In this document: one piece after another, positions 1 to 46,464 of the stretch | Layout of the letters: every line of letters begins with the position of its first letter | Numbering within the stretch: the first letter of the stretch is position 1 | Assembly (NCBI GenBank): GCA_028866935.1 | Contig: JAGWHH010000002.1 | Location: forward strand, 1-46,464 | Reading direction: 5' to 3' | Length of the DNA: 46,464 bases | From: Candidatus Micrarchaeota archaeon | GTDB taxonomy: Archaea; Micrarchaeota; Micrarchaeia; Micrarchaeales; CABMGC01 | Notes under the pieces: generated by a model | The model's database searches: none | What the model was told of the DNA's origin: nothing | Seen by the model: only the letters and a program-made list of their open reading frames with translations | Program-made: the position numbers and the translations under genes

Positions 1-28
1 GCTTCTTAGGATAATTAGCATTGCGTTA

Positions 29-412
29 TTGCTGAATAACGATTATTCAATCGAAGCAAACACACTATTGCCATATGTTCTCAATGCAATTTCTAGGCAG
101 CCTACTATTCAAGAGAAGCAAAACGTTAATTTAAGCAGGGACGGATATAGGATCTTGTCCAGACGGATAATAAGCCTCATTTCAATAAACAAAAAGCTAA
201 GCAAAGAGTTTGATTTGATATATCGGGATTTTTTGAAGACTGCAGCTGCACTCGTATCAACAAAATACATCTCAAATACGAATTTTAATCAAATATGCGA
301 GGAAACCGGCCTGAGCCAAAAACAAGTCTCTGAAACAATAGAATACCTAAAGAAAAATGGAAATAAACTGATTTTCAACTCGAAAGGAAACTTTGACATA
401 GTGAAAGTATGA
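29..412 (+). CDS. hypothetical protein (possible C-terminal winged-helix); the frame stays open to the window edge, so it may be 5'-truncated here
   Basis: 127-aa ORF from a TTG. An ATGA stop/start overlap with the next ORF at 409-412 suggests an operon. No catalytic motif recognised. Confidence 0.4.
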   Translation: MLNNDYSIEANTLLPYVLNAISRQPTIQEKQNVNLSRDGYRILSRRIISLISINKKLSKEFDLIYRDFLKTAAALVSTKYISNTNFNQICEETGLSQKQVSETIEYLKKNGNKLIFNSKGNFDIVKV

Positions 413-861
413 AAAGCGAGATTCTTAATACAGCAATTGGCTTTATTCCAATACTTCTCGGGCTGGCAGTTCTATTATTATCAAGGTCAATAACACTAAT
501 CACACCAAAAATCCAAATAGAAACTTCTAGCATAGAAAGTCTAATAGAAACTGATACGTTCGGATACGAAGAAGCGCAAACTGAGACCGTCTCTTTAATT
601 AAAGACCTTCTTATCGTAAAAGGTAAGTTGCCAAAAAGCAGGAACATCAAACTTTTAAAGTATGCAATCAAAAATGCCGGCATAATAACTTGCCAAAGCT
701 TTCAAGATAAGCAAACGCCGACTTTGCTTAAAACCAAGAAAATTATCCTCCTGTTTAGGGATCAAAGGCTAGTAACCCGCCTATTCGCTTCGCCATCTTC
801 CCTATCAGGTATACTTTTGACATATCATATTGATGGAAATCTTAATTTGGTAACTTCATGA
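409..861 (+). CDS. hypothetical protein with N-terminal transmembrane anchor
   Basis: 150-aa ORF with an N-terminal hydrophobic helix (AIGFIPILLGLAVLLL). ATGA overlaps at both ends (409-412, 858-861). Confidence 0.4.
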   Translation: MKSEILNTAIGFIPILLGLAVLLLSRSITLITPKIQIETSSIESLIETDTFGYEEAQTETVSLIKDLLIVKGKLPKSRNIKLLKYAIKNAGIITCQSFQDKQTPTLLKTKKIILLFRDQRLVTRLFASPSSLSGILLTYHIDGNLNLVTS

Positions 862-1049
862 GCATAGAAGGCACTGCACTGTTCATAACAAAATTGGGTG
901 CACTGATTTGTAGCGTCTATATTCTAGCAATGCTGATATTTGACTGGTTGGGCACGCAGAACAAAAACGGCATAAAGAAAGTATTGGCGTTTTTTATTTT
1001 GTTTCTGTCAACTTCCCTGTTTTATATACTGATTGTATGGCATATCTAG
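858..1049 (+). CDS. small hypothetical membrane protein (2 predicted TM)
   Basis: 63-aa ORF with two hydrophobic stretches, translationally coupled to the upstream ORF. Confidence 0.35.
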   Translation: MSIEGTALFITKLGALICSVYILAMLIFDWLGTQNKNGIKKVLAFFILFLSTSLFYILIVWHI

Positions 1050-1288
1050 ACGAAGTTCTTAACGGCTGGCCAATACAAGGTAAGCCAGCATCATGCATTA
1101 TGATATCTAACGCATCAGTGACAGCTGCAATACTTGCAACCATATTTGTAAACGCGAAACTAATCGCCATAATTTCAGTTGTAATTTCTCTGGTTACGAT
1201 AAAATCCGCCCAAAATACAAGACATATTAAGGTATCAATGATAAACCTGGTGACACTGTGGACACTTTTATTAATACTTATTTTATGA
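1037..1288 (+). CDS. small hypothetical membrane protein
   Basis: 83-aa hydrophobic ORF co-directional with its neighbours. It competes with an antisense ORF at 994..1308; the + strand is preferred because of the operon context. Confidence 0.3.
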   Translation: MAYLDEVLNGWPIQGKPASCIMISNASVTAAILATIFVNAKLIAIISVVISLVTIKSAQNTRHIKVSMINLVTLWTLLLILIL

Positions 1289-1336
1289 AATCTCCAAAGC
1301 CTAAGCATTTAAAGAATACCTTGCGAATATACTATC

Positions 1337-2206
1337 ATGAAGTTTCAAAGCGCAATGGAGTATCTCTCCACCTACGGTTGGGCTGTGCTAGCAATTTTCA
1401 TAGCGCTTGTTGCACTCTATGCCTTTGGCGCTTTCAACGGAAATACTTACGCACCAAAAGCCTCTCCAGGATCATGCACTGTATCAAAGAACACCTTTGG
1501 GACTCCAACTTTGTCTGGCGTATGCACAAGCCAAATCCCCCAGTTTGTCGCATCTTTTAGCGGCAACGGCGGTATTAGCGTAAACACAATGCTTGTAGCT
1601 CCTACAGCAACACAGTTCTCCGAATCCTCATGGGTGTACTTCACCAAGTTACCTTCAGTGAGCGGAACAGGATATGGGATTGCAGGCGAAGGCGTCTCAC
1701 CTTACTGCAATACAGGAGGCGTTTACTGCTTTGGGATATATCTGGCAAGTGCAAGCCCATACCTCTTTTTTGGTTTTGATGGCTGCGGCAACATTAACAC
1801 TGGCGGCTCATTCACTTTTGCCAAGAACACCTGGTATAATCTAATCGCCACATTTGGAAGTACAAGCACAATCTACGTAAACGGAAAAGCATATGCTTCA
1901 GGCACAGGGGTCGCTATGTGCAATTACAATGTAAATTTCAACATAGGTTCTGATGGCGGCGGCGATTATTTCGATGGTTACATGTCAAACGTTCAACTAT
2001 ACAACACTACCTTATCTGCAGCCAGCGTACAAGCATTATACAATGAAGGAATAGGCGGAGCCCCAATAGACCTACAGGACCTTGTTGGATGGTGGCCCCT
2101 TAACGGTGACACAAAGGATTACTCAGGAAACGGGAATAGCGGCTCAGCCAGCGGAGTGAGCTTTATTAGCAGCTGGTATAATACGTACGCCCCTCCAGGA
2201 TCCTAG
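1337..2206 (+). CDS. archaeal type IV pilin-like protein (class III signal peptide) with LamG/concanavalin-like domain
   Basis: The N-terminus MKFQSAMEYLSTYGWAVLAIFIALVALY matches the archaeal class III signal peptide and hydrophobic pilin helix. The body has LamG_3-like motifs (ASFSGNGG, SSWVYF, WYNLIATFGSTSTIYVNGK, FDGYMSNVQLYNTTLSAASVQALY). It is a tandem paralog of the next gene. Confidence 0.75.
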   Translation: MKFQSAMEYLSTYGWAVLAIFIALVALYAFGAFNGNTYAPKASPGSCTVSKNTFGTPTLSGVCTSQIPQFVASFSGNGGISVNTMLVAPTATQFSESSWVYFTKLPSVSGTGYGIAGEGVSPYCNTGGVYCFGIYLASASPYLFFGFDGCGNINTGGSFTFAKNTWYNLIATFGSTSTIYVNGKAYASGTGVAMCNYNVNFNIGSDGGGDYFDGYMSNVQLYNTTLSAASVQALYNEGIGGAPIDLQDLVGWWPLNGDTKDYSGNGNSGSASGVSFISSWYNTYAPPGS

Positions 2207-2242
2207 CGATCATTTATATATCCTAATTTGAAATTCATTATC

Positions 2243-3139
2243 ATGAAGTTTCAAAGCGCAATGGAGTATCTTACTACATATGGTCTGGCAATATTCGCGA
2301 TACTCATCGCTCTAATACTCCTGTATGGGCTTGGTGTTTTTAGCGGAAGCAACTATGTACCTAAAGCCTCTCCAGGATCCTGCATTGTGCAGAAAAACTC
2401 CTACGGCGGCTCTTCATTAAGGGGCGACTGCTTAGGTGCCATACCTGAATATGCTACAGCGCTAAGTGGGGCGGGCTCTGTGACAATCAGTTCATTTACG
2501 GCCATAAACGAGATAGACAACGGCCAGCCATTCTCAGTTAGTGCATGGATCTATCCCACGTCATTTACAACGTGCGAGAACAATGTTTTATCATCATCTG
2601 TCGGAGGCGTTTCAAGTTTCACCAACCTCTTTTCATTCGGAGTGACAGGCATAGGCAATACTGGCGGTATTACGTGGGGCCCGCCAAGAATCATGTTTGA
2701 GCTATGGGATTCCACTCATAACCAGAACACTCTAATGGGAGCAACTACTCTTAACCCAAACAACTGGTATTTCATAGCTGGAACATACAGTGGCAGTAGT
2801 GTTACACTTTATCTAAATGGGCAGCAAGACAATACCTTTGCGTTCGGCGTAACCAATTCAGGGTCAATTCCGCTGACTATCAATAAGGGCTACGGCTTCT
2901 GTAATGGCCATATCAACGGTATAGTATCAAATATTCAGATTTACAACGCATCTTTATCATCAAACAGCATACTGGCTCTTTATAAGGAAGGAATAGGCGG
3001 ATCTCCTATAGATCTGCAGAATATAATAGGATGGTGGCCCCTTAACGGCGATACCAAGGATTACTCTGGAAATAACGGCAACGGGGTTGGAACTAATCTG
3101 GCGTTTGTCAATGATTATCCTCTACCGCCCTCATCATAA
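2243..3139 (+). CDS. archaeal type IV pilin-like protein with LamG-like domain (paralog of 1337..2206)
   Basis: The ATG at 2243 gives the same MKFQSAMEYL N-terminus; the track ORF starts at an upstream TTG (2228). It has the same architecture and a near-identical C-terminal WWPLNGDTKDYSGN segment. Confidence 0.75.
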   Translation: MKFQSAMEYLTTYGLAIFAILIALILLYGLGVFSGSNYVPKASPGSCIVQKNSYGGSSLRGDCLGAIPEYATALSGAGSVTISSFTAINEIDNGQPFSVSAWIYPTSFTTCENNVLSSSVGGVSSFTNLFSFGVTGIGNTGGITWGPPRIMFELWDSTHNQNTLMGATTLNPNNWYFIAGTYSGSSVTLYLNGQQDNTFAFGVTNSGSIPLTINKGYGFCNGHINGIVSNIQIYNASLSSNSILALYKEGIGGSPIDLQNIIGWWPLNGDTKDYSGNNGNGVGTNLAFVNDYPLPPSS

Positions 3140-3855
3140 GTAAGGAACCTTGTCAATAATTCCGCTACTTTTTCCGCAGTGCCATAATGCGGAGTGTGCT
3201 TTGCGTTTATCATATCCAACACGCTCCCCTTTATGAGCCTATGAAAACTATCTGCATAGGCCGGGCTTATTAGGTCATCTCCACTGCCCCATACTATCAA
3301 GCATTTACATTTTATCATGCTCAAAACACCTGCATCAAGCAACATACCTGAATTATCTGCATTAAGAGTACTCCTAAGGACGTACTCCCTTGGATTTAGC
3401 GTCAATGCCCTCTTTACCATGTGCTCTATGTATCCTGTGTTGTAAATTTTCCTGTTCTCCATAAATTCGCGCAGCCCTGAAGGAGATTCCAACACGAGCC
3501 CTTCAGCATCATTATATGCCGCATAATATGCAGCAAGCCATCCACCATAAGAATGTCCGAATAATACTGTGGGCCTACCTACTGCCCTCTTTATGAAATC
3601 ACATAAGATTTCGTATTGCATTTTTAATGTATATTCGATTTTTGGAGCCTCTGACATGCCATGCCCGATTAAATCTACCAGGTAAATGTCAAGGGAATCT
3701 GGCAGAAACTCCACAAGACGTGTCCAGCTCTTCACACTAGCAGCCAATCCATGCAAGAATACAATTGGCGTAGTGTTTCCATCATGATGCTTGTAATGTA
3801 ATTTGCCGTATTTAGTCTCAAAAAATGCACTATCAAAATCAGCGTCTATATTCAT
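3115..3855 (-). CDS. alpha/beta-fold hydrolase
   Basis: HGLAAS oxyanion region, GHSYGG nucleophile elbow and a C-terminal His region. 246 aa. Confidence 0.8.
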   Translation of the reverse strand: MNIDADFDSAFFETKYGKLHYKHHDGNTTPIVFLHGLAASVKSWTRLVEFLPDSLDIYLVDLIGHGMSEAPKIEYTLKMQYEILCDFIKRAVGRPTVLFGHSYGGWLAAYYAAYNDAEGLVLESPSGLREFMENRKIYNTGYIEHMVKRALTLNPREYVLRSTLNADNSGMLLDAGVLSMIKCKCLIVWGSGDDLISPAYADSFHRLIKGSVLDMINAKHTPHYGTAEKVAELLTRFLTYDEGGRG

Positions 3856-3906
3856 AATCCGTCATTTGTCTAGAAATATTATATAGTTTCACAAGAAAAT
3901 CATATT

Positions 3907-4812
3907 ATGATATATAAGAAGTTAGGAAGGACCGGAGAAAAGATTCCGGCCATAGGCATGGGCACATGGAAACTGGGTGCCAATCCAGAAGATGAAATAC
4001 ACGCAATAAGAGAAGGCATAAGGCTAGGAATGAACTTTGTGGATACTGCAGAAATGTATCATACAGAGCAGATCGTAGGAGAGGCGCTAAAAGGCCAAGA
4101 CGACGTTTTCGTTGCGACAAAGGTATCGCCAGACCATTTGCGCTACAAGGATGTAATAAAAGCGTGCGATCAAAGCCTAAAGACCATGGGAATTAAGACA
4201 ATAGATCTATACCAGATACATTGGCCAAATCCAAACATCCCCATATCGCAGACAATGCAGGCAATGGAGCGTCTTGTAAAAGAGGGCAAGATTAGGCATA
4301 TCGGTGTTAGCAATTTTTTGCCAGAAGAGTTAGTAGAAGCGCAGGAAGCGATGAAGTCCAATGAAATAGTGTCAAACCAGGTCGAATACAGCGTACTTGC
4401 CAGGGATATTGAAAAGGAGCTGCTGCAAATCTGCACCAAGGCCGGAATAACTGTAATCGCATATAGCCCTCTTGCAAGAGGGTCCGTTTACAATGGCAAG
4501 GACAAGGCATTTAGCATACTTGACAAAATTGCTAAGAAGCATAACAAGACAATAGCCCAAGTCTCACTGAGTTGGGTAATTGAAAAGGAAGACGTGATAG
4601 CAATACCAAAGACGGCAAGCCCAGATCACATGGCTGAGAATGCCAGCGCCAGCGAATTTAAGCTTGATAAAGAGGACCTTGAGCAAATAGATAGCATTCG
4701 GACAGGTTTCATGCCGATATCAAGAAGGCTTAACCGCTTTACCAAGAGAACAAGCATATTGTGGTCAAAGTTAATGGAAAAAAGGGAGAGTCTCAGAAAG
4801 TTCAAAATCTAA
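3907..4812 (+). CDS. aldo/keto reductase family oxidoreductase
   Basis: GMGTW..G start, DTAEMY, and the HWP and IGVSNF motifs typical of AKRs. Confidence 0.85.
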   Translation: MIYKKLGRTGEKIPAIGMGTWKLGANPEDEIHAIREGIRLGMNFVDTAEMYHTEQIVGEALKGQDDVFVATKVSPDHLRYKDVIKACDQSLKTMGIKTIDLYQIHWPNPNIPISQTMQAMERLVKEGKIRHIGVSNFLPEELVEAQEAMKSNEIVSNQVEYSVLARDIEKELLQICTKAGITVIAYSPLARGSVYNGKDKAFSILDKIAKKHNKTIAQVSLSWVIEKEDVIAIPKTASPDHMAENASASEFKLDKEDLEQIDSIRTGFMPISRRLNRFTKRTSILWSKLMEKRESLRKFKI

Positions 4813-4881
4813 TGGGCTCTCTAAAAAAGCAACGTTTTTTATTAATTTATCCTTATTATACGTTACTTAGGTATTGGTGGA

Positions 4882-5628
4882 ATGGCAAGTTTAACTGAAA
4901 TAGCAGCATACGTCTCAGCTCTGCTCACAGTCCTGATATTCGGTATAGTTGGCACTTATATACTTGGCCAGCATGGCGGCTTCAATGTAAGGATAAACAG
5001 CATACTTGATGCTGCATATTTCACCATAGTCACAATGAGCACCATAGGCTACGGTGACATATATCCAGTAACACCAACAGCTAAATTATTTGTCATTGTA
5101 CTAATAATAGTAGGACTGGGAGTATTCCTGGGAGCAGTTGCAGCCATAACTGGTGAATTCATGAATAGAAGAATAGAAAATTTGTCTGGTAGATTAGGTT
5201 CATTCGAAAAAAGACTGATGAACAAGCACATAATACTGATAGGGTCAAATACGACAAACACATACCTTGCCGAAAAGCTTTCGGAAAGAAATGAGAAGTT
5301 CATAATGATAACAAACGATCCAACCACTTCAGAGCATCTTAAGAGGCTAGGGTACCGTGCATATGTGGCCGACTCAACTTCTGTTGTGGATATGAAGGAG
5401 TTCGAGCCGAGCAAAGCAAAGGCGCTGGTAATAGACCTGAAGGATAGTTCAAGGGCGATTTACGCATTGCTGGTCGCCAAGGAGCTTGCCGGATCATCAA
5501 AAATTGTCGTAATAGCACCAACAAAAGACGCAGAGCACCACTTAAGGAATATAGCTGCCGGAAGAGCCTTAGTGGTGAATCCCGCCGACATTGCCGCAAA
5601 GACGATAAGCGAATCAATTTTCAAGTAA
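4882..5628 (+). CDS. potassium channel (2-TM pore with TIGYGD filter) fused to an RCK/TrkA-like domain
   Basis: TMSTIGYGD selectivity filter between two hydrophobic helices, followed by a Rossmann-like C-terminal domain (HIILIGSN...). Confidence 0.8.
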   Translation: MASLTEIAAYVSALLTVLIFGIVGTYILGQHGGFNVRINSILDAAYFTIVTMSTIGYGDIYPVTPTAKLFVIVLIIVGLGVFLGAVAAITGEFMNRRIENLSGRLGSFEKRLMNKHIILIGSNTTNTYLAEKLSERNEKFIMITNDPTTSEHLKRLGYRAYVADSTSVVDMKEFEPSKAKALVIDLKDSSRAIYALLVAKELAGSSKIVVIAPTKDAEHHLRNIAAGRALVVNPADIAAKTISESIFK

Positions 5629-5649
5629 CTTGTATTTAAAAGTGTAATA

Positions 5650-6681
5650 ATGACTTTAGTGCTAAAGCTCAATCCATCAAATCCTGACAAAAAGAAGATA
5701 GGGATAGCTGCAAATGCAATAAAAGACGGAATGGTAGTAGTCTTCCCAACAGAGACAGTTTACGGCATAGGGGCCAATGCCCTGGACAGGCATGCGGTTG
5801 AAAAGATATTCAAGATAAAAGGAAGGCCCTCTGATAACCCATTGATAGTTCATGTATCAAGCGTCAAGATGGCAGAGAGCATCGCAGACATAGATCCAAA
5901 ATACATGGAAGCAATAAAGCGAATTTGGCCAGGACCCTTAACAATAATAGCAAAGGCCAAGAAATCAATTCCCAAAAACGTCACAGGCGGCTTAGACACT
6001 GTCGCAATAAGAATGCCTGACAACAAGATTGCGCTCAGCCTGATAAAAAGCAGCGGTTTACCAATTGCAGCTCCAAGTGCGAACATATCAAAGAAGCCAT
6101 CATCAACAAAAGCGGATCATGCAAGGGGCTATTTCAACGGAAAGGTGGACATAATAATCGACGGAGGGAGAACAAAATTTGGCATAGAATCTACCGTGAT
6201 AGACCTTTATAGAAAGGAAATACTGCGGCCCGGAGCTTTTACACAAGAAGAGCTAAAGAAAAGTTTCCATGCAGATTTTAAAGAAAAGAAAGGGGTCAAA
6301 GATGGGATCAGAAGCCCAGGAATGAAATATACTCACTATTCTCCTTCTACAAAACTTCTGCTTTTTACTGGAAATGCCTCTGAACTACCCAAAATAGCCT
6401 CTGGCTACACCTTCACATTTATCGGCTCCAAAGAGTCATCAAGATTCATGAAAGGGGTTTCAGCCAATACAATAATACTTGGCAGCCGCAAAGATCTAAA
6501 TGAGATAGCATCCAACTTATTCGAAGCCCTAATAAAATTGGACAGCATGCATTCAAAATTTGCAATAATAGAGGGCTTTCCAGAGCATGGCATGGGCTTT
6601 GCAATAATGAACAGGTTAAGAAAGGCAGCCAGAGGGAACTCCTTTAAGACAAAAACTGAATTTGATAAGTTAGTGAAGTGA
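5650..6681 (+). CDS. sua5: L-threonylcarbamoyladenylate synthase (Sua5/YrdC with Sua5 C-terminal domain)
   Basis: VVFPTETVYGIGANA, SAPSAN and ESTVID motifs. The 343-aa length fits the two-domain Sua5 form. Confidence 0.85.
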   Translation: MTLVLKLNPSNPDKKKIGIAANAIKDGMVVVFPTETVYGIGANALDRHAVEKIFKIKGRPSDNPLIVHVSSVKMAESIADIDPKYMEAIKRIWPGPLTIIAKAKKSIPKNVTGGLDTVAIRMPDNKIALSLIKSSGLPIAAPSANISKKPSSTKADHARGYFNGKVDIIIDGGRTKFGIESTVIDLYRKEILRPGAFTQEELKKSFHADFKEKKGVKDGIRSPGMKYTHYSPSTKLLLFTGNASELPKIASGYTFTFIGSKESSRFMKGVSANTIILGSRKDLNEIASNLFEALIKLDSMHSKFAIIEGFPEHGMGFAIMNRLRKAARGNSFKTKTEFDKLVK

Positions 6682-6697
6682 TTTCATCCCTATTAGA

Positions 6698-7150
6698 ATG
6701 ACGCTTGGGCATATTATAAAAGGCGACAAAATACTGCTAAAGGAAGCCACACGGGGGGTAAGCAAAGGAAAATGGAATGGGCCAGGCGGAAAGATAGACA
6801 AAGCCGAGACTCCAGAGCAATGCATGGTTAGGGAGGCTTACGAGGAGACCGGCCTAAAGATGGTCAAACCATTTTTCCATGGCAGGATGTTCTTCCATAT
6901 GGATGGCAAGAAGAATGTTGCAATTTTAGGCTACCTTTACTCTACAAAAAGATTCAATGGGAAAGTAAGATCAACAGAGGAAGGGCCGGTTAGATGGTTC
7001 AGCGTAAAGGAAATCCCATACGAGGGCATGTGGGATGATGATAAGGTTTGGATAAACCTTATGCTTGCAGGAAAAAGATTCGATGCGCACTTCTTTTATA
7101 ACAAGGGCAATGCCAAAATGATCAAGTGCATCATAACTCTGAAACCCTAG
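6698..7150 (+). CDS. NUDIX hydrolase
   Basis: Nudix box GPGGKIDKAETPEQCMVREAYEETGL. Confidence 0.8.
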   Translation: MTLGHIIKGDKILLKEATRGVSKGKWNGPGGKIDKAETPEQCMVREAYEETGLKMVKPFFHGRMFFHMDGKKNVAILGYLYSTKRFNGKVRSTEEGPVRWFSVKEIPYEGMWDDDKVWINLMLAGKRFDAHFFYNKGNAKMIKCIITLKP

Positions 7151-7545
7151 CCTATCTGCTCAAACTTGTAATGGTAATAAATAAGGCCCTCATCCCCGTC
7201 AACATACATCTTCCTGAACCTCACTCTTACCTTTCCTCCGATCTTCGGCTCAATTCCATTTTCTATTATGTGGCCCTCAACCATCGGACCTTCTTCAAGC
7301 TTAACTATTCCTATGTCATACGGGGCTTCGTCCTTGAATGTATCTGGCGGCACACGTATTTTGGTGAATGAATATATCTCTCCGTCTCCTTTGTACTGCT
7401 TCTCTACCATCTTGGATTTTCTCCCGCAGTTCCTGCATACAATTCGAGGAGGGAAGTAGTTCGCATTGCAATTTTCACAAGTATTCCCAACAAGGTTATA
7501 CCTGCTCCTTATCTTCCTCCATAAGCTTGCAGATGATCTTTCCAT
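7147..7545 (-). CDS. DUF35 OB-fold/zinc-ribbon protein (scaffold of the archaeal thiolase/HMG-CoA synthase complex)
   Basis: CENC..(x)..CRNCG zinc ribbon followed by an OB-like domain. It abuts the thiolase gene with no gap (7545/7546). Confidence 0.85.
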   Translation of the reverse strand: MERSSASLWRKIRSRYNLVGNTCENCNANYFPPRIVCRNCGRKSKMVEKQYKGDGEIYSFTKIRVPPDTFKDEAPYDIGIVKLEEGPMVEGHIIENGIEPKIGGKVRVRFRKMYVDGDEGLIYYHYKFEQIG

Positions 7546-8709
7546 TTAGTCAGCCCTCTTGTATATGTGTACCACAGCGGTTGACCCGCTGCCTCCAACA
7601 TTATGTGTCATCCCAACATTTGCTCCATTAACCTGCCTATCTTTGGCATCTCCCCTAAGCTGCCATACTATTTCAACTGCCTGCTTAACTCCAGTAGCTC
7701 CAACCGGATGGCCACAGCCCTTAAGCCCTCCGCTTGTGTTTACGGAGAGCTTGGAGTTAAGTGCAGTCTCTCCATCAAGAATTGCCTTTCCAGCCTTGCC
7801 CTTCTGATAGAATCCAAGATCTTCCATTGCGAGTATCTCCGCTATAGTGAAGCAGTCATGAACCTCTACCACATTTATGTCCTTTGGCTGCACCTTTGCC
7901 TGCTCGTAAGCCTTAGCCGCAGCGATTTTAGTTGCTTTTAGCTCTGTTATGCTGTCCCTTTCAGCAAGTCTTAGCGTATCCGTTGCCTGTGCGCTTGCAA
8001 CTATCTTTATCGGCGTATCGTTGAACTTCCTTGCCTTCTCAAGCGGCACAAGGACAACTGCCGCAGCCCCGTCTGATATCGGGGAGCAGTCAAGAAGCTT
8101 AAGCGGATCTGATACTATCTTGGAGTTAAGCACCTCATCGATGGTTATCTTCTTCCTGAACTGTGCGAATTGGTTTTTTACAGCATTATCGTGATTCTTT
8201 ACTGCAACGCTTGCAAGCATCTCTTCCGTAGTGCCATAATCGTGCATGTGTCTGTTTGCAATAAGCGCATAAAGTCCCGGGAACGTTATTCCTTGGAAGA
8301 GTTCCCATTCCTGGTCTCCTGCGCCGCCAAGCGCTGTGCTGGCTTCTGATGAAGTAACATCAGTCATCTTCTCCACTCCGCCTACAACAACCACATCGTG
8401 TATCCCGCTAGCTACTGCTATGTATCCCTGCCTAAGCGCGCTTCCACCGCTTGCGCATGCGTTTTCAATTCTTACCGCAGGTATGTTCTTGAATCCAAGC
8501 TGGTCTGCCATAAGCGCTGCAACGTGCTCCTGGCCAGTGAACCTGCCAGGCGCCATTGTACCCCCGTAAAGCATCTCAACGTCGTTGCTTGTGATCTTTG
8601 CATCCTCAAGCGCCATGATCCCTGCCTCTGCCATCAGCTCCTTAAGCCCGGAGCTCCATCTCTCCCCGAACTTTGTTAGTCCTACTCCTACTATGGCAAC
8701 GTCTCTCAT
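7546..8709 (-). CDS. acetyl-CoA C-acetyltransferase (archaeal thiolase)
   Basis: NACASGG active-site Cys region and CGHPVGATG near the C-terminus. 387 aa. Confidence 0.9.
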   Translation of the reverse strand: MRDVAIVGVGLTKFGERWSSGLKELMAEAGIMALEDAKITSNDVEMLYGGTMAPGRFTGQEHVAALMADQLGFKNIPAVRIENACASGGSALRQGYIAVASGIHDVVVVGGVEKMTDVTSSEASTALGGAGDQEWELFQGITFPGLYALIANRHMHDYGTTEEMLASVAVKNHDNAVKNQFAQFRKKITIDEVLNSKIVSDPLKLLDCSPISDGAAAVVLVPLEKARKFNDTPIKIVASAQATDTLRLAERDSITELKATKIAAAKAYEQAKVQPKDINVVEVHDCFTIAEILAMEDLGFYQKGKAGKAILDGETALNSKLSVNTSGGLKGCGHPVGATGVKQAVEIVWQLRGDAKDRQVNGANVGMTHNVGGSGSTAVVHIYKRAD

Positions 8710-8713
8710 GGTA

Positions 8714-9757
8714 TCAAGTCTTCTTTATCGAGTCCCTGTCCTTAAGGTATTCAGAATAATCAATATACTTCTTGTGTTTCTCTATTATGCTTCTTACAAG
8801 GTCCAAGCGGCTGCGCTTTGATTCTATGCCCTCAGTAACTTCGATTGCAAAGGAATCGCTTCCTGCGCCGGATCCAAAGCTTGTCACAAGTATCTTCTGG
8901 CCAGGTTTTGCTATGTCAAGTGTTGCAGCAAGCCCAAGCATTGACGATCCTGAATAGGTATTGCCGATTATCGGCGTAAGCAGCCCAGGCTCAATCTGCT
9001 TCATATCAAAGCCAAGCTGCGTTGAAACGTTTATAGGGAACTTTCCATTCGGCTGGTGGAATACTGCATAGTCAAAGTCAGAAGGCTTCAATCCGGTTTC
9101 CTCAAACAGCATCTTTGTAGCGCCAGTTATGTGCCTGAAATACCCAGGCTCCCCAGTGAAGCGCCCGCCGTGGGACGGAAAGCTTGCACCCTCCCTTCTC
9201 CAGAAGTCCGGAGTGTCCGAAGTGTAGCTTACCGTCTTTATTATATTAGCAATAACATCGTTTTTGCCGATTATGAATGCCGCCCCTCCAGCACTTGCAG
9301 TGTACTCAAGCGCATCCCCTGGCCTGCCCTGCGATGTGTCGCTGCCTACAGACATTCCATACTTTATCATTCCGCTGTCAACAAGCCCCATTGCCATCTG
9401 TATTCCTGCGGTGCCTGCCTTGCATGCAAACTCCAAGTCAGCGCACATTACCTTGTTTCCTGCCTCTATGGCCTGTGTAACAACAGTTGCAGTAGGTTTT
9501 ACTGCGTAAGGATGTGACTCTGATCCAACATACACTGCGCCTATCTCAGTTGCCTTTATGCCTGCATGCTTTACAGCGCGCCTTGCAGCCTCAACGGCTA
9601 TGGTAGCAGCGTCCTCATCTCTAGACGGGACGCTCTTCTCTTTAATATTAAGCCCTTTCTTTATGCTCTCAGCGTCCTCTCCCCATATCCTTGCAATGTC
9701 CTCTGTCTTTATCCTGTATATGGGTACATGGGCGCCGTATCCTACTATTCCAGACAT
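8714..9757 (-). CDS. hydroxymethylglutaryl-CoA synthase
   Basis: Archaeal HMGCS-like sequence (EFACKAGT active-site Cys, [15 protein letters not shown]). 347 aa. Confidence 0.9.
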
Positions 9758-9766
9758 TTTTTCACA

Positions 9767-11776
9767 TTATTTATATTCTTCAAGAATGTCGACTACCTGC
9801 TGTTTTGTCGGCATAGGCTGCTTTATAAGCGGTCCTTTCTGCAAGGTCATGTCGAGCTGGCTATACGTTGGCCTTTCAACTCTGTAGAACAATCCTATCG
9901 GTATCTTTTCCCAGTTATTCTTTTCAGTCTCTATTGACTTTTCAAGAGCCGAGCTCAGGCTTGTTGAATCATGTCCCGTGCCTTCAAGCTTGTACACCCT
10001 CTGCCTGAACCAGTCGTACGTATTGACGTTGTTGAATGTCACGCACGGGCTGAAAACATCTATCATAGAAAAGCCCCTGTGCTGTATTCCACCCTTAATC
10101 ATCTCTGCCATGTGGTTGGGATCTCCTGAGAATGCCCTGGCAACATATGTCGCTCCTGCAGATATTGCTATGCCAATCGGGTTCTCCGGATTTTCTATTG
10201 ATCCGAAAGGAGTTGATTTTGTCTTTGCGCCAAACAGGCTTGTTGGCGAAGTCTGGCCAGTTGTGAGGCCGTATATCTCATTATTCATTATTATGTATGT
10301 AATATCGACATTCCTTCTTGCGTTGTGGATAAGGTGCCCTACTCCTATTCCATATCCGTCTCCGTCCCCTCCTGCCCCTATCACCGTAAGGTCGTCATTT
10401 GCAAGCTTTACTCCAGCAGCCACTGGAAGCAGCCTTCCGTGAAGGCTGTGCACTCCGTAAGTCCCAAATGGGTGCGGCATCGAAGAGCTGCAGCCTATCC
10501 CTGACACAAGCATGACATTCTCCTTCTCTATGCCCAACTCTGTGAGGGCCTTAAGTATACCAGCCTGCACACCGAAGTCACCGCAATTTCCCGAAGCAGT
10601 AACATTTGTTACGAAAGTATGGTCTGCATCATCCATTGTCAAATCATATACTGGCCCATCATAATCAAACGTCTCTATCGAAGAAATAGGAAGATACACC
10701 CTACCTTCTTTTATTACAGATGACCTCTTTCTTCTAATTGAAGTCCTGCGAAGCGACACCCCTACAATGCCTGCAAGCCTATTATAGTCATCGCAGTCTT
10801 TTACATAGGTTCTGTATGCTTTTCTATGTATTCCATGAGCAGGCTCTGTATAAACTATTGGAACAATATTCTGCCTAAGTAGCAGCATCTTAAGCTGCTC
10901 TGACAGTACTACCGATATCGTGGCGTATCCTGCTTTCGAATCATCGAAATAGCCATCCCCTCTCCACATACCTCTGATTAGGCCTTCCTGTTTTTCTAAC
11001 GGCAGGAACATAAAGTCGTGCGGTATCTGCTTGTTTTGTGCACAGTCACCAAATAACTGCCTTAATATTTCTGCAAGGTAAGATGAATTAAAAACAAGGT
11101 CTATACTATTATTCTCCTTATGTGTATCCTCCGCGCATTCCAATCCAAAAGCATTCGCCATCAGTTTCTTGACGTCAGATATGAACTCTAGTTCATCTGT
11201 GCTGAAACTGAAAATTACCGACCCATTGTGCGTACTGCCCTCTGCAATGTAATAACCAAACAAACGCATAAGATCTTCATTTACACTTAAGGAGGCAGGC
11301 AACTCCTTGCTTCTTGTATCCTTTATCTTTTTAGTATAGACCAAAGGCATACTTTCAATATCTTTAATCTCACTCATCACTGGAAATACTAAGTAATCTC
11401 CTACCTTAAGGTCCTTTGCCTCTATCTTCTCTTCTGTAAAACTGCGATTATGTTCTTTTCTGCCGTTTAACCTTGTCACTGCTACAAATGGGTGCTCTGG
11501 CGTTGCGCTTATTGCACCAAAGCATTTTGCACGTACTTTGTACATGAGGCCTTTATGATGATGCACTATCGTATCTGCGACATGCTTGTATTTGCCCTTA
11601 GCCGTGAGTATCCTATCTCCTACCTTTACATCCTGTATCTGCTTTACTGAAGGGTTTGAGACCACCAGCGTATCTCCAAGAACGCAACCAGGGCACCATA
11701 TCGGTTTTACTCCTGAAGTGAGCACCTGTTTTGGCTTTGCTGCAGGCGATGTCTGCGGTTGATTTGCATCCGGCAT
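9767..11776 (-). CDS. 2-oxoacid:ferredoxin oxidoreductase beta (TPP/Fe-S) subunit, interrupted by an in-frame intein
   Basis: Exteins IWCPG|CGDFGV... GIGCSS ... GGDGDGYGIG (TPP motif) sum to about 302 aa, typical of OFOR beta. A 367-aa insert carries the intein blocks. Confidence 0.85.
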   Translation of the reverse strand: MPDANQPQTSPAAKPKQVLTSGVKPIWCPGCVLGDTLVVSNPSVKQIQDVKVGDRILTAKGKYKHVADTIVHHHKGLMYKVRAKCFGAISATPEHPFVAVTRLNGRKEHNRSFTEEKIEAKDLKVGDYLVFPVMSEIKDIESMPLVYTKKIKDTRSKELPASLSVNEDLMRLFGYYIAEGSTHNGSVIFSFSTDELEFISDVKKLMANAFGLECAEDTHKENNSIDLVFNSSYLAEILRQLFGDCAQNKQIPHDFMFLPLEKQEGLIRGMWRGDGYFDDSKAGYATISVVLSEQLKMLLLRQNIVPIVYTEPAHGIHRKAYRTYVKDCDDYNRLAGIVGVSLRRTSIRRKRSSVIKEGRVYLPISSIETFDYDGPVYDLTMDDADHTFVTNVTASGNCGDFGVQAGILKALTELGIEKENVMLVSGIGCSSSMPHPFGTYGVHSLHGRLLPVAAGVKLANDDLTVIGAGGDGDGYGIGVGHLIHNARRNVDITYIIMNNEIYGLTTGQTSPTSLFGAKTKSTPFGSIENPENPIGIAISAGATYVARAFSGDPNHMAEMIKGGIQHRGFSMIDVFSPCVTFNNVNTYDWFRQRVYKLEGTGHDSTSLSSALEKSIETEKNNWEKIPIGLFYRVERPTYSQLDMTLQKGPLIKQPMPTKQQVVDILEEYK
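10586..11686 (-). mobile_element. intein with LAGLIDADG homing-endonuclease domain (367 aa, residues 31-397 of the precursor)
   Basis: Block A CVLGDTLVV, block B TPEHPF, LAGLIDADG motifs LFGYYIAEGS and LIRGMWRGDGYF, block F VYDLTMDDADHTFV, C-terminal ...ASGN followed by +1 Cys (CGDFGV). Confidence 0.8.
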
Positions 11777-11780
11777 AGTA

Positions 11781-13514
11781 TCATTGTTTTATTAGTTTAA
11801 TAGCGCTGTTTGCAATGTCCTGTCCTGTGAAGGCCTCTCCGTCGTACTTCAGGATAGAACTTTTTATCTCGATCCCGGTCTCCATCCTTATTACCTTGGC
11901 AAGCTGCCCGGTGTAGTTGCCTTCAACATTTATCAGCTTCTTGCCCTCAAGCATCTTCCTTGTCCTGTCCTTGTCAAGCGGCAGAAGGTAGCTGAACGAT
12001 ATGAGCCCGAAGTTCTTTCCCTGCGCCTTGAGTATGTCTATTGCCTCAGAAGCAGGCTGCGTGGTCGAACCGAAAGTCACGAAGAAATAATCGGCATTCT
12101 CGTTTAATACCTCAGGCACGAATACAGGCTCATTCTTCAGCATTGTATCTATCTTCCTCATTCTCTTCTCGTGCATCTTGCTCCTCATATCTATTGCCCA
12201 GTCAAGCCCCGCGTACATGTCTGTTACAAGATCCCCAAACTCATTATGTTCGTCGCTTCCGGCAACGAATTCCATTCCCTTTGAACCAGGAATCGACCTC
12301 GGCGAGACCCCATCATCAGTAAGCAGATACCTCTTGAATCTTCCGCCATCATTATTCTCTGTTGCTATCTTCCCTCTGTCTATCGTCACTCCATCAACAT
12401 CAAAAGCCTCTACCGTTTCAACGCGCTCAGAGAGGTAAAGATCCATCATTATTATTACCGGGACCTGGTATCTGTCTGCAAGGTTGAACGCTTCTGCGGC
12501 AATTCTAAAGCTCTCCTCTATGCTCCTTGGCGCGACAACTATCCTTGGAAATTCTCCCTGAGACGCGTGCATTACAAAAAGTATGTCTCCCTGCTCTGTT
12601 TTTGTAGGAACTCCTGTGCTAGGCCCTGATCTTTGCGATTCGACTACAACTAGCGGCGTCTCAAGCATCCCTGCAAGCCCAAGTCCCTCAACCATGAGCG
12701 AGAAACCTCCGCCGCTGGTTCCGCACATTGCACGCGCTCCTGCCGCAGATGCGCCTATTGCCATGTTTATCGCAGCGATCTCGTCCTCCACCTGTTTTGG
12801 CATCACTCCTTTGTTCTCATGCGAAGCAAACCAGTGCAGTATGCTGCTTGCAGGAGTCATAGGATATGCAGAATAGAACTTGCATCCTGCTGCATAGGCA
12901 CCTACTGCGAGCGCAGTGTTCCCGTCAAGCACATACCGTTGCTTTCCATCTCCCTTAAGGGCGTAGAGCGTTTCAACTCCCTGATAACTATAACCACCAG
13001 TTGCAGCTTTCATGTTCTGGTTTACTACCTCTTCTCCCTTCCTTCCAAACTGCGACTTAAGCACATCATTGAACCTTGCAATGTCTATGCCTATGAACTT
13101 TAGCACGGCCCCCAGTGCAACAGTGTTTCTCATTATTGGATCTCCACTTGCAGATATTGCTATGTCAAGAAGTGGTATTGGCACAAGACGGTACTTGCTT
13201 GCATCTAGCTCCGCAACTTTAACTTTTGATGGATCGTATATCACTACTGCTTTATCGTTTAGGTGGCTCTTTTGGTTAACTATTGAATCCTGGTTGAGCG
13301 CTATCAGTATGTCTATTCCTTCACCGTAGCTCTTAAGATCAGAATCAGCTATCCTTACTTGGTACCAGCAGTGTCCGCCTCTTATTATCGAGCCGTATCC
13401 TCTGTATGCAAATACGCGCAAGCCTATCCTTGAAGCTACCTTTATCAAAAGAGCGCCGCTAGATTCCACTCCGTCACCGTGGGCTCCTGCAATCCTTATA
13501 GAAACGCTATTCAT
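11781..13514 (-). CDS. 2-oxoacid:ferredoxin oxidoreductase alpha subunit (fused gamma-alpha domains)
   Basis: 577 aa. N-terminal gamma-like domain (IAGAHGDGVESSG) then GNTALAVGAYAAGCKFYSAYPMTPAS. Lies 4 nt upstream of the beta subunit. Confidence 0.85.
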   Translation of the reverse strand: MNSVSIRIAGAHGDGVESSGALLIKVASRIGLRVFAYRGYGSIIRGGHCWYQVRIADSDLKSYGEGIDILIALNQDSIVNQKSHLNDKAVVIYDPSKVKVAELDASKYRLVPIPLLDIAISASGDPIMRNTVALGAVLKFIGIDIARFNDVLKSQFGRKGEEVVNQNMKAATGGYSYQGVETLYALKGDGKQRYVLDGNTALAVGAYAAGCKFYSAYPMTPASSILHWFASHENKGVMPKQVEDEIAAINMAIGASAAGARAMCGTSGGGFSLMVEGLGLAGMLETPLVVVESQRSGPSTGVPTKTEQGDILFVMHASQGEFPRIVVAPRSIEESFRIAAEAFNLADRYQVPVIIMMDLYLSERVETVEAFDVDGVTIDRGKIATENNDGGRFKRYLLTDDGVSPRSIPGSKGMEFVAGSDEHNEFGDLVTDMYAGLDWAIDMRSKMHEKRMRKIDTMLKNEPVFVPEVLNENADYFFVTFGSTTQPASEAIDILKAQGKNFGLISFSYLLPLDKDRTRKMLEGKKLINVEGNYTGQLAKVIRMETGIEIKSSILKYDGEAFTGQDIANSAIKLIKQ

Positions 13515-13718
13515 TTTAACACGAAATCTCTTTCGTACTGGTCAAAATTTTTTACAAACCAATCTTTTGCATGCATCTTTATAATACCAATCATGTGCCT
13601 ATGTGGTTTGACGTTCATTATTTTTCCTGCAATTCTTCTAGTCTAAGTATGAGGTAGCGGTCTTCAATTTAAATAGAGCGTAGTGTAGTACGGCAATCAA
13701 CAAAGTCCTGTGATATCC

Positions 13719-13728
13719 TTTATTATAA
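13719..13728 (+). promoter_or_regulatory. TATA-box-like element for HMG-CoA reductase (probably a leaderless mRNA)
   Basis: tttattataa is centred about 26 nt upstream of the ATG at 13750. Confidence 0.4.
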
Positions 13729-13749
13729 TGAAGCACGGTGATTCTTATC

Positions 13750-15009
13750 ATGTCTAAATCAGATAGCAACAGCACAAGCTTAAGCAATGAAGAGATACTA
13801 AAGAAGATAGCAAATAAGGAGATGCCAATATATCAGATAGAGAATTTCACTGATCCTGACAGCGCAGTAAAGATAAGGCGCAGTGTCATCGAGCAGCATT
13901 CAAAGGTAAAGCTCGAGCATATAGGAACAACAGCCTTCGATTACGCAAGGATAATGGGAAGGAACGCAGAGAATGTAATAGGCACTGTAAGCATTCCTCT
14001 TGGGGTTGCCGGTCCGCTTAAGATAAACGGAGAGTTTGCAAAAGATGAATTTTATGTCCCAATGGCCACTACAGAAGGTGCGCTTATAGCAAGCGTAAGC
14101 AGAGGGGCAAAGGCAGCAAATAAAAGCGGCGGAGTTACAGTAAGGATTATTGAAGACGGCATGACAAGGGGCCCAGTCTTCTCCTTCGACTCAATTATCG
14201 ATGTTCAACGGTTCCTGAAGTGGCTCCCTGAAAATTATGAAAAGATAAGGGGCGCAGCAGAGGAAACTACAGATCATGGCAAGCTTAAGAGCATAAAGCC
14301 TCTTGTAAACGGCAACGATGTATTTCTCAGGTTCAAGTACAGCACCGGAGATGCCATGGGGATGAACATGGTGACAGTCGCAACAGAAGCGGCATGCACC
14401 TATATAGAGAAAAATTTCAAAGGAGCCAGGCTTATAGCCGTTAGCGGCAACGTCTGTTCAGACAAGAAGCAGTCCCATATGAACAGTATAGAAGGAAGAG
14501 GCAAGACTGCAATAGCCGAAGCAACAATAAAGGAGAGTGTCCTAAACGAGGTATTCAACGCAACCGCAGAAGCGGTCAATGAAGTAAACTACGTAAAGAA
14601 TTGGATAGGCAGCGCAAGGGCAGGCAGCGCAATACAGTTCAATTCCCATTTTGCCAATATAGTAGCCGCAGTATTCCTTGCAACAGGCCAGGATCCGGCG
14701 CAGGTAGTAGAAAGCAGCAGCGGATATACTACTACAAAAGTGAGGGGAAAGGATCTTTACATAACTGTTACGCTTCCATCACTTGAAGTCGGAACAATAG
14801 GAGGAGGTACAGGCCTTGCAACCCAAAGGGAATCATTGACCATACTGGGAGCCGCAGGCCCAGGCAGCGCTGACGGAGAGAATTCAAAGAAGCTTGCAGA
14901 GATAATAGCAGCCACAGTACTATGTGGCGAACTTAATCTACTATCAGCTCTTGCAGGCAGGGAACTAGGCAAGGCCCACCAAAAGCTGGGCAGAAATAAA
15001 GTGGATTGA
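13750..15009 (+). CDS. hmgA: hydroxymethylglutaryl-CoA reductase (class I)
   Basis: EGALIASVSRGAKA, DAMGMNMV and GTIGGGT motifs. ATG at 13750 is preferred over the track's GTG at 13738. Confidence 0.9.
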   Translation: MSKSDSNSTSLSNEEILKKIANKEMPIYQIENFTDPDSAVKIRRSVIEQHSKVKLEHIGTTAFDYARIMGRNAENVIGTVSIPLGVAGPLKINGEFAKDEFYVPMATTEGALIASVSRGAKAANKSGGVTVRIIEDGMTRGPVFSFDSIIDVQRFLKWLPENYEKIRGAAEETTDHGKLKSIKPLVNGNDVFLRFKYSTGDAMGMNMVTVATEAACTYIEKNFKGARLIAVSGNVCSDKKQSHMNSIEGRGKTAIAEATIKESVLNEVFNATAEAVNEVNYVKNWIGSARAGSAIQFNSHFANIVAAVFLATGQDPAQVVESSSGYTTTKVRGKDLYITVTLPSLEVGTIGGGTGLATQRESLTILGAAGPGSADGENSKKLAEIIAATVLCGELNLLSALAGRELGKAHQKLGRNKVD

Positions 15010-15097
15010 GCAGTACAGAATAACAGATCTTTACAAAGTTTTGTACCGGACAATCCGGTTTAAATATGGGATTAATCAAATCTAAACTGATGATGCT

Positions 15098-15706
15098 ATG
15101 ATGAAGACAGCGTATGCTCTACAAAGGGAAAAAGTAGTTCAAGTATTCTTATCGGACAAAGGCGTACTTGCTTCAGAAGCTCATAGCGTAATACCAAAGG
15201 GATACAGGCAGGCAACCTTAGAGGAAGTCGCACTCGGATACAGGCATGACCATGGCTTCAGGCAGGAATTATATGATAAAGGATGGGCTTGGACATCGCA
15301 GGAAGGGCTCCAAAGCTCAGGGTCCCATGAATTGCACGATGATGGCTCATTTTCAAAGATAGACAGAGATACTTTCTATTCACTCCCTCAAGAAAAGAGA
15401 TCATATCATGGTCCTGGACCTGGCTATGTGACCGTGGGCGTCGGCTCCAGCGAGAGGCTCAGGAGATTGATCGTGAGTGCTGACTTCGAAGCTTCGGTTG
15501 TTGCTCTGGTGGCGTATGTGAAAGCTGGGCCAAGCCAAGCAGACCACAGCCCTACAGAAGATAGTAAAACTGTAAAAGTTGCTGATTTAAACGAGCTAAG
15601 TAGAACTGCAGCAAACGTTGAAAAGATCCTGCCCAGCCTTACCCCACATACTAAAAGCCAGATATCCTCACATCTAACTGCTGTAAAGAGAGTCCTTGAC
15701 AGTTAA
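15098..15706 (+). CDS. hypothetical protein, member A of a 4-copy paralogous family in this window
   Basis: Shares KGWAWTS and RSYHGPGPGYVTVGV...RLRRLIVSADFEASVVALVAYVK blocks with 21426..21908(-), 29419..30000 and 44784..45449. Confidence 0.6.
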   Translation: MMKTAYALQREKVVQVFLSDKGVLASEAHSVIPKGYRQATLEEVALGYRHDHGFRQELYDKGWAWTSQEGLQSSGSHELHDDGSFSKIDRDTFYSLPQEKRSYHGPGPGYVTVGVGSSERLRRLIVSADFEASVVALVAYVKAGPSQADHSPTEDSKTVKVADLNELSRTAANVEKILPSLTPHTKSQISSHLTAVKRVLDS

Positions 15707-15745
15707 AGTGACGTCTTTTTCTAACTCCGCCACTATCGCGATAGG

Positions 15746-15755
15746 CTTATAAATC
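15746..15755 (+). promoter_or_regulatory. TATA-box-like element upstream of the ribosomal protein operon
   Basis: cttataaatc lies in the intergenic gap upstream of uL3. Confidence 0.35.
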
Positions 15756-15824
15756 TATACAAAATAATAGTATCTACTCTCTTTCCTTTTGGATTTTAGA
15801 GTTGCTAACCACGAGCATGAAAAC

Positions 15825-16793
15825 ATGACTGGAATGCGCAAAGGATCAATGGAATATTGGCCACATAGGCGCGCCAAGAAGCAGATGCCTAGAGTCAGGA
15901 CATGGCCTACTATAGCAGAGCAGGGATTTGAGGGAGGAGTTGCAGTAAAGGCGGGGATGACACACATAATGATGGTTGATGACAGCGATTCTCCATCAAA
16001 AGGCACAGAGGTATCCAGAGCAGTTACAGTCCTTGAAATACCAAAAATGTTTATCTACGGAATAAGGTTCTACAAAAACAAGTATCTTTACAAAGAGCCG
16101 GCATCAGAAGCGTACGACGAGAATCTTGGAAAGAAGGTAGGAATCAACAAATCAAGCCACAAGCTTGCTGACCTAAAAGGAAAACTTAACGAATTCAATG
16201 ACGTAACTGCGCTCGCATTTGTTGACCCATCAAATCTTGGATTCGGCAACAAGCATGTAATGCGATTTGAGTTGCATGTTGGGGGCAAGGACGTAAAGGA
16301 AAAAGCAGATTTTGTAGAGAAGTGGCTTGGAAAGGAAATAAAGATAAGCGATGTAGTCGGAGTGGGCGACTATATAGATACCATTTCAATATCTAAAGGC
16401 AAGGGCTGGGCAGGGGTAATAAAGAGATTCAAAGTTTCAAGAGGCTACAGAAAGGCAACAAATAAGATAAGGCACGTAGGAGTACTCGGTCCTTGGCATC
16501 CGGCAAAGGTAATGTTCACCGTTCCCCATTCAGGACATATGGGATACAATTACAGGCTTGAAATGAACAAGCGCATACTTAAGATGGGAACTGATAAGGA
16601 TGCCAATGCGGTTAATGCTAAGGGCGGATTCATTAATTACGGCGTAATAAAGAATGACTATATAATGCTTGACGGATCAATACCTGGGCCAGCAAAGAGG
16701 CTGATACGGTTCAGGAAGGCTCTTAGGAGCAGCGCTCCTAAGAAGGCCCCACAGATAAATTACATTTCTATAGCCTCAAAGCAGGGTGCATGA
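15825..16793 (+). CDS. rpl3: 50S ribosomal protein uL3
   Basis: ...MRKGSMEYWPHRRAKK and the rest are typical of archaeal L3. The track ORF starts at TTG 15789; the ATGs at 15825 and 15834 are more likely starts. Confidence 0.9.
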   Translation: MTGMRKGSMEYWPHRRAKKQMPRVRTWPTIAEQGFEGGVAVKAGMTHIMMVDDSDSPSKGTEVSRAVTVLEIPKMFIYGIRFYKNKYLYKEPASEAYDENLGKKVGINKSSHKLADLKGKLNEFNDVTALAFVDPSNLGFGNKHVMRFELHVGGKDVKEKADFVEKWLGKEIKISDVVGVGDYIDTISISKGKGWAGVIKRFKVSRGYRKATNKIRHVGVLGPWHPAKVMFTVPHSGHMGYNYRLEMNKRILKMGTDKDANAVNAKGGFINYGVIKNDYIMLDGSIPGPAKRLIRFRKALRSSAPKKAPQINYISIASKQGA

Positions 16794-16796
16794 TAA

Positions 16797-17603
16797 ATGG
16801 ACGTTTATGGACTTGATGGAAAGGTTGCAAGGAGCATAACCCTACCATCGGTATTTTCAGGAGAGTTCAGGCAAGACTTGGTAAGGAGGGCGCTCCTTGC
16901 AGAGCAATCCCTTAACTATCAACCACAAGGGCACTCGGTAGTGGCAGGGTTCCAGACCACCGCAGTATACATCGGAAGCTACGATGCCTCATACAGGAGG
17001 GGAAGGCACATGGGTCAGGCAATAAGGCCAAGGCAGAAGCTCGGAGGCGGTGCGCAGGGAGATGTAAGAAGGATTCCATCTGCAGTAAAGGGACACCGCG
17101 CCCATCCGCACAAGATAGAGCGGATAATCGAAGAGCAGATAAACAACAAGGAGTATGCAAAGGCACTGCGCTCAGCTATAGGCGGATGCTCGCATGCAGA
17201 ATTCATAAAGCAAAGGCACACTTATGATGGCAATACATTTCCTATAATTGTAGATGACAAGCTGGAAGGCATTGCAAAGACAAAGGACCTGATTGTAATA
17301 CTTAAGGCACTAGGCATATCAAAGGATCTTGAAAGGTCACACAAGCCAAAGCTCAGGCGCGGGCTGAAGAGGTCTGCCAAATCAAGGCATTTCAGGAACA
17401 GCGTACTCATAGTTTCAAAATCAGCAGACAAGATATCAAAGGCAGGAAGGAACATTCCAGGAGTTGATGTCACTAGCATAAACGATCTTACGGTACAACG
17501 GCTTGCTCCAGGAGGAACGCCGCGCCTCACAATATGGACGGAAAGCGCTGCAACATCTGTAGAATCTGCAATAACGGCGCAATCAGTGAGAACAAGGAGA
17601 TAA
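16797..17603 (+). CDS. rpl4: 50S ribosomal protein uL4
   Basis: Archaeal L4-like sequence in the conserved position after L3. Confidence 0.9.
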   Translation: MDVYGLDGKVARSITLPSVFSGEFRQDLVRRALLAEQSLNYQPQGHSVVAGFQTTAVYIGSYDASYRRGRHMGQAIRPRQKLGGGAQGDVRRIPSAVKGHRAHPHKIERIIEEQINNKEYAKALRSAIGGCSHAEFIKQRHTYDGNTFPIIVDDKLEGIAKTKDLIVILKALGISKDLERSHKPKLRRGLKRSAKSRHFRNSVLIVSKSADKISKAGRNIPGVDVTSINDLTVQRLAPGGTPRLTIWTESAATSVESAITAQSVRTRR

Positions 17604-17605
17604 TT

Positions 17606-17857
17606 ATGGCAGTTTTACTTCACCCACTTGCTACTGAGAAAGCATTAAATATGGTAGACAGGAATAACATAATATCCTACGTAGTTGACTACAGGTCAAC
17701 AAAGACAGAAATAAAGAAGGAATTCGAAGAGACTTTCGCAGTCAAGGTAGCGCAGGTAAATACTTCAATGTCAATAAAGAACGTAAAGAAGGCATTCATA
17801 AAATTGAAGCCTGAGTTCAAGGCAACAGATGTTGCAAGGAAACTCAAGCTAGTATAA
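17606..17857 (+). CDS. rpl23: 50S ribosomal protein uL23
   Basis: The ATG at 17606 gives MAVLLHPLATEKALN..., typical of L23. The upstream part of the track ORF overlaps uL4. Confidence 0.9.
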   Translation: MAVLLHPLATEKALNMVDRNNIISYVVDYRSTKTEIKKEFEETFAVKVAQVNTSMSIKNVKKAFIKLKPEFKATDVARKLKLV

Positions 17858-17867
17858 AGGTGTACCC

Positions 17868-18587
17868 ATGGGAAAGCGTCTAAAAATGCAAAGAAGAGGA
17901 AAGGGCTCTAACGCCTACAGGAAGCCTCCAAACACATTCAAGGCTGACGTTACTTTCAGGGGGAAGCAGATTGAAGGAAGGTCATATGCAGAAGTAGTAA
18001 GGTTTGTTGATGACCCAGGCCATACCGGTCCACTCATGGTAGTCAAGTATGACGATTTCACAGAAAATACCCTTCTTGCGCCCGAAGGAATAAAGATCGG
18101 GGACAGGATAGAGGAGGGCAAGCAGGCAAGCGTAACGTTGGGAAGCATACTGCCTCTGCGCTCTATACCTGACGGAATGCTTGTATACAATATAGAAATG
18201 CGACCTGGAGACGGCGGAAAGGTCGCAAGGGTTGCAGGAAGCTATGCAACGATAAAGTCGCATATAGGGGACACAGTAAGCGTATTCCTTCCATCAAAGA
18301 AGTCAGTTGATCTTTCAGGAGAGTGCAGGGCGGAAATTGGCGCAGTCGCAGGAGGCGGTATCAACGCGCAGCCGCTCATGAAGGCAGGCAAGGCCCATTA
18401 TATCTGGCATGCAACAAACGCAAAGTGGCCAAAGAACAGGGGAGTCAAGTCAAACCCAGTGGACCATCCATTCGGAGGAAAGCAGCACCACAAGGGCAAG
18501 AGCAGCATGACGTCAAGGAATGCGCCTCCAGGAAGAAAGGTAGGACACATAGCTGCAAGAAGGGTAGGAAGGAGGAAGAGTGGCTGA
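17868..18587 (+). CDS. rpl2: 50S ribosomal protein uL2
   Basis: The PFGGKQHHKGKSS...GRK C-terminus and overall sequence are typical of L2. Confidence 0.95.
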   Translation: MGKRLKMQRRGKGSNAYRKPPNTFKADVTFRGKQIEGRSYAEVVRFVDDPGHTGPLMVVKYDDFTENTLLAPEGIKIGDRIEEGKQASVTLGSILPLRSIPDGMLVYNIEMRPGDGGKVARVAGSYATIKSHIGDTVSVFLPSKKSVDLSGECRAEIGAVAGGGINAQPLMKAGKAHYIWHATNAKWPKNRGVKSNPVDHPFGGKQHHKGKSSMTSRNAPPGRKVGHIAARRVGRRKSG

Positions 18588-18589
18588 TT

Positions 18590-18982
18590 ATGGCAAGATT
18601 ATTCACATATAAAGGAAAGAGCGCAGAGGAACTGCAGAAGATGTCCATGGAGGACTACATGAAGATAGCTAAGTCAAGGCAGAGAAGGGCTATAAAGAGG
18701 ATGTCTGCAGACTACAAGGCGCTTATTGCCAAGGTAGAAAAGGCCAGGAAGTCAGGGCAGACCAAGTCAATTCGAACCCATATAAGAGAGGCAGTAATAC
18801 TTCCAAGCTGGATAGGGCTCACATTTTCAGTATACAACGGAAAGGATTTCAAGGACTTGCCTATAACTCCAGAAGTCATAGGGCACAGGCTCGGCGAGTT
18901 TGTGTACACAACGAAGAACGTTCAACACTCAGCTCCTGGTATAAGGGCAACAAGAGGATCAAAGTTCCTAGCGGTGAAATGA
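18590..18982 (+). CDS. rps19: 30S ribosomal protein uS19
   Basis: The ATG at 18590 gives MARLFTYKGK...; the VYNGKDF and GHRLGEF motifs are present. The longer track ORF is an out-of-context extension over uL2. Confidence 0.9.
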   Translation: MARLFTYKGKSAEELQKMSMEDYMKIAKSRQRRAIKRMSADYKALIAKVEKARKSGQTKSIRTHIREAVILPSWIGLTFSVYNGKDFKDLPITPEVIGHRLGEFVYTTKNVQHSAPGIRATRGSKFLAVK

Positions 18983-19635
18983 TGAATTACTCATTCAACA
19001 TAAAAGGAGACAATTTCGTAAAGGCAGGAAGCTATGATGTTAATGCCAGCTACAAGAAGCTCGGCGCAATATGCGACGCAATAAGATACCAGAAGGCCGA
19101 AGCCGCGCTCGTGATACTTGACAAAGTAATATCCATGGAGATGCCTGTGGCATTCAGGCGCCACAACAAGCACATGGGAGCAAGGCACGAACTGGGTGGA
19201 ATAAAGGGCGCCTACCCAGTAAAGGCAGCCAAGGAAGTAAAGAAGACGCTTGTAAATGCCATAGCAAATGCAAATAACAAGGGCCTTTCAGGAAATGACA
19301 TGTTCATTGTAGGGGTATCGGCAAACAAGACACACATCGAGAGAAGGTATCCGTCAAAGGGAAGCATCGCATGGGGAAGGGGGATGTACGGACGTTCAGC
19401 AATCAACCACAGCGACATTGAGTTTGCACGCATTGAAATAGTACTTTCTGATCAAGACACAAAGCAGCTTACACACAACATGAAATACTTCATAAAGCGC
19501 AACAGCAAGAATGCAAAGAAATTGCAGCCAAAGAAGACAGAGGCAAAGAAGCCAACGTCAAAGCCCGAGGCAAAGAAGCTCGAACCACAGAAGACTGCGC
19601 CAGCAGTAGTTGCACCGGCGCAGGCAAAGGCGTGA
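18979..19635 (+). CDS. rpl22: 50S ribosomal protein uL22 with a Lys/Ala/Pro-rich C-terminal extension
   Basis: The L22 core runs to about residue 157, followed by about 60 aa of KKLQPKKTEAKKPTSKPEAKK...APAQAKA. Confidence 0.85.
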   Translation: MMNYSFNIKGDNFVKAGSYDVNASYKKLGAICDAIRYQKAEAALVILDKVISMEMPVAFRRHNKHMGARHELGGIKGAYPVKAAKEVKKTLVNAIANANNKGLSGNDMFIVGVSANKTHIERRYPSKGSIAWGRGMYGRSAINHSDIEFARIEIVLSDQDTKQLTHNMKYFIKRNSKNAKKLQPKKTEAKKPTSKPEAKKLEPQKTAPAVVAPAQAKA

Positions 19636-19639
19636 TATC

Positions 19640-20287
19640 ATGGTAGTAGAACGAAAATTCATTGAAGATCTCATAATAAAGAATAACATCTCAAAGTACC
19701 TTCAGAAGAAGCTGACTAGGGCAGGCTTCTCAAGAGTGGACATTCAAAAGACGCCTATAATCACGAGAATTACAACCTATGTTACAAACCCCGGAAAGGT
19801 AATCGGAAGGGGCGGAGAGACAATCGATGCGCTTACAGAAGGAATGAAGAGGAAGTTCAACATAGACAATCCACAGATAAGCGTTGCAGAGGTAAAGAAC
19901 CAGAAGCTCGAGCCTAGGCTTGTTGCAAAGTACATTGCAAACTCACTCGAAAGGGGGGTAAACGCAAGGCGCCTTCTCCACTCAACGATAAAGGAGATAA
20001 TGGACAATGGCGCTCTAGGCGCAGAGATAATAGCAACAGGAAAGCTTGCTGCAAAGGGAGCAAAGGCCAAGCAGATAAAGGTGAGGCTTGGATACCTTCC
20101 AAAGGCCGGGCATGTGGTAAAGCTTATTGATTCTGCAAAAGTTGCATCATATCCAAAGTACGGCGCAATAGGTATAAAGGTCAGCATAGTGCAGCCTGGA
20201 ACCAAGTTCCCACAAAGGGAGCTAAAGAAGATCGCGCTTCCCAAGTCCATAGAGGCAATAGAAGTGCGAGCGCCGCCGCAGAACTAG
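19640..20287 (+). CDS. rps3: 30S ribosomal protein uS3
   Basis: The ATG at 19640 gives MVVERKFIEDL.... KH-domain GRGGETI motif, in the conserved position. Confidence 0.9.
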   Translation: MVVERKFIEDLIIKNNISKYLQKKLTRAGFSRVDIQKTPIITRITTYVTNPGKVIGRGGETIDALTEGMKRKFNIDNPQISVAEVKNQKLEPRLVAKYIANSLERGVNARRLLHSTIKEIMDNGALGAEIIATGKLAAKGAKAKQIKVRLGYLPKAGHVVKLIDSAKVASYPKYGAIGIKVSIVQPGTKFPQRELKKIALPKSIEAIEVRAPPQN

Positions 20288-20374
20288 CACTCCAGATAGA
20301 CAGTAATAACATGCAGTATAAAATTCTTATTGATAGCGATGCGATTTGTAAGATTTAGTATAATAAAAAGCGAA

Positions 20375-20773
20375 ATGGGCAGACTATACCGCATTCCAAT
20401 AGAAGAAATAAGGATTAATAACACCCAATTAAATCTACTCGGCATATTGGATGACCTGGAACGTAACCACATATACACATTTTTTCTATATCCAACCCTA
20501 GACAAATTGAGTCGCAGGACCAATCCATCCCGCAGAAGCTATCTCAATGACGTATCAGAGCTTAAGAAATTGGGCTTAATTGAAAAATCCCCATTAATGT
20601 CAACAGGCCAATTTGGCGGGAAATACATCTCTCTTACTGCTAAAGGAAGGGAATTTGTTGAGTATAGAAAAAGCCTGAATAAAGCCATGAGGGACCAAAC
20701 CTGCCACCTGCCTCTAAGCCATCCCAGCAGACTGAAACTGCAAAACCTTAGAAGAAGGGGAAGCCATGATTAG
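20375..20773 (+). CDS. hypothetical winged-helix DNA-binding protein inserted in the ribosomal protein cluster
   Basis: The ATG at 20375 is preceded by tttagtataataaaaag. wHTH-like segment LDKLSRRTNPSRRSYLNDVSELKKLGLIEKS...GKYISLTAKGREFV. Confidence 0.5.
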   Translation: MGRLYRIPIEEIRINNTQLNLLGILDDLERNHIYTFFLYPTLDKLSRRTNPSRRSYLNDVSELKKLGLIEKSPLMSTGQFGGKYISLTAKGREFVEYRKSLNKAMRDQTCHLPLSHPSRLKLQNLRRRGSHD

Positions 20774-20863
20774 GCAGCAATTTAAAAATACTAACCAAAC
20801 CAGAATGTATTTATATCAGTCCAGCAAAATATACTTATAATTAAACGCCGTATATTGATAATC

Positions 20864-21061
20864 ATGAAAATAAAAGATCTAAGGTCATTGTCGAATGATG
20901 CATTGGTAGCCAAGCTCAAGGAAGTAAGGCTGGACTTGGGCATAGAGAAGAGAAACATAAACGCTACAGGAGTGGCAAGCAAGAAGGTAAAGGTAGGGGA
21001 AATGAAGAGGACTGTTGCACAGATACTTACACTGCTTAACGAGAGGGGTGCAGGGGTCTAA
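20864..21061 (+). CDS. rpl29: 50S ribosomal protein uL29
   Basis: MKIKDLRSLSNDALVAKLKEVRLDL... is typical of L29. ATG 20864 is preferred over TTG 20855. Confidence 0.85.
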   Translation: MKIKDLRSLSNDALVAKLKEVRLDLGIEKRNINATGVASKKVKVGEMKRTVAQILTLLNERGAGV

Positions 21062-21366
21062 TGCCTGAAATCTGTCCAAAGTGCGGCCTTCCAAAGGAAA
21101 TATGCGTATGCGATATTCTTGATAGGGAAACCAACCGCAAGATAAAGGTCTACTTAGAGAAGAAGAAGTTCAGAAAGTACATGACTGTGGTCTCTGGGCT
21201 TACAGGAGAGGAGCTTGAGAAGACTGCAAAGGAGCTAAAGAGGCTCCTGGCATGCGGCGGAACCTACAAGAACGGAGCAATAGAGCTTCAGGGAGAGCAT
21301 AAGGACCAGGTAAAGAAGGCCCTGCTGGGTCTTGGATATCCTGAAGAGAGCATAGATGTTTCATAA
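21061..21366 (+). CDS. translation initiation factor aSUI1 (eIF1 homolog)
   Basis: N-terminal CPKCGLPKEICVC zinc knuckle plus a SUI1 domain (GGTYKNGAIELQGEH). ATG overlaps the uL29 stop. Confidence 0.85.
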   Translation: MPEICPKCGLPKEICVCDILDRETNRKIKVYLEKKKFRKYMTVVSGLTGEELEKTAKELKRLLACGGTYKNGAIELQGEHKDQVKKALLGLGYPEESIDVS

Positions 21367-21425
21367 AGCAGCAAGCAGCTTTGCTATGCTGTGCGGTAAA
21401 GGCCTTTTTGTGCAAAAGTCGTTTC

Positions 21426-21908
21426 TTACGGCCTCTTTAATCCCAATATAAGTGAAGCTGGGCATGTCCTGCTTCCTGCAAATAAGTAATATCTTTTTCC
21501 CAAAATTTTAGCCCCTGCGTCAGCAATTACGTCCATAGAGATCGGGCCAGATCCAGGCCATACCTGAATAGTCCTTTCCAGGTCCATGTCAATATGGCCT
21601 GTTAGCCTTCCCCCACTGTCCCAATTATGATCGCCTTCCTCAGCCTCACTAATATTTCTGCCAGCAAGCCATGCCCATTTGCCTTTCATGAACTCCTTAA
21701 TGTCGCTATTCCTGTCAATTGCCTGTAAAAGCACATTAAAAGTTATTGGCCTAAGTGCGTTGTCCAGGAGCACAGCCCTTGTCGTACCAAGGCCTGCAGG
21801 ACCTTCGGACACGTAAAGGGTTCCACTGCTATTTAGTGAGAAGCCTTCAAACTGCCTTTTTAGGGCGCTCTTCGTAGCTATTGTCATATAAATTAACTTG
21901 GAATTCAT
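21426..21908 (-). CDS. hypothetical protein, member C of the paralogous family
   Basis: KGKWAWLAGRN and ERTIQVWPGSGPISMDV...GKRYYLFAGSRTCPASLILGLK align with member B (ERNVRVWSGSNPVRVFV...SRRYYLYANLRPGLVAPVVLGIK). Confidence 0.6.
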   Translation of the reverse strand: MNSKLIYMTIATKSALKRQFEGFSLNSSGTLYVSEGPAGLGTTRAVLLDNALRPITFNVLLQAIDRNSDIKEFMKGKWAWLAGRNISEAEEGDHNWDSGGRLTGHIDMDLERTIQVWPGSGPISMDVIADAGAKILGKRYYLFAGSRTCPASLILGLKRP

Positions 21909-22015
21909 GATATATATTACTTTTTTGCAAACTTCTGCAAGTAGCTTTCAAACTTAAGCTAGGGCTTTATATACACAAAATTATTAACCTTATTTAGCCA
22001 TACCGTAGTGATGCT

Positions 22016-22852
22016 ATGATAGCCAAACGACTTGCCATGCTTATAGCCATTGTCTCAGTACTTCTTCCCCTATCAAACGCCATGTACCTCTCAGTAATAG
22101 GCCCAACCACAGCAACACTTAACAATGGCGCAACAATCTATCTAGGCAAGGTGGGCCCGGGAGAGAGCTTCTACGTTCTTGCACAGTCATCAACCACAAA
22201 TGCAACCGGATATGTGGTCAACATAGGCTGGGACCAGCTAAACGCAACAAACCTGCCTCAAGGCTGGACAACGCAGGCATCTCCCCTATATGAAAATCCC
22301 ATGAAGATCAAGGTTACAGTGCCGCCTAATGCGAATTACGGGCTGTATAACATAACCCTTCACGCAGTAAACGTCCAGAACTATTCAAGGCTGGGCAGCA
22401 TAACCGTCACTGCACAAGTGGACGTATCACCAAACGTATTCTCTCTTAGTGTGCAGCCAAAAAGCATCAGCTCAGGGCCCGGACAGCCTACAAACCTTTA
22501 CGTCACAATAAACAACACTGGCATATCTGACGACCCATTTAACATCAGCGCAGTCGGGCTTCCTGCATGGAACGTTGCAGATGACGTTGTAGCGCTTCAC
22601 TCTACAAAATCAACTTACGTATATCCTGTTTATGTAAACGAGCCAGGAACATATTCCTTTAACCTTACCGTAGGGTCTACAACAAACCCGGCACTGCACC
22701 TCTCCCAACACATAAACATGACTGCAAGCGAAAGCCTTCTTAACGATTACAGATCAGTGGGCCAGGGAGTAGTCCTCTCACCAGTAATTTTCGACCCATC
22801 CTATGAACTTATGCTCTTCTTGTCATACATTTACAAACTTGTAATACACTGA
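22016..22852 (+). CDS. secreted or membrane-associated glycoprotein (signal peptide, Ig-like repeats, hydrophobic C-terminus)
   Basis: N-terminal signal-like MIAKRLAMLIAIVSVLLPLSNA, many N-x-S/T sequons, and the C-terminal hydrophobic segment LMLFLSYIYKLVI. Confidence 0.6.
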   Translation: MIAKRLAMLIAIVSVLLPLSNAMYLSVIGPTTATLNNGATIYLGKVGPGESFYVLAQSSTTNATGYVVNIGWDQLNATNLPQGWTTQASPLYENPMKIKVTVPPNANYGLYNITLHAVNVQNYSRLGSITVTAQVDVSPNVFSLSVQPKSISSGPGQPTNLYVTINNTGISDDPFNISAVGLPAWNVADDVVALHSTKSTYVYPVYVNEPGTYSFNLTVGSTTNPALHLSQHINMTASESLLNDYRSVGQGVVLSPVIFDPSYELMLFLSYIYKLVIH

Positions 22853-22867
22853 AAAGGCGCTTAAAAA

Positions 22868-23548
22868 ATGCCAAAGCCACAAAAGTCAAACAGCATACTT
22901 TATGTAAAGCTAGCAACGCTTGACGACCTTTGCAGATACGCTTCTAACTTTGACTATACTGCTTCAAATATAATATCGGTAAAAAGCAACAACAGCCACA
23001 GCCTTATGGTATTGGGCGAGCATCTGGATGGCGCGGTAATTGCATATTACATCAATACGCCAAGCACCGAGAGGATGATATGCTATACGTATCCCTCCTC
23101 AATAAGCCAGTCAGAGAACTCGCACTTTGTTACTGAAATAGGCTCTCCTCCAAACCATTTCATGAATATACTAGAAATAGACGGCAATAACCTGAAGAAA
23201 AGCACAAAGGTCCCAAAAGTCCCCATAGTCAAGGTAGGCTCAGTGGAGGAGCTGATAATCGCGGTCATAAGGAAGGGCATAGCAAACGATTACTTTGCAC
23301 AACTGTACGCGTTCAATAACGGCAAGCACACAATTTTCTGCATGTTTGATATACTTGAAGAACTCTCAGAAGGCCCAACAACACTTTACTATTCGGTGTC
23401 CGACAAAAATCCAAATTCAGGCTTCGCAAGATATAAATATACCGAGAACAAAGTTGATTTTACAGGCTACATGGGCGAGCATTCATATATGTATGCAAAG
23501 ATAATAAATCTCGCCGAGCCGTTCCCATTTTTCAAAATGCCCGATTAG
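22868..23548 (+). CDS. hypothetical protein
   Basis: 226-aa ORF 15 nt after the previous gene. No motif recognised. The last 10 nt overlap tRNA-Asn. Confidence 0.5.
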   Translation: MPKPQKSNSILYVKLATLDDLCRYASNFDYTASNIISVKSNNSHSLMVLGEHLDGAVIAYYINTPSTERMICYTYPSSISQSENSHFVTEIGSPPNHFMNILEIDGNNLKKSTKVPKVPIVKVGSVEELIIAVIRKGIANDYFAQLYAFNNGKHTIFCMFDILEELSEGPTTLYYSVSDKNPNSGFARYKYTENKVDFTGYMGEHSYMYAKIINLAEPFPFFKMPD

Positions 23549-23610
23549 CTCAGTGGTAGAGCGCCTGGCTGTTAACCAGGATGTCGCAGGTTCGATCCCC
23601 GCATCGGGCG
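23539..23610 (+). tRNA. tRNA-Asn (anticodon GTT)
   Basis: Cloverleaf read by eye: acceptor gcccgat/atcgggc, D arm gctc-agtggta-gagc, anticodon arm cctgg-ctGTTaa-ccagg, T arm gcagg-ttcgatc-cccgc (one A-C mismatch). No encoded CCA. Confidence 0.8.
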
Positions 23611-23655
23611 ATGCGCTTCAGGTTATACTCCCGTGCCACAAACTGCATGGCCCAC

Positions 23656-26600
23656 CTACGTGCACTCGAAGCCTCCAAATTTATTGCACGAAATTGATGT
23701 AGGGCAGCTTGGAGGGCACGAATCGCCGTCAATTACGATCTGATAACATAAATTACACGAGTAATAGCCCGATTGCACGGTAGTTGTTGAAAACGATGTC
23801 GTGCTTGTGGAAGAAGTAGATGTCGTCGAAGTAGTGGTGGTCGTAGATGACGATGACATTGTAGTTGTGTTTACAGCACCGTATATTTCTATATTTACAA
23901 ATGTCACCTTCCCAGCGCTGACATTCAGGTAGTTCGTGCTGTTGGTTATGTTATCGTACGTCGCATCGACCTCGTATGAGCCCGGTGTTATAACGAACCC
24001 AGTGTTGTATTCTCCCTTAATTCCTGTATACCATCCGTTATAGCTTTGCACACCTGGCGAGAATGCCATCACCTGCGCAGCCGCCGCCGGAGCGCCATTG
24101 AAGAACACTGTTACGTTCAACGCTCCGTAACCCGAACCCCCGGTTATTGTGGTAGTCGGGGTCGTGGATGTTACCGTCGTAGTTGTGCTGGCGCTGCTGT
24201 TTTTGGATACGTACATCAACAGCGGCACAGACGCATTGTAAACTCCGTTGGGCGTTGCCATTGTGGCAGTGATGCGCGCTACGTACAGACTACTCCTTAT
24301 GCCATTGCCAAGCGATATGTGGAGGGCCGCGGAACCATAGAGCGACTTCGAGTTCACGTTTGCAGGATTAGGCATGAAGGCATATGTGGAATTGGCTGGC
24401 CTGTCATTCACGTATGCCAATGACATATTTGCAGCGTACGGCGCTAGAGGAATGCACGGTAGCGTCCTGTTTGAAATGAGATACGTTCTGCACAGCCTTA
24501 CGGTTATGTTGTCAGCGAAAGACTCTCCCGGAGAAGCGTATTCTGTTGTATTTGAAAGGCTTATGTTCAACTCTGTCCTCAAATAATTGCCGGAATAGGC
24601 AACCACTGGCATAAGGTAGGATTCCGACAGTATGGGCCATCCCACGCCGATCGTAAAGTTTATTCCGTGTATACCGGGAGTTTTGCCAACCTCCCACAAA
24701 AAGTCTGCAATTCCATTTGATGAGAGGTTTGAATAGCCGTTTACTATGCGCCCAGAAGAGTATCCCTCCATTATGCCAGAAGTGGTGTGCGCATACAGAT
24801 ACCTTGAGGAATTTCCTGCAGATGCCCCAGTGCTGGCATAGCGCACGGATACATTAATTGGTATGGTGCCGTTGACAGGCGCAAGTGCATACGGATATGA
24901 TGACGGCCATGTTATATTGAATATATAGGGATCCGTATCGACTAGGAACAACGATGTTGCGCCGTTGACGCATAGTGGATTCGGATCTGCGAAAAGATTG
25001 TAACCTGGTTTAGAAACGGCAACATTGTAGCACCCACCTGCAAGCTTTCCAGTAACTGCCGTTGCTGTTGCGTTTGTGGCCCCCGAAAACACCGCCTTCC
25101 CTCCAGGTATCGATATGGACACAGAGACATTTGGTATCCGGTAATAAACTCCGTACTTCGTGCAGTTCGCAGGGTTGTTAGAACATGACCCAAACTGGAA
25201 CATAGGAATATAATCGCTGTATATTGTAACATTGCCAGGACCACTGGCCGCAGTGGTATTTGTTGTGTATATAGCCCTAGCCTGCGTGGGTCCTATAAGC
25301 TGGAATGTTATATCTGATATGCTGTATCTTTTGTAGTATTGGTTGCCTGCCAGCTCGGAGTAGATACTCCAGTAGCTGAAGTAGTAGGTCTTCGCAGAGG
25401 TTTTCACAATTTTGGGCGTGGAGAGCGACACAGGTTCCAGCACTGGCGAATAGTTAAGCTGCGACTTTGGCGAATATCCTCGCGGAGACGCCACCGATGA
25501 GTTCCCCGGTATCGTGGATGACACGTTAAGGAGCGCATATATGGTGTAGTTGAATCTCATTCCGCATATTTCGCTGCCGCACGAATACGTAGAAGAGGAG
25601 TTTGTTGCGTTGTATACGGTAAAATTGCCGACAGGGGTTTCGCCTATGGGTGCAGAGAACATATCAACGCCTGCGTTGATCAGCAGCGCAGTCTCAGACT
25701 CGTTCATAACCCCAGATAGGCTTGATTGGAACCCTCCGGTCGACTCTCCGAACGAATCCGGTCCATAAACCCACCAGGTGATCGGGAGGCTGCCTGATAC
25801 TGGGCCAAATGCGCCATCCATCGACGGAGGGACAGGACTTCCAGTAAAAGTGACTCCGAAGTAGACGCTTGGTATCTCGCTGTAGGGAAGCTGCGGGTTC
25901 AGTCCCGAAGCCGCCCATCCTTCGGCATCTATGCAGTCATCTATGCCAAAGAAATTGCAGCCTCCAGTATCATAGCTCCACTGCGGGCGCAAAGGGGGCG
26001 CACTTCCTACCTGCAGCATTGGCATTGCAGCATAATCGCCTACGCACATCGATGAACCGCCTCCAGGAGGGGGCGGTGGCGGCATGCATATTGGAGCAAA
26101 CAGCGGTAATCCAACACCCGAACTGTTGCCTTCCAATCCAGGAACTATCGACGTTATCACAGGAGCATAATATATCAGGTATGCAAAGTTATCGTAATAG
26201 CTGTACGGGTATGGAAGTGCGCTGTCATGTGGACTGAGTTCATAAGTGCCGTCAAGAACCGCGTCCATTATCGGGTCGCCAGATGTCTTGCCGCTCTCAT
26301 TCACGAACCTGGCGCTAAACTGCCTTGGGGCGTAGACAGGGCGTTTAACAAAAAAACTCGACAGAGCCGAAGAAAGCGAGCTTGCGTTGTATCCTATCAA
26401 CAGAAACACGGTCTGACCGGGCTCCCATACATTATACTTGCTTATCATTGCGCCTTTTGTGTAATTGAGAGCGTTGTCAAGCTCTGTGATATTGATGGCC
26501 TTCAGTGCAAGTTGCGCGTATGCATCATTACTGCTGTTTACTACAATTACTATGAAAGTGGAATTCTGGACGTTTGTGAAATTAGCCTCGTCAGCATACC

Positions 26601-26832
26601 TGAAATCATATTTCTCCCTTGCCAGTGACGCAAACTGGCCGTTGGCTGTCAAAACACTATGCGGTGCGATCAAAGCGAACGAGGCATTGCCCAGATGTGC
26701 AAAAGGATCCAACGCGCTGAGATTTTCTGCCTGCGTGCCAGGCGATCTCGTTGTTAGCAGGAGTACAGCAATTATAGATATTACTACCGCAATAATTAGG
26801 ATAATGGCATAGTCTAGACTCTTCTTGGCTAT
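23656..26832 (-). CDS. large surface (S-layer-like or adhesin-like) glycoprotein, more than 1018 aa
   Basis: Very many N-x-S/T sequons, a PPPPPGGG segment, a CarboxypepD_reg-like segment, a poly-Ser/Thr linker and a Cys-rich C-terminus. The track start (TTG 26712) omits an in-frame upstream hydrophobic anchor (KKSLDYAIILIIAVVISIIAVLLL), so the true start is unresolved (see finding). The end given is the in-frame ATA at 26832-26830. Confidence 0.7.
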   Translation of the reverse strand: MAKKSLDYAIILIIAVVISIIAVLLLTTRSPGTQAENLSALDPFAHLGNASFALIAPHSVLTANGQFASLAREKYDFRYADEANFTNVQNSTFIVIVVNSSNDAYAQLALKAINITELDNALNYTKGAMISKYNVWEPGQTVFLLIGYNASSLSSALSSFFVKRPVYAPRQFSARFVNESGKTSGDPIMDAVLDGTYELSPHDSALPYPYSYYDNFAYLIYYAPVITSIVPGLEGNSSGVGLPLFAPICMPPPPPPGGGSSMCVGDYAAMPMLQVGSAPPLRPQWSYDTGGCNFFGIDDCIDAEGWAASGLNPQLPYSEIPSVYFGVTFTGSPVPPSMDGAFGPVSGSLPITWWVYGPDSFGESTGGFQSSLSGVMNESETALLINAGVDMFSAPIGETPVGNFTVYNATNSSSTYSCGSEICGMRFNYTIYALLNVSSTIPGNSSVASPRGYSPKSQLNYSPVLEPVSLSTPKIVKTSAKTYYFSYWSIYSELAGNQYYKRYSISDITFQLIGPTQARAIYTTNTTAASGPGNVTIYSDYIPMFQFGSCSNNPANCTKYGVYYRIPNVSVSISIPGGKAVFSGATNATATAVTGKLAGGCYNVAVSKPGYNLFADPNPLCVNGATSLFLVDTDPYIFNITWPSSYPYALAPVNGTIPINVSVRYASTGASAGNSSRYLYAHTTSGIMEGYSSGRIVNGYSNLSSNGIADFLWEVGKTPGIHGINFTIGVGWPILSESYLMPVVAYSGNYLRTELNISLSNTTEYASPGESFADNITVRLCRTYLISNRTLPCIPLAPYAANMSLAYVNDRPANSTYAFMPNPANVNSKSLYGSAALHISLGNGIRSSLYVARITATMATPNGVYNASVPLLMYVSKNSSASTTTTVTSTTPTTTITGGSGYGALNVTVFFNGAPAAAAQVMAFSPGVQSYNGWYTGIKGEYNTGFVITPGSYEVDATYDNITNSTNYLNVSAGKVTFVNIEIYGAVNTTTMSSSSTTTTTSTTSTSSTSTTSFSTTTVQSGYYSCNLCYQIVIDGDSCPPSCPTSISCNKFGGFECT

Positions 26833-26938
26833 TGTTACACCACATACTAAAATACAACTGAATTATTTAAATTATTATATGTTATTTATGTCAATACGAT
26901 AAGGTGGCAAAAACCAGTCTAAAAACCCTTCTTGTCTG

Positions 26939-26976
26939 AGATGTGCCTGACGCGCATCTTATGTATCTGGAGATAC
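26939..26976 (+). repeat. two-hairpin motif, copy 1 (agatgtgc-ctgac-gcgcatct, then gtatct-gg-agatac)
   Basis: Read directly from the sequence. About 135-170 nt upstream of the MFS transporter ATG. Same architecture and spacing as copy 2. Confidence 0.6.
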
Positions 26977-27110
26977 GCTTCAGGTTCTACTACCGTGACA
27001 AGCTGTCATATCCCTCTATGGCACAGTGTCACTACAAGGATAAACGATACGGAATATCTGCAAACATGCGGTAACTAAAGATTATTAATATTTTAAGCAT
27101 TTATACAACC

Positions 27111-28286
27111 ATGAAAGCGCCCCGATGGATGAATAGAGAAGTGCTTCTTATCTCCTTCTCGGCTTTTTTCGCTGACCTAGGCTACCAGACAGTGATAGCC
27201 CTATTCCCTATACTCTTGGTTCTTGTTTTAGGCGCCTCTCCTAGCACTTATGGGATTGCTACTGCGCTAGCTTTTGGAGTAGGATCAGTATTTGGGTATA
27301 TAGGTGGCATCCTTGGGGATAGATTTAGCTACAAGAAGATAGCCATCCTAGGAAACCTATTTGTGCCTCTGCTCTCTCTTGTCGGGCTCGCAGTCAGCCC
27401 TACGGTAGCCATAGTCCTTTTCGCTTCTGGTTGGTGGGCAAGAAACTTCAGGAGCCCTCCACGCAGAAGCATGCTGGTCTTGGCATCAACCCAGAAAGAC
27501 AGAGGCAAAGCATTCGGCTTCCTTCATGCCCTAGACATAGGTGGTGGAATGCTATCTATCCTAATCCTTGCCGTTGTCCTGTTAAGCGGTATTTCGTACA
27601 GAACCGCTATCCTTATCACAGCACTGCCTATATTATTCTCCACTGTACTTCTCCTCTTTGCAAGAGATCCAAGCCATGAGCACATCGTACGCCGTTCGAC
27701 CAGCGGCAGCGGCATTGTAAATGGAAACGCTGCACGTTCTGCATACCTGGGCATATTGGTCGCAACTTTGCTGTACGGCTTTAGCTACTACAGCTTGGGC
27801 TTTCCGATACTAACTATAGCAGAGAAGTCGTCAAGCATTGCGGGAATAGGCTCATATGCAGTATATCTGGGCGTCTCCGCGGTTGCTGGATATTACATCG
27901 GCTCAAGAAAACTGAACAAGATAAAGGTCCTGGGCACTATGGGGTACATACTTTCCGGCATAGGCACGCTCGGCTTGGGGTTTGCGTATATCCTCGGCCA
28001 GGGAACTGCAGTATTCTACCTAATGGTGGCGGTCATCGGGCTCTCACTAGGCGTAATAGAAACGCTTGAACCTACTATAGTGTCATTAATTAAAGTGCGC
28101 GGCAAGGTAGGCAGCGGCATGGGCGCGCTCACGGCTTCAAGGAGCTTCGGGGTTTTTGCAGCAAACCTCATAATGGGCTTTTTGTATATGGTAAATCCTT
28201 TCTATTCGTATACTTATGCAGGACTGGTATCGGTTGCCGCTGGCTGCATAATTATGTATTACGGAAAGGGATTTAGCAAAAGATGA
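27111..28286 (+). CDS. MFS-type transporter
   Basis: 391 aa, about 10-12 hydrophobic helices, with a basic loop motif (GDRFSYKK) after TM2 typical of MFS. Confidence 0.8.
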   Translation: MKAPRWMNREVLLISFSAFFADLGYQTVIALFPILLVLVLGASPSTYGIATALAFGVGSVFGYIGGILGDRFSYKKIAILGNLFVPLLSLVGLAVSPTVAIVLFASGWWARNFRSPPRRSMLVLASTQKDRGKAFGFLHALDIGGGMLSILILAVVLLSGISYRTAILITALPILFSTVLLLFARDPSHEHIVRRSTSGSGIVNGNAARSAYLGILVATLLYGFSYYSLGFPILTIAEKSSSIAGIGSYAVYLGVSAVAGYYIGSRKLNKIKVLGTMGYILSGIGTLGLGFAYILGQGTAVFYLMVAVIGLSLGVIETLEPTIVSLIKVRGKVGSGMGALTASRSFGVFAANLIMGFLYMVNPFYSYTYAGLVSVAAGCIIMYYGKGFSKR

Positions 28287-28328
28287 TTATTTACCCTGTA
28301 ATACGGGTTATCTAAAGATCCAATGGGT

Positions 28329-28481
28329 TTACCTGCCTTTCCCACTTGCCTCTATAGACTGCCGTGCCACTTCCAGGTTGCAGCTATCGTGCTTGGAACA
28401 CCATGCATAGCATTTGTCAGCCAATTCTTTTCTATTGTAATGAAGTCCGCATATCTTACAAGAATATCCATTTTTAGACAT
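28329..28481 (-). CDS. small Cys-rich (zinc-ribbon-like) protein, 50 aa, below the ORF-track cutoff
   Basis: My own translation of the minus strand: MSKNGYSCKICGLHYNRKELADKCYAWCSKHDSCNLEVARQSIEASGKGR. CxxC...CxxxC...C pattern. Confidence 0.45.
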   Translation of the reverse strand: MSKNGYSCKICGLHYNRKELADKCYAWCSKHDSCNLEVARQSIEASGKGR

Positions 28482-28574
28482 ATACTTAGCTTGCCAATGA
28501 CTTATAAAAACATTGACTTATTGCCTATTAATCAATAAAACCCAAAATCAAAGTATTCAAAAATGTATTTCCGA

Positions 28575-28612
28575 AGATGTGCCTGTGGCGCATCTTGCGC
28601 ATCGGGCGATGC
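28575..28612 (+). repeat. two-hairpin motif, copy 2 (agatgtgc-ctgtg-gcgcatct, then gcatcg-gg-cgatgc)
   Basis: Read directly from the sequence. About 70-105 nt upstream of the ATG at 28681. The second stem differs from copy 1 by two compensatory base-pair changes. Confidence 0.6.
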
Positions 28613-28680
28613 CACTCAAGTACAACTCCGCTCCACAATGCGCTATATGTATTTTTATTTCTTTCAACGTATCTAGTAAC

Positions 28681-28872
28681 ATGGCAAAATCAAAAAAGCA
28701 GGAAGGTATCAAGTACATTTTATACGCTGTGCTTTTGCTCTCGTTTGTGGCTATACTGTATTTGTCACAACAAATCTCGGCAATCCTCAACGTTGCAACT
28801 GGGGTCGAAGTAGTTATAGCAAGCGTAATAATGGCTTTCGCCACCTACGCCCTTGCAAAGATCTACGGTTAG
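28681..28872 (+). CDS. small membrane protein (63 aa, 2 TM)
   Basis: MAKSKKQEGIKYILYAVLLLSFVAILY...VVIASVIMAFATYALAKIYG. The ATG at 28681 is preferred over the 119-aa track ORF, whose N-terminal part runs through the hairpin motif. Confidence 0.45.
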   Translation: MAKSKKQEGIKYILYAVLLLSFVAILYLSQQISAILNVATGVEVVIASVIMAFATYALAKIYG

Positions 28873-28884
28873 AACAGTTGCCTA

Positions 28885-28905
28885 AGATGTGCCCAATGCA
28901 CATCT
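28885..28905 (+). repeat. hairpin motif, copy 3 (agatgtgc-ccaat-gcacatct), first hairpin only
   Basis: Perfect 8-bp inverted repeat 13 nt after the stop of the small membrane protein gene. Confidence 0.5.
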
Positions 28906-29418
28906 CGGGCTTCTGGCATATCACTCGCACAGCATAAATTCCAGGGTGCTTTGGCTTAACTGCATCTCACTATTCTTATCTTGACCGTTCCATTCATCAC
29001 ATCATTTCCAGGCAAATATCCTTTTGGGCAGCAGCAATATTGCTGTATTCAATAAATTTCCTGCTGTTGGCGGTAATGTTCAAGGTCTTCACGCACTACA
29101 TGCGCAGCCATCACTAGGCAGTTCAGACGTACACCAAGAGGGGACTGCGAAAAACCATACATTCGGACCTGTAATCTACCTCCTTGCAATGACCTTTTCG
29201 TTTGTAGACTCTTCCATACGCCACTATCTGCTTTTATCTGTCTTATCTTCTGGATGTACAGGCAGATAAGATGAAGATTATGGGCCCTCTTTTGCCTGCC
29301 CTCAACCAACCGACGTATAATTTATGCCTATTTCTCAAAATAACAAACTTTCACTAAATTTTGTCCAAAATCACACCGTTTAAATACCAGACTGTTCACC
29401 ATATCTTTGTGACCAGAT

Positions 29419-30000
29419 ATGACCGCTAAAGTTACTGAAGTAGGAAGAGTCGTTGAAGGACAAAGAGTATTTACTGTTTTGGAACGCAAACCAGAAGAGA
29501 AACCCCAAACCTATGTTGCATATAATCGCGAGCTAATTACCCTAGAAGAGCTCGTTAAGATCCTATCAAACGGCGGAGCAAAAACAATAGAAAATACTAG
29601 AGCGTTTCAGGAACACAGCTCCCTATGGCTTGACCTTAAAGACCAAGGCACTAGACTTCACGGTTATTATAGGATAAATTATGAAGGTGATAATTTAGAT
29701 GAAATGTTCCTGCCAATGTGGAATAATAAGAGCGCATGGGACGCCCTTCCATTTAAGGAAAGAGCATACTTCCACGGAGGAAGGGATAACCTTACTGTTC
29801 TCATATCAAATATTTCAGATGGCGAGAAGGTTAAGATGGATGGCGACCGCATCCCCGCGCGCCTGGTTGTATATGCCAATGGCATGCCACAGCTTACGCC
29901 TCCAGTTGCAGTAGTTGATAGGACACCTACCAATGGCCATGGATCAGAGAGCAAGAGAAACAGCGTGTATGTCGAAGTGCACGAGATTGTGCGTGAGTAA
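29419..30000 (+). CDS. hypothetical protein, divergent member D of the paralogous family
   Basis: RELITLEELV, SSLWLDLKDQG and ERAYFHGGRDNLTVLI...IPARLVVYANG align loosely with the family blocks. Confidence 0.55.
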   Translation: MTAKVTEVGRVVEGQRVFTVLERKPEEKPQTYVAYNRELITLEELVKILSNGGAKTIENTRAFQEHSSLWLDLKDQGTRLHGYYRINYEGDNLDEMFLPMWNNKSAWDALPFKERAYFHGGRDNLTVLISNISDGEKVKMDGDRIPARLVVYANGMPQLTPPVAVVDRTPTNGHGSESKRNSVYVEVHEIVRE

Positions 30001-30040
30001 ATTCACCAATTGCAGCTTTAAATCACTATTATGGATAGCT

Positions 30041-30763
30041 CTACAACTTTAGGAGCTTCGCTGCGTTTTCGTAAAGAACCGCTGACTTTTCCTCGTAAGT
30101 AAGCTTGGTTTTCATTACCTTGAGCAGCTCCAATTCCTGGTCGCCGTAAGGCGCGTCAGATCCGAACAGTATCTTGTCAGCACCCACAATGTCGTAAATT
30201 TTGTTTATTCCATTAGGATGGAATGAGTCTATAGATGTTTCAAGATACAGGTTTTCGCATTCCTTGACTTTCTGCACTGCAGCTGGCGATCTGTCAGCAA
30301 AGTGCCCTAGTATTATATTAATGTCGGTGAAATCATCAGCAAGGCTTGCAATGCGGTCAGGATCTGTAAATACTGGCGCTCTGCCCCCCTTTTTGGTGTG
30401 TATTAGCAATGGTTTCCCGCTTTTAGATATCTCCTCGTATAAAGGATAATATCTCTTATCAATAGGGTCAAAATTCTGTGACCTGGGGTGAAGCTTCACG
30501 CCTTTAAATCTGGATATATGCTTACTTACTGTGTCAGGAGCTGTAGTATTAGGATCAAACCTAAGGAAGCATGCAAACCTCTTCTCATTCAGGTTTAGGA
30601 GGCTTAAACTTGCCTCTATAAGGTTCTTTTCTTTCTCGTCAAACGGGAACACTGCAGCCATGTCTACTCCATTATGGTCCATATGTGCTAGCAGCTCCTT
30701 GGCGCTCTGGCGCCCCCCATCCTTATCATCCCCTATATGGGCATGTATATCAAAAATCATCAT
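30041..30763 (-). CDS. metal-dependent amidohydrolase (TIM-barrel, amidohydrolase_2-like)
   Basis: N-terminal DIHAHIG, an internal H (LLIHT, ILGH) and C-terminal FGSDAPY, typical of the amidohydrolase superfamily. Confidence 0.75.
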   Translation of the reverse strand: MMIFDIHAHIGDDKDGGRQSAKELLAHMDHNGVDMAAVFPFDEKEKNLIEASLSLLNLNEKRFACFLRFDPNTTAPDTVSKHISRFKGVKLHPRSQNFDPIDKRYYPLYEEISKSGKPLLIHTKKGGRAPVFTDPDRIASLADDFTDINIILGHFADRSPAAVQKVKECENLYLETSIDSFHPNGINKIYDIVGADKILFGSDAPYGDQELELLKVMKTKLTYEEKSAVLYENAAKLLKL

Positions 30764-30791
30764 ATGGGGATCACATTAAGTATCGGCGTAA

Positions 30792-32204
30792 TCACTCATC
30801 GACTCTAAATCGTAGGCTCTCAACTAACGGCTTTATCCCTTCCTCATCAAATACCCTCCTGCTCCTATCAGAAGGCACCTCGCCCCTTGCCAAGCCCTCA
30901 TACTTGGGCCTAAGGTAATCGGTGTTTTCGCCTATTTTGAGCAGTCCCTCGAATGCGACATCTAGAACTTCGTGGGCAGCCATCATTACGGTCTCATTGT
31001 TTGTAACGCCATTGTAAGCAACATCATTCTTGAGCCTTGTAATCTCATCTACACTCCTGCGCATTGCAAGCTCCTGGGCCCTGTCCAGATTCTCTGCCAA
31101 GCCTCGGATAACCGCACCCAAGCCCATTACCTCTGATCTGCTTGCCTGCTCTGAGAAAAGCCTTACTTCCACTGTGTTTGTGTAGCTCTTCAGCCTTGCA
31201 TCTGCTCTTACCAGCCCTTCCATTACTTCTATATCCTGCTCTTCAAATCTTACTGCAAAGACGCTCCCAACTCCATCTCTCGATGCACTTGCTATGCCTC
31301 TGTGCATGAAGTCTCTTAGGCTTACGGCCTCGTTTACCTTGTAATATTCGCCCTCTCTTTTAAGCAGATCCATAGGCAGACTCATCAGATGCTCAAAATA
31401 ATGGTCAAAATCACGGAATATTGGCGCTATGGCCAGATTCCTCTCAAGTAGATAGTCTTCATAGAATGTAGTCCTTGAATCTGCCATGCCTGCATGAGGC
31501 CCTCTTACGGGGCTTGAATTTGCACCAAGCGCCAGAAGCTCGGGTCGCAATCCGTTGTACACATTGGCAAGCCTTACCGCGTCCTCGCTGTCCTTTGTCT
31601 GGACATGGAAGTGCAGTGCTGCATTGACTGTAGGCCCGTAGGTCAGCCCTTCCTGGTCAATCCTGTATGAGCTGCCCCAAGTATCAAGCATCATTTTATA
31701 CCTAGGTATGCTCTCAAGGCAGAGCGCTGCGCCAGGCTGAGTTACTGGCTGTGTTCCGTGTCCAAGCACGTAAGCTCCACTCCTCTCAGCAACCTTGATC
31801 AAAGGTGTGACAAACTCTGCAATCATCTTGTTTGCATGGTCAAGACCGTTAGCTTTTGGAAGCGCAATTTCTACCGTTCCTACTCCAAATTCAGCGTGAA
31901 TAGATCCTCCATATCCGTCTATACCTTTTTCAACTCCAAATCCATGTGGATTGCGCTGCCATCCATCCCGGCTTCCCATATCCCTGAATATTCTCTTGAG
32001 CTGCCTTTCGCTTATTACCTGCCCAAACCCGTAGGCCCCTGACTTTACCAAAGGAAACTCCATCTCTATTCCGAAACCCCTCTCATCCCCTACAGATCTA
32101 AACTTTTCGGCATGCGCCTCCTTTGCAAGACCAATCCTGCTTCCCTGTGACGATTCGCTCTGAACATGTTTTTTTACCAACGCGAAAGTCATTTTAAGCA
32201 CCAA
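30792..32204 (-). CDS. carboxylate-amine ligase of the glutamate-cysteine ligase family 2 (GCS2/YbdK-like)
   Basis: GIEMEFPLV, GTVEIAL, ALHFHVQ, GANSSP, DSRTTFYE and VEVRLFSEQ blocks match the GCS2 pattern. 470 aa. Confidence 0.75.
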   Translation of the reverse strand: MVLKMTFALVKKHVQSESSQGSRIGLAKEAHAEKFRSVGDERGFGIEMEFPLVKSGAYGFGQVISERQLKRIFRDMGSRDGWQRNPHGFGVEKGIDGYGGSIHAEFGVGTVEIALPKANGLDHANKMIAEFVTPLIKVAERSGAYVLGHGTQPVTQPGAALCLESIPRYKMMLDTWGSSYRIDQEGLTYGPTVNAALHFHVQTKDSEDAVRLANVYNGLRPELLALGANSSPVRGPHAGMADSRTTFYEDYLLERNLAIAPIFRDFDHYFEHLMSLPMDLLKREGEYYKVNEAVSLRDFMHRGIASASRDGVGSVFAVRFEEQDIEVMEGLVRADARLKSYTNTVEVRLFSEQASRSEVMGLGAVIRGLAENLDRAQELAMRRSVDEITRLKNDVAYNGVTNNETVMMAAHEVLDVAFEGLLKIGENTDYLRPKYEGLARGEVPSDRSRRVFDEEGIKPLVESLRFRVDE

Positions 32205-32492
32205 TAATTATACACAATATTAGATAGCACCTTATTGATATTTAAACGATGCTAGAATGAACAATTTCATGCAAATAATTGTTATTTTGAGACATCGCAG
32301 AGAACTTTAAATATCTTTTCAGGTTATCAAACAGGGATGCTCTGGCTGCTAATTTTTCTATCATTTTATCGCCAATCAAAAGTAACATTTTATTTATAAA
32401 GCCTTGCATTTTAACTAAAATTAGTGGAAGTATCAACTGCCCCAGAACATCCGTTAATTTCGGCAAGTGGTTCATGATCAAAGCAACAACAA

Positions 32493-33740
32493 ATGTCCAT
32501 AAAACTGTTCAGAATAGGCATCTTTAAATATGAAAAACCATTAAGCAATAATGATAAAGAGGTTTGGTATACTATGAAACTTAAACAGGCAAATGTAGCA
32601 GGCATGATCACACATCAAAAGGATGGTTATGTTGGCGGTTACGGCACCGAGACCTATAAAGAGAAGGCAGAACACGCAAGAGAGATAGGGCTATATTTTG
32701 TAAAAATAGACCTGACTGAAGAAAATGCACGACAGATCCGGGAAGGCGGAAACGTAACTGCAAAGCACTGGGATGGTAGAACTCTTAGCGATGTGACCAT
32801 TCCAGCAAGGAACATTAAAGCTATTTATGATTTCTCAGAACTTGACATGCCTGAATACAAAGACCCTGCATATGATGGCATAATCAGTGCGCTTACAAAC
32901 AATGGCGTCAGATTCGTAAACGGTCCAAAGGCAAAGCAGATAGGAAACGACAAGCAACTAAGCCAGGAGCTTTTCGAAGAGGTGGGCGTGAGGACTCCAA
33001 TTACAATGCAGTACAACAGGGAAAACGCAAAGGCACTTCTGCATGAAAGTGGATTCATATTCATAAAGGACATCGAGGGGGTCATGGGCAATGGTCAGGT
33101 TACCATATTATCCACTGGAAACGGGTTTATGGCAAATGTTGACGGAACAAAAACAGGTTTTAGGGATGTGGGGTCCGCACTGGACTTTGCAGAGGAGTCG
33201 GTTCAAGGCAGGCTTATAGTCCAAGAGGGCATTGTAATACCAAGACTTGACGGAAGGGTTTGGGACTTCAGGGCCATTTTCCAGAAAGATGGCTCAGGAA
33301 ATACCGTCATGCCTCTAGTATTGGTAAGAATAGGCGCAATAGGAAGAGATCAGTCAAACATAGACAAAGGCGGCGAGGGGCAGGATCCGTACATCTTCTA
33401 CCCAAATTTCAGCACAGCACGCTGCGAGATCGAGGAAATAGGAATGAAAGTATTCAAGGGGCTTGAGAGAAAAGCCGGAGACGTTGGTGAAATAGGCATG
33501 GACTTCCTTGCCTCTACAAAAGGAGAACTTATACTTATAGAAATAAATCCTACCCCGGGATATACGGCAGGATACATAAGAGACCTTTCAAATGGGGGCC
33601 CGGTCAACTTTGAGCTTACCCTGCAAAGGGGCGGCAATATGCCTACAGAAGAAGAGATACACAGAAACTGGGCAGTCTCAATGAGAGACCGTATAAGGAA
33701 TCCTGTAAGCTACTCAAAGCATATAGTAGAAAGTGAGTGA
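32493..33740 (+). CDS. ATP-grasp amidoligase (resembles the YheC/YheD or TTL-like branch)
   Basis: The C-terminal GEIGMDFLASTKGELILIEINPTPGY and central WDFRAIFQKDGSGN...RIGA...SNIDKGG blocks fit the ATP-grasp fold. Divergent from the GCS2 gene. Confidence 0.7.
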   Translation: MSIKLFRIGIFKYEKPLSNNDKEVWYTMKLKQANVAGMITHQKDGYVGGYGTETYKEKAEHAREIGLYFVKIDLTEENARQIREGGNVTAKHWDGRTLSDVTIPARNIKAIYDFSELDMPEYKDPAYDGIISALTNNGVRFVNGPKAKQIGNDKQLSQELFEEVGVRTPITMQYNRENAKALLHESGFIFIKDIEGVMGNGQVTILSTGNGFMANVDGTKTGFRDVGSALDFAEESVQGRLIVQEGIVIPRLDGRVWDFRAIFQKDGSGNTVMPLVLVRIGAIGRDQSNIDKGGEGQDPYIFYPNFSTARCEIEEIGMKVFKGLERKAGDVGEIGMDFLASTKGELILIEINPTPGYTAGYIRDLSNGGPVNFELTLQRGGNMPTEEEIHRNWAVSMRDRIRNPVSYSKHIVESE

Positions 33741-33744
33741 CTTC

Positions 33745-34521
33745 TTAACGCAAAGCAGCCAAAAGGCCTGCTTCTTCATGTCCAACTTCCGGGGTATGGT
33801 GCTCCAATTCCTCTACATGCATTAATTTAGCATAAGGCACTTTTCCATCACTTGTTATGCCATAACACAGAAGTGTAGAAGAAACTACTGCTATGCCATC
33901 TTCATTAGCCGAATAATACATATTAAAATAATTGCTCAAGTGCGGGTTATCTGTTGGATTATTATAGTAATTGAAGAACTTAAGGGATGGAATATTAGAT
34001 GGTTTCTCGATTTCAAGCAGCATGAGATTAAGCCCTGAGATTGTTTGAGACTCCAATCTCTCTATGCCTGCCTCAACGCCTCTCTCGTTTAGGACTTTAA
34101 GGGCATACTCCGTATCGCTGCTAGATGGGTTTGGCCTCATCTTAACCATCCCATTATGGGCAAGATACAGCATATCTCCCTTATTTACTGCTAAGAACGG
34201 GTGCGAAAAGGTAAGACCAAGCTTTTTTTGATCGCTTGCCTTCCTTGCATGGAATATTGCAAAGGACCTTCCCTCTATCTCAGGTATCTTATGGCTATCA
34301 TCAAAAATTGGCGTTGCGCTTCTGTAATGCATTACGCTGCCATTTGTTACTATTACATAACCCCATCCATCGATACAACTGGCGCCTATCCTCAGCCCCC
34401 TACCTGCACTTTTGCGTGCGGCGTCTGCTACCGGATCATTCCTTGCCGATTCCTTCAAAGCCTCGTGTAACCTAGCTATCTCCTTGTTAGAGTTTCCAAC
34501 GTAGGCGAACATTCTGCACAT
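33745..34521 (-). CDS. class II (Ntn) glutamine amidotransferase-like protein (YafJ/EgtC-like)
   Basis: MCRMF with Cys2 as the putative N-terminal nucleophile, plus DGWG, HARKAS, SHPF and AHNG motifs. Confidence 0.8.
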   Translation of the reverse strand: MCRMFAYVGNSNKEIARLHEALKESARNDPVADAARKSAGRGLRIGASCIDGWGYVIVTNGSVMHYRSATPIFDDSHKIPEIEGRSFAIFHARKASDQKKLGLTFSHPFLAVNKGDMLYLAHNGMVKMRPNPSSSDTEYALKVLNERGVEAGIERLESQTISGLNLMLLEIEKPSNIPSLKFFNYYNNPTDNPHLSNYFNMYYSANEDGIAVVSSTLLCYGITSDGKVPYAKLMHVEELEHHTPEVGHEEAGLLAALR

Positions 34522-34645
34522 AGTTATTCACAATTAAGACGGGTAGTGCATGATAGCATTAACCTAAAATCACTGCAATTCCCCAATTAAATGAGTGCAA
34601 AGTCATGATATTTAACTCTAACTATCCAATATATTAGCTGATTAA

Positions 34646-35173
34646 ATGCTTCATCAGAAGATATTGTCCAACCCTCTGTATATTGTAATCATAGTGGTTA
34701 TCATTCTGGCGATAGCAGGAAGCGCATTAGTGCTCTCTCAATCCTCTCCAAGCGTGGCAGCAGGGGATAACATAAGCGTATACTATACGGGACAATTCAC
34801 TAACGGGTCTACCTTTGGCTCCAATGTAGGCGGGCAGCCCCTCACATTTAAGGTAGGAGCAGGGCAGGTAATACCCGGTTTTGACAATGGCGTAATCGGG
34901 ATGAAGCTCAATGAGACAAAGACACTAACCATTCCTGCAAATCAGGCATACGGCGATATAAATCCTAGCCTGTTCGTAAATGTTCCAAAAACCAACTTCG
35001 GCAACAAGACAGTCCAAGATGGAATGACAGTTACAGAAGTCTCTCAGAACGGAACGCCATTCCAGGGTACAGTTGCAGCAGTAAATGCAACTACTGTTGT
35101 AGTTAACTTCAACCCACCACTGGCAGGACATACGCTAGTTTTCACAATAAAAGTAGTAAAGATACAGAAGTAA
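34646..35173 (+). CDS. FKBP-type peptidyl-prolyl cis-trans isomerase with N-terminal membrane anchor
   Basis: TM helix LYIVIIVVIILAIAGSALVL, then VYYTGQFTNGSTF...FKVGAGQVIPGFDNGVIGMK and an insert-in-flap-like region. Confidence 0.8.
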   Translation: MLHQKILSNPLYIVIIVVIILAIAGSALVLSQSSPSVAAGDNISVYYTGQFTNGSTFGSNVGGQPLTFKVGAGQVIPGFDNGVIGMKLNETKTLTIPANQAYGDINPSLFVNVPKTNFGNKTVQDGMTVTEVSQNGTPFQGTVAAVNATTVVVNFNPPLAGHTLVFTIKVVKIQK

Positions 35174-35192
35174 AAGAAGTAAATAAATCATG

Positions 35193-35215
35193 GTCCGGCC
35201 CGTTGAGAACCGGAC
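35193..35215. terminator. hairpin between convergent genes (gtccgg-N11-ccggac followed by an A/T run)
   Basis: Perfect 6-bp inverted repeat between the FKBP gene (+) and the small zinc-ribbon gene (-). Terminator function is an inference. Confidence 0.3.
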
Positions 35216-35230
35216 AAAAACAAAAGGACT

Positions 35231-35368
35231 TTATCCGCCTATCTTGAACATCTTAGTTCCACAGACGCTGCAAGTACCTGTCTTTGCATGCTTGCCATTC
35301 TTCATTGTTACATCCTTTGCATCCTTCATCTCACGCTTTTGTTTGCATTTAACGCAATACGCTTCCAT
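35231..35368 (-). CDS. small zinc-ribbon protein, 45 aa (resembles the DUF5679 type), below the ORF-track cutoff
   Basis: My own translation: MEAYCVKCKQKREMKDAKDVTMKNGKHAKTGTCSVCGTKMFKIGG, with two CxxC pairs. Confidence 0.6.
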   Translation of the reverse strand: MEAYCVKCKQKREMKDAKDVTMKNGKHAKTGTCSVCGTKMFKIGG

Positions 35369-35469
35369 ATTCTCGCCAAAATAATATCGGAGCTAGTTAT
35401 TAAAAACATTAGCTATTGTATCAAAATTGTAATAATCGGTAGGTATATATAGCAACTAATGATTACGAC

Positions 35470-36774
35470 GTGATAATAGTCGGGGGAGGAGTGGTAGGCA
35501 CGGCCCTGCTATACCTGCTATCCAACTATTCAAAGGCAAGGGTACTGCTGCTAGAGAAGTACGAGACCAATGCAAAATTGAACTCAAACAGCAAGAATAA
35601 CGGTCAGACGCTCCATTTCGGGGACATAGAGACCACATATACCTTAGAAAAGGCAAAAAGGACAAAAGCAGCTTCAGAAATGCTCTTGGTATACACAAGC
35701 AAGCTGCCTACAGCGCAAAGGAACACAATCCTGTCCAAGACGCCACAGATGGTCCTTGCAGTAGGAAGCGAAGAGGTCGAATTCCTCAGGAAGAAGTACG
35801 ATCCAAAGTACCGCGCCCTTTTTCCTGGCATGCGAATGATAAACAAAAAAGAAATAGGAAGGCTTGAGCCAAACCTGCTAAAGGGGAGGGACAGGGCAGA
35901 GGCGCTGATTGCGGCTTACTCCGCAGCTGGTTACGGGATAGACTTCGGAAGGCTGTCAGACTCCTTCGTCAAGAAGGCGCAAGGAGCCAAGGTGTCATTC
36001 AACGATGGGGTCATCAGCGTGAAGCAGACCACAGATGGGTATTCGCTAAAGACCACAAAATCCAGCTACTGTGCAAGGTTCGTAGTATTTTCTGCAGGTG
36101 CGCAGAGCTTGAAGTTCGCAAAGCAACTAGGCTATGGCCTAAGCCTATCAGTGATCCCGATACTGGGTAGTTTTTATTATTCAAGGGCGGTGGTCAAAAG
36201 CAAAATATACACTGTCCAGGGAGGTAGCATACCTTTTCTGGGTGCGCACGCAGACCCCGATATAAATTCAAAGGACAGGACACGCTTCGGCCCAACCATA
36301 ACTCCTTACCCCTTTCTCGAAAAGTCAAAGCCCCTAACAATTATCGACCATCTTAATGCAGTAGGCATGGACCTTGATTACATGAGGAGCATTACCAACA
36401 TAATGCGCAATAAAGACCTCTCCAGCGCATTTTTAAGAAATCTGGGATATAGGATACCTCTGCTGGGAAAACCCTCATTTGTCAAAGATCAAGTACAAAA
36501 GATAGTCCCATCGCTGAGGAATGAGGATGTAAAATACGATATAAGCTCAGGAGGCATAAGGCCGCAAATAATAGACAAGTCCAAACGGTCAATAAATGTA
36601 GGGGAGTCTACGTTATCTGGAGAATCAATAATATTTAACATAACCCCATCTCCGGGCGCAAGCTCATGCCTGAGGATAGCTCTGGACAATGCAAATGAGA
36701 TAGCAAGAAGTCTTGACATCAAGCTTGACAGTACACGGATTCAAGAGGATTTCAAGGCAGCGGCCCATGCATAG
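35470..36774 (+). CDS. FAD-dependent oxidoreductase (malate:quinone oxidoreductase-like or 2-hydroxyglutarate oxidase-like)
   Basis: N-terminal dinucleotide fold IIVGGGVVGTALLYLL...LLEK. NSNSKNNGQTLHFGDIETTYT resembles the MQO family. GTG start. Confidence 0.7.
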   Translation: MIIVGGGVVGTALLYLLSNYSKARVLLLEKYETNAKLNSNSKNNGQTLHFGDIETTYTLEKAKRTKAASEMLLVYTSKLPTAQRNTILSKTPQMVLAVGSEEVEFLRKKYDPKYRALFPGMRMINKKEIGRLEPNLLKGRDRAEALIAAYSAAGYGIDFGRLSDSFVKKAQGAKVSFNDGVISVKQTTDGYSLKTTKSSYCARFVVFSAGAQSLKFAKQLGYGLSLSVIPILGSFYYSRAVVKSKIYTVQGGSIPFLGAHADPDINSKDRTRFGPTITPYPFLEKSKPLTIIDHLNAVGMDLDYMRSITNIMRNKDLSSAFLRNLGYRIPLLGKPSFVKDQVQKIVPSLRNEDVKYDISSGGIRPQIIDKSKRSINVGESTLSGESIIFNITPSPGASSCLRIALDNANEIARSLDIKLDSTRIQEDFKAAAHA

Positions 36775-37646
36775 ATATTCTTGGCAAGCACGGTTTCATT
36801 ACTAGTAAAGGAATGATTTGCATCAGGTATGACAAGCTTTGAAAAATGCATGGACCTAGACTTCCTTGAAAGTATGTCAAGATGCTTATCAACGTGCATG
36901 AGCCTATACTCCTCTTCGCTGCCAAAGACTGCCAATATCGGCACTTTTATGGCACCAAATTCCTTCATAGGCCCGCTATAATCAAGCAGCCTTGCCTCAA
37001 CCCTGCCAAGGTTTATCTGCGAATCAAGACGCTGCGCACAAAGGCCTATCTCCAGATCAGGTATAACCTCCCCCTTTCCCTTTGAAATAAGCCTCTTGCA
37101 CTTGCCCTTCACTACGGCATACCTTCTGCCTAGCTGCTTTTTCAGCAAGTTATAATCATCAGCCGGCCCAAGCAGTGCAATCCCAGACACTCTCCTATCG
37201 TGCATTTTGTACTGATAATAGATTGCTTTCTGGCATCCTGTGCTATGTCCACATAAAATAAATTTCCTAAATCCAAGCTTTTGCATTGCATCTATCGCCC
37301 CCCCTATATCATATACGCTATCCTCAAATTTTTCAAACGAAGTCCCAGCCCTGAAACGCACTCTCTTTGCGCCAATAAATTTCGACATAGAGCTTACCTG
37401 GTCATGCCCACGGTTATTGAAAGAAAATAGTCCAAATCCCTGGGGCAGAGCGTTTGCAAGCGCACCTACTATGCTGCTTACAAAGGATCCGGTCATTCCA
37501 TGTATGTATATCAAACACGTCTTAGCGTCGCTCGAATCTGCAAACAGGATTCCGTTGAGCTTAACTTTATCCTTTGTAAGGAACCTGACTATCCTGCCGC
37601 TCTTCCAGACCTCGCTATGTTCCATGCAAACACTATAATAAATCAA
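36741..37646 (-). CDS. alpha/beta-fold hydrolase
   Basis: IYIHGMTGSF and the GHSTGC nucleophile elbow. 301 aa. Confidence 0.75.
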   Translation of the reverse strand: MIYYSVCMEHSEVWKSGRIVRFLTKDKVKLNGILFADSSDAKTCLIYIHGMTGSFVSSIVGALANALPQGFGLFSFNNRGHDQVSSMSKFIGAKRVRFRAGTSFEKFEDSVYDIGGAIDAMQKLGFRKFILCGHSTGCQKAIYYQYKMHDRRVSGIALLGPADDYNLLKKQLGRRYAVVKGKCKRLISKGKGEVIPDLEIGLCAQRLDSQINLGRVEARLLDYSGPMKEFGAIKVPILAVFGSEEEYRLMHVDKHLDILSRKSRSMHFSKLVIPDANHSFTSNETVLAKNIYAWAAALKSS

Positions 37647-37684
37647 GCTTAATATATTTAGACGTCACTTATTTTGCTATTATC

Positions 37685-37759
37685 GGGCCTGTAACTCAGC
37701 TTGGCCAGAGTGGAAGGCTTTTAACCTTTAAGTCGAGGGTTCAAATCCCTCCAGGCCCG
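37685..37759 (+). tRNA. tRNA-Lys (anticodon TTT)
   Basis: Acceptor gggcctg/caggccc, D arm actc...gagt, anticodon arm gaagg-ctTTTaa-ccttt, T arm gaggg-ttcaaat-ccctc. Confidence 0.85.
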
Positions 37760-38602
37760 CTATCTTTTCCAAGAAATAAGCCTTACCAGAAGGTAAAGCC
37801 CGAACACAATGCTGACTATGAAGAAACTGACAGGGTAGGGCTCGTAAAAAGCTATAAGAAGCCCTGACCATGTGGCTATAAGTGCAATAAGGACAGAGAT
37901 TGCTATTGCATAGGTTGGCTTCTTGGTAAGCCTCACTGCCGTTGCGGCTGGGGTAACCATAAGCGCAAAGATAAGCAGCACTCCGCTTACCTGAATTGCA
38001 ATTGACACTGAAGCTGCAAGAAGTAGCATGAAAATTGCACCAAGCAGCACAGTATGCATGCCCTTCGCCTCAGCGACTTCCTCATCAAGTGAGGCAAATA
38101 GGATTGGTCTATACACGAACGCCGCAGCGACAAGAATCACAACGCTTACTATGGCGGTTATCAGGACTCCGTAGCTACTTATGCCAAGTATCTCTCCAAA
38201 GAGTATCGAGTATGCCTCAGTTGCATATCCTGTGTACAGGCTTATGAACAGCAAGCCAAGCCCAAGCGCAAACGCAAGCACTGAACCTATCTCCACATCA
38301 CGGTTCGTAGCGCGCTTGCCAAGCAATGCTATAATCAGCCCCCCTGTCATCGAAGCGCCAAGCAGTCCAAAAAGCGGATTTATCCCTATAAGAGCGGATC
38401 CTGCAGCGCCTGCAAATCCTATCTCTGCATAAGCATGAGCTGCAAAAGATGTGCGGCGCAATATGACAAGATACCCAATTATCCCAGCAACTATGGCGAT
38501 TATCGTGCCTGCTTCGAACGCATGTTGCATAAACTGGTATTGGAAAATGCTATGAAATGCCGCTAAAAGATTAACGCTCAACATCATGGTGTTCCTCCTC
38601 AT
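37760..38602 (-). CDS. ABC-3 family metal (Zn/Mn-type) transporter permease
   Basis: About 8 TM helices with ZnuB/TroC-like composition. Overlaps the ATPase gene. The true start may be one of the Met residues a few codons downstream. Confidence 0.85.
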   Translation of the reverse strand: MRRNTMMLSVNLLAAFHSIFQYQFMQHAFEAGTIIAIVAGIIGYLVILRRTSFAAHAYAEIGFAGAAGSALIGINPLFGLLGASMTGGLIIALLGKRATNRDVEIGSVLAFALGLGLLFISLYTGYATEAYSILFGEILGISSYGVLITAIVSVVILVAAAFVYRPILFASLDEEVAEAKGMHTVLLGAIFMLLLAASVSIAIQVSGVLLIFALMVTPAATAVRLTKKPTYAIAISVLIALIATWSGLLIAFYEPYPVSFFIVSIVFGLYLLVRLISWKR

Positions 38603-39425
38603 CTGGCGGTTGCTCGTTCATTCCATATACGCTGTGTATTAGTATGTGCCCCATTGAGTCATGTAGCACTTCAACGTGTGTTCCATACAGCTCGCTGAGC
38701 TTTTTCGAAGTCAATACCTCTTTTGGGGTCCCTGTTGCAACCTTTCCGTTCGCTATGTATATTACCTTGTCAAGGAACTGGATCAAAGGGTTGATGTCGT
38801 GCGCAACAAGGAAGGTCGTGACCTTTCGCGACTGCACAACGCTGTCTATAAGACTTACCAGATCGCTTGCACGCTTGATGTCAAGGTTGGATAGCGGCTC
38901 GTCAAGCAGCAGCATTTCTGGATTGCTTACAAGTGCCTCAGCAAGAAATATCCTCTGGAGCTCCCCTCCAGATAGCGATGCCAGTGACTTGTGGGCAAGT
39001 TCAGCTGCTCCTACGTCCTTTAATGCCTTATATGCTAACTCTTTCTCTTTGCTTGACGTCAGGCCTATCCCCCACTTATGGCCAGAAATAGCAAGATGCA
39101 CCAGTTCTATGCACTCTATATTTGTCTCGTTGTCTATTGTGTGCCTCTGGGGAACATAACCTATCCTTTGGTTGCCACGCATTGGCGGCTCACCAAAAAC
39201 CTTTAAATCTCCGCTTACCGGCTCCTGGAGACCAAGGAGCATGCGGAACATTGTCGTCTTGCCAGCGCCGTTAGGCCCTATTACGGCAACGAACTCCCCA
39301 CGCTTGACCTCGAAGTTCGCACTCTGCCATATTTTTTTATCCTTGTATCCCACAGTCAGGTTTTTCGCCTTAACCACATCCTCGCGCATATCGGTCTTGA
39401 TCACTTTAGTATTCATAATAATCAT
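38571..39425 (-). CDS. metal ABC transporter ATP-binding protein
   Basis: Walker A GPNGAGKTT, signature LSGGELQR, Walker B LLLDEP. Confidence 0.9.
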   Translation of the reverse strand: MIIMNTKVIKTDMREDVVKAKNLTVGYKDKKIWQSANFEVKRGEFVAVIGPNGAGKTTMFRMLLGLQEPVSGDLKVFGEPPMRGNQRIGYVPQRHTIDNETNIECIELVHLAISGHKWGIGLTSSKEKELAYKALKDVGAAELAHKSLASLSGGELQRIFLAEALVSNPEMLLLDEPLSNLDIKRASDLVSLIDSVVQSRKVTTFLVAHDINPLIQFLDKVIYIANGKVATGTPKEVLTSKKLSELYGTHVEVLHDSMGHILIHSVYGMNEQPPDEEEHHDVER

Positions 39426-39430
39426 TTACC

Positions 39431-40405
39431 TTACTGCCCAAGGGTCTTTGCACTGAGCGCATTCTGAAGCTGCAGCAGCTCACCAGTCATCCATGTCTCA
39501 AAAGAAACATCAGGGGGCTGAATCGTCTCAGTAACTCCAACTATTGACACATTGTTCTGGACTGCAATCTGTTTCATATGCTGCGTAAGCGGAGTTACAG
39601 TCTGCTCATTGTATACCAGTACGCTCACATTTCCGCTCTCCAACTGGTTCTGGAACTCTGCAACACTCTGCACGGAAGGATCGTTTCCATTAGATACTGC
39701 CTCCATGAATTCTGGAGGAGAGACAAGGTCAAGTCCAGACGCATTAGCCAGATATACGAAGATGCTCTCGGTAGAAGCGACCTTTGTGCCTGCGAACTGC
39801 TGCTTAATCTCACTTATCCTCCTGTCAACCTGCGCCAGTGAAGCAGTAACATTCGCATATTGCTGCGCATAATAGCTTGCGTTATTCGGATCAATCTGCA
39901 CAAGGTCCAGATACATCTGCTTTACGGTTGCATTCACATATGTGGGGTTGTACCAAAGGTGCGGATTCGATCCGTTAGGCACTCCAAGAAGGTCTGCAAC
40001 ATCCAACACCCTCCTCCCTGAATTATTGCTTGCTGAAATGAGCTTCAGTGCCCAATCATCATATCCCACCCCATTAACCACTACGAACTTTGCATTTGCT
40101 ATCATCTTCGCATCCACTGCACTCGCCTCATACTCGTGAGGGTCTGCATTCGGGTCTGTAACTATACTAGTCACGTTGCAGTGTATTCCACACAGCTGCC
40201 CAAGCAAGCTTCCCCAGAAGTTTTCCGCTGCAACAACTTGTATCTTTCCAATTCCAGGACTCTGTGAATTGCCTCCAGCAGAAGCCGTGGTTGGTGCAGG
40301 TCCAGAGCCTCCAGCTCCGACACTTCCAAGTACTAAAATTCCAGCTATTATAATCACTATCACAGCAGCAATTGCCATCATTTTGTTCCTGTTTCTAATT
40401 GCCAT
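39431..40405 (-). CDS. metal ABC transporter substrate-binding protein (ZnuA/TroA-like), membrane anchored
   Basis: DPHEY and NPHLW motifs, with an N-terminal TM/signal MMAIAAVIVIIIAGILVL. The ATG at 40405 is preceded by aaggagga; the track ORF starts at an upstream TTG (40435). Confidence 0.85.
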   Translation of the reverse strand: MAIRNRNKMMAIAAVIVIIIAGILVLGSVGAGGSGPAPTTASAGGNSQSPGIGKIQVVAAENFWGSLLGQLCGIHCNVTSIVTDPNADPHEYEASAVDAKMIANAKFVVVNGVGYDDWALKLISASNNSGRRVLDVADLLGVPNGSNPHLWYNPTYVNATVKQMYLDLVQIDPNNASYYAQQYANVTASLAQVDRRISEIKQQFAGTKVASTESIFVYLANASGLDLVSPPEFMEAVSNGNDPSVQSVAEFQNQLESGNVSVLVYNEQTVTPLTQHMKQIAVQNNVSIVGVTETIQPPDVSFETWMTGELLQLQNALSAKTLGQ

Positions 40406-40507
40406 TGTATCCTCCTTTAAGTAATTTATGGGCAACGGCCATGTTAATAAGTTTTTGCATTCTTATTATTAAGAATAGCCGCCATTTAGCTCTAATTTTA
40501 ATAAAAA

Positions 40508-40906
40508 GTGGTATTTCTGGAAATTATAAGTATCTCAATAGATGAAGAGACCCTGAGCGAGCTAAACGAGATACAGCGTGCGCTAGGATTCAAAAGCAGG
40601 TCAAAGATGCTAAGATCGACAATAGACTTGCTGCTGGGCGAATACAGGGCCTTGGAATCCCTAAATGGCAGGCACGAGGTTGTATTCATTATAACCTACA
40701 GGGACAAGGAAAAGAACCACGTGTCAAACATACTGCACAAGTTCGAAAATGAAGTCAAGGTTACTGTCCATCAGCACAGGGGAACAATGTGCCTTGATAC
40801 CTTGAACATAGACGCCGATTCTGAGGTAATAAAACGTCTTTTCAAGGAAATGAAAGGCAGCAAGTGCATAAGGTCGCTAAACTTCGCCCTATTGGGGCAT
40901 TACTAA
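40508..40906 (+). CDS. NikR-family ribbon-helix-helix metal-responsive transcriptional regulator
   Basis: N-terminal RHH (ISISIDEETLSELNEI) and a C-terminal metal-site-like VHQHRGTMCLDTL. Divergent from the ABC importer. GTG start. Confidence 0.7.
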   Translation: MVFLEIISISIDEETLSELNEIQRALGFKSRSKMLRSTIDLLLGEYRALESLNGRHEVVFIITYRDKEKNHVSNILHKFENEVKVTVHQHRGTMCLDTLNIDADSEVIKRLFKEMKGSKCIRSLNFALLGHY

Positions 40907-40959
40907 TGATATTTATATCAGTAAAGTGCGATGCACATTAATTATCAGGTGTTACAAGC

Positions 40960-42225
40960 GTGAACAGGGAAAAAAGAAAGATAAGCAAGGCCAAGAATTA
41001 TCTAGCACACAGGGGATATTCAACTTCAAAGGCAGATCCAGATGATCAGACGTTTCAAAGGCGCCTTAAAATGGCAAAAGCTTACAGTGAAGGTCGGAAA
41101 AGACTATACTCTACACTTGCTCTTATTGCTTCAGGCGTAGCATGGGCAGGATTAATTGCTGTTGAGGCAAATACTCACTCCATGATACAACAGAATCCCC
41201 AAATCAAATCCATAAAAGCACAAGTACCTCCAGGGGGGTACCGGGCAATAGGGATATCTGCAGTAGGTACCAATTATCAATGCAGCCAAACATATCTCTG
41301 CGGACCATTCGGCACCCCGGTAAATACTGGAGAAATAGTTGGATATGCAAAAATAAATAGCATCAAAGTATCAAAGGATGTTACCTCGTCCGGAAATGGT
41401 ATTGTTGAAGGGCAGCGGCAGGCCAGCCTTCAGCTTAATGCATACGTCGATTTGACCTCTGGCACCGCAGCAAATATAAAAAACAATTATATCTGGGTTC
41501 AAAATGTAATGACAATAGATAATGTTAGCTCTACTATAAGTTTCAGTGACTCTATCTATCCTGGTTATTCGTACGATACGACCATTAATGACTTTAGAAA
41601 AGCTCCCCCTCTGCACTTTAACCAAAGAACCATCAAAGGCCAAGGCACATCACAGGGCAACGTGTATCAATACGATCCAAATAACACAACTTATCCTTAT
41701 AAAAAAGGCACACAAGTATATCTTACAATTAAGGCTGGGCAGATAGCAGATTATCCCGTCTTGGAATTTGGCTACGCTGTTGTAGACAAAAAAGCCACAG
41801 TATCCTCAGGAATTTATGATACGGTAACATTGATGGTGCCAGTGGCTCAGACTAATTACTCCGGAAATATACCGCAGATTGTAGCTCAAAATAGCGGAGG
41901 CCAAGATGCATATACTAACAACAGCCAAAATCGCGTAGACTTGGTATTCTGCGGACCTTACAACGGTGAAAATGCTGTCTTTAAAAGTATGAATGCAAAC
42001 CTCGCACTTTATTTCCAAGCTGAAGATGGAACATTCCAGCAACTAAACTCCATGTATGCATCATCACAAGACACAGGAGAAGGTACCTCTAATCTAAGGA
42101 CAACTGTACCAAAAACCGGCTACATAATCGTAAATACCGGCGAATTGAATGGGAGAGAAGAATCAGAAGCAAACTTTCCAATAGCCTCCCTCCTCAGGGA
42201 CCCTTCAACTGCATCTAATTTCTAA
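40960..42225 (+). CDS. thermopsin-like (peptidase A5 family) protein with N-terminal basic tail and TM anchor
   Basis: ASLQLNAYV...NNYIWVQNVMTIDN...ISFSDSIY resembles the conserved thermopsin core. TM helix LYSTLALIASGVAWAGLIAV. Confidence 0.6.
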   Translation: MNREKRKISKAKNYLAHRGYSTSKADPDDQTFQRRLKMAKAYSEGRKRLYSTLALIASGVAWAGLIAVEANTHSMIQQNPQIKSIKAQVPPGGYRAIGISAVGTNYQCSQTYLCGPFGTPVNTGEIVGYAKINSIKVSKDVTSSGNGIVEGQRQASLQLNAYVDLTSGTAANIKNNYIWVQNVMTIDNVSSTISFSDSIYPGYSYDTTINDFRKAPPLHFNQRTIKGQGTSQGNVYQYDPNNTTYPYKKGTQVYLTIKAGQIADYPVLEFGYAVVDKKATVSSGIYDTVTLMVPVAQTNYSGNIPQIVAQNSGGQDAYTNNSQNRVDLVFCGPYNGENAVFKSMNANLALYFQAEDGTFQQLNSMYASSQDTGEGTSNLRTTVPKTGYIIVNTGELNGREESEANFPIASLLRDPSTASNF

Positions 42226-42265
42226 GAGCGCCACTGATTTGAAAGGATTATAGCCTTTTCCACTA

Positions 42266-43831
42266 ATGAATAAAACAGAGATGCCTATGGATAAATCTAA
42301 GGAAGATATGCGGGGTAAGCATTGGACGCAGATACTTGCAGACCAGCTTGAAGAGGCCAAAAAAGCCCCATACGTAATAACAGGAGGCATGACTACCAGC
42401 GGACCTGCCCATTTAGGTACTGTATGCGAGTTCCTTTATCCTGAGGTTCTGAAACAGACACTGGAAGGCAGGGGCAAGACGGTAGAGTTTCACTTCATTG
42501 GAGATATACTAGACGCGTTCGATGGAATTCCATACGAGATGCAAAAATACTCAGATGTACTTACCCCGGAGCTTGGAAAGCCTCTCGTATACACAAAGGA
42601 TCCGCTAGACTGTCATAAATCATTCGGAGAGCACTACCTTGACCAGGCAAGGAATCTTATGAAAAAACTTTCCTTAAGCATTGATGTAATTGAAGTTAAC
42701 CGGCTTTACGACCAGGGAAAGTTTGATCCGTATGCGATGCTGTTTCTGGAAAACGAGCAGAAAACAAGGGAGATAGTCGCTATAACTTCACTGAGGAAGG
42801 TAGAGGACCTTAAGGACTGGAGCCCCCTAATGCCCATATGCCACAAGTGCGGCAAGATAGCAACCACAAGGGTAATCTTACACACAAACGACGAATATGA
42901 TTATGTATGCGATAGGGATGTTGAGTATACAAAAGGTTGCGGTTACAAAGGCAGGGCAAAGCTCTCAGATCACAAATACAAGCTTCAGTGGAGGCTTCAC
43001 TGGCCTTCCTGGCAGGCGATATTCAACTCAAGCATAGAAGGTAGCGGCATAGACCACATGACAAAAGGAGGCAGCGCGACAACTGCTCCAATGATACATA
43101 CTGATTTGCTAAAAAGAGAACCACCAATTCTCTTCAAGTACGGATTCATACTGATAAACGGCAAGAAGTACTCGAAGTCAAAGGGAATAGGCATGAGTGC
43201 AACTGAGCTCATGGAGCTTGTACCACCTGAGCTAGTAAAGTATGTACTCACAGAGCCCGACGTACAGCGTGACAAGGACATAGATCCCACTGGCGACAAG
43301 CTAATACTTTTGTATAACGAGATAGAACGCATAAATGCGCTTAAGGCACCTGAGAACAGGGCAGACGAGAAAAAGGTCTTGGCATTCAAAGTGTCAATAA
43401 AGTCATTATCATGGAAGGCATCGTTTGTTGACGTATTACTTAACTACCAGATATTCAAAGACTGGAAAAAGGTCGGTGCGCTCCTGAATGATCCCCAAGG
43501 CGTGGCATACCTTGCACCTTACATAGAGAGATGGCTTGCAAAGGGATTTGCACCGGAAAGGTATAATTTCTCTATAAAAAATGGAAAGATAACAGAAAGT
43601 AAAGAACTTGTAAAGGATTTCATCTCGCATCTCAAGCCAGGAATGACAGATCTTGAAGTACACAACCTTATCTATCAAACTGCAAAAGCAAATAACATCA
43701 GTGCTGACCCTCTTTTTGCTGCGCTGTACACTGCACTGATAGGAAAGGAGAAAGGGCCCAGGGCGGGAAAGCTCATAGCCTCTATTGGTATAGCAAAAGT
43801 CAAGGAAATGCTCGAATATTCAATAAGCTAA
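42266..43831 (+). CDS. lysK: lysyl-tRNA synthetase, class I
   Basis: HIGH-like PAHLGT and KMSKS-like KYSKSKG. 521 aa, with archaeal class I LysRS architecture. Confidence 0.9.
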   Translation: MNKTEMPMDKSKEDMRGKHWTQILADQLEEAKKAPYVITGGMTTSGPAHLGTVCEFLYPEVLKQTLEGRGKTVEFHFIGDILDAFDGIPYEMQKYSDVLTPELGKPLVYTKDPLDCHKSFGEHYLDQARNLMKKLSLSIDVIEVNRLYDQGKFDPYAMLFLENEQKTREIVAITSLRKVEDLKDWSPLMPICHKCGKIATTRVILHTNDEYDYVCDRDVEYTKGCGYKGRAKLSDHKYKLQWRLHWPSWQAIFNSSIEGSGIDHMTKGGSATTAPMIHTDLLKREPPILFKYGFILINGKKYSKSKGIGMSATELMELVPPELVKYVLTEPDVQRDKDIDPTGDKLILLYNEIERINALKAPENRADEKKVLAFKVSIKSLSWKASFVDVLLNYQIFKDWKKVGALLNDPQGVAYLAPYIERWLAKGFAPERYNFSIKNGKITESKELVKDFISHLKPGMTDLEVHNLIYQTAKANNISADPLFAALYTALIGKEKGPRAGKLIASIGIAKVKEMLEYSIS

Positions 43832-43871
43832 ACTTTCCGTTATGGCGCTATTTAGCTCAAAACCTGACATG

Positions 43872-44693
43872 AATACCTAGGGCATTCGCCAAACCTCGTT
43901 GTGGTTGAAGCTTATTGTGCAGTAAATATACGCTTTTATGATGAGAAATACTTAACTCTACGCGATGTTCGTTGCGCTGAAGTGCCAACTATGGATTTAA
44001 AGTATGGGGTATGCGGGCAAGAAATCTGACTGCCTTTTAAGGCGGAGATGAATTGACTCCACAGCGTGAGACAAACAAATATCTTTTCCTCCAGAAAAAT
44101 ATCAGTGGCAGCAGTGCCGCGGTCATTACGCGGCCGGACACTACCACCGAAGGAACCAATATAAATGGCGTGAGCTTTGAGTCGAAATCTGTGCACGGTG
44201 TCGGGCAACTTGTTTTCCACCTTGAGTGGTGCCCGAAGTATCGGTACAATATGTTGAGGCAGGAAAGATTTAAGGATTTTCTTGCCACGATCTTGGAAGA
44301 GGAGTCAACGAAACTTCGTTGCCGAATTATCGAGATGGGAATAGAAGACGACCATGTCCACCTTGTTATTGCAACGAGACAATCAATTTCCATCAGCGAA
44401 CTGCTCCAACATCTGAAAGGCAAGAGTTCGTACAAACTATTTCGATACGAACCAAAGTTCAGGCTTCGATATCCAAAGGGAAGTTTCTGGAGCCCAGAAA
44501 AATTTTACAGGAGTGTCGGCGATGTGGACTTAGAAACAGTAAGGAACTATGTCAGAAAACAGGACCATAGGCAGAGGACACTTGCAATGTAACTGCACTG
44601 CAAGCGAGGGCGTCAGAATCCGCACCCTTTAGGGTTTGCGGAGGGACGCCCGAGCTGCCTAGGGTTCATAAGGGGCGAAGCCCCTTATCTCAA
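43872..44693 (+). mobile_element. IS200/IS605-like element 1 (Y1 transposase only, no tnpB)
   Basis: About 110 nt of left end and about 35 nt of right end are conserved with element 2. Left-end hairpin 43961-43976, right-end hairpins 44608-44651 and 44668-44688. Confidence 0.65.
44053..44592 (+). CDS. tnpA: IS200/IS605 family Y1 (HUH) transposase TnpA
   Basis: FHLEWCPKYRY, HUH motif DDHVHLVI, LKGKSSYKLF, FWSPEKFYRSVG, and the catalytic-Tyr motif RNYVRKQ. The real start is probably an internal GTG (44170 or 44191). Confidence 0.8.
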   Translation: MTPQRETNKYLFLQKNISGSSAAVITRPDTTTEGTNINGVSFESKSVHGVGQLVFHLEWCPKYRYNMLRQERFKDFLATILEEESTKLRCRIIEMGIEDDHVHLVIATRQSISISELLQHLKGKSSYKLFRYEPKFRLRYPKGSFWSPEKFYRSVGDVDLETVRNYVRKQDHRQRTLAM

Positions 44694-44783
44694 GCCTCCC
44701 AAAATAACGGACTTTTCCAAAACGTTGGCACAGACCTATCTGCATTTATATATGAGACTTTGTAACTCAAATATTGTGATAAA

Positions 44784-45449
44784 ATGGCAGTTGCAGTGAA
44801 AACAAAGTTGAAATTTACAGAGTTTCAGGTAGGGAATCTTACTGTAGGCGTGGTCAGGACGGATGCAGACCATGCTGCCTCCATGAGGGCGCTTAGGGAA
44901 AACGGATACGAACCAATGACTACACACCAGCAGGTTCTTACTTCAATAGATGGAAACGAAGGCCTTAAAGGAAGTCTGAAGGGGACGTGGTTCCACACAG
45001 ACATTGATCCAAGATCGATTGGTAGCAGAGATGGATTGAGAGGATTTACTGAGAAAGGAAAGTTTACCGAACCAGGTTCTGATATTGAAAGAAATGTTCG
45101 TGTCTGGTCAGGAAGCAACCCTGTCCGGGTCTTCGTCAGGTCGGACTACTACGCTCGTCTCAGCAGCAGGCGATACTACCTCTACGCGAACCTCAGGCCT
45201 GGTCTTGTTGCGCCGGTGGTGCTTGGCATCAAGCAAGTAGGGCAGCCAAGCCAAGCTCAAGCTGGCGTCCTAGAAGCAGCACAAGCTTCAAAACAGTTGC
45301 AAACAGCAGTACAGAACGTAGCAAGAAGCTTAGGTCCTGCCGAAGAGGTAGTCTCAAGAATTGAAGAGTCTGGCTTGATGAGAAATGCGGACTTCAGGAA
45401 GCTTAAGGCTCTAGTAAGAGACGCAGCAAAACTTGGACAAATAAGTTAA
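44784..45449 (+). CDS. hypothetical protein, member B of the paralogous family, located between the two IS200-like elements
   Basis: KGTWFHTD and ERNVRVWSGSNPVRVFV...SRRYYLYANLRPGLVAPVVLGIK blocks, plus a helical Q/A-rich C-terminal tail like member A. Confidence 0.6.
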   Translation: MAVAVKTKLKFTEFQVGNLTVGVVRTDADHAASMRALRENGYEPMTTHQQVLTSIDGNEGLKGSLKGTWFHTDIDPRSIGSRDGLRGFTEKGKFTEPGSDIERNVRVWSGSNPVRVFVRSDYYARLSSRRYYLYANLRPGLVAPVVLGIKQVGQPSQAQAGVLEAAQASKQLQTAVQNVARSLGPAEEVVSRIEESGLMRNADFRKLKALVRDAAKLGQIS

Positions 45450-46126
45450 TACCTGAGAATTCCCCCAACCTCGTTTGTGGTTGAAGCCTAATTCTACATC
45501 AAATATACGTTTTTCTTGAGAAAAAGTAGCGACGCGACGTGATGTTCGTCGCGCCGAAGTATCAACGATGAGTCTAACTCATGCAAAAAATATAAAGGAA
45601 TTGGACTTGGTGTACAATTTTCAGCACATTGTGCCTGTATCAAAGTACCGATTCAAAGTCTTCAGAAATCCAAGGACGCAGAAAGTTGTTGCAGATGCAT
45701 TCAGAGAAGTGGAAATACAATTCGGCATCAAGATAAAGGAATTTGCCTTCGGGGACGATTATGCACACATTCACATGGAAGTTAACGTACCCAGAAATCT
45801 TTCGATGCAGCAGGTGGAACAGATTTTGAAATCACACTCTGCCTCTAAAGTATTCAAAGAAATGCCAAATTTCATTAAAAGATATCCTGACAAACATTTC
45901 TGGGGTGGTCAACCTTCAGGAACCAGCGTAGGGCCTGTGGGTGAACACGTCATACAGAATTACATCAGAATGCAGGATGTTTCTTACGAACCGTTTCTGC
46001 AACACGAAGAGCAAAGACCTCAGATGAAACTGCAATTAAACTGATGCGTAGGTCGCCTTCCGCTGGTTTTCCGCGTATGGACCCGACCATGCCGAGGGTT
46101 TATAAGGGGCCAAGCCCCCTATTTCA
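45448..46126 (+). mobile_element. IS200/IS605-like element 2 (Y1 transposase only)
   Basis: Conserved ends shared with element 1. Left-end hairpin cgcgacg-tgatgtt-cgtcgcg (45533-45553), right-end hairpin 46102-46122. Confidence 0.65.
45568..46044 (+). CDS. tnpA: divergent IS200/IS605-like Y1 (HUH) transposase
   Basis: HIVPVSKYRFKVF, HUH motif AHIHMEV, LKSHSASKVF, FWGG...SVG, and the Tyr motif QNYIRMQ. Its ATG sits at the conserved caacgATG of the left end. Confidence 0.7.
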   Translation: MSLTHAKNIKELDLVYNFQHIVPVSKYRFKVFRNPRTQKVVADAFREVEIQFGIKIKEFAFGDDYAHIHMEVNVPRNLSMQQVEQILKSHSASKVFKEMPNFIKRYPDKHFWGGQPSGTSVGPVGEHVIQNYIRMQDVSYEPFLQHEEQRPQMKLQLN

Positions 46127-46145
46127 TAATATGGTCTTTCATTAA

Positions 46146-46382
46146 ATGAATGGTAATATGGCATCTAGGGCAATAATAATCGGAATAGTCTTGCTTATAC
46201 TAATCATAATAATAGGAATTTTTGTTCTATACACTCTTGGCAATACCAAAAGTCATACGCCGCAATATTCGGGGCGTAACCAAAGTGGATACAACTCCAG
46301 CGGATACAACTCAACAGGCTACAACCGGAGCGGATACAACTCCTCAGTGACCATAGTTAAGAAAGGCGGCCCGATAAGCTAG
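46146..46382 (+). CDS. small TM-anchored protein with four SGYNx pentapeptide (N-glycosylation sequon) repeats
   Basis: TM helix AIIIGIVLLILIIIIGIFVLY, then SGYNSSGYNSTGYNRSGYNSS encoded by 4 x 15-nt tandem repeats (46287-46346). Confidence 0.45.
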   Translation: MNGNMASRAIIIGIVLLILIIIIGIFVLYTLGNTKSHTPQYSGRNQSGYNSSGYNSTGYNRSGYNSSVTIVKKGGPIS

Positions 46383-46464
46383 AGCTAAGCTTCCAGATCT
46401 TTACGGCCAAACCCAACACTGACCAAAACTGAAGGCGCACATATTCTCAAAAGAACAGAATTCA

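What the first reader, a model, noticed from the sequence alone, without database searches (positions are those of the whole stretch)
30041..34521. Compact amidoligase/amidohydrolase cluster (GCS2 ligase + ATP-grasp + Ntn amidotransferase-like + TIM-barrel amidohydrolase) with no obvious known pathway
Four enzymes from amide-bond-making and amide-bond-breaking superfamilies sit within 4.5 kb. They are an amidohydrolase_2-like hydrolase (30041..30763, -), a GCS2/YbdK-type carboxylate-amine ligase (30792..32204, -), an ATP-grasp ligase of YheC/D- or TTL-like appearance (32493..33740, +) and a Cys2 Ntn class-II amidotransferase-like protein of YafJ/EgtC type (33745..34521, -). The two ligases are divergently transcribed from a shared 288-bp AT-rich region. 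The hydrolase follows the GCS2 gene by 28 nt. The layout formally parallels two known schemes. One is GshA + GshB (a gamma-glutamyl ligase followed by an ATP-grasp extension). The other is EgtA/EgtC (add then remove a gamma-glutamyl group). However, no EgtB/EgtD-like genes are present, and the ATP-grasp does not look like a GshB. Among archaea, gamma-glutamylcysteine is established mainly for haloarchaea, and glutathione-type tripeptides are not expected. The cluster is therefore a candidate for an undescribed gamma-glutamyl peptide, low-molecular-weight thiol or peptide/protein-tagging system. Such systems were predicted computationally for GCS2/ATP-grasp/GAT-II neighbourhoods. A divergent member of the local paralog family (29419..30000) lies immediately next to the cluster.
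Basis: partly seen in the sequence, partly recalled or inferred. Interest (0 to 1): 0.75.

Follow-up and report, generated by a model that had tools for sequence, protein, structure and literature searches.

The report
Conserved amide-ligase/hydrolase operon in Micrarchaeota
Four enzymes that make or break amide bonds form a real gene module, conserved but shuffled among tiny acid-loving archaea, and it probably builds and trims an unidentified small gamma-glutamyl peptide.

Summary
The four ORFs are at the stated coordinates. Three family assignments pass curated HMM cut-offs: Amidohydro_2, GCS2 and ATPgrasp_YheCD. The fourth protein is below Pfam threshold. An invariant Cys2, the class-II amidotransferase motifs and an hhalign match to E. 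coli YafJ (79%) still support it as an Ntn amidohydrolase.

The genes are not a chance neighbourhood. All four recur together in three other genomes (L098, L003, L004) with different order and strand. Partial versions occur in several more. The GCS2 ligase is the hub. It shares an operon with the amidohydrolase in 10 of 11 loci holding a GCS2 of at least 29% identity. The ATP-grasp and Ntn genes are add-ons.

The GCS2 family is rare: 250 clusters among 1.84 billion representatives. Over its full length it resembles plant-type glutamate-cysteine ligase (E 3e-36).

There are no EgtB, EgtD or GshB genes and no conserved small tag ORF. The claimed adjacent "paralog" (29419-30000) has no paralog in the window. 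Two start codons should move, which makes the divergent spacer 381 bp rather than 288 bp.

Best reading: an uncharacterised small-molecule gamma-glutamyl peptide pathway. The product is unknown. Both structure predictions failed.

The parts
30041..30763 (-). Metal-dependent TIM-barrel amidohydrolase (Amidohydro_2, COG2159-like), 240 aa. It is the most constant partner of the ligase.
   Evidence: Pfam PF04909 scores E 3e-25, 90 bits against a cut-off of 26.4. Orthologues at 46-62% identity lie next to GCS2 in L003, L004, L088, L097, L098, L100, L101 and L105. H7, H9, K90, H122, H154 and D203 are invariant, matching the HxH...K...H...H...D ligand pattern. The closest solved structure is 3cjp, a 'predicted amidohydrolase, dihydroorotase family', at E 2.5e-9.
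30792..32192 (-). GCS2-type carboxylate-amine ligase related to plant-type glutamate-cysteine ligase, and the hub of the module. The ORF extends to TTG 32204, but the likely start is ATG 32192.
   Evidence: Pfam GCS2 scores E 4e-12. A family profile hits plant GCL structures 6gmo and 2gwc at E 3e-36 over the full length, and YbdK at E 2e-21 over the N-terminal half only. The exhaustive search found only 250 representative clusters at E<1e-3. E47, E49, E112, N229, R283, R337, E346 and R348 are invariant or nearly so.
32193..32573 (.). AT-rich divergent promoter region between GCS2 and the ATP-grasp gene. A block at about 32236-32295 upstream of GCS2 is conserved with L098.
   Evidence: GC content is 30.7% against 44.9% for the window. 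A block of about 55 nt, including TATA-like TTTAAATA, is shared with L098. The motif TGTnCATTnTA occurs upstream of GCS2 only in these two loci. No gene is called here in the public record, and the 79-aa ORF 32242-32481 has no family match.
32574..33740 (+). YheC/D-type ATP-grasp amide ligase, 388 aa. The ORF opens at 32493.
   Evidence: Pfam ATPgrasp_YheCD scores E 2.4e-28. No GshB family was hit. RimK, MptN and Ddl models score far below their cut-offs. Orthologues at 36-48% identity occur in L001, L003, L004, L005, L088 and L098. ATP-grasp signature residues are invariant: K165, Q217-E218, D310, E323, N325.
33745..34521 (-). Probable Cys-nucleophile Ntn amidohydrolase (class-II glutamine amidotransferase-like, YafJ/EgtC type), 258 aa. 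It is convergent with the ATP-grasp gene, with 4 nt between the stop codons.
   Evidence: C2, DGWG, H-A-R, HPF, HNG and D136 are invariant in 5 orthologues. hhalign against E. coli YafJ gives 78.9% probability over 92 columns with the motifs in register. Pfam GATase_6 and GATase_4 and the NCBIfam EgtC model give weak, sub-threshold hits. Orthologues at 41-49% identity lie beside the module in L003, L004, L095 and L098.

Best explanation
This is a genuine, vertically maintained but modular operon of Micrarchaeota-type archaea. It most likely makes and processes a small soluble gamma-glutamyl amide or peptide.

Shown:
- The four genes are functionally linked by conserved, rearranged neighbourhoods.
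- The hub is a plant-GCL-like GCS2 ligase, almost always co-transcribed with a small metal-dependent amidohydrolase.
- All four proteins keep their catalytic residues.

Inferred:
1. The GCS2 enzyme uses ATP to join the gamma-carboxyl of glutamate to an alpha-amino acid. Cysteine is the obvious candidate.
2. The YheC/D-type ATP-grasp, when present, adds a further residue to that product through an acyl-phosphate. This is a GshB-like role played by a non-orthologous enzyme, as the ATP-grasp half of GshF does.
3. The Cys2 Ntn enzyme removes the gamma-glutamyl group, as EgtC or yeast Dug3 do.
4. The amidohydrolase either cleaves the remaining peptide or N-acyl bond, or prepares the ligase's amine substrate by deacylation.

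The product is not identified.
For: Neighbourhood conservation with rearrangement (G = GCS2, A = amidohydrolase, P = ATP-grasp, N = Ntn):
- window: A(-)G(-)|P(+)N(-)
- L098/99: N P|G A
- L003 and L004: N|P G A
- L088: P G A
- L005: G P A
- L097, L100, L101, L105: G A
- L095: G N
- L001: P' A P

Other evidence:
- G-to-A spacers are short or overlapping (about 30 nt at most, and the locus tables), which implies co-transcription.
- Identity to the window ranks the same way for all four proteins, with L098 closest. This indicates inheritance as a unit.
- The GCS2 profile matches plant GCL over its full length at E 3e-36, and the metal- and substrate-binding Glu and Arg residues are conserved. These include the MPKxRY arginine, which probably corresponds to BjGCL Arg220 (PMC6463388 for the role of Arg220; the numbering offset is my inference).
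- Catalytic motifs are intact in P, N and A.
- Cluster GC equals genome GC.
- Sulfur or redox neighbours occur in some loci: a Cys/Met PLP enzyme in L098, SufBCDS in L105, and an AhpC/thioredoxin-fold protein in L101. This is weak evidence.
- In L104 a GCS2 homologue pairs instead with an M20 peptidase and an AstE/AspA deacylase. That suggests the hydrolase partner acts on a dipeptide or N-acyl amino acid.
Against: - No substrate or product evidence of any kind exists.
- Identity to plant GCL is only about 25-30%, and the score is far below the TIGR01436 equivalog cut-off (42 against 463 bits). Cysteine specificity is therefore unproven.
- The ATP-grasp has no detectable GshB affinity.
- Amidohydro_2 members include lactonases and decarboxylases as well as amidases.
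- Encoding synthesis and hydrolysis of one compound together needs a rationale, such as turnover, a protecting group or substrate preparation. That rationale is not shown.
- G-A pairs without P or N, and G-N pairs without A, show that the 'tripeptide' step is dispensable.
- Structure predictions failed (pLDDT 33 and 39), so no pocket analysis was possible.
Confidence: 0.42

Rival explanations
1. Amine-carrier or amidotransfer scheme. GCS2 loads an amine (or ammonia) onto glutamate as a gamma-glutamyl amide. The class-II amidotransferase-like Ntn protein cleaves that amide and hands the amine to a carboxylate that the ATP-grasp has activated as an acyl-phosphate. This is the logic of gamma-glutamylmethylamide synthetase plus N-methylglutamate synthase, or of asparagine-synthetase-type amidation.
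For: The Ntn protein has the full class-II amidotransferase motif set. A G+N pair exists on its own in L095. N always lies beside P when both are present. Knowledge of the GmaS/NMGS pathway is my own and was not tested here.
Against: To my knowledge, stand-alone YafJ/EgtC-type proteins with a known function are hydrolases, not ammonia donors. No synthase or acceptor domain is fused to it. The scheme does not explain why the amidohydrolase is the most constant partner of GCS2 (10 of 11 loci).
Confidence: 0.12
2. Protein or peptide tagging. The ATP-grasp (YheC/D, RimK or TTL-like) and/or the GCS2 ligase add glutamate or another residue to a protein C-terminus or side chain. The two hydrolases would remove or trim the tag, by analogy with RimK, tubulin glutamylation or PafA/Dop.
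For: The YheC/D family sits among protein- and peptide-modifying ATP-grasps. The weak profile hits are to RimK and LysX. Pairing a ligase with a hydrolase is typical of reversible tagging. Such systems were predicted for amidoligase neighbourhoods by Iyer et al. 2009, which I cite from memory because the paper is not held.
Against: GCS2 aligns over its full length with small-molecule GCL, not with Pup ligase. No small ORF or candidate target gene is conserved next to the module across loci. The 79-aa ORF in the spacer overlaps the conserved promoter block and is not called as a gene. The hub pair G+A exists without the ATP-grasp.
Confidence: 0.12
3. Deacylase-then-ligase route to a conjugate, following mycothiol or bacillithiol logic. 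The amidohydrolase deacylates an N-acylated scaffold to expose an amine. GCS2 then ligates an amino-acid carboxylate to it. The ATP-grasp and Ntn proteins elaborate or recycle the conjugate.
For: The tight G-A coupling (spacers about 30 nt or less) fits two consecutive steps. In L104 the hydrolase neighbours are an M20 peptidase and an AstE/AspA deacylase. The HxH-K-H-H-D ligand set is typical of deacylases and dipeptidases of the amidohydrolase superfamily (the motif interpretation is my own knowledge).
Against: No glycosyltransferase or scaffold-forming gene is conserved nearby. GCL-type enzymes are known to activate glutamate rather than to accept bulky amines.
Confidence: 0.12
4. Salvage or catabolism by a host-dependent archaeon. 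The hydrolases break down imported gamma-glutamyl or other peptides taken from the host, and the ligases re-use the pieces. The module would be for scavenging rather than for biosynthesis of a dedicated metabolite.
For: Micrarchaeota are reduced, host-associated organisms (my own knowledge). Transporters of varying type lie near some loci: MFS at 27111-28286 in the window, a 523-aa multi-pass membrane protein that looks like a solute symporter next to N in L003 (not scanned against Pfam), and an amino-acid permease in L098.
Against: The transporters are not conserved in type or position. Two ATP-consuming ligases are unexpected in a purely catabolic route.
Confidence: 0.08
5. Chance juxtaposition of four unrelated housekeeping enzymes.
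For: The only support is that the window's four genes lie on both strands and are not one transcript.
Against: The same four families recur together in at least three other genomes with different order and flanking genes, and as pairs in several more.
Confidence: 0.02

Closest known systems
Glutathione biosynthesis: GshA plus GshB, or bifunctional GshF
   Same: A GCL-type ligase works with an ATP-grasp ligase encoded beside it. The GCS2 protein is a full-length homologue of plant/proteobacterial-type GCL (E 3e-36 to 2gwc and 6gmo).
   Different: The ATP-grasp belongs to the YheC/D family and shows no GshB match. The ligase scores far below the GCL equivalog cut-offs. Two hydrolases are part of the module. 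The ATP-grasp is dispensable in several genomes.
Ergothioneine pathway pair EgtA/EgtC
   Same: A GCS2-family ligase is paired with a Cys-nucleophile class-II amidotransferase-like hydrolase that could add and then remove a gamma-glutamyl group. A bare G+N pair exists in L095.
   Different: No EgtB, EgtD or EgtE genes occur in the window or the loci. The EgtC model scores 20 bits against a cut-off of 219.
Yeast DUG glutathione degradosome (Dug3 Ntn amidotransferase-like, plus Dug1/Dug2 M20 metallopeptidases)
   Same: An Ntn gamma-glutamyl amidase is combined with a metal-dependent peptidase. In L104 a GCS2 homologue pairs with an M20 peptidase.
   Different: The resemblance is recalled from my own knowledge and was not tested. 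Here the metallohydrolase is an Amidohydro_2 TIM barrel, and the hydrolases are co-encoded with ligases.
Amidoligase gene neighbourhoods predicted by Iyer, Abhiman, Burroughs and Aravind 2009 (COOH-NH2 ligase, ATP-grasp and GAT-II/Ntn combinations)
   Same: The enzyme superfamilies are the same, and so is the general prediction of novel peptide metabolites or tags.
   Different: That paper could not be read here. I found no description of this particular archaeal G-A-P-N module or of its GCS2 subfamily.
Glutathionylspermidine/trypanothione synthetase-amidase
   Same: An ATP-grasp synthetase and an amidase for the same amide bond are encoded together. This is a precedent for keeping making and breaking activities side by side (PMC2427367, abstract).
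   Different: There the two are fused in one protein with a CHAP amidase domain. No homology to that system was shown here.

Membership tests
GCS2 / carboxylate-amine ligase (Pfam PF04107) | HMM score above the gathering cut-off | tested here: met
   46.5 bits against a cut-off of 21, E 4e-12. Homologues are precomputed as PF04107.
GCS2 / carboxylate-amine ligase (Pfam PF04107) | Conserved N-terminal ExE and further Glu, Arg and Asn catalytic residues | tested here: met
   E47, E49, E112, N229, R283, R337, E346 and R348 are invariant or nearly so in 21 family members. They align with the plant GCL motifs.
Plant/proteobacterial glutamate-cysteine ligase (NCBIfam TIGR01436 equivalog) | Score above the equivalog cut-off | tested here: not met
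   42 bits against 463. The proteins are homologous over their full length, but this one is not a member of the equivalog.
Plant/proteobacterial glutamate-cysteine ligase (NCBIfam TIGR01436 equivalog) | Glutamate plus cysteine substrate specificity | not testable with these tools
   This needs an enzyme assay or a reliable model of the pocket. The available structure jobs (Ntn and ATP-grasp) gave models with pLDDT below 40, and GCS2 was not modelled.
YbdK-type or haloarchaeal GshA-type GCS2 | Score above the subfamily or equivalog cut-offs, and a length of about 370 aa | tested here: not met
   Scores are 22-64 bits against cut-offs of 176-437, and only the N-terminal half aligns. The protein is about 465 aa.
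ATPgrasp_YheCD (Pfam PF14398) | HMM score above the gathering cut-off, with ATP-grasp catalytic residues | tested here: met
   99.5 bits against 26.8. K165, Q217-E218, D310, E323 and N325 are invariant.
Glutathione synthetase GshB | A match to GSH-S_ATP, GSH-S_N or a GshB model | tested here: not met
   No such family appears at E<=0.01 in Pfam or NCBIfam.
RimK-family alpha-L-glutamate ligase (TIGR00768) | Score above the subfamily cut-off | tested here: not met
   31.8 bits against 143.4, covering residues 132-201 only. PDB profile hits to RimK and LysX are at E 0.004-0.03.
Class-II (Ntn) glutamine amidotransferase-like, YafJ/EgtC type | Nucleophile Cys immediately after the initiator Met | tested here: met
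   MCR(M/I) is the N-terminus in all 5 orthologues.
Class-II (Ntn) glutamine amidotransferase-like, YafJ/EgtC type | Family HMM above the gathering cut-off | tested here: not met
   GATase_6 scores 18.2 against 27, GATase_4 scores 13.8 against 23, and the EgtC model scores 20 against 219. The PDB profile search found no Ntn structure.
Class-II (Ntn) glutamine amidotransferase-like, YafJ/EgtC type | Profile-level homology with the conserved motifs in register (DGxG, HxR, HPF, HNG, DSE) | tested here: inconclusive
   hhalign against E. coli YafJ gives 78.9% probability, E 1.6e-5, over 92 columns with all motifs aligned. This is supportive but below the usual 90-95% level. No structure is available.
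Amidohydro_2 (Pfam PF04909) | HMM above the gathering cut-off, with metal-ligand residues | tested here: met
   90 bits against 26.4. H7, H9, K90, H122, H154 and D203 are invariant in 5 orthologues.
Ergothioneine gene cluster (egtABCDE) | Presence of EgtB (sulfoxide synthase) and EgtD (histidine methyltransferase) | tested here: not met
   No FGE-sulfatase, DinB_2 or Methyltransf_33 family was found in any scanned window ORF or in the called genes of the related archaeal loci.
Pupylation-like tagging (PafA/Dop plus Pup) | A Pup-ligase-type enzyme and a conserved small tag gene | tested here: not met
   The ligase is GCL-like, not Pup_ligase. No small ORF is conserved beside the module.

The most novel reading that the evidence does not exclude
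Micrarchaeota (DPANN archaea with reduced genomes) may make their own previously unknown low-molecular-weight thiol or glutathione analogue. A plant-GCL-like ligase would make a gamma-Glu-Cys core. A non-orthologous YheC/D-type ATP-grasp would act as the 'glutathione synthetase'. Dedicated Ntn and metallo-amidohydrolases would handle turnover or maturation. This could be an adaptation to the metal-rich, acidic habitats where these genomes appear to occur.
Probability: 0.2. Interest if true: 0.8.

Novelty: new variant of a known kind. Interest (0 to 1): 0.6.

Why it matters
DPANN archaea such as Micrarchaeota are thought to have shed most biosynthesis and to rely on their hosts. A conserved operon with two ATP-dependent amide ligases and two amidohydrolases, retained in several of these small genomes, implies a metabolite important enough to keep.

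If the product is a thiol peptide, it would extend glutathione-like chemistry to a lineage where none is known. It would also supply a third independent solution for the second ligation step, after GshB and GshF.

The GCS2 subfamily is rare, with 250 clusters among 1.84 billion representative proteins, and it is uncharacterised. Even the minimal ligase-plus-amidohydrolase pair would define a new enzyme pairing.

All four proteins look like ordinary soluble enzymes, so the question is directly testable by expressing them.

Tried and rejected
- **Word-index homologue searches.** They found almost nothing: GCS2 matched only itself, the ATP-grasp matched itself plus one protein, and the profile A1 gave 3 hits. 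The exhaustive search and the locus scans were needed instead.
- **The search for related loci with the 21-sequence alignment.** A 5-sequence alignment worked.
- **AlphaFold2.** Both jobs gave unusable models: the Ntn protein alone at pLDDT 33 and the ATP-grasp with a 2-sequence alignment at pLDDT 38.8. No fold search or pocket analysis was therefore done.
- **PDB searches.** The Ntn protein, alone or as a profile, returned only spurious hits.
- **EgtC look-alikes.** A search of the 77 actinobacterial GCS2 loci for ORFs starting MC... and containing HNG, to build a comparison profile, found none. Those loci are not egt operons.
- **'Local paralog family' for 29419-30000.** Rejected. The ORF has no paralog, family or orthologue.
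- **79-aa ORF 32242-32481 as a tag or precursor gene.** Rejected. It has no family, is not called in the public record, and overlaps the conserved promoter block.
- **A shared regulatory motif across all loci.** TGTnCATTnTA occurs upstream of GCS2 only in the window and L098.
- **L004 as evidence for a second phylum (Marsarchaeota).** Rejected. Its RadA is 85% identical to that of the Micrarchaeota locus L003, and the flanks are syntenic.
- **Literature.** Four searches found no description of this module. Iyer et al. 2009 is not held.

Full report
**1. The observation**

- 30041-30763 (-), 240 aa
- 30792-32204 (-), 470 aa
- 32493-33740 (+), 415 aa
- 33745-34521 (-), 258 aa

Pfam confirms three families above their curated cut-offs:

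| ORF | Family | E-value |
|---|---|---|
| 30041-30763 | Amidohydro_2 | 3e-25 |
| 30792-32204 | GCS2 | 4e-12 |
| 32493-33740 | ATPgrasp_YheCD | 2.4e-28 |

The fourth protein gets only sub-threshold hits: GATase_6 at E 0.0026, GATase_4 at E 0.028, and the NCBIfam EgtC model at E 2.8e-4 over residues 1-128.

The 28-nt spacer between GCS2 and the hydrolase is real. The region between the two ligases is AT-rich, about 31% GC against 45% for the window.

Two start codons should be moved:
- The ATP-grasp most likely starts at ATG 32574, giving 388 aa. This is the public gene call P0002. It fits the N-termini of all homologues and has GAGGT 11-15 nt upstream.
- GCS2 most likely starts at ATG 32192, the public gene call P0001.

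With these starts the divergent spacer is 381 bp rather than 288 bp.

The statement that 29419-30000 belongs to a local paralog family is not supported. The ORF has no blastp or phmmer match in the window, no Pfam or NCBIfam family, and no counterpart beside the module elsewhere.

**2. The Ntn protein**

Five orthologues share these invariant features:
- an invariant Cys2 (MCR...)
- DGWG
- H-A-R
- HPF
- HNG
- an Asp in a D(T/S)E motif

Together these are the motif set of class-II amidotransferase-type Ntn hydrolases.

A profile of the five aligns to E. coli YafJ, taken from the annotated K-12 record. The probability is 78.9% (E 1.6e-5) over 92 columns, with all motifs in register. PDB sequence and profile searches found nothing.

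I accept the assignment as probable but not proven. The protein is not an EgtC equivalog (20 bits against 219).

**3. Host and context**

The window is an archaeal chromosome segment. It carries:
- a ribosomal-protein operon (L3, L4, L2, L22, S3)
- HMG-CoA reductase
- 2-oxoacid:ferredoxin oxidoreductase
- class-I LysRS
- a Znu-type ABC transporter
- thermopsin
- two tRNAs

An identical stretch lies in assembly GCA_028867555.1. The best homologues come from MAGs named Candidatus Micrarchaeota (L003, L005). L005 also shares the alpha/beta-hydrolase and LysRS neighbours.

I infer that the window comes from a Micrarchaeota (DPANN) archaeon. An acidic habitat is suggested only by the thermopsin genes and is my guess. 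Cluster GC equals genome GC, so there is no sign of recent import.

**4. Is it a real module?**

Yes. The word-index searches were nearly blind. Three other routes did work:
- an exhaustive phmmer of GCS2
- pattern scans of species-representative genomes and of metagenomes
- contig look-ups

tblastn of the window proteins then mapped the genes. In the table, G = GCS2, A = amidohydrolase, P = ATP-grasp, N = Ntn.

| Locus | Arrangement | Notes |
|---|---|---|
| window | A(-)G(-)\|P(+)N(-) | |
| L098/L099 | N(+)P(-)\|G(+)A(+) | mirror image of the window's order |
| L003, L004 | N(-)\|P G A | |
| L088 | P G A | contig cut upstream |
| L005 | G P A | contig cut upstream |
| L097, L100 | G A | short contigs |
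| L101/102, L105 | G A | no P or N within about 6 kb on the side where the contig allows |
| L095/96 | G(+)N(-) only | same chromosomal slot (BCAT, DUF92 ... RadA, Dph5) that holds the full set in L003/L004 |
| L001 | P'(cut) A(-) P(+) | |

Further points:
- More distant GCS2 homologues (27-31% identity) stand alone (L083) or pair with an M20 peptidase (L104).
- Distant ATP-grasp homologues (31% identity) stand alone (L090).
- G and A share an operon in 10 of 11 loci that hold a GCS2 of at least 29% identity. The spacers are short or overlapping, about 30 nt at most.
- For all four proteins L098 is the closest relative of the window (G 37.5%, A 57%, P 47%, N 49%). L003 and L004 are next. This is what co-inheritance as a unit predicts.
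- L004 is labelled Marsarchaeota, but its RadA is 85% identical to that of L003 and its flanks are syntenic. I therefore do not count it as a second phylum.

**5. What the parts are**

*GCS2 subfamily.* It is rare. Among 1.84 billion representative proteins, 250 clusters score E<1e-3 and 25 score E<1e-30. A 21-member profile hits the plant glutamate-cysteine ligase structures 6gmo and 2gwc at E 3e-36 across the whole length. It hits YbdK at E 2e-21 over the N-terminal half only.

The ExE motif and the later Glu, Asn and Arg residues are conserved. The arginine of the MPKxRY motif is nearly invariant. By my count it corresponds to BjGCL Arg220, which contacts the carboxylate end of bound glutathione (PMC6463388). 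The numbering offset is my inference.

The enzyme is therefore best described as a GCL-like gamma-glutamyl ligase that accepts an alpha-amino acid. It falls far below every equivalog cut-off, so cysteine specificity is open.

*ATP-grasp.* It is a YheC/D-family enzyme with intact catalytic residues. It has no GshB match and only weak RimK, LysX and Ddl similarity.

*Amidohydrolase.* It keeps an HxH...K...H...H...D ligand set. From general knowledge of the superfamily, this suggests a binuclear metal centre with a carboxylated lysine, as in dihydroorotase-type amidases and dipeptidases. The nearest structure is an uncharacterised 'dihydroorotase family' protein, 3cjp.

**6. How it most likely works**

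Shown:
- Four catalytically intact enzymes are genetically linked.
- G+A is the hub.
- P and N are optional.

Inferred:
1. G makes a gamma-glutamyl-amino acid.
2. P extends it. This is a GshB-like role by a non-orthologous ATP-grasp, for which GshF is a precedent.
3. N removes the gamma-glutamyl group, as EgtC or Dug3 do.
4. A hydrolyses the remaining peptide or N-acyl bond, or prepares the amine substrate.

Weak thematic support for a sulfur or redox link comes from neighbours in three loci: a Cys/Met PLP enzyme in L098, SufBCDS in L105, and an AhpC/thioredoxin-fold protein in L101. The M20 peptidase and AstE/AspA deacylase beside the L104 homologue suggest that the hydrolase partner works on dipeptides or N-acyl amino acids.

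I put 0.42 on the general small-molecule gamma-glutamyl-peptide reading and about 0.2 on a thiol product.

The rivals are:
- an amine-carrier or amidotransfer scheme
- protein tagging
- deacylase-then-ligase conjugate synthesis
- peptide salvage

Tagging is weakened by the full-length GCL similarity and by the absence of any conserved small ORF. The 79-aa ORF in the spacer overlaps a promoter block conserved with L098 and is not a called gene.

**7. Comparison with known systems, and novelty**

The module works like a hybrid of GshA/GshB and EgtA/EgtC, but it is a member of neither:
- GshB, EgtB and EgtD are absent.
- The equivalog thresholds are not met.
- Two hydrolases are integral to it.

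Neighbourhoods of this general type (COOH-NH2 ligase, ATP-grasp and GAT-II) were predicted computationally in 2009. I cite that from memory because the paper is not held. I found no description of this archaeal module.

I rate it a new variant of a known kind, with interest 0.6. It is a conserved, uncharacterised two-ligase, two-hydrolase operon in a genome-reduced archaeal lineage, and it can be tested directly by expression and LC-MS.

**8. Limits**

- Both structure predictions failed, so there is no pocket analysis.
- Several loci are cut by contig ends, so the absence of N or P there is uninformative.
- Organism names are available only for the GTDB-representative loci.
- The count of independent lineages is modest, about ten loci that are probably all Micrarchaeota relatives.

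Noticed in passing
window 9767-11776 (-): The beta subunit of a 2-oxoacid:ferredoxin oxidoreductase (TPP_enzyme_C, PFO_beta_C) is interrupted by an intein with a LAGLIDADG homing-endonuclease domain (Intein_splicing plus LAGLIDADG_3, roughly residues 60-391).
   Followed up: no
window 44053-44592 (+) and 45568-46044 (+); also 21426-21908 (-) and 44784-45449 (+): Two IS200-type Y1 transposase ORFs are 31% identical to each other. A second paralog pair of unknown function is also 31% identical, and one copy lies between the transposases. These are the only real 'local paralog' families near the finding, together with the Laminin_G_3 pair.
   Followed up: partly
window 1337-2206 (+) and 2228-3139 (+): Tandem paralogs (40% identity) carry concanavalin-A-like Laminin_G_3 domains.
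   Followed up: no
window 23656-26712 (-): A 1018-aa protein is rich in Asn-X-Ser/Thr sequons and has a C-terminal Ser/Thr-rich stretch. It looks like a glycosylated surface (S-layer-type) protein. It was not scanned against family libraries.
   Followed up: no
window 32236-32295 (- strand) and L098 5930-5990: A block of about 55 nt upstream of GCS2 is conserved between two otherwise diverged intergenic regions. It includes a TATA-like TTTAAATA and a TGTnCATTnTA element, which is duplicated in L098. It may be a promoter or operator. L098 also encodes an HTH-CBS regulator two genes away.
   Followed up: partly
L001 1-2511: A higher-GC relative (60% GC, GCA_030043435.1) has two paralogous YheC/D ATP-grasp genes flanking the amidohydrolase and no GCS2 on the 4.3-kb contig. 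A 217-aa protein of unknown function and a histidine kinase lie downstream.
   Followed up: partly
L004 (JAMCSX010000028.1): The record is titled Candidatus Marsarchaeota. Its RadA is 85% identical to that of the Micrarchaeota locus L003, and the gene order is the same over more than 9 kb. The taxonomic label or the binning is doubtful.
   Followed up: partly
L003, L004, L095, L101: In these genomes the module, whether full or reduced, always sits immediately upstream of radA and the diphthine synthase gene (TP_methylase, Dph5-like). I read this as lineage synteny. A link to diphthamide amidation was not examined.
   Followed up: no
L104 and L105: Distant GCS2 homologues (29-31% identity) have different partners. 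In L104 the gene is divergent from an M20 peptidase, with an AstE/AspA-type deacylase nearby. In L105 the G-A pair is divergent from an HTH-SufB-SufD-SufC-SufS operon.
   Followed up: partly
window 28287-29418: About 1.1 kb between the MFS transporter gene and ORF 29419-30000 holds only short overlapping ORFs on both strands. The one tested, 28513-28872, has no family match.
   Followed up: no
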